The notes beneath the pieces were generated by a model, which was not told the DNA's origin, ran no database searches, and saw only the letters and a list, made by a program, of their open reading frames with translations. DNA of 64,000 nt, taken from an uncultured Gammaproteobacteria bacterium. Lineage in GTDB: Bacteria; Pseudomonadota; Gammaproteobacteria; UBA9214. Of the stretch, positions 1-64,000 are shown piece by piece; within the stretch, counting starts at the first letter, position 1; each line of letters starts with the position of its first letter. The stretch is from assembly GCA_963773065.1 (NCBI GenBank), contig CAVYZN010000033.1:37414-101413 (forward strand), given 5' to 3'. A program made the translations under genes and the position numbers.

Positions 1-459
1 AAGTCCGCTCTCCTGGAGTATGATGGCGAGGAATTCAAGGGCATGCTGGACGGGCGTGTGAGCACGCGCAAGAAGTCGCCCGCAACCCAGGAAGTTCAGA
101 TCTGGCGCAATACCCAGGGCATGTATGCCACCACCGGAAGCATCAACGGACTGCCGGTTTCCCTGCTGGTCGACACCGGTGCGACGCAGGTGGCCATGAA
201 TGCCGCCCAGGCCCGGCATCTGGGGATCGATTACCGCGTCATCGGCGTGCCGGCGGCGATTACCACGGCATCGCGGCGTGGAACGGGCCTGGGCGGTGAC
301 GCTGGATTCCGTCAAGGTCGGTGAGATCGAGCTGAGAAATGTCGCGGGTGTGGTGCTCGAAGGCGCGCAACCCAGACGATCCTGCTGGGCATGTCCTATC
401 TTGGCCGGCTTGAGATGACCAACGACGGGCGTTTGATGACATTGCACAAGAAATACTGA
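1..459 (+). CDS. Clan AA (retropepsin-like, TIGR02281-type) aspartic protease, 5' partial, frameshifted
   Basis: [13 protein letters not shown] catalytic motif; C-terminal half ([16 protein letters not shown]...) continues in other frames; stop TGA at 457-459. Confidence 0.8.
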
Positions 460-555
460 ACGACGGTCGAGATCGTAGTTCCTGCCCTGAAGATAGGTCT
501 CTGTGTTTGTCGGGGAGCCGCGTCGTGCGGCGGTGATATTCCGGGATACCCGTGC

Positions 556-1376
556 TCAGACTCACCGGCTTTACATGTTCGATCAGGGCATAGGCCGAAT
601 GATTGTGGATGGATTCGAAGTTCTCGGATTCGACGATATAGGCCGCAATACGCTCATCCCTATTCAGGCGGGTGGCGATATCCCTTACCATGTCTTCGAC
701 AAACTTGGGATTGTTGTAGGCTTTTTCCGTTACATATTTTTCATCCGGGCGCTTCAGCAGGCCATACAACTCGCAGGAGGCCTCGGACTCGACCATGTCA
801 ATCAGGTCCTCGATCCAGACAAAGCCGCGGGTTTCCGCGCTGACGGTGACATGGGAACGTTGATTGTGCGCCCCGTAATCGGAAATCTGCTTTGAACAGG
901 GGCAGAGGCTGGTAACCGGAACGACCACCTTGACATTCAGTTTCGGCCGGCCTTTGGTGATTTCCCCGATCAGACTGACATCATAGTCCATCAGGCTTTC
1001 CACGCCGGTGATGGGGGCGGCCTTGTTGACGAAATAATGGAAGTTCATTTCGATGTGGCCGGCCTCGGCCTCAAGACGTTCAGTCATCTCATGCAGCATT
1101 TCCATGAAGGAATCGACCGAGATTTCGCGTTCATGCAGATTGAGGATCTCCACGAAGCGCGACATGTGGGTACCCTTGAAATTGTGCGGCAGGTTGACGT
1201 ACATGTTGAAGGTGGCGATGGTGTGCTGTTCGCCGCCGCTACGGTCCTTGACTCGCACCGGATGGCGGATGTTCTTGATGCCGACCTTATCGATCGGTAA
1301 TCCGCCGTTTATCGGCACTGCCTTGCACATCGGCAATGGGTTGCGGTTCACTCTGTACGAGTTTTTTGGGTTTCAT
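556..1376 (-). CDS. folE2: GTP cyclohydrolase FolE2 (type IB); ends approximate because of indels
   Basis: [38 protein letters not shown] and [10 protein letters not shown] motifs. True N-terminus (MKPKK...[12 protein letters not shown]) is in another frame from ATG 1376. The ORF tail to 260 looks like read-through. Confidence 0.93.
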
Positions 1377-1636
1377 TGGTCGTGATCCGGTTCAGAGCAT
1401 GAGAGATATCGGGCGATTGCTGCCGCACGGGAAGGCCTTCGTTGCTTCATGCCCTGTTCAGCACACGAGCAGGTTACTCATCAAGGTAGTACATGGGAAC
1501 CTGCAATAAGAGGTATACCCGCTGCAAGATATAGGCTCTGCCTATGCGTTGACCCCTGTAATCCTGAGTCAGCCGCTAGGATATTAACCTGAGAGCGGCT
1601 GATTTACAAACCGGTTATTTCAGGGGTACTCAGGAA

Positions 1637-2562
1637 TTATCTATCTCTTTCAATAACGTATGTCGATATCCAGCGTAGGGGGTCGGCCTTTTGATCCATC
1701 CCTGCAAGGCTCTCCATGGCTTCCTCGTGGAGTTCACTGGCGCGTTGTTTTGCACCCTCCAGTCCGAATAGTGCCGGATAGGTCGATTTCTCAAGCGACT
1801 GATCCGCCCCGCAACGCTTGCCAAGGGTCGTCGGTTTCACCTTCAACGTCGAGAATATCGTCGCGAATCTGGAAAGCCAGACCGATGCATTTTGCATAGT
1901 GATCGAGTTTTTCCAGGGTGCTTGTGGAGAAGTGCCGGGTTGGTGAGCGCGCCGAGGATCGACACTGGAGCGGATCAGTGCACCGGTTTTATGGATATGC
2001 ATGTCCTCGAGTTCGGCGATACCCAGTTGCCGACCGGCGGCTGTCAGATCGATAGTCTGTCCGCCCACCATGCCACGCGAACCGGCCGCCATAGCCAGGT
2101 TTTCGATCATCAGCAGCCGGGTTTTGTCATTCTGATAGGTTTTGTCATGCGCGAGGATATAGAAGGCCAGTGCCTGCAGCGCATCACCCGCGAGTATCGC
2201 GGTGGCTTCACCGAACGCCTTGTGGCAACTGGGTTTCCCGCGGCGCAGATCATCGTCGTCCATCGCCGGGAGATCATCATGCACCAGGGAATAGGCATGG
2301 ACGAGTTCGATGGCGCAGGCCGGACTGTCCAGTTGTTCCCAGTGGCTGCCAACGGATTGGCCGCTGGCATAGACGAGGGCGGGGCGTATGCGTTTGCCAC
2401 CCCCAGTATCGCGTAGCGCATGGCTTCATGCAGGGAGGACGGGAGGGTTTTCTCGTCGGGCAGCCAGTGAGACAGACTTTTCTCGAGGCGCGCCTGGCAG
2501 CTTGCCATGAATGCCTGCAGGGAAGGATTAGGTGTCTTCACTGGCGAACGGGGCGATGTCAT
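1637..2562 (-). CDS. ispA: Farnesyl diphosphate synthase (geranyltranstransferase), frameshifted
   Basis: HDDLPAMDDDDLRRGKP, GDALQ, GMVGGQ, HKTGALI and KSTYP motifs; directly after xseB. Confidence 0.92.
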
Positions 2563-2770
2563 CCTGGCCGGATTTTTTCAACAGGATTTCAACCTTCTGT
2601 TCGGCCTCCTTCAAGGCCTGTTGACAGGTGCGCGTCAGTTGAACGCCGCGTTCGAAATCCCGCAGGGATTCCTCCAGGCTCAGATTGCCTTGCTCCATCT
2701 TCGCAACAAGGGTTTCCAGTTCCTTGAGGGATTTCTCGAATGCGAGTGTTTCCTGTTGTTTTCTGGCCAT
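2528..2770 (-). CDS. xseB: Exodeoxyribonuclease VII small subunit
   Basis: FEKSLKELETLVAKMEQGNLSLEESL..FERGV..C; xseB-ispA synteny. Confidence 0.95.
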   Translation of the reverse strand: MARKQQETLAFEKSLKELETLVAKMEQGNLSLEESLRDFERGVQLTRTCQQALKEAEQKVEILLKKSGQDDIAPFASEDT

Positions 2771-2905
2771 TGCTTGAAACTTATATCCAATCGTCCTACG
2801 TTACCCCAGCCAGGCGAGAGGGGTCAATGTCGAAGCGCCTGATGTCATCACCCAAAGAAAGCAGTACTTGACCCGGAGGGATGGTGGGCTAAATTTGCAT
2901 CAAGA

Positions 2906-2920
2906 TTAGATCAATTCTAA
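2906..2920 (+). promoter_or_regulatory. Fur-family (PerR/Irr-like) operator candidate
   Basis: Imperfect 7-1-7 palindrome TTAGATCAATTCTAA about 55 bp upstream of rubrerythrin. Confidence 0.5.
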
Positions 2921-2975
2921 ACTTTATGCTGGCACGATACCACTGAATTCATTACTGTCGCACGAGGAAAATACT

Positions 2976-3395
2976 ATGAATCTGAAAGGCAGCAAGACGG
3001 AAAAGAATCTCAAGGATGCATTCGCCGGTGAATCACAGGCCAACCGCCGTTACCTCTATTTTGCCGCGAAGGCGGATGTCGAGGGGTATAACGATGTCGC
3101 AACGGTATTTCGTTCCACGGCGGAAGGCGAGACCGGCCATGCCCATGGTCATCTTGAATATCTTGAACAGGTCGGCGATCCGGCTACCGGGCTTCCCATC
3201 GGTGCCACTTCGAGTAATCTGAAGGCGGCGATTGCCGGTGAAACCCATGAGTACACCGATATGTATCCGGGGATGGCCAGATCGGCGCGCGATGAAGGTT
3301 TTGAGGAAATTGCGGATTGGTTTGAAACCCTGGCCAAGGCCGAGCGCTCTCATGCCAACCGTTTCCAGAAAGCACTCGATTCACTGGATCAATAA
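2976..3395 (+). CDS. Rubrerythrin (short type, no rubredoxin domain)
   Basis: [30 protein letters not shown] and AERSHA di-iron motifs. Confidence 0.93.
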
Positions 3396-3465
3396 ACTCC
3401 TGGCACGTAGCAATTAGGGGCCGGTTGAACGGCCCCTGGTATCGTAATCCCATGGGAGCGGATTA

Positions 3466-4819
3466 ATGGCATCAACAGGTGAAGGGAAGCGGGAAGGCAG
3501 CCTGGAGGCGCCGACGCGTCATCCGCTGGACTGGACGAGTACCGGTTTCTACGATGAACAGGAACTGTTCAGGGAACTGGAACGGGTTTTTGACATCTGT
3601 CATGGTTGCCGGCGCTGTTTCAGCCTGTGCAATGCCTTCCCGACCCTGTTCGATGCGATTGACGGATCGAACACCATGGAACTGGACGGTGTCCCCCGCG
3701 AGGTTTACTGGAAGGTGGTCGATCACTGTTACCTCTGTGACATGTGCTTCATGACCAAGTGTCCCTATGTGCCACCACACGAGTGGAACGTGGATTTCCC
3801 GCATCTCATGTTGCGCGCCAAGGCGGTGCGGTTCAAGCAGGGTAAAGTCCGGCATGCGTGACCGCCTGTTAACCTCGACTGACACGGTCGGACGTCTCGC
3901 CGGCATACCGATAGTGACCCAGGTCGTCAATGCAACCAACAAGTCAGCAACGGGACGCCGGCTGATGGAAAAGATGCTGGATGTGCATCATGAACGCCAT
4001 CCTGCCGCAGTATCACAGCAGGACATTACGAAAGCGGCTCGGCTGCGCGTGATGTATGCCGGCATGACTGCGTGAACCAGCCGGTCAGACGCACGGCAAG
4101 GTTGCCCTGTTCGCGACGTGTTACTGCAATTACAACGAGCCGGATATCGGTGCAGACCTGGCGGCGGTGCTGGGGCATAACGGCATTCCGGTCACCACTG
4201 TCCACAAGGAGCGGTGCTGTGGCATGCCGAAACTGGAACTGGGTGATCTGGACGCCGTCAAGGCCGCCAGGGATGCCAATATCCCCGCCTTGATCCGTCT
4301 CGTTAACGAGGGCTGGGATATAATCGCGGCGGTTCCCTCCTGCGTCCTCATGTTCAAGCAGGAATTACCCCTGATGTTTCCGGATGATCCGGACGTCGCC
4401 AGGGTCAGGGACGCCATGCTTCGATCCGTTCGAATATCTGATGCTGCGTCACAAGTACGGCAAGCTGAGAACCGATTTCAAACAGTCGCTCGGCAAGATA
4501 GCCTACCATGTGCCCTGTCACCTGCGGGTACAGAACATCGGTCTCAAGACGCGCGACCTGTTGCAACTGATTCCCGACACCCAGGTGGATGCCATCGAGC
4601 GTTGCTCGGGGCATGACGGTACCTATGCGGTAAAAGAGTGAATGTCACGAAATCTCGATGAAGATCTGTCGCCCGGTAGTCAATCGCGTGGTGCGGGAAG
4701 AGGTCGATCACTATAGCAGCGATTGTCCCATGGCCGGACACCAGATCGAGAATGGGCTGGATAACGGCAAGGCGCCCGAGCATCCAGTGAAACTGTTACG
4801 AATGGCTTATGGAATCTAG
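3466..4819 (+). CDS. Rubrerythrin-associated Fe-S oxidoreductase (GlpC/Hdr-like, CCG domains), frameshifted
   Basis: CHGCRRCFSLC and CYLCDMCFMTKCP 4Fe-4S motifs; CCGMP, YHVPCHL and CSGHDG across ORFs 3466/3767/4167/4384. Confidence 0.85.
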
Positions 4820-4911
4820 CCGGGGTGTTTACGCTGGCCGTTGAATGCAGGGTGCGTATTCCCGTGGAAAGGCCAGGCGCATGGAAATTGCCGGTAACCG
4901 ATACTGACGCT

Positions 4912-5500
4912 ATGGACAAACTCACACGCAACGATCTTTACAGTCTTGAACAGTATGCGGATCACCGGCCGGCATTTCGCGCCCGTGTCATCGCACATAA
5001 AAAGAACCGCAAGCTCCCCATCGGACCGGTGGCGACCCTGTATTTCGAGGACCGTTTGACCGTTCAGTACCAGATTCAGGAGATGCTGCGGGTCGAGCGG
5101 ATCTTCGAAGCCGCGGGCATCGAGGAAGAACTCGCTGCTTATAATCCGCTCATTCCGGACGGCGGCAACTGGAAAGGGACCCTCATGATCGAGGAACCCG
5201 ATGTCGGAAAGCGCCATCAACTGCTGGCCGGGCTTGATCGGGATCGAGGACAGGGTATGGGTGATGGTTGACGGGCATGAGACGATCTACGCCGTGGCGG
5301 ATGAAGATCTCGATCGGGGCACGGAAGAAAAGACCTCAGCGGTCCATTTTCTGCGTTTTGAGCTGAGCCCGGCAATGGTCGAGAGATGCAAAGGCCGGTG
5401 CGGACCGTCAGTATTGGCATCGACCATGAAGACTATACCCACCGAGTGGAGCCCGATTGCGGAGAATGTTCGCACTGCGCTGCTGGCCGATCTCGCGTGA
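4912..5500 (+). CDS. DUF3501 family protein, frameshifted
   Basis: LYSLEQY...FEDRLTVQYQIQEMLRVERI...YNPLIP; KTSAVHFLRFEL; third gene of the rubrerythrin cluster. Confidence 0.85.
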
Positions 5501-5593
5501 GCAAGCAGCCATCAGGCAGCAAATCCGGCAATTTCCAATGATGCGATGATCAGGCTCGAAATGCGGCGACGGGCGCGCTAAACTGCGCTCCCC

Positions 5594-6149
5594 ATGAGGA
5601 CACGCATACTGGCCAGGGCAATACGCCGTAGATACCGGTTTGCCGTCTTTCTTGTGTTTTTCTCTCGCCTGGTATCCGCCGATGAGGAGTCGGGGTGGAC
5701 GGGACGCTCCCTTCATTGAACCGCCTGCCTGGCGGGAAGAAGCGCTGGAATTACCTGCCTATCCTCAAAAAGACCGGTTGCTTGAAGTGCCAGTAAGTTT
5801 ATCCGGCTATGCCTTTCGCGTATTCATCGACCCAAATTCGCTCTCCGTGGGCGGGGACCATGTGGTGCGCTACACCGCGGTGCTTGTCTCATCAGCGAAT
5901 GTATGGAACACCTCCTATGAAGGGTTGCACTGTGGTAAAAGCGAATACCGGCGCTATGCCTACGGTTCCAACGGCAACTGGTTTCCGATTGAAGCTTCGC
6001 TCTGGCAAAGGGTGACCGATGCCGGTATGGACCACTATCGCTATGTGCTCTACTGGAATACCTGTGCGACCCCGTTCGGCCGGATCTGAATGTTGAGGAG
6101 ATGTTAAAAAGGATCCGCACACCCTTCAGGAATGGTATTACATGACTAG
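5594..6149 (+). CDS. CNP1-like family protein, frameshifted
   Basis: WREEALELPAYP, FIDPNSLSVGGDHVVRY and SYEGLHC...YRRYAYG. Confidence 0.7.
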
Positions 6150-6181
6150 CCGCTCAGCATGTCTGACTACGGACTATAACG

Positions 6182-8072
6182 ATGAATACCGCCTATGACG
6201 CCGCCGCGATTGAGATTCTCAGCGGGCTTGAACCGGTGCGTAAACGTCCGGGCATGTACACGGATACCACGCGCCCCAACCATCTTGCGCAAGAGGTGAT
6301 TGACAACAGCGTCGATGAGGCGATGGCCGGTCATGCCACGCGTATCGGGGTGACGCTGTACCAGGACGGCTCACTGGAAGTTGCGGACAACGGTCGTGGC
6401 ATGCCGGTTGATCTGCATCCTGATGAAGGCATCAGCGGTGTCGAGGTGATCCTTACCCGCCTGCATGCCGGGGGCAAGTTCTCGGGGGGGAACTACACAT
6501 TCTCCGGCGGGCTTGCATGGTGTCGGTGTGTCCGTCGTCAATGCCTTGTCCAATCACCTTGAAGTCTGGGTGCGGCGCAATGGCAAGGAATACAACATGG
6601 CCTTTTCCGGTGGTGACAAGGTTTCTGCCTGGAAGAGGTTGGTACGGTCGGCAAGCAGAATACCGGCACCACGCGTGCGCTTCTGGCCCGATCCCAGATA
6701 TTTTGATTCGCCTAAATTTTCACTGTCGACGACTCAAGCATGTACTGCGCGCCAAGGCGGTGCTGTGTCCCGGCCTGCTGGTGCGCCTGCACGACGAGGC
6801 CAGCGGCGAGAAGCTGGAATGGCGCTATGAAGACGGGGTGCGGGATTACCTGATCGGGGAACTGGGCGATGCGCAACGGCTGCCCGAGGATCCCTTCATC
6901 GGCAACATGACGCGGCAACCAGGAAGCCGCCGAGTGGGCGCTGGTCTGGTTGCCTGACGGTGGGGAGTCGGTGGCCGAGAGTTACGTCAACCTGATTCCG
7001 ACCGTCCAGGGCGGGAACCCATGTGAACGGGCTGCGCATGGGGCTGACCGAAGCCATACGCGAATTCTGCGAGTTTCGCAATCTGCTGCCGCGCGGTGTA
7101 AAACTTACCCCCGAGGATGTATGGGAGCGATGCAGTTACATTCTTTCGGTAAAACTGCTGGATCCGCAATTCAGCGGGCAGACCAAGGAACGGCTCTCGT
7201 CCCGGGAGTGCGCGGCGTTTGTGTCCGGTGTCGTCAGGGACGCCTTTGGCCTTTGGCTCAACCATCACACGGAAACCGGCGAGCGCATCGCCTGGCTGGC
7301 GATCGAAAATGCCCAGCAGCGTCAGCGTGCCGGCAAGAAAGTCATTCGCAAAAAAGTGACATCCGGTCCGGCCTTGCCGGGCAAGCTGGCCGATTGCTCG
7401 GCGAATGACAACGAGCGAACCGAGCTGTTCCTGGTCGAGGGCGATTCAGCCGGTGGTTCAGCCAAACAGGCCAGGGACCGTGAATTCCAGGCCATCATGC
7501 CGTTGCGAGGGAAGATCCTGAATACCTGGGAAGTGGACTCGGCCGAGGTGCTGGCTTCCCAGGAGGTACACGATATTGCCGTCGCAATCGGTGTCGAACC
7601 CGGTTCCAATGACCTGCGGAATCTGCGCTACAGCAAGATCTGTATTCTTGCGGACGCCGATTCCGACGGCGCGCATATCGCGACACTGTTATGCGCGCTT
7701 TTTCTGCGCCATTTCCCTGTACTCGTGCAGGCCGGGAATATCTACGTCGCCATGCCGCCGCTGTACCGCATCGATGCCGGCAAGGAAGTGTTTTATGCGC
7801 TGGACGATGCCGAGAAGCAGGGGCTGCTGGATCGCATAGCGGCCGAGAAGATCAAGGGCAAGGTGATGGTGCAGCGCTTCAAGGGGCTGGGCGAGATGAA
7901 CCCGATGCAGTTGCGCGAGACCACCATTGCACCGGAAACCCGCCGCCTCGTGCAGTTGACGGTGGCTTCGGATGACGATACCCATCAGCTGATGGACATG
8001 CTGCTGGCCAGAAAGCGCGCCGCGGACCGACGAAGCTGGCTCGAGGCTTCGGGTGACATGGCTGACAAATAG
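6182..8072 (+). CDS. parE: DNA topoisomerase IV subunit B, frameshifted
   Basis: [53 protein letters not shown] and RFKGLGEM motifs. Confidence 0.95.
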
Positions 8073-8092
8073 GGCGAATAACAGGAATATTC

Positions 8093-10352
8093 ATGAAAAC
8101 GCTTGATCTCGACTATGAGGGCATCGAACGACTGCCGCTGAAGAGCTTCACCGAGAAGGCCTACCTGAATTATTCCATGTATGTCATTCTCGACCGGGCC
8201 CTGCCGCATATCGGCGATGGCCTGAAGCCGGTGCAGCGTCGCATCGTTTATGCCATGTCCGAACTCGGCTTGTCGGCGATTGCAAAATACAAGAAATCGG
8301 CCCGCACCGTCGGTGACGTGCTCGGCAAGTTTCACCCGCACGGTGATTCGGCCTGCTACGAGGCGATGGTGCACCTCGCGCAAGCCTTTACCTGCCGTTA
8401 TCCCTTGATAGATGGTCAGGGAAACTGGGGATCGCCGGACGACCCCAAGTCGTTTGCCGCCATGCGCTATACCGAATCGCGCTTGTCGCCCTACGCGGAA
8501 TTACTGCTGGCCGAACTGGGGCAGGGTACGGTGGACTGGGTGCCCAACTTCGATGGCACCCTGGAAGAACCCGAGCGCCTGCCGGCGCGCCTGCCCTCGG
8601 TATTGCTTAACGGCGCGGCGGGCATCGCCGTCGGGATGGCAACCGATATACCGCCGCACAACCTGAAGGAGGTTGCGGCGGCGGCTGTGCATTTGCTTGA
8701 CAATCCAAGGAGTACGGTCGAGGAACTCTGTGAGTATATAGAGGGACCTGATTTTCCCACCGGGGCAGAGATAATTACATCCAAATCCGAACTGGTTCAG
8801 GCCTACAAGTCGGGTAATGGCAGCGTGCGCCTGCGTGCGTGTTATGAAATCGAACGTGGCGACATCGTGATCACGGCCCTGCCATACCAGACATCCGGCG
8901 GCAAGGTTCTGGAGCAGATCGCGGCCCAGATGACGGCAAAAAAACTGCCCATGATCGAGGATCTGCGCGATGAGTCTGACCATGAGAATCCCACCCGTCT
9001 GGTCATCGTGCCGCGCTCCAACCGGATCGATGTGGAATCCCTTATGACCCATTTGTTCGCCACTACCGATCTGGAACGCACGGTGCGCATCAACCTCAAT
9101 ATGATCGGGCTGAACGGACGGCCGCAGGTCAAGGACCTGCGCACCATCCTGACGGAATGGCTCGAGTTCCGTACTCACCACCGTGCGGCGGCGTCTCGAA
9201 TATCGACTCGCTAAGGTCAATAATCGTTTGCACCTGCTCGAGGGTCTGTTGATCGCTTTCCTCAACCTCGACGAAGTGATCCGGATCATACGCACCGAAG
9301 ACAAGCCCAAACCGGTTCTGATGGAGCGCTTCAAGCTCTCTGAGGAGCAGGCGGATTACATTCTGGATACCCGCTTGCGGCAACTTGCCCGTCTGGAAGA
9401 GATGAAGATCAAGGCGGAGCAGGAGGAACTGGCCAGTGAACGTGATTCAATAGCCAAAATACTTGGCTCCGGGCAGCGGCTGAGGACCCTCATCAAGAAA
9501 GAGATCCAAAGCGATGCAGAGAAGTTCGGCGATGAGCGCCGTTCCCGTCTGGTGGAGCGCGCGGCCGCCCAGGCCATGGACGAAACAGCGCTGGTGGCGA
9601 GTGAGCCGGTAACCGTGGTGTTATCGAGTAATGGCTGGGTGCGCGTCGCAAAAGGACATGATATCGACCCGGCGGAAATGAATTACAAATCCGGCGACGA
9701 GTTTGCATCGGCGGCCCGCTGTCGCAGCAATCAGTTGGCGGTATTTCTTGATTCTACCGGCCGTACCTATGCCGTGCCCGCGCATTCGCTGCCATCCGCG
9801 CGGGGACAGGGTGAACCGTTGACCGGTCGCCTCAAACCCGAGGATGGTGCGCGCTTCGTCGGCGTAATGGCGGGCGATCCGGACAGCTTGTATCTGCTGG
9901 GCAGTGATTCAGGGTATGGATTTATCACGCGTCTCGGCGATCTGTATACGCGTAACAAGTCGGGCAAGGCGGTGCTATCAGCCCCTGTAGGTTCCAGAAT
10001 ACTGCCACCGGTACCGGTCAGAAATCTTGAGGAGAACCGGATTGTAGCGGTGACCACTGACGGTTATATGCTGGTAATACCGGCTGCCGATCTTCCGCAG
10101 TTATCACGTGGGAAGGGTAACAAGATAATCAATATTCCATCGGCGAAACTTAAAAACCGCGAGGAATTCGTGGCTGCGCTTGCATGTATAAAGGGTGGAG
10201 AACAGCTCACAATTCATGCAGGCAAACAACACAAGACGATGAAGACGGAAGTGCTGGGCGAATTCGCTGGAGAGCGCGGGCATAGGGGACGAAAATTACC
10301 ACGCGGTTACCAGAAGGTGGATCGCGTAGAAGTTCTCTTGCAATCAGAGTAA
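8093..10352 (+). CDS. parC: DNA topoisomerase IV subunit A, one frameshift near 9180
   Basis: [27 protein letters not shown] and AAMRYTE motifs; follows parE. Confidence 0.95.
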
Positions 10353-10620
10353 ATTTTGATTTGGAGATTTCTTTGTCATTCTACAGTGCATGGCAATTCC
10401 TCGGGAGGAAACGCCAGCGAAGACGTACTGAACAACTTCCACGTTCACGTCAGTACAACGCAGGATAAGAAGTGCATTTTATTGTCATGGTGAGTGAGTG
10501 ACTGTACAGTTCGGCTGGTGAAGCGAAAAGTCAGATGCGCTGGATTGCGCTAGACCTCAATACAGTTGATACCAGAAACCTTACCTAATCCCTCTTCCTC
10601 TACGCTGATAGGAGCCTGTT

Positions 10621-12128
10621 TTGCCCGGCAACCCAGACAAGCCAGTTGCAAGCAAGACGCCCTCCAGGGTCGTAGCAGCGGTAGACCTTGGTTCCAACAG
10701 CTTTCACATGATCGTTTCTCGCCTAGAGAACGGCACGCTGTGCGTCATCGACCGCCTGCGGGAGCCGGTCCGGCTTGCCGAAGGTTTGGATGAACGGCAT
10801 GAATTGTCACTCGAGGCACAGTGGCGGGCACTCGCCACGCTGCGCCGGTTCGGTCAACGCTTGCGTGAACTCGATTCCGAGAACGTTCGCGCCGTTGGCA
10901 CCAATACTTTCCGCGCGGCGGATAATACCGTTGGTTTCCTGGCCCAGGCCGAAAAGGCACTGGGTCACCCCATCGATGTCATCTCAGGCATTGAGGAAGC
11001 GCGCCTGATTTATCTGGGTGTCGCGCATTCGCTCAGCAACGACAGCGAACGCCGTCTTGTGGTCGACATCGGCGGCGGCAGTACGGAGCTGATAATCGGC
11101 CAGCAACTGGAAGCGCTGCACATGAACAGTTTTTATATGGGCTGCGTGAACATGAGCCAGCGCTACTTCCCCGCCGGGGTGATTACCGCCAAGGCGATGT
11201 CGGAAGCCGAAACCGCCGCCAAGCAGGAACTTGAACCCGTGGAGACATCGTACCGCTCCGCCCGCTGGGATGCGGCGATTGGTGCGTCGGGTACCATCAA
11301 GGCGGCAGCGGGCATAGCCCATGCCTGCGGGTGGTGTGAAGACGGAGGAAGAATCACCTGGGCTGCCCTGAAAAAGCTGAGAAAGGCATTGATCGATGCA
11401 GGGACACATTGAAGCCCTTGAACTCAAGGGTCTCAGCGAAACTCGGAAACCGGTTCTGCCTGGCGGTATCGCCATACTGAGGGCTGTGTTCAGTACACTG
11501 AACATAGAATCCATGCAGGTTGCCGCGGGCGCGCTTCGGGAAGGCCTGTTGTATGATCTTGTCGGGCGTATCCAGCATCAGGATGTGCGTGATCGCGGTG
11601 TCCAGGCCCTCTCGGTGCGCTGTGCTGCGGATGAGGCCCAGGCGGGACGGGTGCGGGATACCGCGCTGAGGCTGCTGGATTCTGTCAAAGAGGGTTGGAA
11701 CCTGCAGGATGAGGAACTGGCTCAAATGCTGGGATGGGCGGCGCAGTTGCACGAATGTGGAATGATGGTTGCTTATGACCAGTACCACAAGCACGGCGCC
11801 TATATCATAAGCAATGCCAATATGGCGGGGTTTACGCAGCAGGAAAAACAGCTGCTGGCCGTGCTGGTGCGAGCCCACCGGCGCAAATTTCCCATTGCCG
11901 AAATGAAGGTACTGCCCGAACGCTGGCGGCAGCAGGCCATACGGCTGGCGATACTGTTGCGCATTTCGGTGACTCTTAACCGGGGTCGTGCCGATATGCC
12001 CTCTCGCTGGTCCCATCACACTGAATGTCCCGCATGAGTGGCTGGACTACCATCCCTTGACCAGGGTCGATCTTAAATCCGAAGCGTCATACCTTTCCGC
12101 CATCAATTACAAACTGGTTACCAGATAA
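10621..12128 (+). CDS. ppx: Exopolyphosphatase Ppx/GppA, frameshifted
   Basis: AAVDLGSNSFHM, ISGIEEARLIY, DIGGGSTE, GALREG motifs and HD-like C-terminal domain. Confidence 0.9.
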
Positions 12129-12739
12129 TCCCCAGTGTAGCGATGGCCGGCAATCATGAAGAACCAATAGTCTCTTCCCGCGGTCAGGTTATCGCCGTTT
12201 GTTGCATCATGCGCCTTCCTTGAGGTGAAGTGTCTGCCGCGCGCATCGCCATCGGAGCGGCGCTAGTGGCGCGGATCTGCCGATATTCAGTCGACTATCG
12301 TCGTTTTGTTGACGCGGTGTTCGTTACTATGCCAAGGTTTACGTACACGTGCGGGTAAACCGGCCCCATGGAAGAACCTGTCGTCGAATAGCATTATCAG
12401 CCGTGTTTATGGGATTTTCCGGTCTTGTGAACCGTCTCCCGCGTGGAAGTTTGTCCGTTTGTGGTTGATGTCTGACGCGCTTCGCAGGCCGTTCATTCAG
12501 TCCGCTGTTTGACAAGCAGCACTGGGTCAGCCACTGGCAGATCTATCCGGTGCAGTTATCGCGCATTGAGGTCGTGTGTTGCCCAGGGTATGGGCCCATT
12601 ACCCGGTAACCGGCTTGACGGGGACGTGCCGCAGCATGCAAGCTCACGGCTTCTATGCTGTGTCGACATATTCTGTACTGTATCGCAGCGGTTCCCGTAA
12701 ACAGGGAATGGCGCCTCTTTGTTAATATCCTGTGATTTA

Positions 12740-13693
12740 ATGATCTCATACACTAACGACAAAACCACCCATGAACTGCTGCTGAAGCGGGTTGGCAAGA
12801 TCCACCTTCAGCAACGGCTTGGTATAGAACAGGACTACGAACAAAGAATCTTTGGACAGGGGCGCAATTTCTTCCACATCGAGAACTGGTATTCCGTCCA
12901 TTCCATTATCAGAAACAGTCTGCGCCTGTTCATGTTACATGGGCGCGGCAGGCGCAATGCGCGCCGGATCGAGATACGACATAACCGTATTAAAGTCGCA
13001 AACCTGCCAAAAGTCTTTGAAGGTTTTACTATTCTGCAGATATCGGACCCGCATCTGGACATGGCGCCGGATTTTCCGCATGCGCTCATCGAAGCGGTGC
13101 GCAGGGTACAGTACGACCTGTGTGTGCTGACCGGTGATTTCCGGGCGAAAACCTTTGGTCCCCATGACGCCGCCATGGATGGCATGCGGTTGATACGCAC
13201 GCACCTGCAGGGGGAGGTCTATGGTGTGCTGGGCAATCATGACACCATCCGGATGGTCCCCGAACTGGAAGCGATGGGTATTCGCATGTTGCTGAATGAA
13301 CATGTGGCCATAGTGCGTGGAGCTGACGGTATTATTCTTGCCGGTATAGACGACCCACATTATTACCAGGCCGATAATCTGGAGAAGGCAGCGGATACCA
13401 TTCCCCCGGGCATGATTTCGATCCTGCTGGCGCATTCACCGGAAATTTACCGGCATGCGGCTCATGCTGATTTTGACATCATGCTGTGCGGACATACCCA
13501 TGGTGGCCAGATCTGCCTGCCGGGTGGTTTACCCCTGATATGCAATGCACGTTGCCCGCGCGCGTACTGCAACGGAGCATGGTCCTACAACAGTCTGCAC
13601 GGCTATACGTCCGCGGGTTCCGGCTCCTGTATCGTCGATGTCAGGCTCAATTGCCCGCCGGAGATCACCCTGCATCACCTGCACCGCCACTGA
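12740..13693 (+). CDS. Calcineurin-like metallophosphoesterase (YkuE-like)
   Basis: SDPH, TGD, GNHD, LAHSP and GHTHGGQ motifs. Confidence 0.88.
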   Translation: MISYTNDKTTHELLLKRVGKIHLQQRLGIEQDYEQRIFGQGRNFFHIENWYSVHSIIRNSLRLFMLHGRGRRNARRIEIRHNRIKVANLPKVFEGFTILQISDPHLDMAPDFPHALIEAVRRVQYDLCVLTGDFRAKTFGPHDAAMDGMRLIRTHLQGEVYGVLGNHDTIRMVPELEAMGIRMLLNEHVAIVRGADGIILAGIDDPHYYQADNLEKAADTIPPGMISILLAHSPEIYRHAAHADFDIMLCGHTHGGQICLPGGLPLICNARCPRAYCNGAWSYNSLHGYTSAGSGSCIVDVRLNCPPEITLHHLHRH

Positions 13694-14157
13694 CGGTCTC
13701 ACGCAGTCTGGAACTCAGCCAATCGATTGCCACGAAAACGAGCAGGACTATACAGGCTTCCTGGACCGTTTCCCCCAACACGGGATGCATCACCCCTAAC
13801 GGCAACAGTGTCTCGGGCAATTGGTCGAGCAGTGGCGCCGAGTGACTGCTCGCAATTCCGAGACGGCGCTTGATAAAACTCGAAACCAAGTCTCCGCACA
13901 TCGCCAGCAGTGCGAAGAGCGCACCCTGGCCGGCCGACAGACTCGAATAGGGGTGCCATCAGGGCGGTCAACAGTAGGGCGCTAATTATCCCGCGGATAG
14001 TCTTGGCCGGGCCCAGTAATGGTCGCCCGTCGATGAAGCGCAAGTTACCGTCGAGCGGCTGATTGAGGCACTGCCGCAATAACAGACTGGCAAGTACCGG
14101 CGCCCCGTTGGTGAGTACCAGCAGCAGCGTGAGTTCAATGACGATGTGAGTGCGCAC
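13665..14157 (-). CDS. CDP-archaeol synthase (CarS/DUF46)-like membrane cytidylyltransferase, frameshifted
   Basis: NGAPVL...PLDG...DGRPLLGPAKTIRG and GDLVSSFIKRRLG...PLLDQ signatures in two frames. Confidence 0.75.
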
Positions 14158-14253
14158 GGTGAATTATCAGGCATCAGACCAAGTGACTGTCTAGAGTAAC
14201 CTGTAACTGGCTTGATGTAATCCGGACACCGTGCGTTCCCGCTGGAAGCAGGC

Positions 14254-14278
14254 AAAAAAAACCCGCTGTGGCAGCGGG
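14254..14278 (-). terminator. Rho-independent terminator
   Basis: CCCGCTG/CAGCGGG stem followed by a T-run on the minus strand, downstream of the ORF ending 14300. Confidence 0.6.
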
Positions 14279-14299
14279 GGTAAAAGGAGGTTTGTTGGG

Positions 14300-14494
14300 C
14301 TAACCTTCGAATATCATTTGCTGCATATCCGTTATGTACTGCCGTTGTTGTTCGGCCCATTTCCGAAAGCGTGGGTCGTTGGATGCAGCGCGTTGGAGCT
14401 CATCGATCTGGCGGTGCACTTCTTCGAAGCGCTGCGCCTGTTCAATCTTGTCCAGACACGCCAACTCGTGAACATCAAGAGTAATGTTTTCCAA
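14300..14494 (-). CDS. Small helical hypothetical protein (start uncertain)
   Basis: 3' part of ORF 14300..14782 (LENITLDVHELACLDKIEQ...); followed by a terminator. Confidence 0.45.
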   Translation of the reverse strand: MENITLDVHELACLDKIEQAQRFEEVHRQIDELQRAASNDPRFRKWAEQQRQYITDMQQMIFEG

Positions 14495-15057
14495 GGTGAT
14501 CGTTCCTCCAAACAAGACAGGACCAATGACGAATACGATTACGCCTCTATCCGCGAATCCTGTCAACCACAATAGATTGACGCGATTTTTTATTCTGGAT
14601 GAGGGGAAAACTGTAGGCAGCTGATAACACGTGTATATAGATAATGGGTAATTTTTATATATTCGAAACTCGCCAGATAATTTTTTTAAATATTCTGTTT
14701 GCCAGCAATCAGACATTGTGCATCGCCGCTTCACGAGATTGGCATGTACATCACAACTATATAAATCAAACAGGAAATTCATTTAAAGACCCACGGGTGC
14801 CATAAGGGTGTTGCCAGGGTCGTTACAGAACATTTAATCAACCAACCGCACAGCATCAGGTGGTTGCACAAAGGCATCAGGCTACACGAATGATTTGAGA
14901 GTAATTCGATAACCGCTTGTTATAGTAAGATGTCAGGATAGGTTGGTAAATAATAAAATTAATGCTTGCTTATTTAAGTAGTATTCTTATACTATACTTG
15001 CTGTCCTTAACAGACTCTTTGATTTGTACGTTCACTTATCCAACTGGAGATTCGATC

Positions 15058-15422
15058 ATGAAAAAGATTGCGACTATTGTTTCTGCTGCCACGCTGGCAG
15101 TTGCTTCTGCCTCAGCTTTCGCCTGGGGGGGCTGGGGTCCGTGGGGTGATAGCGGTTATGGTGATGGCTGGGGTGATGGTTGGGGCGACGGTTCCGGCGA
15201 TTTCAACATGAGCTTCAGCGGTGGCGGTCATGGTTATTGGTCGTGGTTACGGCCGTGGCTATGGTAACGGCTATGGTTATGGCTATGGCGGTTATGGCCC
15301 CTATGGTTATGGCGCTCCGTACGGCTACGGCGCTCCGTACTGGCGCTCCTTATGGTGCTCCTTACGGCGCTCCTGGGTATGCTCCTCCGGCGGCTGCCCC
15401 TCAGGCCACTGAAAGCAAGTAA
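15058..15422 (+). CDS. Sulfur globule envelope protein (SgpA/SgpB family), frameshifted
   Basis: Signal peptide MKKIAT...ASAFA, then [26 protein letters not shown] and repeated YGAPYG; GGAGA RBS. Confidence 0.85.
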
Positions 15423-15444
15423 GTAATCCTTACTCGCCGCGAAT

Positions 15445-15480
15445 AAAACGGGGGCGGCTCATTGAGCCACCCCCGTTTTT
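15445..15480 (+). terminator. Rho-independent terminator after sgp
   Basis: AAAACGGGGGCGGCTC-ATT-GAGCCACCCCCGTTTTT hairpin. Confidence 0.8.
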
Positions 15481-15523
15481 CATTTCCAGTGTCGGAAATT
15501 CATCGGATTGACGAGGCATAGCA

Positions 15524-16352
15524 ATGAAAAAGGCCATGCTTGCATTTCTGTTACTCCTAGGCGGGCTTGTACACATCTGCGCCGCGCGCAGACGTACTGG
15601 TATTGGTTCACGGCTATTTGAGCGGGGCACAATCCTGGGATGCCAGCGGTATCACCGCCGTGCTGGATCGCGCCGGTTGGCGTCGTGCCGGTGTTTTTGC
15701 CGCGGGCCGTGCGGGAATAGCAGTTGATCCCGGCACCGGGTCGCGAAGCCCGGCATAAGGTCTATGTCGTCGACCTGCCATCGGAAGCACCGATGCTGAT
15801 ACAGGCTTACCAGTTGCGGCAGATCCTGCAAGCCATCAACCAGACAAATCCTGGTGAGCCGGTTGTCCTGGTCGGTCACTCTGCCGGCGGAGTGGTCGCA
15901 CGTGCCGCGCTGGTGCGTGGTGGCGCAAAAAACGTCAAGGCGCTGATCACCATCGCCAGTCCGCATCTTGGAACCTATCGTGCCGAACAGGCGCTGGATG
16001 CAACGGATATCCCGTTTCCTTTCTCGATAGTCACGGATTTCTTCGGCGGTGAAGCCTACGATACCGCCAGGAGGTCACGCAGTCTGTATGTGGATCTGGT
16101 ACGGCCCCGCCCGGGTAGCTTTGCTGTTCTGGTTGAACAATCGAACCCCACCCGGCTATACAGTATTTCTCCATCGTCCGTAGTGAGACAACGGTCATGT
16201 CCGGTGATTATGTCGTGCCTGGCTATAGCCAGGATATGAATAATGTCCCTGCATTGCGCGGCAAATCATCCCGCATAGCGATCGGAACCCAGCATGAACT
16301 CGAAATGCTGGACGGAAGCGTCATCGTAAATTTGCTTGCCAACATGAAATAG
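15524..16352 (+). CDS. Secreted alpha/beta hydrolase (esterase/lipase, PGAP1-like), frameshifted
   Basis: Signal peptide; VLVHGY; GHSAGG nucleophile elbow; TIASPHLG. Confidence 0.8.
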
Positions 16353-16855
16353 CCTCGTTCGCGCCCCGTGTTTTACGGGTATCGCGCATTAATAACCTTC
16401 GGGATGATACTCTCCCTTTCGTATTGCCGGTATGACCCTGGCGGAATCGCACTACGGGTTCTGCGGCGTATATTTTGAACCGGGATTTGTCAATTCCTTC
16501 TCTGTTCCCTTCTGGTCGATAGTCGTGATATTTCCGTGATCATGAGCGGGACGGAGTCCGCCATGTTCTATTTCCGGAGAAATTCCGTTATCCTGGTTTT
16601 AGCCGATATCTTTGGTGGTTTGCCCATTGCTCCTGATAATCAAACCAGCGTCAGCAGGTTGTGAAATCGTCTGGCGAGTGGGTTAGAGTCCTGATAAAAA
16701 AGTCACCGGCCGATGAATAGCACGGAATGGTTTTTCTGATGTGAATCTCGTTGAGCTGTTCCGGCGCCAGCCTATTGGATAATCGTAATTAATTGAGTTA
16801 TAAATGAAAGTATGCACAATGGCCGGAGGCTGATCCGGGCCGTAGAGGAGGTGGC

Positions 16856-17607
16856 TTGGTGGTCCGATTGATTGCCTTGTTGTTATGGCGGGTCATTGCC
16901 TGGGTGGAGTTGGCGATCTTCACACTGATCCTGTACCTGTTGTCTTTCTGCCCGGCGTGTTGCGTCCCTTTTACTATTCTCTGTTTCGCTTCTGGTGTCG
17001 CAGCTTTGCGCGTGCGCTGGGCGTGGATCTGCGGCTGCACCAGAAAAATACCCGTGCCTTACCGAAGCACTATATTCTGATCGCCAATCATCCGTCCGCG
17101 TTTGAAGACATCGGTATACCGGCATTGTTCCCGGTTCATTCGCTGGCCAAGATCGAGGTCAGGCGACTGGTGGCTGGTCGGGCGCATCAGTTGCGCATCC
17201 GGCACGTTATATGTCCACCGTGAATCGCGTGAATCACGCAATGCGGCCGCCGCACTGATAGAGAGCGGAACTGCGTCAGGGAAAAAATATTGCCTTGTAT
17301 CCCGAGGGTGGCTGCAAGGGACGCCGCATCTTTGAATCATTCCGCTATGGCGCGTTTGACATCTCATTGCGCACGGGGATACCCATACTCCCAGTGTTTC
17401 TTCATTATGAGTCCCAGGACGATTTCGAGTGGCGGGCACCCCAAACCCTGCTGCACAAACTCTGGCACATGATGAGGACACAGAATAGCCGTGCGAACTA
17501 TTACGTCTATGACGCGATCGACCCGGCCGGCATTTACCGACAAGGAGACCTATGCCGAATTCGTCCACAACAAATATCTCGAATGGCAGTCCCGCTACCT
17601 TGACTGA
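16856..17607 (+). CDS. Lysophospholipid acyltransferase (PlsC family), frameshifted
   Basis: ANHPSAFED (HX4D) and YPEGG motifs. Confidence 0.8.
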
Positions 17608-17757
17608 CGTCGGGCGCAGTGCCAAGGGTCGATTGCTTGGGGGAGTGAGTAAACAGATGACATGTGCACATGATACAGTGGCCTCAAGCTGGCACGGGCA
17701 AACGGTCCGTCACGCCCCGTTCTGATTCCATGCTGATGTAATCGGGAATTTCATTGC

Positions 17758-20127
17758 ATGAAACTCCGCTCCCAGATCTTTCTGTTCCTGTTCCTGTTCG
17801 GTCTGGTACCCCTGTTTGCGGCGGTAGTCATCAATGTACCGCTGGTTTTTGAACGTATCGAATCACTTTATCACAAGGCGTATTTGCAGAATCTCAGGGC
17901 TGGCTTCAGTGATCTTGACCAGCATCTTGCCCGGCGCCATGAAACGGTACGCCTGCTGGCCAAATTCCCCGAGCCCGGCTATGCTGCTTCCGACAAGGAG
18001 ACGAAAAAGGACGGCGACATTGATATCAAGTCAGCTCGCTCCGGCTATGTGGACTGGATCAACGAGGTACTGTTCGATCAGCTCGATGTTATCCGGGTAC
18101 TGTTCATTAACGATACCGGCAAGGTTGAATACTGGCTGGAGCGTGACAATGCCTCGGGCCGGATCGAACCGCGCGACGGGACGGCGGCTTATCAGAATCC
18201 GGAATTTATCAAGGCCGGACAGAAGCTGCGACCGGGATCCGTGTTGACGGGGCCGATCGTGTTCGACAGCGCTGCCGGCGATGCGGCGCCGAATAAGTTC
18301 ATGCAGCTCGGTTTCGTCAGTCCGATCGTCACGATGTTTTCTTCCGAAACAGTGCATTTCGAAGATAAACGCGGCGTGGTCATCGTATATCTGGACGTGG
18401 GCGGACTGGCCAGTGCCTATCGCGGTATTTACTGGGCGTTCAGTGATGGCCGTTATCTCCATGTCGGTGACAGTCAGCCGGAGACTTCCAATGCATTCAA
18501 GGATTTCCCTGGAGCTGCAAGATCTTTTCGCCAAGGGGGAACTGGGACTCTGGGAATACAGGGGCCAGCAGGTTCTCTGGGTGCCGCTGTTTCGTCACCG
18601 AGAAATCAGGGCCATTGTGGGTTGGCCGCAGTGTCGATCCCTCGCCGATTGTAAAACTGCGTAATGCGATCGAGTTCCGCGTGGTAACCATCGTACTCGG
18701 ACTGCTGGCCGTCGTTCTGGTTATCGCGCGCCTGATTGCTTTGCGAGCCGAACGCCTGGGGCGTGAACTGACCGAAGGGATATCACGGGTCATGGAGTAT
18801 AATGAGGTCGTTCATTTTACGTGGCGGCGCCCAGAGGAACTTCGTGCATTGGGTGAGAACCTTACCCGTCTGGCCGAGACGAATGCGGAACACAGCAGGG
18901 CGCTGCACGATTATGCCCGTGAACTCGAGGAAACAAACCGCTTCAAGTCGGAATTTCTTGCCAATGTCAGTCATGAGCTGCGTACTCCGCTGAATTCAAT
19001 CCTGCTGCTGTCGAAAATGCTCGCCGACACCAACAAGGGAAGGAACGCCGCCGAAGACACCAAGCAGGCGCAGGTGATCCATGATGCCGGAACCGACCTC
19101 AAGGCGCTGATAGACAATATCCTCGACCTGTCGCGGATCGAAGCGCGTCAGATGACATTGATGCGTGAACGCGTGAACCTGCGCGCGGTGCTGGAAGGCG
19201 TTCTTGAACTGCTCAAGCCACAATATGACGAAAAAGGGCTGAGTCTGGCGCTTGAGATCGATGCCGGCGCGCCCCAGTTCATTCAAACCGACAGGGAAAA
19301 GCTCAGGCGGATCCTGATCAACTTCCTTTCCAATGCGGTGAAATTTACCCGCGAGGGCGGGTGTCTCGGTGCGGTTGCTATCCGCCACCGACGCGATGGA
19401 TGGCAAATATGCCGTGTGTATCCGGGTGACTGATACGGGTATCGGGATACCCGCTGACAAGCAGGAAATAATATTTCAAGCATTCAAGCAGGCAGATGGT
19501 TCAACCAGCCGCCGTTTCGGCGGTACCGGACTTGGATTGACCATCAGTCGTGAGCTGGCCTCGCCTCATGGGCGGTGAAATCCAGGTCGAGAGCCAGCCG
19601 GGGGCGGGCGCGACATTTACCTTGCTGCTGCCGGAAACCATGCCGGAACGTCATGAGGTTGAGAAATATGAACCACCGGCTTGCGGGCAGTACCCAGGAC
19701 AAGACATCAGCGGCGGCCATTCCCGAGGCGGATTACCCGGGCACCCGTGTGCTGCTGGTTGATGATGACATGAGAAACCTGCTGGCGCTTACCCCGCTGC
19801 TGGAGCGCTGGGGGATTACGGTCATGGCGGCCGGTGACGGCCATGAGGCGCTGGAGACGCTGGAGACTGGGGGTGATTTTGATCTCGTGCTGATGGATAT
19901 TATGATGCCGGAACTGGACGGCAATGAAGTCACCCGGCGAATCCGGAGTCAGGCCGAGATTCGCGCATCTGCCGGTGATCGCATTAACGGCGCGTGCCGG
20001 TGGCGATGACCGCCGCAACAGCCTGGAAGCCGGTGCGAACGACTGTCTCATCAAGCCGGTCGATCCGCAGGATCTGAAAACAATGCTGGACAATTACCTG
20101 GCCAAAAGAAACGACGGGGGTGAGTAA
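17758..20127 (+). CDS. Membrane hybrid sensor histidine kinase with C-terminal receiver, frameshifted
   Basis: Two TM segments; [15 protein letters not shown]-box, NAVKFT, DTGIGI, GTGLGL; receiver VDDD...LMDIMMP...KP. Confidence 0.88.
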
Positions 20128-20993
20128 TGACGCGTTATGCCGGATTCCGTGTGCTGATAGTCGATGACAATGAAAACAATCTGTACACCCTGCGTGCCCT
20201 CATCAATAAACATATGGATGTCGAGGTGCTCCAGGCATCATCTGGACAGGCTGCAATCGACAGCGCGCTGAATGATCCCCGCATCGACCTGATTATTCTC
20301 GATGTCCAGATGCCCGAGATGGACGGATTCCAGACGGCCTCCATGCTCAAGGTCCGGCAGAGAACGAAGGATATCCCGATCATCTTTCTGACCGCGGCGT
20401 ATAAAACGGACGAATTCCAGAAGAAAGGCTATGTGGTCGGTGCGGCGGACTATCTGCTCAAGCCGATCGACGACAACCAGTTGATCAACAAGATCAGCAC
20501 CTATCTGCGGCTGATTGAAAAAGAGCGCGAGATGAACCGCCGGCTGGAGGGGTTGGTGGCGGAGCGCACCCGGGAATTGCAGCTTGCCAAGCATTACCTG
20601 GAAAATGTCATCAGTCATATGGGCGAGGCGCTGCTGCTATTGGAACCATCGGGCAAGATCAAGGCCGCGAATCCTGCCGCCTGCCGCATGCTAGGTTATG
20701 GTGAAGGCGACCTGGTAGGCATGTTGATCGGCGATGTATTTGAAGAGGAAGAGCAGGAACAGGCCAAGGCCTTCATGGGGACTTGGCTTGAAGCGTTGAT
20801 ACGCACCGGAACCATCAGCCGGATCGATGCCAGTTTCATCGCCAGGGACCAGCGACGGGTGCCTATCCTGTTCTCGAGGACTGCGATTATGAACGACGCC
20901 GGCGAAATTACTGATATCATCTGCATTGCCAAGGATATGACGGGCTATACGCGTGTTGGCGATGAACCCGCCCGGGACCTGAAACGGCTATGA
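20127..20993 (+). CDS. Response regulator (REC + PAS, no output domain)
   Basis: LIVDD...LDVQMPEMDG...LTA...KP receiver, coiled-coil, then PAS (ANPAACRMLGY...CIAKD). Confidence 0.85.
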   Translation: MTRYAGFRVLIVDDNENNLYTLRALINKHMDVEVLQASSGQAAIDSALNDPRIDLIILDVQMPEMDGFQTASMLKVRQRTKDIPIIFLTAAYKTDEFQKKGYVVGAADYLLKPIDDNQLINKISTYLRLIEKEREMNRRLEGLVAERTRELQLAKHYLENVISHMGEALLLLEPSGKIKAANPAACRMLGYGEGDLVGMLIGDVFEEEEQEQAKAFMGTWLEALIRTGTISRIDASFIARDQRRVPILFSRTAIMNDAGEITDIICIAKDMTGYTRVGDEPARDLKRL

Positions 20994-21057
20994 CAATGTG
21001 CTTGCAACCCGGGTTGTGCCCGGTACACTTTGCGAAGGATTACGTGTGGAGCACCCG

Positions 21058-21390
21058 ATGGAAGATTTAGAACCAGATCAGGCACCTGAAGAGGATATCA
21101 CGCTGACCGCGGATGCCCTCAAGGCGATGGGGCATCCATTACGGTGGAAAATCCTGTGTACACTGGGTAACAAGGAGATGTCCGTTGGCGAGATCGTCGA
21201 GAAAATCGGCACCTCTCAAAGCAATGTATCGCAACACCTGGATCAGCTTCGCAATAAGAATATAGTGTCATCCAGGCGTGATGCCAATCGGATCTATTAC
21301 CGCGTCAGGAATGACCAGTTGCTGGAACTGATCGGGACCATGCGCTCCGTGCTTTGTCGCACAAACCTTGATGACCTGATGTCGGAATAG
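21058..21390 (+). CDS. ArsR/SmtB repressor, BigR/SqrR-like (two-Cys)
   Basis: LKAMGHPLRWKILC, SQSNVSQHL HTH and C-terminal VLC. Confidence 0.85.
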   Translation: MEDLEPDQAPEEDITLTADALKAMGHPLRWKILCTLGNKEMSVGEIVEKIGTSQSNVSQHLDQLRNKNIVSSRRDANRIYYRVRNDQLLELIGTMRSVLCRTNLDDLMSE

Positions 21391-21659
21391 TTGTTTGGTC
21401 TAATCGAGACGAGAACCCGGGGACCGGTCAGAAGGAGCCGCCTCCCTGTTAGGATTTTTAGGGAAATGAGCTGCTCGCCTGTCTTAGGCGGCAGGCGACC
21501 AGCATCATAGCCAGCGGCAACCACCGCAAACCCATAGGGAGCGCCGTAAAATCGTGAACATTCATTCTCGACACTCCCGCCATGATCGCTGCGGTCACCT
21601 GAACCCGCCGGACACCCTGGTCTTCATTCAGGATAAACGCGCCATATCATCGATACCCT

Positions 21660-22070
21660 ATGGGAAAGCCGGCAAAAAAACTCCTGTTCTCGATCGTGGA
21701 ACTCGGCGGCTATCCGAACTTCGCTCCGCTCTATGAGGAACTCGGGTATGTGGTAGCGGTGGAAAATTCCATGCGCAAGGCCATCGGATTTCTCAAGAAG
21801 ACGAAACCGGCGGTGATCGTGGCGGAATTCAATTTTCAGTCTGATTTCCGCGATCGCACGAGCAGTCTGGAATCACTGCTGGCCGTGGTGCAGCGATTGC
21901 CGGAGACGAAAGTCATTGTGTTCTACGACAGGGAGTATTTGCCCCAGTTTGAAAAACTGTGCGCACGCTTGCCGGTGCATGCCGCGATCGCATTTCCCAT
22001 CGAAGTGCAGGAACTGAGATCATGTCTTGAGGAAGTGGCGGCGCGAGAGGCATCAGGCATTGACGCCTGA
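21660..22070 (+). CDS. Conserved hypothetical protein (receiver-like fold suspected)
   Basis: Clean 136-aa ORF with alternating beta/alpha pattern; no canonical phospho-Asp motif. Confidence 0.65.
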   Translation: MGKPAKKLLFSIVELGGYPNFAPLYEELGYVVAVENSMRKAIGFLKKTKPAVIVAEFNFQSDFRDRTSSLESLLAVVQRLPETKVIVFYDREYLPQFEKLCARLPVHAAIAFPIEVQELRSCLEEVAAREASGIDA

Positions 22071-22145
22071 TTCAAAACGTGTTTAGAGTGGTTTAACCTG
22101 ATGACCATCGATCCTAACTCACAAGGAGATAGCCAGAGATGAGGC

Positions 22146-22880
22146 ATGCTTACTGTACTATTCCGGTTCCGCGATACGGCAGCAGGACCGGAACTTCGCT
22201 GGCTAGGGGTGGGTGGATGGCCCTCCTTGCGTTATTTCTGCTGGCGTACCGCGATGCCACCCCCGGTATCGGCCTCGGAGTTCAGGGTGCGCGTCTTCGA
22301 ACGGGGCGGCAATCAACCGCTTTCAGGGGTATCGGTCTGCCTGGGGACGCCGGCAAACATCATGCAGTTCGGAGCTGACCAGACCGACGGGGAGGGTTAC
22401 GCGGTTTTTGCCGACGTTCCCCGCACACCTCTGCTTATTACCGCCTCGAAATCCGGTTACAAGGGGGAACAGCAATCTCTGGTGACCTCTACTATCGAAC
22501 GCCTGCTGGTTATATCACTGCCGACCGGTGGCGGGGGTCCGCTGTGTACGGCAACCGGCAGCCGCGCCATGACGGACACAGGCGGTCTGCGGATCGGTAA
22601 TTTCAGCATCAACAATGGCGCCGCCGTGTCGTCAGACAGGCAGGTGCATCTTAATCATGCTGTGAGCGGGCGTCCGAATCAATTCCGGGCCAGCGAGGAC
22701 CCGGATATTTCCACAGCCCCGTGGCTGACGTATAGCGCCGATCCCGTTTTTGTACTCAGTCCGGAGGTCGGCACGAAGACGGTTTATTTCCAGGTACGCC
22801 GGTATTCGACGATTAATGGCGCCGATATCCAGACACTCTCCCCAGTAGTGCATGACTCCATAATTCTGCAGGGCCGATGA
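22146..22880 (+). CDS. Exported protein with carboxypeptidase-regulatory-like (Ig-type) domain
   Basis: VRVFERGGNQPLSGVSV...TDGEGYA.F...ITASKSGY; signal region probably frameshifted. Confidence 0.6.
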   Translation: MLTVLFRFRDTAAGPELRWLGVGGWPSLRYFCWRTAMPPPVSASEFRVRVFERGGNQPLSGVSVCLGTPANIMQFGADQTDGEGYAVFADVPRTPLLITASKSGYKGEQQSLVTSTIERLLVISLPTGGGGPLCTATGSRAMTDTGGLRIGNFSINNGAAVSSDRQVHLNHAVSGRPNQFRASEDPDISTAPWLTYSADPVFVLSPEVGTKTVYFQVRRYSTINGADIQTLSPVVHDSIILQGR

Positions 22881-22999
22881 CACAAGAATCAGTCGCGGAA
22901 CGTACACATGAATGCCCGGTTTTTATGGGAGCCACACCGGGTATTCTCACGGTGTTCTGTTTTTGAAATCCTTGGCGCCTCGGCGGTGAAGAATTCGGG

Positions 23000-23411
23000 C
23001 TAGAAGACCGGTTCCTCGAGATTGTAATCAAGCGTTTTCTCGGCAAGGATTTTACCGTGTTGCAGCCATGATAACCACGGTCCAGGATCCGGGCCGATCC
23101 GGTGTCAGGACCTTGCTTGACCAGACACGAGAGCGCGGACCATCGACATGGAACCGAGCCTCGCTTACCACCTCGCCTCTGTATTCCCATCTGTGTGTTA
23201 CGACCTGGCCTGGGAGGTTCCTGAATTCGGTAAAGCAGAAAATCCGCTCTATCGACCCATTGAGTTCGGTCAGATTATCCACCGGCTCCTGGTCCTCAAT
23301 GGCGGTGGTGAATTGTGCGCGTGCCAAGGGATTGCCGCCCGGGGACGGGTCAGCGGCGTAGATGGTTGCTGCAAGGAGAAGGGGAATGACAGTGACCAGA
23401 GTCCTGTACAT
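23000..23411 (-). CDS. DUF2914 domain protein, 3' frameshift
   Basis: Signal peptide; RAQFTTAIEDQEPVD, FTEF, VTHRW and RVWSSK...GSWTV. Confidence 0.75.
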
Positions 23412-23483
23412 GTCGAAAGACCATCACATTTGACAGTGCTTACATCAAAGCACGATGGCCGCGCTGGGTCTGTGATGCGAATC

Positions 23484-23978
23484 TCATGCGGTAAGGGGAT
23501 GATGGAACCAATAACTCATTTGACGGGGCGACATGCGTTTCCTGCGTCCCTCGAAACTGGCGATGGCCTGCACGATCTGGTCATAGGGCAGGTTTTCGAT
23601 TTGCGCATACCGTTCAAGCGCCTCACATGCCAGACCATGGATGTTGCCAACCGTACTATCTTGCGCCCTGTCAAGATGCAGCAGCTTTTGCAGTCCCAGC
23701 AATCCCCCGATCTGCACTCTGATTTCCTTGGCGTGAGGCAGTGGTCCGTCGGCATGGGTGAGATGCAGGGAGAAGCGCGCATTGCGGCGCATGGCATCGA
23801 GCAACTCGATACACAGGGCATTGCCCTCGTCCGACTTGCAGGCTACGCCTTCACGGTCCGCAAGATTGAAGCGTGCGGATAGTACACAGCCGCAGCGTCG
23901 CGAGCCGATCGCCTTTTCAAATATACAGCGGCGCTGGTTAAGCGCCTGGTAGGTTGTCCGGTATTCCTGTTCTTCCAC
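23484..23978 (-). CDS. Cys-rich conserved hypothetical protein
   Basis: 164-aa ORF with CIFEK..RRCGC..ADREGVAC...C cluster. Confidence 0.7.
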   Translation of the reverse strand: MEEQEYRTTYQALNQRRCIFEKAIGSRRCGCVLSARFNLADREGVACKSDEGNALCIELLDAMRRNARFSLHLTHADGPLPHAKEIRVQIGGLLGLQKLLHLDRAQDSTVGNIHGLACEALERYAQIENLPYDQIVQAIASFEGRRKRMSPRQMSYWFHHPLTA

Positions 23979-24036
23979 GATTTATGTCACGGCATGAAGT
24001 GGCGCTGGATGATCCCGGGCAACGAGGCCATGGCTG

Positions 24037-24276
24037 TTAGATTTCCCATTCCTTGAGTATCGGCTTTTCCCGGTGTTCGAGCAGGCGCTGTTCCGCCTCG
24101 GGCTGGTTGTCGGCGAAGATGATTTTGTAGATAAAGTCGGCGTCCTTGGATTGGGTCGTGCGCAATGCCTTGACCTCGTTTTTTGCTTCTCGGTAGTTTT
24201 CATGTTGCCCAGTGAATTCAAGCGACCGGGCAATCGCCGTTTCTCCAGGGATGATCTTGTAAATGTAGTAGGGCAT
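24037..24276 (-). CDS. Small hypothetical protein
   Basis: 79-aa ORF (MPYYIYKI...KPILKEWEI), co-oriented with the next gene. Confidence 0.65.
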   Translation of the reverse strand: MPYYIYKIIPGETAIARSLEFTGQHENYREAKNEVKALRTTQSKDADFIYKIIFADNQPEAEQRLLEHREKPILKEWEI

Positions 24277-24629
24277 GGCAAGGGTCCGGTAATTATGGTC
24301 GGTGAGAATATGAAACTTATGACTAGTATAACAACGTCATTATTACGGGCTCCAGGTTCACCGTATTCATGGCGGCCGCGGTGCAGGCGCTTGTATCCCC
24401 ATTTCGTGATTATGGCTGTAAGTTGTGTGAGCATATCGAGTCGTTGCACCATCGAGGCCAACCCGGGGTTGCCGGGTTCTGACTATCATATCCCATATCA
24501 ACACTTCATTCTGAAAATAGCCGGTGGACAGTATGTGCGCTTTGTCATACATGGGTGAAGAGACGTACCGGAACGGCCCGCCTTCGCATTCATGTTCGGG
24601 CTTAGGACGTGCAATGGTGTTAGCCATTC

Positions 24630-24931
24630 CTAGCCGCTTTCCAGAACAATACTGACGACCCGGTTGTTGTACAGCACCACGCATCCGGTTTGTCGCGAGA
24701 TGCCGTCTTCACTATAGTCAAAGGTGTAGGTGCGCTTCAGTCCATAATCACCACTGTCGCGGTAATAGGGCCTGATAGCCTGCAGCGAGACGGTCCCGTC
24801 GAGCAATTGCAGTCCCTGCCGCCTGCAGGAAGCCCGTGCGATTTGGATGGCAATATCGCGGCACTTCAGACTCACCAGCCAAAACCAGACCAGCAGGCAG
24901 ATGAAAATCAGTAATGTGATTGACGACATAA
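24630..24931 (-). CDS. DUF3301 family membrane protein
   Basis: N-terminal TM; CRRQGLQLLDGTV and RTYTFDYSEDG..R.TG. Confidence 0.75.
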
Positions 24932-25139
24932 CATCAATACTAAGGCAATGTCTACGGATGAAAACCACTACGCGACATGTTACCCGCCACAACCATCATC
25001 GATAGGCGGACAGATTGAAGGGTTATGTGTCTGATTTTCCTTGTGGATACTGGGAAATGTTTACGTCTCGACGGGAGTGACCTGCTAGAATGTAACTTGC
25101 CGATGTAGGTCTAGATTAATCAAAGGTGGTCCAGGGAGC

Positions 25140-25541
25140 ATGTCAGCACTCACATCAGAAGACCGGGGTCATCTGGGCCGCATGGTCGTCACCATGCTGG
25201 ATGAATGGGGCATCAAGGCTTCCGACCAGGTGAACATCTTGGCGTTACCGGAAGGAACTCCGACTAGGATGCTGCGCCGCTATCATGAAGATACCCCGCT
25301 GCCGGATGTGCCGGCGGTGATGCAACGGGTCGAACACCTGTTGGGTATTGCCGATGCGCTGCGCACCACCTTTCCCCGCAACTCCAATATCGGTGTCATG
25401 TGGCTGAAGCAGCCCTGCAAACGACTGCGCAGTCGCCGGCCGCTGGACATCATGGTGGAGGGCGGATTGAGTGGTCTCATCACCGTCCGCACCCACCTCG
25501 ACTGCTCCTTTGCCTGGCGCGAATCCGAGCGGAAAGATTGA
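25140..25541 (+). CDS. Xre/MbcA/ParS (DUF2384)-like antitoxin-domain protein
   Basis: LDEWGI...QVNILAL HTH-like N-terminus; WLKQP...RRPLDIM..GG C-terminal signature. Confidence 0.7.
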   Translation: MSALTSEDRGHLGRMVVTMLDEWGIKASDQVNILALPEGTPTRMLRRYHEDTPLPDVPAVMQRVEHLLGIADALRTTFPRNSNIGVMWLKQPCKRLRSRRPLDIMVEGGLSGLITVRTHLDCSFAWRESERKD

Positions 25542-25820
25542 CGCTTACCAGGCGAGAGACATCAATAATTGATTTCAACGATGACCTGACAAAGTTGGAT
25601 CACGGGAAACAAAGACGGTTTATCAACGTTACTGGCAAGTATCGAGCTTCCCCCTGCACAGACATAGGCCACGGATCCCTTGCGTGAGCGCGGCCATGTC
25701 GTGATGTTCGCAGGGGCTATTCTCGTTGGCGGCGGCGCACCAGCTTGTAGCTGGTGATATCGCCGCAGAATTCCGCAATGATCGGCGGTTAGACTAATTA
25801 TAGCCCGGGGCCAGCAGAGT

Positions 25821-26171
25821 ATGAACAAGCCAGGGATTCGGACCGCCATACCCAAGCGCCGTTACAAATACGGTGAATTCACCGTTGTGGTGCTGGGAGA
25901 TATCGAAAGCAGTGACGGTATCGACTATCGCTATATCATGGCCGTGGTGAAGGGAGCGGATCCGGCCCCCGGGCTCTATCTGACAGCGGAGAAGGCCGGC
26001 AAGACGGGCCCGCAAACCGACTATACTATGCGTATGTTCATGCAGGATGGCGCCGCGGTGATCGCGACATCCCCGGCATGGGGGGAACTGGATGCCTTCG
26101 TACAGGAGGGATTGGAGATCGTGAGCGAGATGCTGGGACTGTCCGACGAGGTTACCTACCAGTTGCTGTAG
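25821..26171 (+). CDS. Hypothetical protein
   Basis: Clean 116-aa ORF; no recognised motif. Confidence 0.65.
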   Translation: MNKPGIRTAIPKRRYKYGEFTVVVLGDIESSDGIDYRYIMAVVKGADPAPGLYLTAEKAGKTGPQTDYTMRMFMQDGAAVIATSPAWGELDAFVQEGLEIVSEMLGLSDEVTYQLL

Positions 26172-26183
26172 AAGCGTAGAGAG

Positions 26184-26477
26184 ATGAAGAAACAGGTACG
26201 CAGGCGGTCGATTGTGTTGCTGGTATTGTCATCAGCGCTGTGGACCTCAACCCTGCAGGCCTTCTTCTGTTTCTCCATGGGCGGGGGGAACAGGCACAGG
26301 GACGGTTATTATCCCGTACCACCGCCTTACGGTGGATTCAGAGCCGGTGGTTATCTGGCCTTACCCTACAGCTACAGCCCGGTAATGCTGGAACCGATCA
26401 TCACACCCGCTGAAACCCGGAATGTGGAGTTGCCTATCCCGGTAGCCCCGGTTCCGAAGCAGCATATATTCCATTGA
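26184..26477 (+). CDS. Secreted Gly/Tyr/Pro-rich small protein
   Basis: Signal peptide ending LQA; mature FFCFSMGGG...YYPVPPPYGG. Confidence 0.55.
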   Translation: MKKQVRRRSIVLLVLSSALWTSTLQAFFCFSMGGGNRHRDGYYPVPPPYGGFRAGGYLALPYSYSPVMLEPIITPAETRNVELPIPVAPVPKQHIFH

Positions 26478-26643
26478 GAGCTCGCTTTCGGGCCGAAATC
26501 TCGTGTTATCTGACCAGGTTGAAAGGTACAGCACCTTCGTGAATCCTGCCCGTTGCAGGGCAAATTTACCGATGCCGGCGCGCGGGCCGTGCAGACAGTA
26601 AACGACCACTGTCTTGTCTCTAGGTCTAGGTAGGAAATATTTA

Positions 26644-27885
26644 TTATCCCGACGTCCGACGACCATAGTGACGCTGCACATAATCATCCAACAGCTTCTT
26701 GAAGTCCCTGGTGATCGTATCGCCCTTGAGCGTGACGGTCTTTTCCCCATCCACATAGACCGGCGCGACCGGTATCTCACCGGTACCCGGTAGGCTGATG
26801 CCGATGTTGGCGTGCTTGCTTTCACCGGGGCCGTTGACTACGCAGCCCATGATGGCCACGGTCATTTTCTCCACGCCGGGATAGTGGTCGCGCCACACCG
26901 GCATTTGCCGGCGCAAATGATCCTGAATGTCCTGGGCAAGCTGCTGGAAATAATGGCTGGTCGTGCGGCCGCATCCCGGACAGGCAACGACAGCCGGGGT
27001 GAAATGCCGCAGTTGCATGGCTTGCAGCAATTCCTGTGCGACGATGACCTCCTGGGCACGCTCACCGCCCGGTTCCGGCGTGAGGGAGATACGGATGGTG
27101 TCGCCGATGCCGTCCTGCAGCAGCACGGCAAGTGCCGCCGTCGAAGCCACGATGCCTTTGGATCCCATGCCGGCCTCGGTGAGCCCCAGGTGCAGGGCAT
27201 GGTCACAGCGGGCTGCCAGTTCACGGTAGACTGAAATCAGGTCCTGTACCCCGCTCATCTTGGCTGACAGGATGATGTGATCACGTCCCAGCCCGAGGGC
27301 TTCGGCTCGGGCCGCGCTCTCCAGGGCCGAGGTCACCATGACCTCGTGGATGATCTGCCGCGAGTCCCGGGGTTCGCTGCGCGCGGCGTTTTCATCCATG
27401 AGCCTGGCCACCAGGGTCTGATCGAGGCTTCCCCAGTTGACGCCGATGCGTACCGGTTTGTCATAGCGGCAGGCCGTCTCGATCAGGATGGCAAACTGTT
27501 CATCGCGCTTCTTGCCGCGCCCGACATTGCCCGGGTTGATGCGGTATTTGGCGAGCGCCTGCGCGCATGCCGGGTGATTCGCCAGCAGCTTGTGTCCGTT
27601 GAAATGAAAGTCGCCGATCAGCGGTATGTTCTCGCCGCGCTGGAGCAATTTCTCGTGGATGGCGGGCACGGCGCGCGCGGCATCCTCCGAATTGACGGTG
27701 ATGCGCACCAGTTCGGAACCGGCGCGCGCAAGCTCGATGACCTGTTGCGTGGTGGCGTCCACATCGGCGGTGTCGGTATTGGTCATGGACTGCACTACAA
27801 CCGGCGCGCCACCGCCGACGGTCACGTTTCCGACTCGCACGGCGATGGTGTGACGGGGTTTGACAGGCGGCGTTGAAGCGGACAT
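26644..27885 (-). CDS. ispG: (E)-4-hydroxy-3-methylbut-2-enyl-diphosphate synthase
   Basis: [39 protein letters not shown] and [10 protein letters not shown] motifs. Confidence 0.96.
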
Positions 27886-28178
27886 GGCGAGAACTTCGGT
27901 CAGGGTGGTTTGTTTGCGCCGATCGGGGCTATCGTCCCGCGTGAGCCAGGGCTGGTTCTGGCCATATTGGTCAGATCTAGCTCAAGGCTACGGGTCGGCA
28001 GGGGCGCTGCCATCCAGCGCAATGGTTAACAGGCCATCAATGATAAACGATTTTAACCGACGGTACAGGCCGTGTGCGGGTGGCCGTGGCGGGTATCGCC
28101 GTCCAGCCATTCATCCGATGCCGCGTGGTTTGTGAAACACTTGTCATATATCAGGAGGATATTGCATCTTCGGATCAA

Positions 28179-28213
28179 CTGTATATGATCCCAGTAACGG
28201 GATAAGTAGACAG
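28179..28213 (+). promoter_or_regulatory. Tandem SOS (LexA) boxes
   Basis: CTGTATATGATCCCAG (28179-28194) and CGGGATAAGTAGACAG (28198-28213), matching CTG-N10-CAG, just upstream of lexA. Confidence 0.8.
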
Positions 28214-28221
28214 TCATCGCG

Positions 28222-28836
28222 ATGATCAGGGATACGCTCACTCCCCGCCAGTCTGAAATCTTGGAACTGATTCGCACCTGCATCGTTGAACAGGGTTTCC
28301 CACCTACGCGTGCCGAAATTGCCCGCCGCCTCGGTTTCCGTTCCGCGAACGCGGCGGAAGACCACCTGCGCGCCCTCGAGCGCAAGGGTATCGTCCAACT
28401 GGTGCCGGGTTCTTCACGCGGTATCCGGCTTCTCGATGCCATTGGCGGTCTGCCGGTGGTGGGACGCGTCGCGGCGGGCGCTCCCCTGCTTGGCGAACAA
28501 AATATCGAGGATTACTGCCCGGTTGACCCGGCTGTGTTCCATCCCCGCGCCGATTTCCTGCTGCGTGTACGCGGTGACAGTATGAAAGGCGCCGGCATCC
28601 TCGACGGCGACCTGCTGGCGGTGCAGGGCACACCGCAGGCCGCGAACGGCCAGATTGTCGTGGCGCGCATCGGAGATGAAGTGACGGTGAAACGCTTCCG
28701 CCGGCGTGGCGCCATTATTCACCTGCTGCCCGAGAATCCGGACTACAGACCGATTCGGATCGATCTGCGCGAGCAGTCGCTGGTGATTGAAGGGCTGGCT
28801 GTCGGGATCCTGCGCAGGGGGTTACATGATACCTAA
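28222..28836 (+). CDS. lexA: SOS repressor LexA
   Basis: [17 protein letters not shown] cleavage site, GDSM (Ser) and VTVKR (Lys). Confidence 0.96.
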
Positions 28837-28966
28837 CCTCCCTAATGCCACCATTACATCGCCGGCGGCTAGCCCCGTTTTCACTGTCATTACAGCTCCC
28901 CTGTTCGGATAACATAATTAGCCACAAGACTCGGATAAATAGAATTAGATCAACAAGGAAACCCCT

Positions 28967-29836
28967 GTGAGCAAAGCCGCCTCGAATTCAGCCATACTGC
29001 TGATCCACTGTCCCGACCAGAAGGGGATCGTAATTTCCATCACCGAGTTCATCTTCAAGAACGGTGGCAATATTCTCTATCTCGACCAGCATGTCGATAC
29101 GCAGCGGCAGGTCTTCTTCATGCGCATCGAATGGGATCTGGATGGTTTCACGATAGGAAAAGAAAAGATTGGCGAGTACTTTGAAACGCTGGTGGCGGCC
29201 CGCTTCTCGATGCAATGGCGCCTGCACTTCTCGAACGAGATCCGCCGCATGGCGCTGTTCGTATCAAGGCAGCCGCATTGCTTCTACGACCTGCTGGCGC
29301 GTTACGAGTCCGGTGAATGGCAGGTCGAGATCCCGCTGATCATCAGCAACCATCCCGACATGCAGCCGGCGGCGGAGCGGCTCGGGATCGATTATGTCCA
29401 TCTGCCCGTCAACCCGGACAACAGGCAGGCGCAGGAGCAGAGGCAGTTGGAGTTGCTGGAGCAGTACCGGGTCGATTTCATCGTGCTGGCCCGCTACATG
29501 CAGATACTCGGAGAAGACTTCATCGCGCACTACCCGCAACGGGTCATCAATATCCATCACTCCTTTCTTCCGGCGTTCCCCGGGGCGCGTCCCTATCATT
29601 CGGCCCACGATCGCGGCGTCAAGATCATCGGCGCCACTAGCCATTACGTGACTGTCGCACTGGATGCCGGTCCGATCATCGAGCAGGACGTGGTGCGGGT
29701 CAGCCACAAGGATACGGTCGAGGACATGGTGCGCAAGGGGCGCGACCTGGAGAAGATCGTCCTGGCGCGCGCCGTCTGGCATCATCTGCGGCATAACCTG
29801 CTGGTCTATGAAAACCGCACGGTCGTATTCGAGTAA
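28967..29836 (+). CDS. purU: Formyltetrahydrofolate deformylase
   Basis: N-terminal ACT domain (CPDQKGIV); LARYMQ, INIHHSFLPAF and GATSHYV..LDAGPII. Confidence 0.95.
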   Translation: MSKAASNSAILLIHCPDQKGIVISITEFIFKNGGNILYLDQHVDTQRQVFFMRIEWDLDGFTIGKEKIGEYFETLVAARFSMQWRLHFSNEIRRMALFVSRQPHCFYDLLARYESGEWQVEIPLIISNHPDMQPAAERLGIDYVHLPVNPDNRQAQEQRQLELLEQYRVDFIVLARYMQILGEDFIAHYPQRVINIHHSFLPAFPGARPYHSAHDRGVKIIGATSHYVTVALDAGPIIEQDVVRVSHKDTVEDMVRKGRDLEKIVLARAVWHHLRHNLLVYENRTVVFE

Positions 29837-29919
29837 CGGATCGGTTGGATAGGCGTTCGGCGACCGTCACAGGCAGTAGGCCATCGGGCTGGCAGCGTCC
29901 CAACCGGTCCAATAGCCGG

Positions 29920-30783
29920 TCAGGCCGCCATGCCCTGACGTACCGCTTCCTTGTAATCCTGGTAAAGCCGGATCATGCGATTCCACGCGGGACCGGGTTT
30001 GCCGCTGCCGACGGGCCGGTCATCGAGGCGGATGACGGGTGAGATTTCACGGGTGGAACTGGTGAGCCAGATTTCATCGGCGCCGGCGAGTTCCTCGACG
30101 GTGATATCGGCCTCACGGCAGGTAATGCCGTTGGCTCTCGCCAGTTCCAGAATGAGTTCGCGGGTCACGCCCGGCAGCAGGGCGGTGCTGTTGGGGGGTG
30201 TCTTCAGCGCGCCGTTACCGACGATGAAGATGTTGCTGGCGGCGCCCTCGATGGCGTAGCCCTCCTTGATAAGGATGGCCTCGGCCGTGTTCGCATCGAC
30301 GGCCTGCTGGCGCAGCAGTACATTGGCCAGCAGGGTGATGGCCTTGATGTCGCAGCGCTGCCAGCGGATGTCGGGGCGGGTGATCGCGGTAACGCCGGGT
30401 TCATTGTCGATCTCGCGCGAGACCAGACACGCCGTGCTCATGGCGAATACCGTCGGCCGGCAATCCACCGGGAAGGCGTGGTCGCGCCTGGGGGCAACGC
30501 CGCGGGTTACCTGCAGATAGACGGTCTGGTCACGTCCCTCGTTGCGGGCGACCAGCTCCGCGAGCATCGATTCCCAGTCTTTGCCCGCAAGGGGATTGCC
30601 GATACGCACCGCGTCCAGGCTGTTCTGCAGCCGCCTCAGATGATGCGCGAGGCGAAAGAGTTTGCCGCCATAGACGGGGATGACTTCATAGACGCCGTCG
30701 CCGAACAGAAAACCGCGATCCATGACCGAGACATGGGCCTGGTCGAGCGGCAGGAATACGCCGTTCAGGTAAGCGGTTGACAT
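29920..30783 (-). CDS. dat: D-amino acid aminotransferase (class IV PLP)
   Basis: DRGFLFGDGVYE, RCDIK, EGAASN and LPGVTR motifs; after dac. Confidence 0.88.
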   Translation of the reverse strand: MSTAYLNGVFLPLDQAHVSVMDRGFLFGDGVYEVIPVYGGKLFRLAHHLRRLQNSLDAVRIGNPLAGKDWESMLAELVARNEGRDQTVYLQVTRGVAPRRDHAFPVDCRPTVFAMSTACLVSREIDNEPGVTAITRPDIRWQRCDIKAITLLANVLLRQQAVDANTAEAILIKEGYAIEGAASNIFIVGNGALKTPPNSTALLPGVTRELILELARANGITCREADITVEELAGADEIWLTSSTREISPVIRLDDRPVGSGKPGPAWNRMIRLYQDYKEAVRQGMAA

Positions 30784-30827
30784 GGCGGTTGCGGGGTCGG
30801 GCGGTGACGGGAGCGGGACGCTCCCCG

Positions 30828-31975
30828 CTATTCAAAGTAGAGCAGGGCCTCATCCACGATGCGCCGCCAGATGGAACCTTCGTTGACACCCTGCAAGGCG
30901 ACCAGATTCTGTCCGGCGATGACCGCATCACCCAACTGGACCTGCACGGCGCCAAGTGGCTGTCCTTTGCTTAGCGGGGCCATGATCCGGTTGTTGATGG
31001 TCATGGAGGCAGCCAGCGCCTTGTACTGGCCACGCGGCACGGTCGCATAGAGCGGGCTGTCGAGACCGAGTGATACCGTGTCGGATTTCACCCTTCCAGA
31101 CGCGCGCGCTCGCGAGTTGCTTGCCTGCCTCATACAGTTTATGCGTCTCGAAGAAACGGAAGCCGTAGTTGAGCAGGGCCTGACTGGCGTCGGCGCGCGC
31201 GTTCTCGCTCGCGGTACCGAGGACCACGCTGATCAGGCGCATGTCGTCCTTCTTGGCCGAGGTTACCAGGCAGTAACCGGCCGACTCGGTGTGCCCGGTC
31301 TTCATGCCGTCCACCGTCGCATCGCGCCACAGCAGCTTGTTGCGGTTGTATTGCGTGATGTCGTTGTAGGTGAACTCCTTCTGGGAATACCACTTGTAGT
31401 ATTCCGGAAACTCCCGGATGATCGTCGCGGCAAGATGGGCGATGTCGCGCGCCGTCATGTGATGCTCGGGGTCCGTCAGGCCGGTGGAATTCATGAAGTG
31501 GCTGCCCTTCATTCCCAGTGTCTCGGCATGCCGGTTCATCAGGGCGGCAAAGCTCGTCCTCGCTGCCGGCGACGTATTCGGCCAGCGCCACCGTGGCGTC
31601 ATTGCCGGACTGGATGATCATGCCTTGCAGCAGATCCTCCACGCTGACCTGCTTGCCGACCTCGACGAACATGCGTGAGCCGGGGGTGCGCCACGCCGTT
31701 TCGCTTATCGTGACCATATCGCTGAGGGAGATTTTCCCCGAGCGCAGCTCCTTGAAGACCGCATAGGCGGTCATCAGCTTGGTGATGCTGGCGGGATCGA
31801 CCGGCTTGTCCGCGTCCTGCTCGGCGATGATCCGGCCGCTGTCGAAATCCTGCAGGATAAATGCCTTGGCCCCGGTTGACGGCGGCTGGGGGATCGGCAG
31901 GGGTTCGGCCTGGAGGCTTGAAACGGCAAACAGCAGCAGGATGGCGGGTAACAAGCGAATGAGTCTATACGGCAT
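30828..31975 (-). CDS. D-alanyl-D-alanine carboxypeptidase (PBP5/6), frameshifted
   Basis: PASITK (SxxK), SGND and KTG motifs; PBP5 C-terminal domain. Confidence 0.92.
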
Positions 31976-32068
31976 GATCTTCCTGTTCAGGTTCCGGTAA
32001 TCAGTACACCGCGCATTGTCCGCATGTCACGGACGATTTGCAACGGCCCGGCGCCCATCGCGCGGGTC

Positions 32069-32989
32069 TCAGTCGATGACGACCTGGGTTTTGCCGTATC
32101 CCTGCGATGCCAGGTCGCCGGTAATCCGGTCAGCCTCGTCGACGGAGTTGAGCGGTCCGATCCGCACGCGGTAGATGCGGCCGGAGGCATTGGATGCCTC
32201 CACGATGTGGATGGCGCCGATTTTTGCGTCCTCTAGCTTGCTGCCGAGGCGTTTGGCGTTGTCCCTGCTCTTGAAGGCGCCCACCTGGAGAAAGAGTGAT
32301 GCAGCCTGGAATGCCACCGCCGCGGGCTTGCGGGCGGCGAGCACCGGGTTGGGCGGCGCCGACGGATTGATCGCCTCCACCTCGACCAGGCCGGTGCCGT
32401 ACTCGAGTATGCCGAGTTTGGCGGCGGCGGCGTACGACAGGTCAATGATGCGATTAGAATGAAACGGACCCCGGTCATTGATTTTGACGATGATGGAACG
32501 GCCGTTCTGGAGATTGGTTACCTTGGCATAGGTCGGCAGCGGCAGGGTCTTGTGGGCGGCCGTCATCTTGTACAGGTCATAGACCTCGCCGCTGGAGGTG
32601 CGCTGTCCGTGGAATTTGGTTCCGTACCAGGAAGCGATGCCACGCTCGACATGGCCGTTGCGGCTGGTTAGCGTGTAGTAGCGATGACCGTCAACGACAT
32701 AGGAGACCGGGTTGCCATAGCGGCTGAGCGGTTCGTCGCGAGGGACGGCATCCTGGATGCAGGAAATGTCGATCGGTTCCGACGGGGCATAGTCGCCGGT
32801 TTCTCTGGAACTCTGCGAACTGCAGCCGGTGAACAGCGCGGTGATCAACAATGCGGCGGCCAGTGCGGAGCCGGAAAACACGGCGTCGGCGCCGCGTGCC
32901 GCGGGGGCCTGGACGCCCGCCGGGCAGGTGCAAACGGCCAATGGCGGCGGGAGTGGCGTCACTCTTGCCGGTGTTGACCTGTTCTGCAT
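32069..32989 (-). CDS. rlpA: Septal ring lytic transglycosylase RlpA (lipoprotein, SPOR)
   Basis: Lipobox FTGC; GIASWYG, TAAHKTLP, INDRGPF and IIDLSY; C-terminal SPOR domain. Confidence 0.93.
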   Translation of the reverse strand: MQNRSTPARVTPLPPPLAVCTCPAGVQAPAARGADAVFSGSALAAALLITALFTGCSSQSSRETGDYAPSEPIDISCIQDAVPRDEPLSRYGNPVSYVVDGHRYYTLTSRNGHVERGIASWYGTKFHGQRTSSGEVYDLYKMTAAHKTLPLPTYAKVTNLQNGRSIIVKINDRGPFHSNRIIDLSYAAAAKLGILEYGTGLVEVEAINPSAPPNPVLAARKPAAVAFQAASLFLQVGAFKSRDNAKRLGSKLEDAKIGAIHIVEASNASGRIYRVRIGPLNSVDEADRITGDLASQGYGKTQVVID

Positions 32990-33008
32990 AGCCCTCCCCC
33001 CGTAAGGT

Positions 33009-34028
33009 CTATTGCATGCGCGCGCGCGCCAGCCGGATTTCCTCGCTCAACTGATAAACCGCCATGGCATAAAGCGGGCTGTGGTTGTAACGGGTAATGA
33101 CGTAGAAGTTGTTAAATCCCAGCCAATATTCCGGACCGTTCTCCTGTTCCAGCGATAGTAACGCGGCCAGTGTGTCGTCTGGAAGGGGTGTTGACGGCGT
33201 GATGCCGTCCGTCCTCAGCTCTTTCACCGCCGTGTCCGGTTTCAGACCCTTTTCAATGACGCTTTCGTAACGGTCGCCGGTCACATTGGCCCGGATCGTT
33301 ACCGCTGCGCCCGGATCCCAGCCATGCACATGCAGGTAGTTCGCCACGCTGCCGACGATATCCATCGGACTGTCCCAGAGGTCGCGTTTCCCGTCCTGGT
33401 CGAAATCGACGGCAAAGCGCTGGTAACTGCTGGGTATGAACTGTCCGTATCCCATGGCGCCGGCATAGGAGCCCTTGGTGTTCAGCAGGTCGATGTGTTC
33501 CGCGCGCGCCAGCAGCAGGTATTGCTCCAGTTCGCCGCGGAAGAACTCGCCGCGCGGCGGATAATCGAACGCCAGCGTCGAGAGGGCGTCCAGCACCCGA
33601 TAGGGTCCCGTGTTCCCGCCGTAGCGGGTTTCAACGCCGATGATGGCCACGATGACCTGCGCATCGACGCCGTAGGCCTTTGCCGCCTGATCGAGTATCG
33701 CCGCGTTCTGGTTCCAGAATGCCACTCCTCCCTCAATGCGGCTTTGGGTCAGAAAGATTTTCCGGTATTCATACCAGGGCAGTTTTTTCTCGACCGGCTT
33801 GCTCATCAGTGCCAGGATGTCGTCGCGGCGTTGCGCCTGGCTGAAGATTTTATCCAGCTCCTCTCTGCTGAAACCGTGTTGGGCGACCATCTCGTCGATG
33901 AATACCTGCACTTGCGGATTGGAGGCATAGCCGCTCGACTGCGGCACGGATGCCGTCGTCGTGCAGGCGGGGAGCGCACCGAGCAGGGCGACGATGGTGA
34001 GGGCGGTTCCCAGGAACCCTTTCAACAT
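33009..34028 (-). CDS. mltB: Lytic murein transglycosylase B
   Basis: IIGVETRYG, GSYAGAMG..QFIPSS, DFDQDG EF-hand and ITRYNHS. Confidence 0.94.
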   Translation of the reverse strand: MLKGFLGTALTIVALLGALPACTTTASVPQSSGYASNPQVQVFIDEMVAQHGFSREELDKIFSQAQRRDDILALMSKPVEKKLPWYEYRKIFLTQSRIEGGVAFWNQNAAILDQAAKAYGVDAQVIVAIIGVETRYGGNTGPYRVLDALSTLAFDYPPRGEFFRGELEQYLLLARAEHIDLLNTKGSYAGAMGYGQFIPSSYQRFAVDFDQDGKRDLWDSPMDIVGSVANYLHVHGWDPGAAVTIRANVTGDRYESVIEKGLKPDTAVKELRTDGITPSTPLPDDTLAALLSLEQENGPEYWLGFNNFYVITRYNHSPLYAMAVYQLSEEIRLARARMQ

Positions 34029-34070
34029 GGCTGCGCTTCTCTCGTATAAGGACGGAGGGATTCTATCACT

Positions 34071-35195
34071 TCACGTCGGTAGCAGTTTGCGATGCGTCTG
34101 TATCGACATGAGGATACCAAAACCCGCCATCAGCGTAACGATGGATGTGCCGCCGTAGCTGATCATCGGCAGCGGCACGCCGACCACGGGCAGCAAGCCG
34201 GTCACCATGCCCGTGTTGACGATCACATAGACAAAAAACGTCATCGCCAGACTCCCGGCAAGCAGGCGCGTGTAGGTGTCCTGCGCCTGGATGGCGATGA
34301 GGATGCCGCGTACCACGATGACGATGTAAAACGCAAACAGCACCATGATCCCGATGAAACCAAACTCCTCGCTGAGTACGGCAAAAATGAAATCGGTCGA
34401 GCGCTCCGGAAGGAAATCAAGCTGGGACTGGGTTCCGTTCAGCCATCCCTTGCCGAACAGGCCACCGGAACCAATGGCGATCTCGGACTGGATAATATGA
34501 TAACCGGTGCCGAGCGGGTCATTCTGCGGGTTGAGGAAGGTGATCACGCGCTGGCGCTGGTAGTCGTGCATGAAATGCCACAGCAGCGGGGCGGCGGCGG
34601 CGGCGAGTGCGGTCAGTACAAACAGCAGGCGCCATTGCAGCCCGGCCAGGAACAGGGCGAAGAAGCCGGCGCTGGCGATGAGCAGCGCCGTTCCCAGGTC
34701 CGGCTGCTTGACGATCATCAGTGTGGGGACGATGGTCATCACGATGCTGGCGAGCAACTGGAAACGGTTAGGCGGCAGGGATGCATCGGCCAGGTACCAG
34801 GCCACCATCATGGGCACGGCCAGTTTCATCATTTCGGATGGCTGGAAACGGATGATATACAGGTCCAGCCAGCGTTGCGCCCCGCTGCTGATCTCGCCCT
34901 CGACCAGAACCGCCAGCAGCAGCAGGATGCCGGCCGCGAAGACCCAGGGCGTCATGCGTTGCAACATACGGGGTGTAACCTGCGCCACCGCGATCATGGC
35001 GGCAAAGGCAAGGCTCAGGCGCAGCAACTGGCGCACGATCAGATCCATATCCCTGCCGCCGGCGCTGTAGAGGACCAGCAATCCGATGGCCGATACCCCG
35101 ATCAGCGCGACCAGCAGCGGCGCATCGATGTGCAGGCGATACTGCCATCCGCGCTGGCTGGCGTCATCCCGGCTGGTTGAAATTCCGGTGCTCAC
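34071..35195 (-). CDS. rodA: Rod shape-determining protein RodA
   Basis: GAQRW, FQPSE, QPDLGT, FLPERSTDFIF and ISYGGTS; GTG start at 35195 overlaps mrdA TGA. Confidence 0.94.
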   Translation of the reverse strand: MSTGISTSRDDASQRGWQYRLHIDAPLLVALIGVSAIGLLVLYSAGGRDMDLIVRQLLRLSLAFAAMIAVAQVTPRMLQRMTPWVFAAGILLLLAVLVEGEISSGAQRWLDLYIIRFQPSEMMKLAVPMMVAWYLADASLPPNRFQLLASIVMTIVPTLMIVKQPDLGTALLIASAGFFALFLAGLQWRLLFVLTALAAAAAPLLWHFMHDYQRQRVITFLNPQNDPLGTGYHIIQSEIAIGSGGLFGKGWLNGTQSQLDFLPERSTDFIFAVLSEEFGFIGIMVLFAFYIVIVVRGILIAIQAQDTYTRLLAGSLAMTFFVYVIVNTGMVTGLLPVVGVPLPMISYGGTSIVTLMAGFGILMSIQTHRKLLPT

Positions 35196-37043
35196 GTCGG
35201 TCCTCCCAGCAGGTAACTGTCCATGATGCGCGCGTGCGATGGGCGCGGCCACGGAAGCTCCGTGGCCGCCGTGTTCGACGATGACGGCCACGGCGATCTT
35301 CGGGTCGTCCACGGGCGCGAAGGCGATGAACAGGGCATGATCGCGCAGTTTTTCACCGATTTGCTTCGCATCGTATTTTTCCTCCTGCTTGAGGCCATAG
35401 ACCTGTGCCGTCCCGGTCTTGCCCGCGATCTTATAGGGACTGTCGATGCCGATGTGCCGGGCCGTGCCACGGGCGCTGTGCACGACATCGACCATGGCAT
35501 TGATGACCGTGTCCCAGTTTTCCGGATCTTGCACGGAGATGGTTTCCTCGATCTGCAGCAGATGCGGCAGCAGGGCATCGCTGCCGGCTTCCTGCTCCGC
35601 ATGGACGATGGATGGCCTGATACGCCGGCCGCGGTTTGCCAGCGCCGCCGTCGCCGCGGCCAGTTGCAGGGGCGTGGCCATGAAAAACCCCTGGCCGATG
35701 CCGGTGATGATGGTCTCGCCGGGGAACCAGGGCTGGTTGCGACGTTCGCGTTTCCACTGGGCTGACGGTAACAGACCCGGCAATTCTCCCTGGATATCGA
35801 TGCCGGTGGGGCTGCCGAACCCGAAGTGCGCGAGATAATCATGGAGCCGGTTGATGCCCATCGACAGGGCGAGATCGTAGAAATACACGTCACAGGACTG
35901 GGCAATCGCCGTACTGAGGTTTACCGTGCCGTGACCGGTATGCTTCCAGTCGCGGTATTTGCGCGTGCTGCCCGGCAACATGAAAAACCCCGGGCAATAG
36001 GTGCTGGATCTGCCGCTGGTTATGCCCTGTTCCAGTCCCGCCAGTCCCATGAAGGGTTTGACGGTGGAGCCCGGCGGGTATTGTCCGCGCAAGGCGCGGT
36101 TGAACAGGGGTTGCTTCTCGTCATCCTTGAGCGCCTTGTAGTCGACGTATTCGATGCCGTTCACGAAAGGATTCGGGTCGTAGGTTGGCATGCTGACCAG
36201 GGCCAGGATGTCGCCGGTTCTGGGGTCGAGCGCGATCGCGGTGCCCGTATAGTCGCCAAATGCCTTTTCCGCGGCATCCTGCAAGCGCGAGTCGAGCGTC
36301 AGGTAGAGGTTTCTCCCGGCTATGGGCGGGGTGCGTTGCAGCACCCGCAGGATGCGCCCCTGCGCGGTGGTCTCCACCTGCTGCACACCGACGCTGCCGT
36401 GCAGCACGCTCTCATAGGATTTCTCGATGCCGATCTTGCCGATGTGGGTCGTGCCGTTGTAGTTGGACGTGTCCAGGTCCTTCAGGGCGTTTTCATCAAT
36501 CCGCCCGACGTAACCCAGCGCGTGCACCGCGAGTTTTCCCAGCGGGTAATGACGCGCGAGGCCGGCCTGGATATCGACGCCCGGGAAGCGGTACCGGTTG
36601 ACGGAAAAGCGTCCGACCTCCTCGTCACTCAGGTGAAAGCGCAGCGGCACGGCTTCAAAGCGCGGCTTGCTGCGCAGGAGTTTCTCGAACCGGATGCGGT
36701 CGGTCTCCCGAACATCGATGATCTTTGCGAGCTCCGCGAGGGTCGCCTGCATGTCATCGACCTGTTCCGCGGTGATTTCCAGCCGGAAGGAGGGCAGGTT
36801 GTCGGCGAGCAGGATGCCGTTGCGGTCATAGATCAGGCCGCGATTGGGGGCGATGGCCTGGAGCTTTACGCGGTTGTCTTCCGAGAGCGTCGTGAAGTGT
36901 TCATGCGCGATGACCTGCAGGTAGAAGAGCCGGCTGAACAGCGCCACCAGCAGCAGGCCGCAAAACACCAGCAGAATGATCGCCCGGGTGGTGAACAGGC
37001 GATATTCCAGGAAGTGGTCCTTTAGCGTCAGTTGTCGCAGCAT
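35192..37043 (-). CDS. mrdA: Penicillin-binding protein 2 (indel near 35240 fuses it to rodA in the ORF track)
   Basis: PGSTVK, SCD and KTGT motifs; natural end ARIMDSYLLGGPT* in a shifted frame. Confidence 0.94.
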
Positions 37044-37079
37044 TACGGCGAATGATGTTGCGTCTGTCCGGTTCGCAGT

Positions 37080-37568
37080 TTAACTGACGCGAAAACCCCG
37101 CCGCAGCGATCGCAGGGTGACATAGACCAGCGGCCAGACGATCATGCCCATGAGCGAGGGCGCCCAGTAGTACCAGGGCGGCCCCGGACGGCCGATGAAG
37201 CGGCTGACCCATAATGCCAGCAGTTGATGCAGCACCAGCAGCACCAGGATCGTCAGCGACTGCTGCCAGATCGGGAACAGCCGGACGCGCTGATGGAATC
37301 TCAATGCCAGGTAGGCGACGATGGTCAACGCCATGGCGTGCTGTCCCAGCAGGGAACCGGTCAGCATATCGACCAGCAGGCCCATGAACCAGCCGGTGCT
37401 GACACCGACCCGCTCCGGTAGCGCCATACACCAGTAGATCAGCACCAGGCCGACCCAGTCGGGTCGCAGGTAACGCATCCATTCCGGCAGGGGCATGATG
37501 GTCAGCAGCAGGGCCATCAGGAACGTCACGATAATCACGCTGCCGCCATGATGCCTGGCAAGGATCAC
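37080..37568 (-). CDS. mreD: Rod shape-determining protein MreD
   Basis: RPDWVGLVLIYW..P.RVG, GLLVD and LGQHA; synteny. Confidence 0.93.
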   Translation of the reverse strand: MILARHHGGSVIIVTFLMALLLTIMPLPEWMRYLRPDWVGLVLIYWCMALPERVGVSTGWFMGLLVDMLTGSLLGQHAMALTIVAYLALRFHQRVRLFPIWQQSLTILVLLVLHQLLALWVSRFIGRPGPPWYYWAPSLMGMIVWPLVYVTLRSLRRGFRVS

Positions 37569-37572
37569 GGCG

Positions 37573-38490
37573 TTACTCCGCCGGTGCGGAGGGTTCCCCC
37601 GCACGGGTCGCGCTGTTCTGCGCGGCGGGTTCATCCCCTGGCGGCGCGGCGGCCGGCTTCAGTTCATGGGTTTCTCCCGGCCATACCAGCAAGACCTCGC
37701 GGCTGCGGTCCAGCCGCGCGGTGGGGGTCGCGGTGACATGAGCAAAGGATTGTCCGGGGTCATGCTCGATGGTCTCGACTATGGCCACCGGATAGCCGGG
37801 CGGAAATTTGCCCCCCAGGCCGGATGTGGTCAGCAGGTCACCGGGACGTATGTCGGCATTGTTCGAGAGGTAGGGCAGTTCCAGCCGGTTGATGGTGCCG
37901 CTGCCGATGGCGATGGTCCGCATGCCGTTGCGGTTGACCTGCACCGGGATCGCATGTGAGGTATCGGTAATCAGCAGGGCGGTCGAGGTGTAGGGCCCGA
38001 CATGCACCACCTGACCCATCACGCCGTTCGCATCGAGCAGGGGCTGGCCCGGATAGATATTGTCCAGTTCGCCCTTGTTGATGACGATCTGGTGCTGATA
38101 GGGATCGAGATTGGCGGACAGCAGCTCCGCCACCAGGATCTTCTGGCCGACCTGGAAGGATGAGTCGAGCAGTTCGCGCAGGCGGATGTTCTCGACCTCC
38201 AGTGACTGCAGTTTCTGACCCTGCGCCTTGAGCATCAGGATCTGGGTGCGCAGGCCGGCGTTTTCTTCCTGCAACTGACGGCGTGTGGCCAGGGATTCGC
38301 TGAACCATCCATAGACCGCGCCGGGCAGTTCCACCATCATCTGCAGCGGGTAGACCACCAGCGACAGGCCGGCGCGCAACGACTCCAGGTGCCGCTGGCG
38401 GTGGTCCATCGTCATCAGCACGACCGACAGGGCAACGAACACGACCAGTCGTGCCGTGATCGAGGGACCCTGTGTAAAAATCAGTTTTAT
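37573..38490 (-). CDS. mreC: Rod shape-determining protein MreC (apparent ATA start)
   Basis: Coiled coil EN.RLRELL, INKG and TSGLGGKFPPGYPV; N-terminus IKLIFTQGPS in frame. Confidence 0.93.
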   Translation of the reverse strand: MKLIFTQGPSITARLVVFVALSVVLMTMDHRQRHLESLRAGLSLVVYPLQMMVELPGAVYGWFSESLATRRQLQEENAGLRTQILMLKAQGQKLQSLEVENIRLRELLDSSFQVGQKILVAELLSANLDPYQHQIVINKGELDNIYPGQPLLDANGVMGQVVHVGPYTSTALLITDTSHAIPVQVNRNGMRTIAIGSGTINRLELPYLSNNADIRPGDLLTTSGLGGKFPPGYPVAIVETIEHDPGQSFAHVTATPTARLDRSREVLLVWPGETHELKPAAAPPGDEPAAQNSATRAGEPSAPAE

Positions 38491-38602
38491 GAGAGCACCC
38501 CTCGTAAAAAGCGGTGTTGATCCGCAAGCACTACACGTCCCGCGGTGTTGGCCCGCTATTCTAGCTTATTTGCCGCGCCGGGGCGGCATGGGGTTGCCGC
38601 GG

Positions 38603-39679
<1,077 letters not shown>

Positions 39680-39786
39680 TCATCGAAGTGGGGTAATCTA
39701 TCAACGGGGGGAGCTTTGGGCAAGGAGTCAATTATGCTACCTTTGCGGCCCTGGTGAGTACCCGTCAGCCCGCCAATGGAGCCCGC

Positions 39787-40074
39787 ATGGCACTTGAAGC
39801 TTCGCAAGTCAAAAAGATCGCTCACCTGGCACGCTTGGGAATCGATCCGAATGACGTTGCCGGTTATGCTCGCAACCTGTCCGCTATCCTGGCGTTTGTC
39901 GAGCAACTGAACAGCGTGGATACCTCCGGCGTGAAGCCGCTGGCCCACCCGCTGGAGGCCACGCAGCGTCTGCGCCCCGATGCCGTGACCGAGCCGGATG
40001 AGCGCGAGAAATTCCTGCGTAACGCCCCCCTGACAGAGGGCGGACTGTACCTGGTACCCAAGGTGATCGAGTGA
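39787..40074 (+). CDS. gatC: Asp/Glu-tRNA amidotransferase subunit C
   Basis: KIAHLARL...VDTSGVKPLAHP...YLVPKVIE. Confidence 0.94.
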   Translation: MALEASQVKKIAHLARLGIDPNDVAGYARNLSAILAFVEQLNSVDTSGVKPLAHPLEATQRLRPDAVTEPDEREKFLRNAPLTEGGLYLVPKVIE

Positions 40075-40106
40075 CTTCAGGAACAGCGTCTATCTAAATG
40101 CGCAAT

Positions 40107-40177
40107 TGGCCACGGAAGCACACGGAAAAACACGGCATACCCGGATAATCCATGTCTTCCGCGTGCTTCCGAGGCTA
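40107..40177. repeat. CACGGAA-periodic imperfect inverted repeat element
   Basis: TGGCCACGGAAGCACACGGAA (40107-40127) pairs with TTCCGCGTGCTTCCGAGGCTA (40157-40177); partial copies at 43366-43376 and 45848-45865. Confidence 0.7.
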
Positions 40178-40220
40178 TTTCCGGGTTATGGTTCACCAGG
40201 ACCCTCGACCGAATCCATTT

Positions 40221-41675
40221 ATGCACCAGAAAACCCTCGTTGCAATTGTCCGCCGGCCTCAGGCGGGGCGAGTACTCCAGTGAAGAACTGACGCGCGCCT
40301 GCCTGGCGCGGGTGGCGGCGCTGGACGGAAAGCTCAACTGCTTCATCACCGTGACCGGGGAGCAGGCGCTCGCGGCCGCGCGCGCGGCGGACCGGCGCAT
40401 CCAGGCCGGCGAGGCCGGAGCGCTCACGGGTATCCCGTTTGCCCACAAGGATATTTTCTGCACCGAGGGGGTGCGCACCAGTTGCGGCTCGCGCATGCTG
40501 GACAATTTCGTGGCCCCCTATGACGCGACCGTGACGCAGAAACTGAAGGACGCCGGGGCGGTGATGATCGGCAAGACCAACATGGATGAATTCGCCATGG
40601 GTTCATCCAATGAAACGAGCTACTACGGCCCGGTGAAAAACCCCTGGGACACGGCCCGGGTCCCCGGCGGGTCTTCCGGCGGGTCGGCCGCGGCGGTGGC
40701 GGCGCGCCTGGTCCCGGCCGCCACCGGCACCGACACCGGCGGGTCGATCCGCCAGCCGGCCGCCCTGTGCGGGATCACCGGCATCAAGCCCACCTACGGG
40801 CGCGTGTCGCGTTACGGCATGGTCGCGTTCGCCTCCAGCCTCGATCAGGGCGGACCGTTTGCGCGCACGGCCGAGGATGCGGCCGTGATGCTGGCGCCAT
40901 GGCCGGATTCGATCCGCGCGATTCAACCAGCGTGGACCGGCCGGTCGATGATTACCGTGCCGGCCTCTCGGACTCCCTGCGGGGTCTGCGCATCGGGCTG
41001 CCGAAGGAATATTTCGGCGCCGGGCTGGACGGCGGGGTGGCGGCGACAATCGAGGCGGCTCGGGCCGAGTTCGAAAAACTGGGCGCCATTGTCGTTGACA
41101 TCACCCTGCCCAATACCGCGCTGTCGGTGCCGGCCTACTACGTGGTCGCGCCCGCGGAATGCTCATCCAACCTCTCCCGCTTCGACGGCGTGCGCTACGG
41201 CTACCGGGCGGAAAATCCGCGCGACCTGGAGGACCTGTACAAGCGCTCGCGCGGCGAGGGATTCGGCGCCGAGGTCAAGCGGCGCATCATGATCGGCACC
41301 TACGCGCTGTCGGCCGGCTACTACGATGCCTACTATCTGAAGGCGCAGCAGGTGCGGCGCCTGATCCGCGAGGATTTCCTGCGCGCCTTCGAAGACGTGG
41401 ACGTCATCATGGGGCCGACCTCGCCGAGCGTCGCCTTCCGGCTGGGCGAGAAGGCCGATGATCCGGTGACCATGTACCTGTCCGACATCTACACCATCGC
41501 CGTCAATCTCGCCGGGCTGCCGGGCATGTCCATCCCCGCCGGCTTCGCCGCCGGCCTGCCGGTGGGACTGCAGCTCATCGGCAATTATTTCGAGGAGGGG
41601 CGGCTGCTCGCTATCGGGCATCAGTTCCAGCAGGTCACGGACTGGCACGCGCGCTGCCCGCAGGGTTTCGAATGA
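40221..41675 (+). CDS. gatA: Asp/Glu-tRNA amidotransferase subunit A, frameshifted
   Basis: [20 protein letters not shown] and DTGGSIRQP amidase signature. Confidence 0.95.
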
Positions 41676-41714
41676 GTCGCGCGATACCACCCTGCAACCG
41701 CGCCGGTGACTGAA

Positions 41715-43151
41715 ATGGAATGGGAAACGGTCATCGGGCTGGAGATACACGCCCAGCTCGCCACGCGCAGCAAGATATTCTCCGGCGCCTCCACCCGCTA
41801 CGGCGCGCCGCCCAACACCCAGGCCTGCGCCGTGGACCTCGGCCTGCCGGGTGTGCTGCCGGTGCTCAATGCCGAGGCCGTGCGCATGGCCGCCAAGTTC
41901 GGTCTGGCCATCCATGCCAGCGTCGCGCCGCGCTGCGTGTTCGCGCGCAAGAACTATTTCTACCCCGATCTGCCCAAGGGCTACCAGATCAGCCAGTACG
42001 AGCTGCCCATCGTGCACGGCGGCTACCTCGACATCGATCTCGATGAGCAGACCACCCGGCGCATCGGCGTCACCCGCGCCCACCTCGAGGAGGATGCCGG
42101 CAAATCGCTGCACGAGGATTTCCACGGCATGACCGGGATCGATCTCAACCGCGCCGGCACGCCGCTGCTGGAGATCGTGTCGGAACCCGACCTGCGTTCG
42201 GCGAAGGAGGCGGTCGCCTACATGAAGAAGATCCATGCGCTGGTGCGCTACCTGGAGATCTGCGACGGCAACATGCAGGAAGGCTCGTTTCGCTGCGATG
42301 CCAATGTCTCCGTGCGCCCGCAGGGGCAGGCGGCGTTCGGGACGCGCACCGAGATCAAGAACATCAATTCCTTCCGGTTCGTGGAGCAGGCCATCAACTA
42401 CGAGGTCGGGCGCCAGATCGCACTGATCGAGGGCGGCGGCCGCGTCCTGCAGGAAACCCGGCTGTTCGACCCCGGCCGGCAGGAAACCCGGCCGATGCGG
42501 ACCAAGGAAGAGGCCAACGACTACCGCTATTTCCCGGATCCCGACCTGCTGCCGGTGGAGATCGGCGCGGCGTTTCTCGAGGCGGTGGCGGCCGGTCTTC
42601 CGGAACTGCCGGATGCGAAGCGCCAGCGCTTCATGGCGGACTACGGCCTGTCGGCCTACGATGCCGGCGTGCTGACCGCCACCCGGGAACTGGCGGATTT
42701 TTACGAGGCCGCCGTGGCCGCCTCGGGCGGCCTGGGCAAGCTGGCCGCCAACTGGGTGACGGGCGAGCTGGCCGGCGCGCTGAACCGCGACGGCAGGGAC
42801 ATCGGCGACAGCCCGGTCGGTGCGGCGGCGCTGGCCGGCCTGCTGCGGCGCATCGAGGACGGCACCCTCTCCGGCAAGCTCGCCAAGCAGGTGTTCGAGG
42901 CGATGTGGAACGGCGCGGGGAGCGCCGATGCGGTGATCGAACAGCAGGGACTCCGGCAGATCACCGACACCTCGGCCATCGAGGGGATCATCCGGGAGAT
43001 CCTGGAGAAAAATCCGAAGCAGCTTGAGCAGTACCGCGGCGGCCAGGAAAAGCTGTTCGGCTTCTTCGTCGGCCAGGTCATGAAGGCCACCCAGGGCAAG
43101 GCCAATCCCGCCCAGGTCAATGAGCTGCTGAAGAAACTCATCGGCGCCTGA
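41715..43151 (+). CDS. gatB: Asp/Glu-tRNA amidotransferase subunit B
   Basis: [34 protein letters not shown] and [10 protein letters not shown]. Confidence 0.97.
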
Positions 43152-43278
43152 TTGCCGCCTTCGGCACTCCGTGGGATCTGGGCACACCAGCGGCAATCCT
43201 TACGTGCTTGTAATCGCCGACGGAGACCGCACGAGTACCCGACGGATTAATGAACATGAATTATTTCGACATCCTGCC

Positions 43279-43347
43279 GTAGGAGCGGGCTTGCCCGCGA
43301 ATACTTCAACATGTTGATCGAACATTCGCGGGCAAGCCCGCTCCTAC
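43279..43347. repeat. GTAG-type REP doublet (REPIN)
   Basis: GTAGGAGCGGGCTTGCCCGCGAAT ... ATTCGCGGGCAAGCCCGCTCCTAC, perfect inverted pair. Confidence 0.85.
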
Positions 43348-43379
43348 AGTGATTCTTCGTGGTCGTTTCCGTGGCCGCC

Positions 43380-44572
43380 ATGATGAAAATCATCGCCGAT
43401 GAGAACATACCCGCCGTGGCGCCAGGCGTTTGGCACGCTGGGGGAGGTGACGCTGCTGCCCGGGCGGAGCCTGCGGGCGCGGGACGTGCGCGATGCGGAT
43501 GTCCTGGTGGTGCGTTCGGTGACGCGTGTCGGCGGTGAGCTGCTCGATGGCTCCCGTGTGCGCTTCGTCGGTACGGCGACCATCGGCTTCGATCATGTGG
43601 ACCGGGATTACCTGCGGAGGCGGGGTATCGGGTTTGCCGCGGCGCCGGGCAGCAACGCCACTTCGGCCGCGGAGTATGTGATCAGCGCGCTGCTCGCGCT
43701 CGGCGAACGCGAGGGTTTTAACCTCGCGGAGCGCACGGTCGGGATAGTCGGCTGCGGCAATGTCGGCGCGCGCGTACGCGCCAGGCTGGCGGCGCTGGGC
43801 TGTGACTGCCTCGTCAATGACCCGCCGCTCCGTGAGCTGGGCGGCCACGCCGACTTTGTCGGGCTGCCGGATATCCTGCGGGCCGACATCATCAGCGTGC
43901 ATGTGCCGCTGGAGAAGGGGGGACGGCATCCCACCTGGCACCTCTTCGATGCCGCCGTTCATGCGGCGGATGAAGCCGGGCGCCATCCTCGTCAACACCT
44001 CGCGCGGCGCCGTGGTCGATAACCCGGCGCTGGATGCGCTGCTTGCCACACGTCAGGATCTCTCCGTGGTGCTGGATGTCTGGGAAGAGGAACCGGCGAT
44101 CAATACAGAACTGCTGCAAAAGGTCGCGCTGGGGACGGCGCACATCGCCGGCTACAGCCTGGACGGCAAGCTGCGCGGCACGGAGATGATCTACCGGGCC
44201 GCGTGTGATTATTTCGGGTGCAGGCCGCAATGGAACGCCGGCGCGGTGCTGTCCGCCGGAACGAGGCTGGACCTGAGGGGCCCGCAAGGGGGTGATGCCT
44301 TGGCCCGTTTCCGCCGGGCCGTATTCCATGCCTACGACATCCGCGCGGATGATGAACGGCTGCGTGGACTGTTGACTCTGCCGCCGGCGGAACGACCGGC
44401 CGGTTTCGACCGCCTGCGCAAGGAATATCCGGTGCGCCGCGAATTCGCCGCGACGACCGTGATCATCGACGGCGATGCCGCAAGGCTGGAGGAATTATTG
44501 CGGGCCGTCGGTTTCGAGGTGATCGTCGGCAGCGCCTACCCGGCGGGTTATGACACGGGCTCTCCGGGCTGA
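43380..44572 (+). CDS. pdxB: 4-phosphoerythronate dehydrogenase, frameshifted
   Basis: MKIIADENIP, VRSVTRV, TATIGFDH, APGSNA, GCGNVG, HIAGYS and FDRLRKEYPVRRE. Confidence 0.93.
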
Positions 44573-45321
44573 CGCCGTCCCTCGGCGCAGACCGGGCAGT
44601 GCGGGTCGCGCGGCAGTTTCAGCGTGCGCCATTCATGGACGGCTCCGTCGAAGACGACCAGGCGGCCGCACAGCGTCTCGCCGAGCGCGAGCAGCACCTT
44701 GAGCGCCTCGAGGGCCTGCAGGCTGCCGATAATGCCGACGATGGGCGAGAGCACCCCATTTTCGCTGCAGGTCTGGTATTCCTGCTCGCCTGCCCGGTAG
44801 AGGCAGGCGTAGCAGGGGCTGTCATCCCGCCCCGGCAGGAATACGGCGATCTGGCCTTCGAGGCGCACGGCGGCGCCCGAGACCAGCGGCGTGCGGTGGG
44901 CGACGCAGGCGGCGTTCACCGCAAAACGGGTGTCAAAATTGTCGCTGCAATCCAGTACGACATCCGCCAGCGCGACCTCCTGTTCAAGACTTTCTCCCTG
45001 CAGGCGTTGCGCAATCGCCGTGACGCGGACATCGGGGTTGAGCCTCGCCAGCGTATCGGTCGCCGAGGCGACTTTCGGCCGTCCGAGATCGCTCAGGTGA
45101 TGCAGGATCTGCCGTTGCAGGTTGGACAGTTCCACCCGGTCATGATCGGCAATGGCCAGGTGGCCGACGCCGGCCGCGGCCAGGTAGATGGCGGCCGGTG
45201 AACCCAGACCGCCGGCGCCGATGACCAGCGCGCGTGAGGCGAGCAAGGTGTCCTGTCCGGCGACATCGACCTGCGGCAGCAGGATCTGCCGGCTGTAACG
45301 CAACAACTGCTCGTCATCCAT
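44548..45321 (-). CDS. moeB: Molybdopterin-synthase adenylyltransferase MoeB (HesA/MoeB/ThiF)
   Basis: RYSRQI, GAGGLG, SNLQRQ, CSDN and CYAC...CPVC; typical position after prmC. Confidence 0.88.
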   Translation of the reverse strand: MDDEQLLRYSRQILLPQVDVAGQDTLLASRALVIGAGGLGSPAAIYLAAAGVGHLAIADHDRVELSNLQRQILHHLSDLGRPKVASATDTLARLNPDVRVTAIAQRLQGESLEQEVALADVVLDCSDNFDTRFAVNAACVAHRTPLVSGAAVRLEGQIAVFLPGRDDSPCYACLYRAGEQEYQTCSENGVLSPIVGIIGSLQALEALKVLLALGETLCGRLVVFDGAVHEWRTLKLPRDPHCPVCAEGRRQPGEPVS

Positions 45322-45372
45322 CCGGGAAACTGGCGTAAAGGTCGTGTGTAGCGCGGCGACTCGGGGTGCGGG

Positions 45373-45765
45373 CTAGAGATAATGCCGCATGTATTCCGGC
45401 CGATGGTCGCGACAGCCGTGCGGGCGGTGAAGGTAGCGCGTAATGAAAGCATCGCGCGTGTATTCCGCCTGATCGTGGACGCGATCGGTGCACTCGATGT
45501 CTTCGATGTAATAGCAGAGGCTGCGCATGAAGCGGCAGTAAAAGCCGGTATGCAGGCGGTAGCCGAGTTCCCCCAGCAGGGCCTCGATGATCTGCATGGT
45601 GATCTGGCGCACGTTGTAGCTGACCTTGATGCGGTGCGGGCCCAGGGTTTGCACGCGCACGACACCCTTAACGTCATGCAGCAGTTGCGCGGCGGACTCG
45701 GTGATATCGGGATCCGCGTCTGCCTTGCTGAGGCGGATGGTCCTGTGTTTCAGTTTCTCGCTCAC
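45373..45765 (-). CDS. Hypothetical protein with HMA-like N-terminal fold
   Basis: VKGVVRV...VSYN...IEALLGELGY ferredoxin-like pattern, no CxxC; His/Cys-containing C-terminus. Confidence 0.6.
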   Translation of the reverse strand: MSEKLKHRTIRLSKADADPDITESAAQLLHDVKGVVRVQTLGPHRIKVSYNVRQITMQIIEALLGELGYRLHTGFYCRFMRSLCYYIEDIECTDRVHDQAEYTRDAFITRYLHRPHGCRDHRPEYMRHYL

Positions 45766-45885
45766 GCTCTAATCCTAGACCGATGGGCGCAAATAGCAAC
45801 CTTCGGCTGCCCGTGTGGTACGTTGGGTGCCTGATAAATAGTATAAATGGCCACGGAAGCACACGCAGCGCCGTCGGCCTGCGGG

Positions 45886-46728
45886 TCAACGCCGGCCCAT
45901 GGTGACGCGGCTGATGCCGGCGGCATCGGCGTGGTCGCTCACCTCGCGGTAGCCCTGCGCCTGCAGCAGCCGCATCACTTTTTCTCCCTGGTCGTAGCCG
46001 TGTTCCACGATCAGCCAGCCGTCGCGGCGCAGGCGATCACGGGCGCAAGTGACGATCTCCCGCAATTCATCCATGCCATCGGGACCGGCGGCAAGGGCCA
46101 TGCGCGGCTCGTAGCGCACATCGCCTTCCTGCAGGTGCGGGTCGGTTTCGGTCACATAGGGCGGGTTGCTCAGGATGAAATCGAATGCCGCGGCGGTTAA
46201 CGCCCGGCACCACGTTCCGGCCACAAACCGCACATTGCCGAGACCCAGACGCGCGGCATTGACCCTCGCCACCGTCAGGGCAGGCCGGGATATATCCGTG
46301 GCGATGACTTCGCTGCGCGGCCGCTCCCGTGCAATCGAGAGCGCAATGGCGCCGCAGCCGGTGCCGAGGTCGGCAATGCGCAGCAGGTCGTCCACTGGCA
46401 TCTTCTCCAGCGCCAGGGCCACCAGGGTTTCGGTCTCGGGACGGGGGATCAGCGTGTCCGGGGTAACCGTCAGCGGCAGTGACCAGAATTCACGTCGCTC
46501 AAGCAGGTAGGCGACGGGTTCCCCGGCCGCCCGGCGGCTGATCAGGGCGGCAAACCGATCCCTCTGCCGCGGCTCGATCTGCCGCTCCGGCCAGGCGTGC
46601 AGGTAGCTGCGCGGCTTGTCGAGGCAGGCGGCCAGCAGAATTTCAGCTTCCAGCCGGGCGGAATCCGTGCCGAACCTGGCCGCTGCTTGCGCCAGCAGTG
46701 CACCGATGGACAGGGTCGCGCTCTCCAA
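45886..46728 (-). CDS. prmC: Release factor glutamine methyltransferase
   Basis: GEPVAY, LIPRPETE, DLGTGCG and SNPPY motifs. Confidence 0.95.
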   Translation of the reverse strand: MESATLSIGALLAQAAARFGTDSARLEAEILLAACLDKPRSYLHAWPERQIEPRQRDRFAALISRRAAGEPVAYLLERREFWSLPLTVTPDTLIPRPETETLVALALEKMPVDDLLRIADLGTGCGAIALSIARERPRSEVIATDISRPALTVARVNAARLGLGNVRFVAGTWCRALTAAAFDFILSNPPYVTETDPHLQEGDVRYEPRMALAAGPDGMDELREIVTCARDRLRRDGWLIVEHGYDQGEKVMRLLQAQGYREVSDHADAAGISRVTMGRR

Positions 46729-46743
46729 AACGGCGCCGGTGGG

Positions 46744-47835
46744 CTAACGGTCCTGCGACTCCAGCGCCGCGAGCTGGTCGGCCTGGTGTTCGCTGATGAG
46801 CGGGTCGATCAGGGGGTCGAGGTTGCCGGCGATGATGTCGTCGAGCTTGTAGAGCGTGAGGTTGATGCGGTGGTCGGTCACGCGCCCTTGCGGGAAATTA
46901 TAGGTGCGGATGCGCTCGGAGCGGTCCCCGCTGCCGACCAGGGAGCGGCGCGCCGCGGTTTCCTCGGCCTTTTGTTTTTCCCGTTGCGCGTTGAGCAGGC
47001 GCGCGGCCAGCAGCGACATGGCCCGGGCGCGATTCTTGTGCTGGGAACGCTCTTCCTGGCATTCGACCACGATGCCGGTGGGCAGATGCGTCAGGCGGAT
47101 CGCCGAGTCGGTCTTGTTGACGTGCTGCCCGCCGGCGCCGGAGGCGCGATAGGTATCGACCTTGAGGTCGGCGGGGTTGATCTCGATCGGGTCGATCTCA
47201 TCCGCCTCGGGAAGTATCGCCACCGTGGCGGCCGAGGTGTGGATGCGGCCCTGGGATTCCGTTTCGGGCACCCGCTGCACGCGGTGCGCCCCGGACTCGA
47301 ATTTGAGGCGGGAATAGGCCCCCTGGCCGATGAGGCGCGCGATGACCTCCTTGTAGCCGCCGTGTTCGCCCGGGCTTACGCTGAGTATCTCGATCTGCCA
47401 TTTGCGTAACTCCGCGTAGCGTGCATACATGCGGAAGAGATCGCCGGCGAAGATCGCCGCCTCGTCGCCGCCCGTGCCGGCGCGCACTTCCAGGAAGATG
47501 TTGCTGTTATCGTGCGGGTCAGCCGGCAATAGCAGCTTCTGAATTTCGCCCTCCAATGCGCCGATGCGGGCATCGGCGGCCGCGATTTCCTCCCCGGCCA
47601 TCTCCTGCACGCCGGGGTCCGGATCCCTCAGCATCTCCGCGGCGCTGGCGAGATCATCCTGGGCCTTGCGCCAGGCGCGGAAGCTTTTCACCAGCGGGGT
47701 CAATTGCGCATATTCCATCGAAAGCTGCCGGTATCTGTCCTGGTTCGCGATCGTCTGTGCATCGGAGAGCAGGGCGCTCACTTCCGTGTGATGTTCCTCG
47801 ATGCTTTCTAGCTTGCTGAGTAGGGATGGCTTCAT
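46744..47835 (-). CDS. prfA: Peptide chain release factor 1
   Basis: [17 protein letters not shown] (PxT) and GAGGQHVN; start MKPSLL at 47835. Confidence 0.96.
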
Positions 47836-47864
47836 GGCAATGCAAACGTCTGCCCCGGTCCGGT

Positions 47865-49124
47865 TCAGTCGGTATCCTTCAGTTTGAACAGGGTACGGAC
47901 GGTCTCCAGCAGGGCGGTCTGGCCGTTCTCGACGGCCTCGCGCAGATTCACGCTGGGCTCGTGGGCGAGCTTGTTGATGAGGTTGCGCGTGAGCAGCTCG
48001 ATGACCTGTTGCGGGTCCTCGCCAAGGGAGAGGCGCTGGCGCGCTTTCCTCAGCTCGATCTCGCCGACGGCCCGGGCATGGTCGCGGTAGGCGCATATGG
48101 CAGGGACGGCATCCAGTGATTGCAGCCAGGCCATGAAGCGCTCGACCTGCGAATCGATGATCTCCTCGGCCTGTTCAGCCGCTTGCTGGCGTGACTTGAA
48201 GTTATCCTCGATGACCTCCTTGAGATTGTCGATGGTGTAGAGGTACACGTCGTTGAGTTCGCCCACACGCGGGTCGATGTCGGGAGGGACGGCGATGTCG
48301 ACCATGAAAATCGGCCGGTGCTTGCGGCCGCGAATGGCCTCACAAACCAGGTCCTTGTCGAGAATATAATCCGGGCTGCCGGTGGAGGAGATCACGATGT
48401 CGGCCTCCGCCAGGTGCGCGGGTATCTGGGAGAGCGCGATTCCGAAGCCGTTGAAGAGGGCGGCCAGGTCGAGTGCGCGTTCAACCGTACGGTTGGCGAT
48501 GATCATCTGGCCGATGCCGTGTTCATGCAGGTGGCGGGCGGCCAGTTCGATGGTCTCGCCGGCGCCGATCAGCAGCGCCGTCTGTTTCTCGAACGTCCCG
48601 AAGATCTGCCTGGCAAGACTGACTGCGGCGAAGGCCACGGAGACCGGGCTTGCGCCTATGGCCGTGTCGGTGCGAATCTGCTTGGCGACCGAGAAGGTAT
48701 GCTGGAACAGGCGGTTTCCCAGGGTGTCCAGGGTGCCCGCCTCGGTTGCCAGTTGATAGGTGGCTTTCATCTGCCCCAGGATCTGCGGCTCCCCGAGGAT
48801 CATCGAATCCAGCCCGGCGGCCACGCGAAGGATATGGCGCACGGCGTCTGCTCCCGAATAGGCATAGAGATGCGGTTCCAGGGTGCCTTGCTCCAGGCCG
48901 TGAAACCGGCACAACCAGTCCGTCAGCTCCTCCAGCCGCTCATCCTGTTTAGCGCAATACAGCTCCGTCCGGTTACAGGTCGACAGGATGGCCGCTTCGC
49001 GCACGCTCTCGAGCGCCGTTAGTTCGCTCAGGGCGCGCGGGAGCTGCTCGGCGGGAAACGCCACCTGCCCGCGAATTTCCACGGGGGCCGTACGGTGGTT
49101 GATGCCGAGGACCAGCAGGTGCAT
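47865..49124 (-). CDS. hemA: Glutamyl-tRNA reductase
   Basis: [26 protein letters not shown] and DIAVP.D motifs. Confidence 0.96.
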
Positions 49125-49284
49125 AAGAGGGTTAATGAGAACCGTCGAAGAATCTTAAAATTCTGCATGGTGAGATGCTTTAATACAAGCGGCAAGCCGT
49201 TTCAGCGCCGAAGGCGCGGACCAGGGCGATCGCCGGGGTAAGGCCCGTTGAAATTGCAACTAATTAAATGAACAAACTGCTAGA

Positions 49285-51056
49285 ATGGCGCGCATGTCTT
49301 TAGATGAAGTTCTCGGGCGCGGCATCCGACCGGGTGCCTGGCTGGTGATCTTGACCGCATCGATCCTGGTAGCCTGTGCCCACTCCGGCGGCAAGGAGGC
49401 CGTGCGCCCCGCGACACCGGCGCCCGCCGCGGCGCAGGAGGCGGCTGTCGAACCGGCGGGTGCGAAGCAGGAGCCGCTGACGGAGCAATTGCTGTTTGAC
49501 ATCCTGCTGGGTGAAATTGCCGGTCAGCGCGGGCGGCTCGATGTCGCGGCCCCTCATTACCTGGATGCCGCGCTGAATTCAAATTCCCCCCAGGTCGCCG
49601 AACGGGCCGTACAGATAGCCACCTTCGCACGGCAGTACGATATCGCCCTGCGTGCGGCGCGTCGCTGGCTGGCGCTCGACGGCGACAATGTCGAGGCGCG
49701 CAAAGTGGTTACCGCGCTGGCGCTGAAGGTTGGCGACACGGAGGAAGTGATCGCCCAACTGGACCACATTATCGCCACGTCAGCAAACCCACAGGAGGGT
49801 TTCCAGATTGCGACGGTCATTCTGGCCCAGCACACCGATAAAACGACGGCGCTGGCGGCCATCGAACAGCTCGCGGCCCGCTATCCCGACAGCGTCGATG
49901 CCCGGCTTGCGGTCTGCCGGATCGCCGTCCTCGCCGAGGATCTCGACCGGGCGCAGGCAGCGGTCGATCAGTGCTCTGCAGTTACAGCCGGACCTGCCGC
50001 AGGCACTGGTTCTGAAGGCACAGATCCTGATCAAACAGGACAAGAAGCCGCAGGCGCTGCAGGTTCTCGAAAAGGCGGTCGGTCAACAGCCGCAGAGTGG
50101 CGAGCTGCACCTGGCCTATGGGCGGATGCTGCTCGATGCCGGAGACACGGAGGGCTCCAGGGAACAGTTCCGCGCCGTGGTAAAGCTGTCGCCCGATAAT
50201 ACCGACGCGGTTTATTCCCTGGCATTGCTGGAACTGGAAACCGGCCAGTTGGAAGCCGGTGAGCAGCACCTGAAACAGTTGCTGGACGTGGAAGACAAGC
50301 GGCAAAGCGTCTATTACTATCTCGGGTACGCCGCGCAGGAAAGAGGCGACGTTGAGGCGGCGCTCCAATGGTACGGCAAGGTCGAAGAGGGTGAATACTG
50401 GACCCAGTCCCGCCTGCGCATGGCGAAGCTCCTCGCCGGAAAGGGGCGCCTCGACGAGGTGCGCAAGGAGATGCAGACGCTGCGCCGGAACAACCCCGAA
50501 AATGCCGTCGACTATTATCTGATCGAGGGGCAGGTGCTGTCCGACCTGGCGATGTACCAGGAGGCCTCTGACCTTTACGCCGAGGCGCTGGAAAGTCACC
50601 CCCAGGAAGAGGACTTGCTCTACGCCCAGGCGCTGGTGGCCGAACAGCTCGATCGTGTCGATGTCGCCGAAAAGTACATGCGGCTGATTCTGGAGCAGGA
50701 TCCGGACAATGTCAGGACTCTCAATGCCCTTGGCTATACATTGGCCGACCGGACCGACCGCTACGCCGAGGCGCTGCAGTATATCGAGAAGGCCTATGCG
50801 CAGAAGCCGGACGATCCGGCGATTATCGACAGCATGGGCTGGGTGCAGTATCGCCTCGGCAACCTGGATCAGGCCCAGCGCTATTTGCAGCAGGCCTACG
50901 ACATGACCGGAGACGGTGAAATCGGCGCGCATCTCGGTGAGGTGCTGTGGATGCAGGGCGATCAGGCCGGCGCGCGCCGGGTGTGGGAAAAGTCCCTCGA
51001 AGACCGCACCCGATAATCCGGTTCTCAAGGAAATCACCAAACGCTTCATGCCGTGA
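49285..51056 (+). CDS. TPR-repeat lipoprotein (hemA-divergent), frameshifted
   Basis: Lipobox LVAC; TPR helices; LNALGYTLAD, IIDSMGW and AHLGEVLW. Confidence 0.85.
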
Positions 51057-51678
51057 GAGCGATTGCCGGTCTAATCCTGCTGCTGATCCTGACGGGTTGT
51101 GCAACCAAACCCCCGCGCGAGGCCGACAGGGCGGCCGCGTTCGAGCCGTCGGCCCGCGATACGCGGTCTGGCAATTCAAGGGCCGGGTCTCGTTGATCAA
51201 GGGCGAGCAGGGGTGGCACGCCAGCCTGAACTGGCGCGAGGATGCCGGGCGCTACCGTCTGGATCTGAGCGGTCCGCTCGGGCAGGGCGCGGTGCGAGTG
51301 GATGGCGACGGCGCGGGCGTGCGGCTGCAGACCGCCGATGGGCGGGATTATGTCGCGCAGGATGCCGATGCCCTGGTGCAATCGGTGACCGGTTGGCATT
51401 TTCCCGTGGCCGGCATCCGCTACTGGGTGCGCGGTGTCCCGGTGCCGGAGGAACAGGCCGTGATTAACACAGACCGCAACGGGCGGCTGGTTCACCTCGT
51501 GCAAGCCGGCTGGGATATCACCTATGACCGTTTTCAGGATCTGGACGGGCGCGCCTGGCCGACCCGCCTGCGCCTGAGCACGGCGGATATCAGCGTTCGT
51601 CTCGTGGTGGATGAATGGACGCTGGGGGATGCCCCGGATGGCGGCCTGCCGAAAACGGCATCCGACCCGAGGCCATGA
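51053..51678 (+). CDS. lolB: Outer-membrane lipoprotein insertase LolB, frameshifted
   Basis: GTG start, lipobox [23 protein letters not shown] and Q.GW.I.Y. Confidence 0.88.
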
Positions 51679-52567
51679 TGGATCCGGTGATTCCGGCCGG
51701 AGCGCAGGGTCCCTGGCCCGCGCCGGCCAAGCTCAACCTGTTCCTGCATATCACCGGACGGCGCGACGACGGTTACCATACCCTGCAGACGGTGTTCCAG
51801 TTCCTGGACCGTGCCGACCGGCTGTATTTTGTACCCAGGGCGGACGCCGCGATTCGCCGCTACGGCGGCCCGCCCGGCGTTCCCGCCGAAGCGGATCTCT
51901 GCGTGCGCGCCGCCCGCCTGTTGCAGGAAGCGACGGGCATACGCAAGGGTGTCGATATCTACAATGAAAAGCGCCTGCCCACCGGGGGCGGTCTGGGCGG
52001 GGAAGCTCCGATGCGGCCACCACCCTGTGGGTGCTGAACCGATTGTGGGAGGGGGCGCTGGAGCCGGCGCAACTGGCCGAACTGGGGCTCCGTCTGGGCG
52101 CCGATGTGCCGGTCTTCCTCTTCGGTCACGCGGCCTGGGCCGAAGGCGTCGGCGAGATCCTGACCGCCGTCGATCCGCCGCAACCGTGGTATCTCGTGGT
52201 TCATCCCGCGATAAGCGTATCAACGGCCGCTGTTTTCTCCGACCCTGAATTGACACGGAATACGCCGCGGATGACAATACGCAACTTTCTTTCGGGCGGC
52301 GGACATAATGACTGCGAGGCGGTCGTCAGGCGCAGACATCCCGGCGTAGCGGCGGCGCTCGACTGGTTGGACAGGTTCTCCCCGGCGCGCCTGACCGGCA
52401 CCGGCGCCTGTGTCTTCGCGGCCTTCGAATCGCAGGCGGACGCTCAGGCGGTCGAGCGGCAACTGCCGGACGGCTGGAGCGGCTTCGTCGCCCGCGGGGT
52501 CAACCGGTCCCCCCTGCGGGAGGTGATGGAGCGATGCCGCGGCGGCCTCGCGCAAGCGTCGCCTTGA
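51675..52567 (+). CDS. ispE: 4-diphosphocytidyl-2C-methyl-D-erythritol kinase, frameshifted
   Basis: [21 protein letters not shown] and LTGTG motifs. Confidence 0.94.
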
Positions 52568-52575
52568 AAGGTCAT

Positions 52576-52650
52576 TGGGACGTCGCCAAGTGGTAAGGCA
52601 CGGGGTTTTGATCCCCGCATTCGCAGGTTCGAATCCTGCCGTCCCAGCCA
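52576..52650 (+). tRNA. tRNA-Gln(TTG)
   Basis: Cloverleaf TGGGACG/CGTCCCA, anticodon stem CGGGG-TTTTGAT-CCCCG, GGTTCGAATCC, encoded CCA; usual ispE-tRNA-Gln-prs position. Confidence 0.96.
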
Positions 52651-52687
52651 AATAAGCCGGCCCCACAGCGGTGGGGGCCGCGGGCCC

Positions 52688-52710
52688 AGGTCATTCTGCC
52701 GTCCCAGCCA
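52688..52710 (+). repeat. Duplication of the tRNA-Gln 3' end and leader
   Basis: CTGCCGTCCCAGCCA at 52636-52650 and 52696-52710; AGGTCATT at 52569-52576 and 52688-52695. Confidence 0.75.
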
Positions 52711-52778
52711 TGCACGTCGGCGCCGTTGCGATGAGCCGGTACAATAACCGTTCCGTTAACTACGAAGCTGAGTCGATT

Positions 52779-53753
52779 ATGAATGGTTTGTCTGCGTCCG
52801 ATTCCGATTCCCGAATGATGGTGTTTTCGGGTAACGCGAACCGCAAACTGGCGCAGGATATCGTGAACCAGTTGCGCCTGAACCTGGGCAACGCGCTGGT
52901 CGGACGCTTCAGTGACGCGGAAGTCCATGTCGAGATCTTGGAGAACGTGCGCGGCAGGGACGTCTTTATCGTCCAGCCGACCTGCGCGCCCACCAACGAC
53001 AACCTGATGGAGTTGCTGGTGATCATCGATGCGGTGCGCCGTTCCTCGGCCTGGCGCATCACCGCGGTGATCCCGTATTTCGGCTATGCGCGCCAGGACC
53101 GGCGCCCGCGCTCGGCGCGCGTACCGATCACGGCCAAGGTGGTGGCACAGATGATCAGCACCGTGAAAGCCGACCGGGTGCTGACGGTGGATCTGCATTC
53201 CGACCAGATTCAGGGATTCTTCGATATCCCGGTGGACAATGTGTATGCTTCGCCGATACTGCTGGGCGATATCTGGCGGCAGAAACACCCAAACCTCGTG
53301 GTGGTCTCGCCCGACGTCGGCGGGGTGGTCAGGGCGCGCGCCCTGGCCAAACGGCTGGATGATGCCGAGCTGGCGATCATCGACAAGCGCCGGCCCAGGC
53401 CGAATGTCGCCAAGGTGATGAATATCATCGGCGAGGTCGAGGGACGCAGTTGTGTCATGGTCGATGACCTGGTGGATACCGCCGGCACCCTGTGCCGGGC
53501 CGCCGAGGCCCTGAAGCGGGAAGGGGCGGTGCGCGTGGTGGCCTATTGCACCCACCCCGTGCTCTCCGGCAAGGCGGTGCAGAACATCGAGGCGTCGGTC
53601 CTCGATGAACTGGTGGTAACGGATACCATCCCGTTGTCGGAGAGCGCGCAGGCCTGCAAACGCATCCGGCAGTTGAGCATTGCCACGATGCTGGCGGAGA
53701 CCATGCGCCGCGTCAGCATGGAGGAGTCCGTCAGCTCGCTTTATATGGATTGA
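52779..53753 (+). CDS. prs: Ribose-phosphate pyrophosphokinase
   Basis: [24 protein letters not shown] and DDLVDTAGT motifs. Confidence 0.96.
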
Positions 53754-53802
53754 ACCACGGTTAACCGCGGACGCGTCCCTCTCCGGTGACGCGTCCGTAC
53801 CC

Positions 53803-53832
53803 TGTCTTCGCCTGGTCGCGGGTGAAGATACA
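53803..53832 (+). promoter_or_regulatory. Putative L25 (rplY) leader hairpin
   Basis: TGTCTTCGCCTGGTCGCGGGTGAAGATACA stem-loop with the CTGGTCGCGG core I recall upstream of proteobacterial rplY. Confidence 0.5.
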
Positions 53833-53869
53833 ACGAACGCCGCAAGGCGTGTTTTTCTGGAGATGAAAC

Positions 53870-54541
53870 ATGGCTGTCAGCTTTGAACTCAATGCGGAAC
53901 CGCGCAATGACACGGGTAAGGGTGCGAGCCGCCGCCTGCGTCACGCGGGCAGGGTGCCCGCCATCCTGTACGGCGGCAGAGAACAACCTCAGGCGCTTAC
54001 CCTGGATCACAACGAGGTGCTGCGCAGCCTCGAGCACGAGGCGTTCTACTCGCACATACTCACCGTCAACATCGGCGGCACGGGGACGCATGCGGTCCTG
54101 CGCGACCTGCAGCGCCACCCGAGCAAGCCGTACATCATGCACGTCGATCTGCAGCGCGTAACCGCAACCGAGAAGCTCCGCATGCACGTGCCCCTGCACT
54201 TCCTCGGCGAGGACATCGCCCCGGGTATCAAGCTCGGCGGCGGCATGGTCATGCACGAACTCATCGAAGTGGAAGTCGAGTGTCTGCCCCAGGACCTGCC
54301 GGAATACATCGAGGTGGATATCTCCGCACTCGATGTGGGCGATGCACTGCACCTCTCCGACCTTAAGGTCCCGCCGAGCCTGACGCTGACCGAACTGGCC
54401 CGCGGCGCGGATCACGACCTTGTCGTGGTCTCGATTCATGCCCGTCGCGCCGGCGGCGAGGAAGAAGAAGAGAGCGCCGCCGCCCCCGCCGCCGAGGGTG
54501 TGCCGCCGCCCGCCGAAGGCTCAAGCACCGTTAAGCCTTGA
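53870..54541 (+). CDS. rplY: 50S ribosomal protein L25/Ctc
   Basis: [21 protein letters not shown] and HVDLQR; long Ctc form. Confidence 0.96.
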
Positions 54542-55116
54542 CGGCCATACGGCTCGTTGCCGGGTTGGGCAATCCCGGAGCAAAGTACGAACAGACCCGG
54601 CATAACGCCGGGTTCTGGTTTGTGGACGAGGTCGCGCGCCGCTACGCGGGCCAGTTCCGCCCCGAGACCCGCTTCGGGAGCGATGTGGCAAGTTGTATCA
54701 TCGCGGGACAGGAGTGCCGCCTGCAGAAACCGCTGGAGTTCATGAACCGCAGCGGCCGGCCGGTTGCCTCCCTCGCCGCCTTTTACCGGATTCCGCGCGA
54801 TGCCATCCTCGTGGTGCATGACGATCTCGATCTGCCGCCCGGCACGGTGCGGCTCAAGCAGGATGGCGGTCACGGCGGGCACAACGGCCTGCGCGACCTG
54901 ATTCCCAGCCTCGGCGGCAACGATTTTCCGCGGCTGCGTTTCGGCATCGGACATCCCGGCCATCGCGACGACGTGGTCGGTTATGTGCTCAGGCCCGCCG
55001 CGCGTGATGAGCGGGCGGCCATCGATGCGGCCATCGCGGCGGCGCTCCAGGTGTTGCCCGATATCATCGCCGGCAACCTGGATGCCGCCATGAAGGAGTT
55101 GCATACCGCCACGTAG
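54538..55116 (+). CDS. pth: Peptidyl-tRNA hydrolase
   Basis: GLGNPG..Y..TRHNAG, FMNRSG, HDDLD and GGHNG motifs. Confidence 0.96.
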
Positions 55117-55176
55117 GGTGCGCCGTGCGCACCGTAACTGTTTAGCAACCTCCTGGTGCGCAGGGCGCACCCTACG
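55112..55176. repeat. Second GTAG-type REP doublet (different family)
   Basis: CGTAGGGTGCGCCGTGCGCACC ... GGTGCGCAGGGCGCACCCTACG. Confidence 0.82.
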
Positions 55177-55184
55177 GGATAACT

Positions 55185-56276
55185 ATGAGCGTCAAATGCG
55201 GCATCGTCGGCCTGCCCAACGTGGGCAAGTCCACCCTGTTCAACGCCCTCACCGAGGCGGGCATCCAGGCGGAGAACTATCCGTTCTGCACCATCGACCC
55301 GAATATCGGCATCGTGCCGATGCCGGATCCGCGTCTCGACCGGCTGGCGGAGATCGTCAAACCGCAGAAGGTCCTGCATACCACCATGGAGTTCGTCGAT
55401 ATCGCCGGACTCGTGGCCGGGGCGTCGAAGGGCGAGGGGTTGGGCAACAAGTTCCTGGCCAACATCCGCGAGACGGACGCCATCTGCCAGGTGGTGCGCT
55501 GCTTCGATGACGACAACGTGGTGCACGTCAGCGGGCGCGTCGATCCGGTGCGCGACATCGAGGTCGTCAACACCGAACTGGCGCTGGCCGACCTGGAGAC
55601 CGTGGAGAAGGGCATCACCCGGACCGCCAAGGCCGCCAAGAGCGGCGAGAAGGAGGCGCGGGCGCGGCTGGCGCTCCTCGAAGCCGTGCGCGCGCACCTG
55701 GACACCGGCCGCCTGGTCATCGGCATGGGCCTGGACGAGGAACAGCAGCAGGCCATTTACGACCTGCACCTGCTCACCGCCAAGCCGGTGATGTACGTCG
55801 CCAACGTCAGGGAGGACGGTTTCGAGGACAACCCCTACCTGGAATCGGTGCGGCGCATCGCAGTCGAGCAGGGGGCCGAGACGGTTGCGGTGTGCGCCGC
55901 CATCGAGGCCGAATTGACTGCACTGGAGGCCGCCGACCGTCTGGCCTATCTGGCGGAGCTGGGATTCGAGGAACCGGGCCTCAACCGCGTGATCCGCGCC
56001 GGCTATAAATTGCTCGGCCTGCAGACCTACTTCACCGCCGGTCCCAAGGAGGTGCGCGCCTGGACCGTGAAGGTCGGCGCCACGGCGCCGCAGGCCGCCG
56101 GCGTGATCCACACCGATTTCGAGAAGGGCTTCATCCGCGCCGAAGTCGTTTCCTACGACGACTTCATCGCCTGTCACGGCGAACACGGCGCCAAGGAGGC
56201 CGGCAAGTTGCGCCTGGAAGGCAAGGACTACATCGTCAAGGACGGCGATGTCATGCACTTCCGCTTCAACGTGTAG
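55185..56276 (+). CDS. ychF: Redox-regulated ATPase YchF
   Basis: [22 protein letters not shown] and TGS domain ending FRFNV. Confidence 0.97.
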
Positions 56277-56410
56277 CCGATCTTGCCGGCGCGCCCTCGG
56301 CCGCGAACATCCCGCCGGCTGGCCGGCTCCCATATGCCTCGCATGCGCCTGAAGCAGCAAGAGAACTTGTCCCGGGACGCCATAATCGGGTAATCTGGCA
56401 TCCCCTCCAT

Positions 56411-56487
56411 GGCTACGTAGCTCAGCCGGTTAGAGCACAGCACTCATAATGCTGGGGTCGGTGGTTCGAGCCCACCCGTAGCCACCA
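56411..56487 (+). tRNA. tRNA-Met(CAT), elongator type
   Basis: GGCTACG/CGTAGCC acceptor stem, CAGCA-CTCATAA-TGCTG anticodon arm, GGTTCGAG, CCA end. Confidence 0.95.
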
Positions 56488-56531
56488 AAATAGTCTTTTA
56501 AAATCAGGCCATTACGGTGGCGTCTGAACGG

Positions 56532-57660
56532 CTAGGCTCTGCGCAGTACAACCATTACGGGACTTTTACGGGACTTTTGTCCGCACACCCGGTTGGCGGC
56601 CTCGATGAGGTTCTGTAACTCCGCCGCCGAGTAGTGCGTGGTAATGCGCCCCGACTTGTGTCCCAGCAGATCCTGACGGTCCTCGAATGACACACCGGCC
56701 GCTCGCAAGCGGCGTCCAAAGGTGTGCTTCAGGTCATGAACCCGAAAGGCACGGAATCCTTCCGGGCAATCACGACCAAACACCTTCGGGTACTGCTCCG
56801 CCGCCAGCTGTCGGCTCCGCTTCCATGCGGTGTTGTGCATCCGTGTGATCCGGCGTCCGCGATAGGTGAATACAAACTCGGGATCGCTCCCGCGCTGTTC
56901 CTCAATCACGGACGTGGCCACGGTGTTTAACACCACCAACCGTTCGCTGCCGTTCTTTACCTGCACATCCGGGATAATGAAGACCGAGGTCTCCAACTCC
57001 GGCACCTTGATCTCCCAGTCCCAGCGCAGCCCACAGACTTCCTGTTCCCGGCAGCCGGTATTCACCTTGAATAACGCCATACGCTGCAAGTGAGCCGGTA
57101 ACAAGGGAAACAACAACCGCTGTTCCTCCCAGGACAGTGGATACGGTTTGCGTGCATCCAGGTTCTTGGGTAACTGAATCAGTGGCGGTGTTTCCAGCCA
57201 CGAGAGTCCGTGTTCGTCCCGCCAAAGCCGCGCAGCCAGATTCAATACCCGGCGAACAGCGGCCAGATCGCGACGTGTTGTTCCGCTGCGTATGCCTTGC
57301 TTCCTTCGATCCCGGATATAGGGTTCCAGTGTTCCCATGTGTACCTGGGTCAATGGTAGATGCCCGATATACGGATCCAGCAATCGCAAGGCTTGTGCGT
57401 TACGTTCCAGACTCCTCAACTCACCGGCATCCATGGCATCTTCCAGATACTTGGTCGCTGCCTGCCGAAACGTTCTCTCTGGTCTTACTCCGTAGACCCT
57501 TGCTTGCCGCAGCTCTTCAATGCGCCGTGCAAGATAGGCTTCCGCTTCCCCGAGGTTGCGCGCGCCAGTGCTTTCGCAAAGGCGGCTTCCCCGGATTTGT
57601 TTGTCGATGTGCCAGATCCCGTGTTGCTTAACGAGCCCTGGCGTCCTATTTACGTCCCAT
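56532..57660 (-). CDS. Tyrosine recombinase/phage-type integrase (1-nt insertion just after the start)
   Basis: TGCR, VKNG, HDLKHTFGRRL, LLGH and TTHY catalytic motifs; N-terminal arm domain MGRK-RTPGLVKQHGIWHIDKQI. Confidence 0.92.
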
Positions 57661-57662
57661 GT

Positions 57663-59202
<1,540 letters not shown>

Positions 59203-59339
59203 ACTTAGCTTTTTCGAAGCCGCGAATCGGCTAAGTTGGGTTAATGTGACAAGGCGGGCCAAATCTGCCGCGAAATAGCTTGGGAAATTGCCACTGAATT
59301 AATCTGAAAGACAACACCACTGTATACGTGAGCGCCTCC

Positions 59340-59415
59340 TGCGGATCGGTGGCCGACAGCGTTTGCAAGCTGAACACCTTGCGGCCCGCCTGCGGACCCA
59401 CCGCGATGCGGTAGA
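59340..59415 (-). pseudogene. IS91/ISCR-family transposase remnant
   Basis: YRIAVGPQAGRKVFSLQTL matches a conserved segment of IS91-family transposases. Confidence 0.6.
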
Positions 59416-59582
59416 CCACCACCATCCGTCACTACTATTCGGTGCGCTATTCGCGCAATCGCGTGCTGGAAACCAGTTACGAAACGGAGTAGCCCCCGTT
59501 TCGGTCCCCTGTTAGCAACTGCCGATGCCGATGGCCGCGTTTACTTCGATTTGACGCAGCTCCGCCATCAGCCCAATGGCGG

Positions 59583-61289
59583 CTAGTTGACGCCGGTCAG
59601 TGCGTACTTGATGAGCTGACCCATTGTGACGTTTCGCCCGCCAATAAGCGGTTCCCAATTCAGATCCTGTAGCAGATACGAATGACCATCCCCATACACC
59701 AGCCCGATCAGGGTTTCGGCGACGATGCGACCACCCACCGGTCCCAGCGTCACAGGCTCTTCGTCGCCCTTGCTGCCGGGTTTGGATGCGCGCTTGTACC
59801 AATAGTGCTGCGCTTCCGCCAGGATGTAGTACCAAAGCGGCGCGTTGTCCGCGAACGACGAGTCGATCTCAGTGATGGATTTGGCCGCCTTCATATCAGC
59901 AACAATGGCCTTGCCCACCTTCAAGTCTTTGTCAGCAATCACAGGCAGGCCCATGGCGCGCGCCACGGTTTGACCACTTGGCATTTGTAATGACAAGCCG
60001 CGTAGCAAGTTGCGCGCCGCAAGGTTGGCAGGGTCGTTAATCGCGTCGATGGGCTTGGCTTGTAGCTGTTCGATAGTAAGTGGTGGCGTCAGTGGCACCA
60101 CTTTGGAAAACTCCGGCAAGAAACCCAGTGGATTAACCAGCGAGGTGTCGATCTTATAAGCCGGTTGCGCGCGCTGCATGCCACCCATGGCACCCGAGCC
60201 GTCGATGTCGAAGAATAGACTCCAGTCAATCGCCCATTGGCTTGGGAATTCGCCAAAGCCATTGAGCGCGCGCTGTGCCACACCGGCAAACACAAAGAAG
60301 CGGCCTTCGAGTCCGCGCGCCTTCTCATCGGGAGTTGCAACAAGTGGATCGTCACCGCCTTTGAGTTCGGTGTTCAGCCGGTAAATCGGCCGTACCATCG
60401 AATGGCCGAAGCGGTAGGCCGCTACCGAAAATTCCAGCGGTATGAACGGCGTGTTGTGCCAATGGAAGAACTGCAGCTTGGGTTTTTTTTCAGCGGCGCT
60501 TGCGCTCGACAAGCGATGCGGCAGTATCTCGTTAATAAGTTCCGTGCCACAGATGCGCGGCAAGAAGTCGTTGAGCACTACGTACTGGTAATGCCAGCGC
60601 ACCATGCGCTGCACGTCGTCAAAGGTCGCGCCTTTTGGCATAAGGTCGTCGACAAACCGGTTATGCAGCTGCAAGAAAGCGCAATGCAACTGCGAGACAA
60701 TCACGTTTTCGTCGTTACGCTTGTCGCCGATTAGCGCACGAGCCGGCGTGTTGGGGTTCTCGGGGTCACGGTAGCGCGGCAGGTCACGAGAGGGCGTGGG
60801 TTTGTTCAGCGCCAACAATGGCTTACCCAGACGAAACTTGTCACCGAGATACATGTAAGGCTGGTCGGATGGTCCACGACCATATAGGCTGTCCAGATCG
60901 AGTCGTGGCGTACGGAAGTCAACCAAACTTTCTGGATCGTTTTGCTGCATCAAGCTTGAAGCGGGATCAAAAGTGATGTCATGGTCAATGAATTGCCCCA
61001 AGTAGGTGTATCCCGCATCAATGCCGGCGTTTTCTTCGTCATCTTGAATGTGATCAGCTGTTTCAAGCGCGGCCTTGGGTTTGGGTGGATTGTCATCGGC
61101 ACCTTCTGCAGGTGCGGTCATGGCCTGACCTAGCGCGAGCAGCGCGGGTTTTAGATGGACGGCCACAGGCAATTCGCGAAACATTCTGCCAAAGCGGCCT
61201 TCAAATAGTGAAGACTGTCGACGCACATCGGCGCCACGGATACCGCCACCATGCGGCGTGAATGAACTTTTGCTCATGCTTGATTTCAT
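59583..61289 (-). CDS. Heme peroxidase, peroxidase-cyclooxygenase (animal-type) superfamily
   Basis: Distal GQFIDHD, GDKRNDEN and RWHYQ; proximal AYRFGHSMVR; C-terminal PLWYY and LGPVGGRIVAE; AAAGGAG RBS. Confidence 0.9.
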   Translation of the reverse strand: MKSSMSKSSFTPHGGGIRGADVRRQSSLFEGRFGRMFRELPVAVHLKPALLALGQAMTAPAEGADDNPPKPKAALETADHIQDDEENAGIDAGYTYLGQFIDHDITFDPASSLMQQNDPESLVDFRTPRLDLDSLYGRGPSDQPYMYLGDKFRLGKPLLALNKPTPSRDLPRYRDPENPNTPARALIGDKRNDENVIVSQLHCAFLQLHNRFVDDLMPKGATFDDVQRMVRWHYQYVVLNDFLPRICGTELINEILPHRLSSASAAEKKPKLQFFHWHNTPFIPLEFSVAAYRFGHSMVRPIYRLNTELKGGDDPLVATPDEKARGLEGRFFVFAGVAQRALNGFGEFPSQWAIDWSLFFDIDGSGAMGGMQRAQPAYKIDTSLVNPLGFLPEFSKVVPLTPPLTIEQLQAKPIDAINDPANLAARNLLRGLSLQMPSGQTVARAMGLPVIADKDLKVGKAIVADMKAAKSITEIDSSFADNAPLWYYILAEAQHYWYKRASKPGSKGDEEPVTLGPVGGRIVAETLIGLVYGDGHSYLLQDLNWEPLIGGRNVTMGQLIKYALTGVN

Positions 61290-61336
61290 GATTCACTCCT
61301 TTCTGTGATGTGAACGAATACGAGGTCACTAAACAA

Positions 61337-63807
61337 TTAAGCGAGATGAATCCAGCTCGCCACCGAGGGCACTCCCTGCTGCGTCACGATGAACAGCATG
61401 TACCAGCCGGGTGGGGCGAGGTTGGCATTGTCGGTGAGAGTGGCTTTGATGGTTCCGGCTGCTTGCGAAACGATGTTCAAATCGACCAGGCGCTGACTGC
61501 AATCGAATGAATGGGTGGTCACGCAGTTTCTGATGATACTCACCCAGCGAATGTTGCCGGCATTGGGCGAGATGATGGTGATAGTTTGTCCGTAGTTCCA
61601 CTGCGGCGGCACCGCGTTGATCACCGGCCGTGCGCCTTTGAACAAGTACGGCGGACTGAAAATTTCGACGCGCATTTCTTCTTCGGGATCGGGTGGTTCC
61701 CATTTGACGGATTTTCCGCCTTCGGGGTTACCGCCTGCGGCAACCACGCGTCCGTCAGGCAACAACACCGCAGTGGAGTGATACAGACGCGCAACGCTGG
61801 CAGTGGCCATTAAACGCCAGCTGTTTGTCGAGGGGTCGTACAGCTCTGCTTGGCGGCGAGCTAAAGGCTCATCTTCCTGCTTGAGCGAACCGCCCGAAAT
61901 AAATACGGTGTGATCGGGCAGCAGCACTGCATTCAAATGCAGTCGCGCCAAACAGAGGGCGGGTCCTTCCACATAAACGGGATTCGCTGCATTGAGATCG
62001 ACTATGCTGACTTTATCGGTAGCATCGGTCTTGTCGGGCTTGCCCACCGGTCCGCCGCCGATGACCATGACTTTCTGATCCTGCGCCGGTGGCAGCAGCA
62101 CGCTCGCGGACTGATTGCGAAAATTCGGTTCGAGCAAATCCGGCACTGGCTGCGTTTGCGCCGGATTGTTGGCGAGATTGATGATGCACGGTGTGGTGGG
62201 TCGCGCATCGTCCATACGTCCGCCCGAAAAAAATATCCGGCCGTCCTTGAGTAGGAACAAATGCGCATACAGCGGCAGGCCTTGAAACGTTTGCGGATCG
62301 CCGGCAATGTGTTTCAGCTGCCAGGTGTTGTTGGCGGGGGTATAAATTTCCAACGCATCGTTCAAGGCATTGCCCGCTTCGGTGAGACCGCTGGCGGCCA
62401 GTACCTGGCCGTCGGCGAGTGAAATCAACGTCGGATACCAGCGGCCATGCGCCATGCTGGCGGCAAACGTCCATTTTTGTGTATCCGGATTAAAGATCAC
62501 GCAATCGTTGCGGCCGAGGAACAAGGGGTTGTCGGTGTATAGCAGCGTGCCACCCGCGACCAGCAAGCGACCATCGACCAGGAATTCATGACCGGCGCAG
62601 AAAAAATCAAAGGGCTTGCCGTTCGCGGTGTGCAGCGTCGCCGGGAAAAAGAAGTTGGCATTGTTCGACGAGGGAGCAGTGGGATCCCACACTGCACTCA
62701 TTTGAACACCTTGTGCTTCATTGCCAAACAGCGGGCTTTCAAACCGCGTGCGGCTGCTGCCGGAACCGGCAAAGAACAACACCTTGCCCTTGGGCAAGAC
62801 GGCGGTGTGGACGGCGAGGACACCGGAATGAAAACCCTGCAAGTCCCAACGACCGTATTGCGCGGGATCGTGCTGCAGGTCGAGTATTTGATAGAAGCCC
62901 GCGTTCTGCGGCGGCGGATTATCGACCAGCAACGCAAACAACTTCAGCTTGCCGTTGAGCGTGGCCACGGCAATGCCGCCGCCCTGGTTCTCCCACGAAA
63001 ACCAATGCGGCACGCCCAGCCAGTCGCTCCAGTTGTTGGTGTTGCCGTCGGCATCGATGTTCCTGCCGATGCGGAAGAATGCTTGGTTCCGATTGTTGGG
63101 TGCATTGTCGACATGAAACACAATCAAGTCGGTGGTGCCATTGTTATCGAGATCGGCAAGGGCAATGCCGGCGCCCTGGTTTTCCCAGGGAAACCAGTCC
63201 GGAACGTCGACCCACGCATTGCTCCAGCCGCCGGTCACGTTGCCCAGTGCATCCAGCTTGCGGCCGATGCGATACACGCCGCGATTGGCGGCCAGTCCGT
63301 TGTCGATCATGAATATGAACAGATCGCAGCGCCCCTGCGCATCGGGCCGACCCAGCGTGATCGCGGCATCCTGGTTCTCCCATGAGAACCAGTCGGGCAC
63401 TTCGATCCAGGGCGTCCAGCCGCCGGTTACATTGCCCAGTGCATCCAATTTGCGACCAACACGAAACAGACTGCGATTTTTTTGCGGCGTACTGTCGACC
63501 ATCAACACCACCAGGTCTTGCTGGCCATCTAGATCGAGATCGGCGACGGCGAGCCGGCCCCCTGGTTTTCCCATGAGAACCAGTCGGGCACTTCGACCCA
63601 CGGTGTCCAATTGCCCGCGACCGCACCGTCCGCCGCCAGCGTTTTACCGACGCGATACATCCCGCGGTTTTGACCATCGGGGTTGTCGATCATGAACACA
63701 ATGAGATCGAGTGTGCCGTCGTTGCCAAGACTGGCCACGGCAATATCGGCCCCCTGGTTATCCCACGAGAACCAATCCGGAATCGGCATGAATTCGTTGG
63801 CGGGCAT
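61337..63807 (-). CDS. Copper-radical oxidase (galactose oxidase-like kelch + DUF1929) with N-terminal Trp-rich repeats; frameshift near 63560
   Basis: FCAGH, RWYPT, RLYHST, TTHSF active-site motifs and APPGWYMLF; start MPANEF with AAGGAG RBS. Confidence 0.9.
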
Positions 63808-64000
63808 CGCGGCACTCCTTGGTCCTTGAACTGCGCTGATCGACGCGCAGTCCCAAATGGTGGCCACCTCAATGGCGTGGCGACCATAACAACTCAACCG
63901 CCGCCGTGTAATCGGCATTCAACACCGGCTGACGCATTAAGCAGACAGCGCTGGATTTGTGCGCTAGTAAGATTAAACGTCCTTTTTCCCCAAGTCCAGA

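Follow-up and report, generated by a model that had tools for sequence, protein, structure and literature searches.

A copper-radical oxidase (CRO) gene and the gene of an animal-type haem peroxidase adjoin on an island in the window (the whole stretch of DNA that was analysed, 64,000 nucleotides) and travel together as a mobile cassette. We consider it fairly probable that the products form a coupled redox pair in which the CRO would make H2O2 and the peroxidase would use it and keep the CRO active. Coupling of the two enzymes is well supported at the level of sequence, because the pairing occurs in at least three peroxidase lineages and in three gene orders, DNA homology to a second locus is limited to the cassette, and natural fusions of the two proteins exist. 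Both genes are on the minus strand, with the CRO (63807→61337) preceding the peroxidase (61289→59583), and the features of the locus are as follows:

Positions 56411 to 56487, plus strand: tRNA-Met (CAT), at the visible edge of a low-GC island.
Positions 56532 to 57434, minus strand: tyrosine recombinase (phage-integrase family), the integrase of the island.
Positions 58005 to 59214, minus strand: a single IS-like element, with 29-nt imperfect inverted repeats flanking two transposase ORFs.
Positions 59583 to 61289, minus strand: haem peroxidase gene of the animal-type (peroxidase-cyclooxygenase) superfamily, 568 aa, ATG start.
Positions 61290 to 61336, minus strand: spacer between the CRO and peroxidase genes, 47 bp, holding the peroxidase ribosome-binding site.
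Positions 61337 to 63807, minus strand: CRO gene, 823 aa if read through, one base missing after codon 85.
Positions 61340 to 62848, minus strand: catalytic kelch propeller and C-terminal E-set of the CRO, with Cys404, Tyr458, Tyr676, His677, and His766 (numbering of the intact homologue P0122).
Positions 62849 to 63807, minus strand: N-terminal domain of the CRO, five FG-GAP-like repeats of about 64 aa (192 nt), from Pfam FG-GAP and FG-GAP_3, DNA repeat families, and self-matches.
Positions 63551 to 63553 (about 63552), minus strand: 1-nt deletion (frameshift) relative to P0122, after codon 85, with a stop 7 codons on.

The peroxidase ATG is preceded at 6 nt by AAAGGAG (61302-61296) and the CRO ATG at 7 nt by AAGGAG (63820-63815), in agreement with a preliminary description of two co-oriented genes, 47 bp apart, each with a ribosome-binding site; no terminator-like hairpin was found in the spacer. 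Homologues of both ORFs number in the thousands, so chance ORFs are not an issue. The same description placed the pair among IS elements in a tRNA-Met island: the tRNA, the integrase, and the low GC (falling from 0.66 to 0.54 at 56 kb) are there, but there is only one IS-like element, with its inverted repeats at 58005-58033 and 59186-59214 and its transposase ORFs matching HTH_32 (58589-59119) and rve_3 (58033-58539). DNA homology between the window and locus L002 covers only window positions 63834 to 59570, that is, the two genes and their spacer (78.6% over 4317 nt). L002 is flanked by a MobA/MobL relaxase and an AbiE pair (AbiEi/AbiEii), and mobile-element genes flank the cassette at both loci; a further locus, L046, is on a mobile element carrying ArdC. 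The mobility in the earlier reading of a two-gene operon is supported in this sense, with homology confined to the pair and the flanks mobile.

The CRO has the architecture of copper-radical oxidases (galactose/glyoxal oxidase, CAZy AA5), a Kelch propeller followed by an E-set (DUF1929), and its Pfam matches comprise GO-like_E_set (90.6 bits), Kelch, Glyoxal_oxid_N, and FG-GAP. Both ligand tyrosines, both histidines, and the cysteine of the Tyr-Cys cross-link are present, encoded at 62599-62597 (C404), 62437-62435 (Y458), 61783-61778 (Y676/H677), and 61513-61511 (H766), and all five residues are invariant in 30 of 30 CRO homologues. The motifs picked out beforehand, FCAGH, RWYPT, RLYHS, and TTHSF, are indeed found and align with the catalytic Cys, Tyr, Tyr-His, and His positions of Streptomyces GlxA (4unm; E = 8e-75), which is the closest solved structure and also shares the Trp before the cross-linked Tyr. 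A fold model of the CRO (pLDDT 88.7) likewise has GlxA as its top Foldseek match (TMt 0.72), and the top 27 matches are all CRO structures; the enzyme is supported as catalytically complete-looking. It differs from GlxA in having five FG-GAP blades in place of the GlxA N-terminal part, in having no counterpart in the alignment to the GlxA insert (chain residues 111-224), and in the absence of a visible cslA at the window locus; against the GlxA equivalog model NF052501 of NCBIfam it scores 378.8 bits, below the cut-off of 800, with the best stretch at model positions 260-644. The N-terminal repeats are modelled as all-beta blades, and every look-alike of this domain in the ESM Atlas is an FG-GAP protein, none scoring as high as 0.9. 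Signal-less proteins of about 810-823 aa combining FG-GAP repeats with a GlxA-like core form a large family with members in Nitrospira, cyanobacteria, Frankia, Streptomyces, and others.

The peroxidase scores 59.1 bits with Pfam An_peroxidase (PF03098; cut-off 25), the match being confined to profile positions 143-327 of 530. Q99, D102, H103, D104, R191, E194, and H296 are invariant in all 61 peroxidase sequences compared (44-84% identity), and the distal Gln-x-x-Asp-His-Asp, the Arg with a Glu three residues on, and the proximal His align with lactoperoxidase and CyanoPOX; with the profile match, these residues bear out the initial assignment to the animal-type haem peroxidases. We assume for these haem-pocket residues the roles known from myeloperoxidase and lactoperoxidase, and take Asp102 and Glu194 to be the haem ester-link positions of the halide-oxidising mammalian enzymes. 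The fold model is poor (pLDDT 57.8, pTM 0.67); all 43 Foldseek matches with E <= 0.001 belong to the superfamily, DUOX being among them, but their TM-scores reach no more than 0.3-0.44. CyanoPOX (PDB 8s6c; PMC11776367) is the best PDB match by both profile (E = 1.7e-5) and fold and has the distal and proximal haem motifs in common with the window peroxidase, but the two are only remotely related, at 16% identity when aligned by fold; the haem of CyanoPOX is described in that source as non-covalent, whereas Asp102 and Glu194 are invariant in the window family, and CyanoPOX is without the conserved extra N-terminal segment of that family, in which H13, G14, G19, S26, G34, and F37 are invariant. 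The family is very large (at least 8000 significant candidates), is spread across many soil phyla, and has no model in NCBIfam.

Neither protein has a hydrophobic signal-like stretch at its N-terminus, as the preliminary description had noted, and the observation extends to both families: no N-terminal signal was seen among the 30 CRO homologues or the 61 peroxidase sequences, and conservation of the N-termini starts at residue 1 or 13 in the respective families. We infer a location for the pair other than by the Sec/Tat route. Copper loading and Tyr-Cys formation in the cytoplasm would, to our knowledge, be unusual for this enzyme class, a point against the coupled pair, and we know of no described Tyr-Cys copper-radical enzyme that matures and works in the bacterial cytoplasm.

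Partnership between a CRO and a peroxidase is already known, and the window pair is classed as a variant of it with an animal-type haem peroxidase. In Streptomyces, GlxA is a bacterial CRO whose H2O2 is consumed by the haem peroxidase DtpA, as described in PMC4736821; DtpA is DyP-type, from another superfamily than the window peroxidase, and is a Tat substrate encoded elsewhere, whereas the window genes are adjacent and both products signal-less. In the fungal Perox-AlcOx pairs of Colletotrichum and Magnaporthe, as reported in PMC9770985, a CRO gene likewise adjoins a haem peroxidase gene, the tandem peroxidase activates its partner CRO by one-electron oxidation, and selection holds the pair together. 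As described there, the fungal pair joins an AA5_2 alcohol oxidase to a peroxidase of the peroxidase-catalase superfamily, not of PF03098, and is encoded by head-to-head genes whose products are both secreted; the window genes are co-directional and their products signal-less. The window pair is, moreover, bacterial, on mobile elements, and present at a minority of the loci of its peroxidase family; superfamily, gene orientation, and the lack of signals rule out membership in the fungal tandem system. A literature search for a CRO paired with an animal-type peroxidase found no description, consistent with the earlier remark that no characterised example was known.

The pairing is facultative and a minority state. 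A CRO-like gene lies within 3 kb of the peroxidase gene at 6 of 80 loci and is absent from that distance at 74; a GMC oxidoreductase does so at 8 of 80, one or other oxidase at 13 of 80, and neither at 67 (46 of 54 where at least 3 kb is available on both sides). The GMC neighbours begin straight at the FAD-binding motif, without a signal. Since the peroxidase stands beside GMC genes more often than beside CRO genes, its association seems to be with oxidases in general and not with CROs in particular. By these numbers homologues are rarely neighbours, which on the terms of the preliminary description tells against the module, but adjacency recurs and fusions exist. The order is oxidase then peroxidase at L002, peroxidase then oxidase at L013 and L035, and divergent at L061; L013 holds GMC, ferritin-like, peroxidase, and CRO genes in a single co-directional run, and at L046 a CRO with a different architecture lies 947 bp upstream. 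At least three changes are needed on the peroxidase tree to account for the CRO-adjacent sequences. Among CRO-like genes in the peroxidase flanks, five of seven lie within 1.2 kb (binomial p 4e-4, under a null of CRO-like genes spread evenly over 10 kb).

Natural peroxidase–CRO fusions are few and form one clade. Among 14 long relatives of the peroxidase, five (P0246-P0250; 1026-1057 aa) have An_peroxidase in the first half of the chain and kelch with GO-like_E_set in the second. Both halves retain the catalytic motifs, but there is a Thr instead of Asp before the distal His, and the peroxidase half is only 31-36% identical to the window peroxidase; P0256 is a further fusion. P0259 unites a DyP peroxidase, which has GxxDG and scores 27.2 bits with Dyp_perox_C (cut-off 20), with a CRO of the same clade. 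Because the same two enzymes are fused in other microbes, they probably work as a team. DUOX is an animal membrane protein in which the H2O2 generator, an NADPH oxidase, is fused to an animal-type peroxidase domain; P0246-P0250 and P0256 also unite an H2O2 generator and this peroxidase superfamily in one chain, but their generator is a copper-radical oxidase, and the comparison is an analogy, not whole-system homology.

In the coupled pair that we favour, the CRO, with its five FG-GAP blades and GlxA-like copper-radical core, would oxidise an alcohol or aldehyde while reducing O2 to H2O2, and its substrate, possibly a glycan, may be held by the FG-GAP propeller. The lactoperoxidase/myeloperoxidase-like peroxidase would take up this H2O2, protecting the cell, and its oxidised haem states would keep the CRO in the active Cu(II)-tyrosyl-radical form, oxidise a second substrate, or both. 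What the sequences show directly is which domains the proteins have, the conservation of their catalytic residues, the recurrence of the linkage, the fusions, and the mobile surroundings; the direction of H2O2 flow, the activation of the CRO, and the substrates are what we infer.

The window copy of the CRO gene, taken as one gene in the preliminary description, has an interrupted reading frame. The span from 63807 to 61337 is 2471 nt, not divisible by 3; the frame from ATG 63807 stops at 63531, giving a 92-codon 5′ ORF, and the longer ORF (63610..61337, 757 aa) is in a different frame. P0122, an intact homologue of 823 aa that is 99% identical to the window CRO, matches the first frame perfectly over 85 residues and then the frame of the 757-aa ORF, which places one missing base at 63553/63551; in the 5′ part the DNA repeats are spaced by 192, 195, 191, and 192 nt, and the 191 coincides with the deletion site. 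The module might in consequence be dead, its CRO a true pseudogene and the pair a decaying remnant on the island, and the split transposase of the adjoining IS would suit such decay as well as the early stop does. We think this improbable: apart from the missing base the CRO matches P0122 at 99% identity with no further stops, and the essential genes parC (two ORFs, matching profile positions 1-322 and 324-431) and parE (at least two pieces) are broken likewise in the window, pointing to indel errors in the assembly. Given these split genes and the intact protein, the frameshift is probably an assembly error. Slightly less probable still is coincidental adjacency of unrelated cargo genes, with a peroxidase whose job has nothing to do with the CRO. 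The 74 loci where no CRO-like gene is near fit such a view, as do the other three of the closest peroxidase relatives (L001, L003, and L004; 79-87% identity), which have no CRO neighbour and whose surroundings hold a rhodanese/dienelactone hydrolase, an S8 protease, or no recognisable gene; no neighbour of the peroxidase proved universal on clustering, and three of three plasmid CRO loci inspected had no peroxidase. Chance adjacency is at odds, however, with single-chain fusions, with three gene orders in at least three peroxidase lineages, with a homology block to L002 of exactly two genes and a spacer, and with the clustering of CRO-like genes within 1.2 kb.

Rather unlikely, though the least so of these alternatives, is a role in safety only, with the peroxidase removing the H2O2 of a signal-less, presumably intracellular CRO or GMC enzyme without activation or useful product. 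The family's place beside two unrelated H2O2-forming oxidase families, the signal-less GMC neighbours included, is what detoxification would predict, and H2O2 removal is proposed for DtpA in PMC4736821; but the peroxidase needs an electron donor, so that a second substrate is oxidised in any case, the invariant Asp102 and Glu194 are more than detoxification needs, covalent fusion to a CRO fits a close hand-over of electrons or H2O2, and activation in the fungal pair is described as independent of efficient peroxidase turnover (PMC9770985). A weapon or defence module, spread by mobile elements and turning oxidants of the hypohalite or hypothiocyanite type on competitors or on cells infected by phage, seems the least probable. 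It would account for the pair's occurrence on mobile elements in the window, at L002 (adjoining AbiEi/AbiEii), and at L046 (with ArdC), for the lactoperoxidase/myeloperoxidase-like haem pocket, and for the iodide preference reported for CyanoPOX, the closest solved bacterial relative (PMC11776367). No PADLOC-DB 2.0 family (E <= 0.01) was matched by the peroxidase, the CRO, or four island ORFs, neither secretion signals nor delivery genes were seen, and no immunity gene is evident. AbiE, moreover, is also an ordinary plasmid-maintenance pair. More speculatively, and about as improbably as a decayed module, the signal-less CRO family and lactoperoxidase-like peroxidases, adjacent or fused, might constitute a DUOX-like, self-contained oxidant generator, intracellular or non-classically exported, that mobile elements spread for the advantage of reactive (pseudo)halogen chemistry or polymer cross-linking.

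CROs are prized biocatalysts whose continued activity usually depends on added peroxidase. Both the cassette and the fused relatives suggest that bacteria have a natural CRO partner from a third peroxidase superfamily, beside the fungal class-II-like and Streptomyces DyP enzymes, and the fusions are ready-made single-chain oxidase-peroxidase enzymes for testing. The absent signal peptides in both families raise the question of a Tyr-Cys copper-radical enzyme in the bacterial cytoplasm, and the recurrent placement of the peroxidase beside CRO and GMC genes offers the first testable hypothesis for the role of its family.

The copper-radical oxidase (CRO) and the animal-type haem peroxidase of the cassette are, we still think, functionally coupled, on the basis of natural fusions, the recurrence of the pairing, the proximity of the genes, the cassette itself and its transfer. 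The cassette lies in an island in which the order is tRNA-Met, integrase, small ORFs, IS-like element and then the two genes:

52671-56276, plus strand: prs, rplY, pth and ychF, the genes ahead of tRNA-Met
56411-56487: tRNA-Met, after ychF
56532-57434, minus strand: tyrosine integrase
57137-58181: overlapping small ORFs of 86-164 aa between integrase and IS, without Pfam or PADLOC match
58005-58033 and 59186-59214: inverted repeats of the one IS-like element, with its transposase in two ORFs
61289→59583, minus strand: peroxidase gene (ATG, 568 aa), the downstream gene of the pair
47 bp between oxidase and peroxidase, minus strand: intergenic spacer with no terminator-like hairpin inside
63807→61337, minus strand: oxidase gene, the upstream gene of the pair (long ORF 63610→61337, 757 aa)

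The arrangement recorded in the preliminary description, two co-oriented genes 47 bp apart, each with a ribosome-binding site, is borne out (AAAGGAG, 6 nt 5′ of the peroxidase ATG; AAGGAG, 7 nt 5′ of the oxidase ATG at 63807). Between 59000 and 64000 of the window, a promoter scan gave 0 sites and a terminator scan gave 5 terminator-like sites, not above shuffled expectation and none of them in the spacer. Complex prediction with peroxidase residues 72-568 and the oxidase catalytic part (325-823) returned a score of 0.00, which is uninformative either way.

The first ground for coupling is the natural fusions. A search of longer proteins gave 14 peroxidase relatives, 5 of which (P0246-P0250, 1026-1057 aa) are peroxidase–CRO fusions whose N-terminal half is An_peroxidase and whose C-terminal half is made up of kelch and GO-like_E_set; they keep the haem and copper motifs, except that the residue preceding the distal His is Thr instead of Asp. 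Searching the whole library with P0246 also gave P0256 (1047 aa), which is built in the same way, and P0257, which is truncated. A further protein (P0259, 1034 aa) carries a DyP peroxidase, with a GxxDG motif and a Dyp_perox_C match of 27.2 bits (cut-off 20), together with a CRO core that belongs to the clade of the animal-peroxidase fusions; it is, in one chain, an analogue of the pair formed by GlxA and DtpA in Streptomyces. Fusion of a CRO core to peroxidases of two unrelated superfamilies is difficult to account for unless the two activities share a function. On a quick peroxidase tree of 83 rows (loci L017, L061 and L072, which have no single-frame gene model, were omitted, and L026 was unlabelled though CRO-like), the CRO label forces at least three changes, on separate branches, and the five fusions group in a single clade. 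The peroxidase row of locus L065 and its apparent peroxidase-flavoprotein fusion were rejected because the gene model is in the wrong frame (frame offset 1; branch length 10). In other long peroxidase relatives the fusion partner is a transglutaminase-like domain (P0243) or an S8 subtilase (P0244), and a subtilase gene lies downstream of the peroxidase in the Planctomycetaceae locus L003 (12238-14361).

Gene neighbourhoods were surveyed by scanning the peroxidase alignment against one genome per species, the best 80 of more than 542 relatives being kept. The adjacency of homologues, to which the preliminary description had turned, is found in a minority (a CRO-like gene within 3 kb of the peroxidase at 6 of these best 80 loci) but is recurrent and occurs in three gene orders. 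CRO-like genes flank the peroxidase as follows:

L002: order as in the window, oxidase 84% identical
L013: oxidase follows the peroxidase after a 24-nt gap
L035: the peroxidase is followed by an ORF starting with the N-terminus of the oxidase family, where the contig end is reached
L061: divergent orientation, broken frames
L046: 1321-aa CRO of other architecture, 947 bp upstream of the peroxidase
L026: 768-aa GO-like_E_set protein, 2.3 kb off, opposite strand
L045: kelch fragment, 4.1 kb from the peroxidase

Five of the 7 flanking CRO-like genes lie within 1.2 kb of the peroxidase (binomial p = 4e-4 against an even spread). A GMC oxidoreductase is found within 3 kb at 8/80 loci, and within 1.3 kb at 8 of the 10 GMC loci; CRO or GMC is found within 3 kb at 13/80 loci, and at 8/54 of those where at least 3 kb is present on both sides. 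Recurring third genes, also looked for, were present: besides GMC they include a ferritin-like protein (PF12902, 7 loci) and a propeller of ~700 aa with or without a lectin domain (6 loci), and PLD-like proteins, phosphoesterases and GH31 likewise recur beside the peroxidase. In L013 (6967-14161, plus strand) GMC, ferritin-like PF12902, peroxidase and FG-GAP-CRO genes follow one another with gaps of -4, 41 and 24 nt. This four-gene run is flanked by PLD-like, phosphoesterase and second GMC genes, and peroxidase, GMC and ferritin-like genes stand together again in three loci of Bacteroidota (L031, L036 and L047).

No oxidase neighbour was recognised beside the three nearest relatives of the window peroxidase other than L002, namely L001 (Thiobacillaceae), L003 (Planctomycetaceae) and L004 (Mesorhizobium); from the oxidase side, a peroxidase lay beside the CRO in 0 of the 3 plasmid CRO loci inspected. 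Most peroxidases among the best 80 loci stand without a recognisable oxidase, and pairing with a CRO is facultative. For the database matches P0004 (peroxidase search) and P0123 (oxidase search) the longest contig given is 9183 nt in both cases, a lead to a possible shared contig. On two Nostoc plasmids (L081, 8494-9426; L082, 8655-9695) the gene after the CRO homologue, in the same orientation, encodes a hypothetical protein of ~310-346 aa, which may be a different conserved CRO partner.

The oxidase belongs to a family with 1734 matches, usually of 810-823 aa, with named relatives in Nitrospira, Stenomitos, Frankia, Streptomyces, Methyloglobulus and Rhodospirillales. Its long ORF matches GO-like_E_set (90.6 bits) as well as several Kelch models, Glyoxal_oxid_N and FG-GAP in Pfam. 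All galactose-oxidase catalytic positions had been described as kept, and they are: Cys404, Tyr458 (in R-W-Y-P), Tyr676, His677 and His766 are invariant in 30 aligned oxidases, and all five align with those of the nearest solved structure, Streptomyces GlxA (4unm; E = 8e-75). Nothing corresponds to the GlxA insert (chain residues 111-224) in the window oxidase, which scores 378.8 against the NCBIfam GlxA model (cut-off 800) and is therefore GlxA-like in its core, not GlxA. Met1 and Trp12 are also invariant in the 30 sequences; the family therefore opens directly with the first FG-GAP blade, with no signal peptide. An AlphaFold model (pLDDT 88.7, pTM 0.90) has five all-beta repeats (residues 1 to ~315), then a propeller, then an E-set domain, and its top Foldseek matches are GlxA, fungal CROs and Pseudoarthrobacter CROs. 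The ESM Atlas look-alikes of residues 1-320 are FG-GAP proteins without exception, a likeness that is a lead only because the scores are below 0.9.

The reading frame of the window copy is broken: ATG 63807 is out of frame with the long ORF (63807..61337 being 2471 nt), and the frame it opens terminates at 63531. An intact, 99% identical oxidase (P0122, 823 aa) matches the ATG-63807 frame at 100% over its first 85 residues and the long-ORF frame thereafter; because it spans both frames, one base must be missing at 63553/63551. Measured from start to start, the DNA repeats of the N-terminal domain lie 192, 195, 191 and 192 nt apart, and the 191 coincides with this site. In the same window parC is split into two overlapping ORFs in different frames (8093-9214 and 9183-10352, plus strand; profile positions 1-322 and 324-431), and parE into at least two pieces (HATPase_c at 6182-6562 and gyrase-B/Toprim/C-terminus at 7023-8072, plus strand). 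Such breaks in essential genes indicate an indel-rich assembly, and by this reasoning the oxidase frameshift is most likely an assembly artefact.

The split topoisomerase IV/gyrase-type genes occupy 6182-10352 (plus strand) of the window. Further truncated-looking housekeeping genes are those for a polyprenyl synthase (1637-2284), Ppx (10621-11412), a D-Ala-D-Ala carboxypeptidase (31139-31975) and PdxB (43760-44572). One 990-aa ORF (34071-37043, minus strand) combines PBP2 (PBP_dimer and Transpeptidase) with RodA (FTSW_RODA_SPOVE), and is either a natural fusion or the result of a stop codon lost through a sequencing indel.

The peroxidase matches An_peroxidase at 59.1 bits (cut-off 25), with no NCBIfam model for it. 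In a protein search all 8000 scored candidates were significant, the best 120 being 62-100% identical, with Mesorhizobium, Rhizobium, Undibacterium, Acetobacteraceae and a gammaproteobacterial MAG among the named sources. Gln99, Asp102, His103, Asp104, Arg191, Glu194, His296, Asn427 and Arg430 are invariant in an alignment of 61 sequences (44-84% identity to the query), and these motifs align, weakly (profile E = 1.7e-5), with their distal, Arg/Glu and proximal counterparts in lactoperoxidase and in the cyanobacterial lactoperoxidase-like enzyme CyanoPOX (8s6c). Also invariant is an N-terminal segment (His13, Gly14, Gly19, Ser26, Gly34 and Phe37). We take the roles of the haem-pocket residues to be those of the mammalian enzymes. 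Asp102 and Glu194 fall where the halide-oxidising mammalian enzymes have their haem ester links, and their invariance may hint at a high-potential haem. An AlphaFold model built from 19 close sequences is of low confidence (pLDDT 57.8); all 43 of its Foldseek matches at E <= 0.001 belong to the peroxidase-cyclooxygenase superfamily, CyanoPOX, myeloperoxidase, lactoperoxidase and DUOX ranking above alpha-dioxygenase and cyclooxygenase. The Pfam match and the conserved haem motifs uphold the assignment to a different peroxidase superfamily from that of known CRO partners. An N-terminal signal peptide was considered for the peroxidase and rejected, the most hydrophobic 12-residue stretch of the first 70 lying at position 42, behind the conserved segment. 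The proposal that neither protein has a hydrophobic N-terminal signal agrees with the conserved N-termini of both families, which appear to lack one.

The preliminary description had placed the pair among IS elements in a tRNA-Met island. The tRNA-Met and the low-GC island stood, GC falling from 0.66 to 0.54 at 56 kb of the window, but the plural did not, one IS-like element and an integrase being present. The far end of the island falls beyond the window; a repeat of the tRNA-Met 3′ end was looked for across 56380-64000 and not found. The window and L002 are homologous at the DNA level (78.6% over 4317 nt) in a block that opens 27 nt before the oxidase ATG and closes 13 nt after the peroxidase stop, with no homology beyond it; on either side of this block L002 has genes for a MobA/MobL relaxase, a DUF3592 protein and AbiEi/AbiEii. 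Mobile-type neighbours elsewhere are ArdC (L046) and a resolvase fragment (L035). The window peroxidase falls in a clade with Thiobacillaceae, a gammaproteobacterium, Planctomycetaceae and Mesorhizobium (79-87% identity), a spread that fits recent horizontal transfer between phyla. This clade consists of L001, L002, L003, L004 and window 59583-61289.

The cassette had no megablast match among plasmids; a plasmid protein search gave distant matches only (oxidase <=43%, peroxidase <=40%; best 30 of 41 and best 30 of 37 records), and none of these best records had both genes in one place. A PADLOC search of the cassette and island proteins found nothing. Elsewhere in the window, 12000-26200 has lower GC (0.52-0.57), many ORFs without Pfam match (21660-26171) and genes for an ArsR-type regulator, a histidine kinase and a response regulator; it may be a second acquired region.

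According to the portions consulted of PMC9770985, PMC4736821 and PMC11611005, CROs oxidise alcohols or aldehydes while converting O2 to H2O2, and lapse into an inactive state from which a one-electron oxidation, coming from peroxidases, reactivates them; in the same portions, a fungal tandem peroxidase reactivates its CRO on contact (PMC9770985) and DtpA uses up H2O2 from GlxA (PMC4736821). By analogy with these fungal and Streptomyces pairs, the oxidase would supply H2O2 to the peroxidase, which would maintain the oxidase in its active state; the output would be the product of the peroxidase's substrate, whether halide, thiocyanate, phenol or polymer. N-terminal signals are also missing from most neighbouring GMC, ferritin-like and phosphoesterase genes, and such signal-less families and neighbours suggest a cytoplasmic location or export by a non-classical route.

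That CROs can have a peroxidase as partner is already known from fungi and Streptomyces. New are the superfamily of the partner peroxidase, the FG-GAP-CRO architecture, the natural fusions, the carriage by mobile elements and the apparent lack of N-terminal signals. The earlier remark that no characterised example was known still holds for the full-text literature searched, which yielded no paper on an animal-type peroxidase as partner of a bacterial CRO, whether in a pair or in a fusion; subscription journals lie outside that coverage, and this is not proof. A targeted look-up likewise found no such pairing in the sections consulted of a CRO review (PMC11611005) and a recent CRO survey (PMC11267884). 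The pair is of interest to enzymologists and, facultative as the pairing is, gives a very large, functionally unassigned peroxidase family a testable role.
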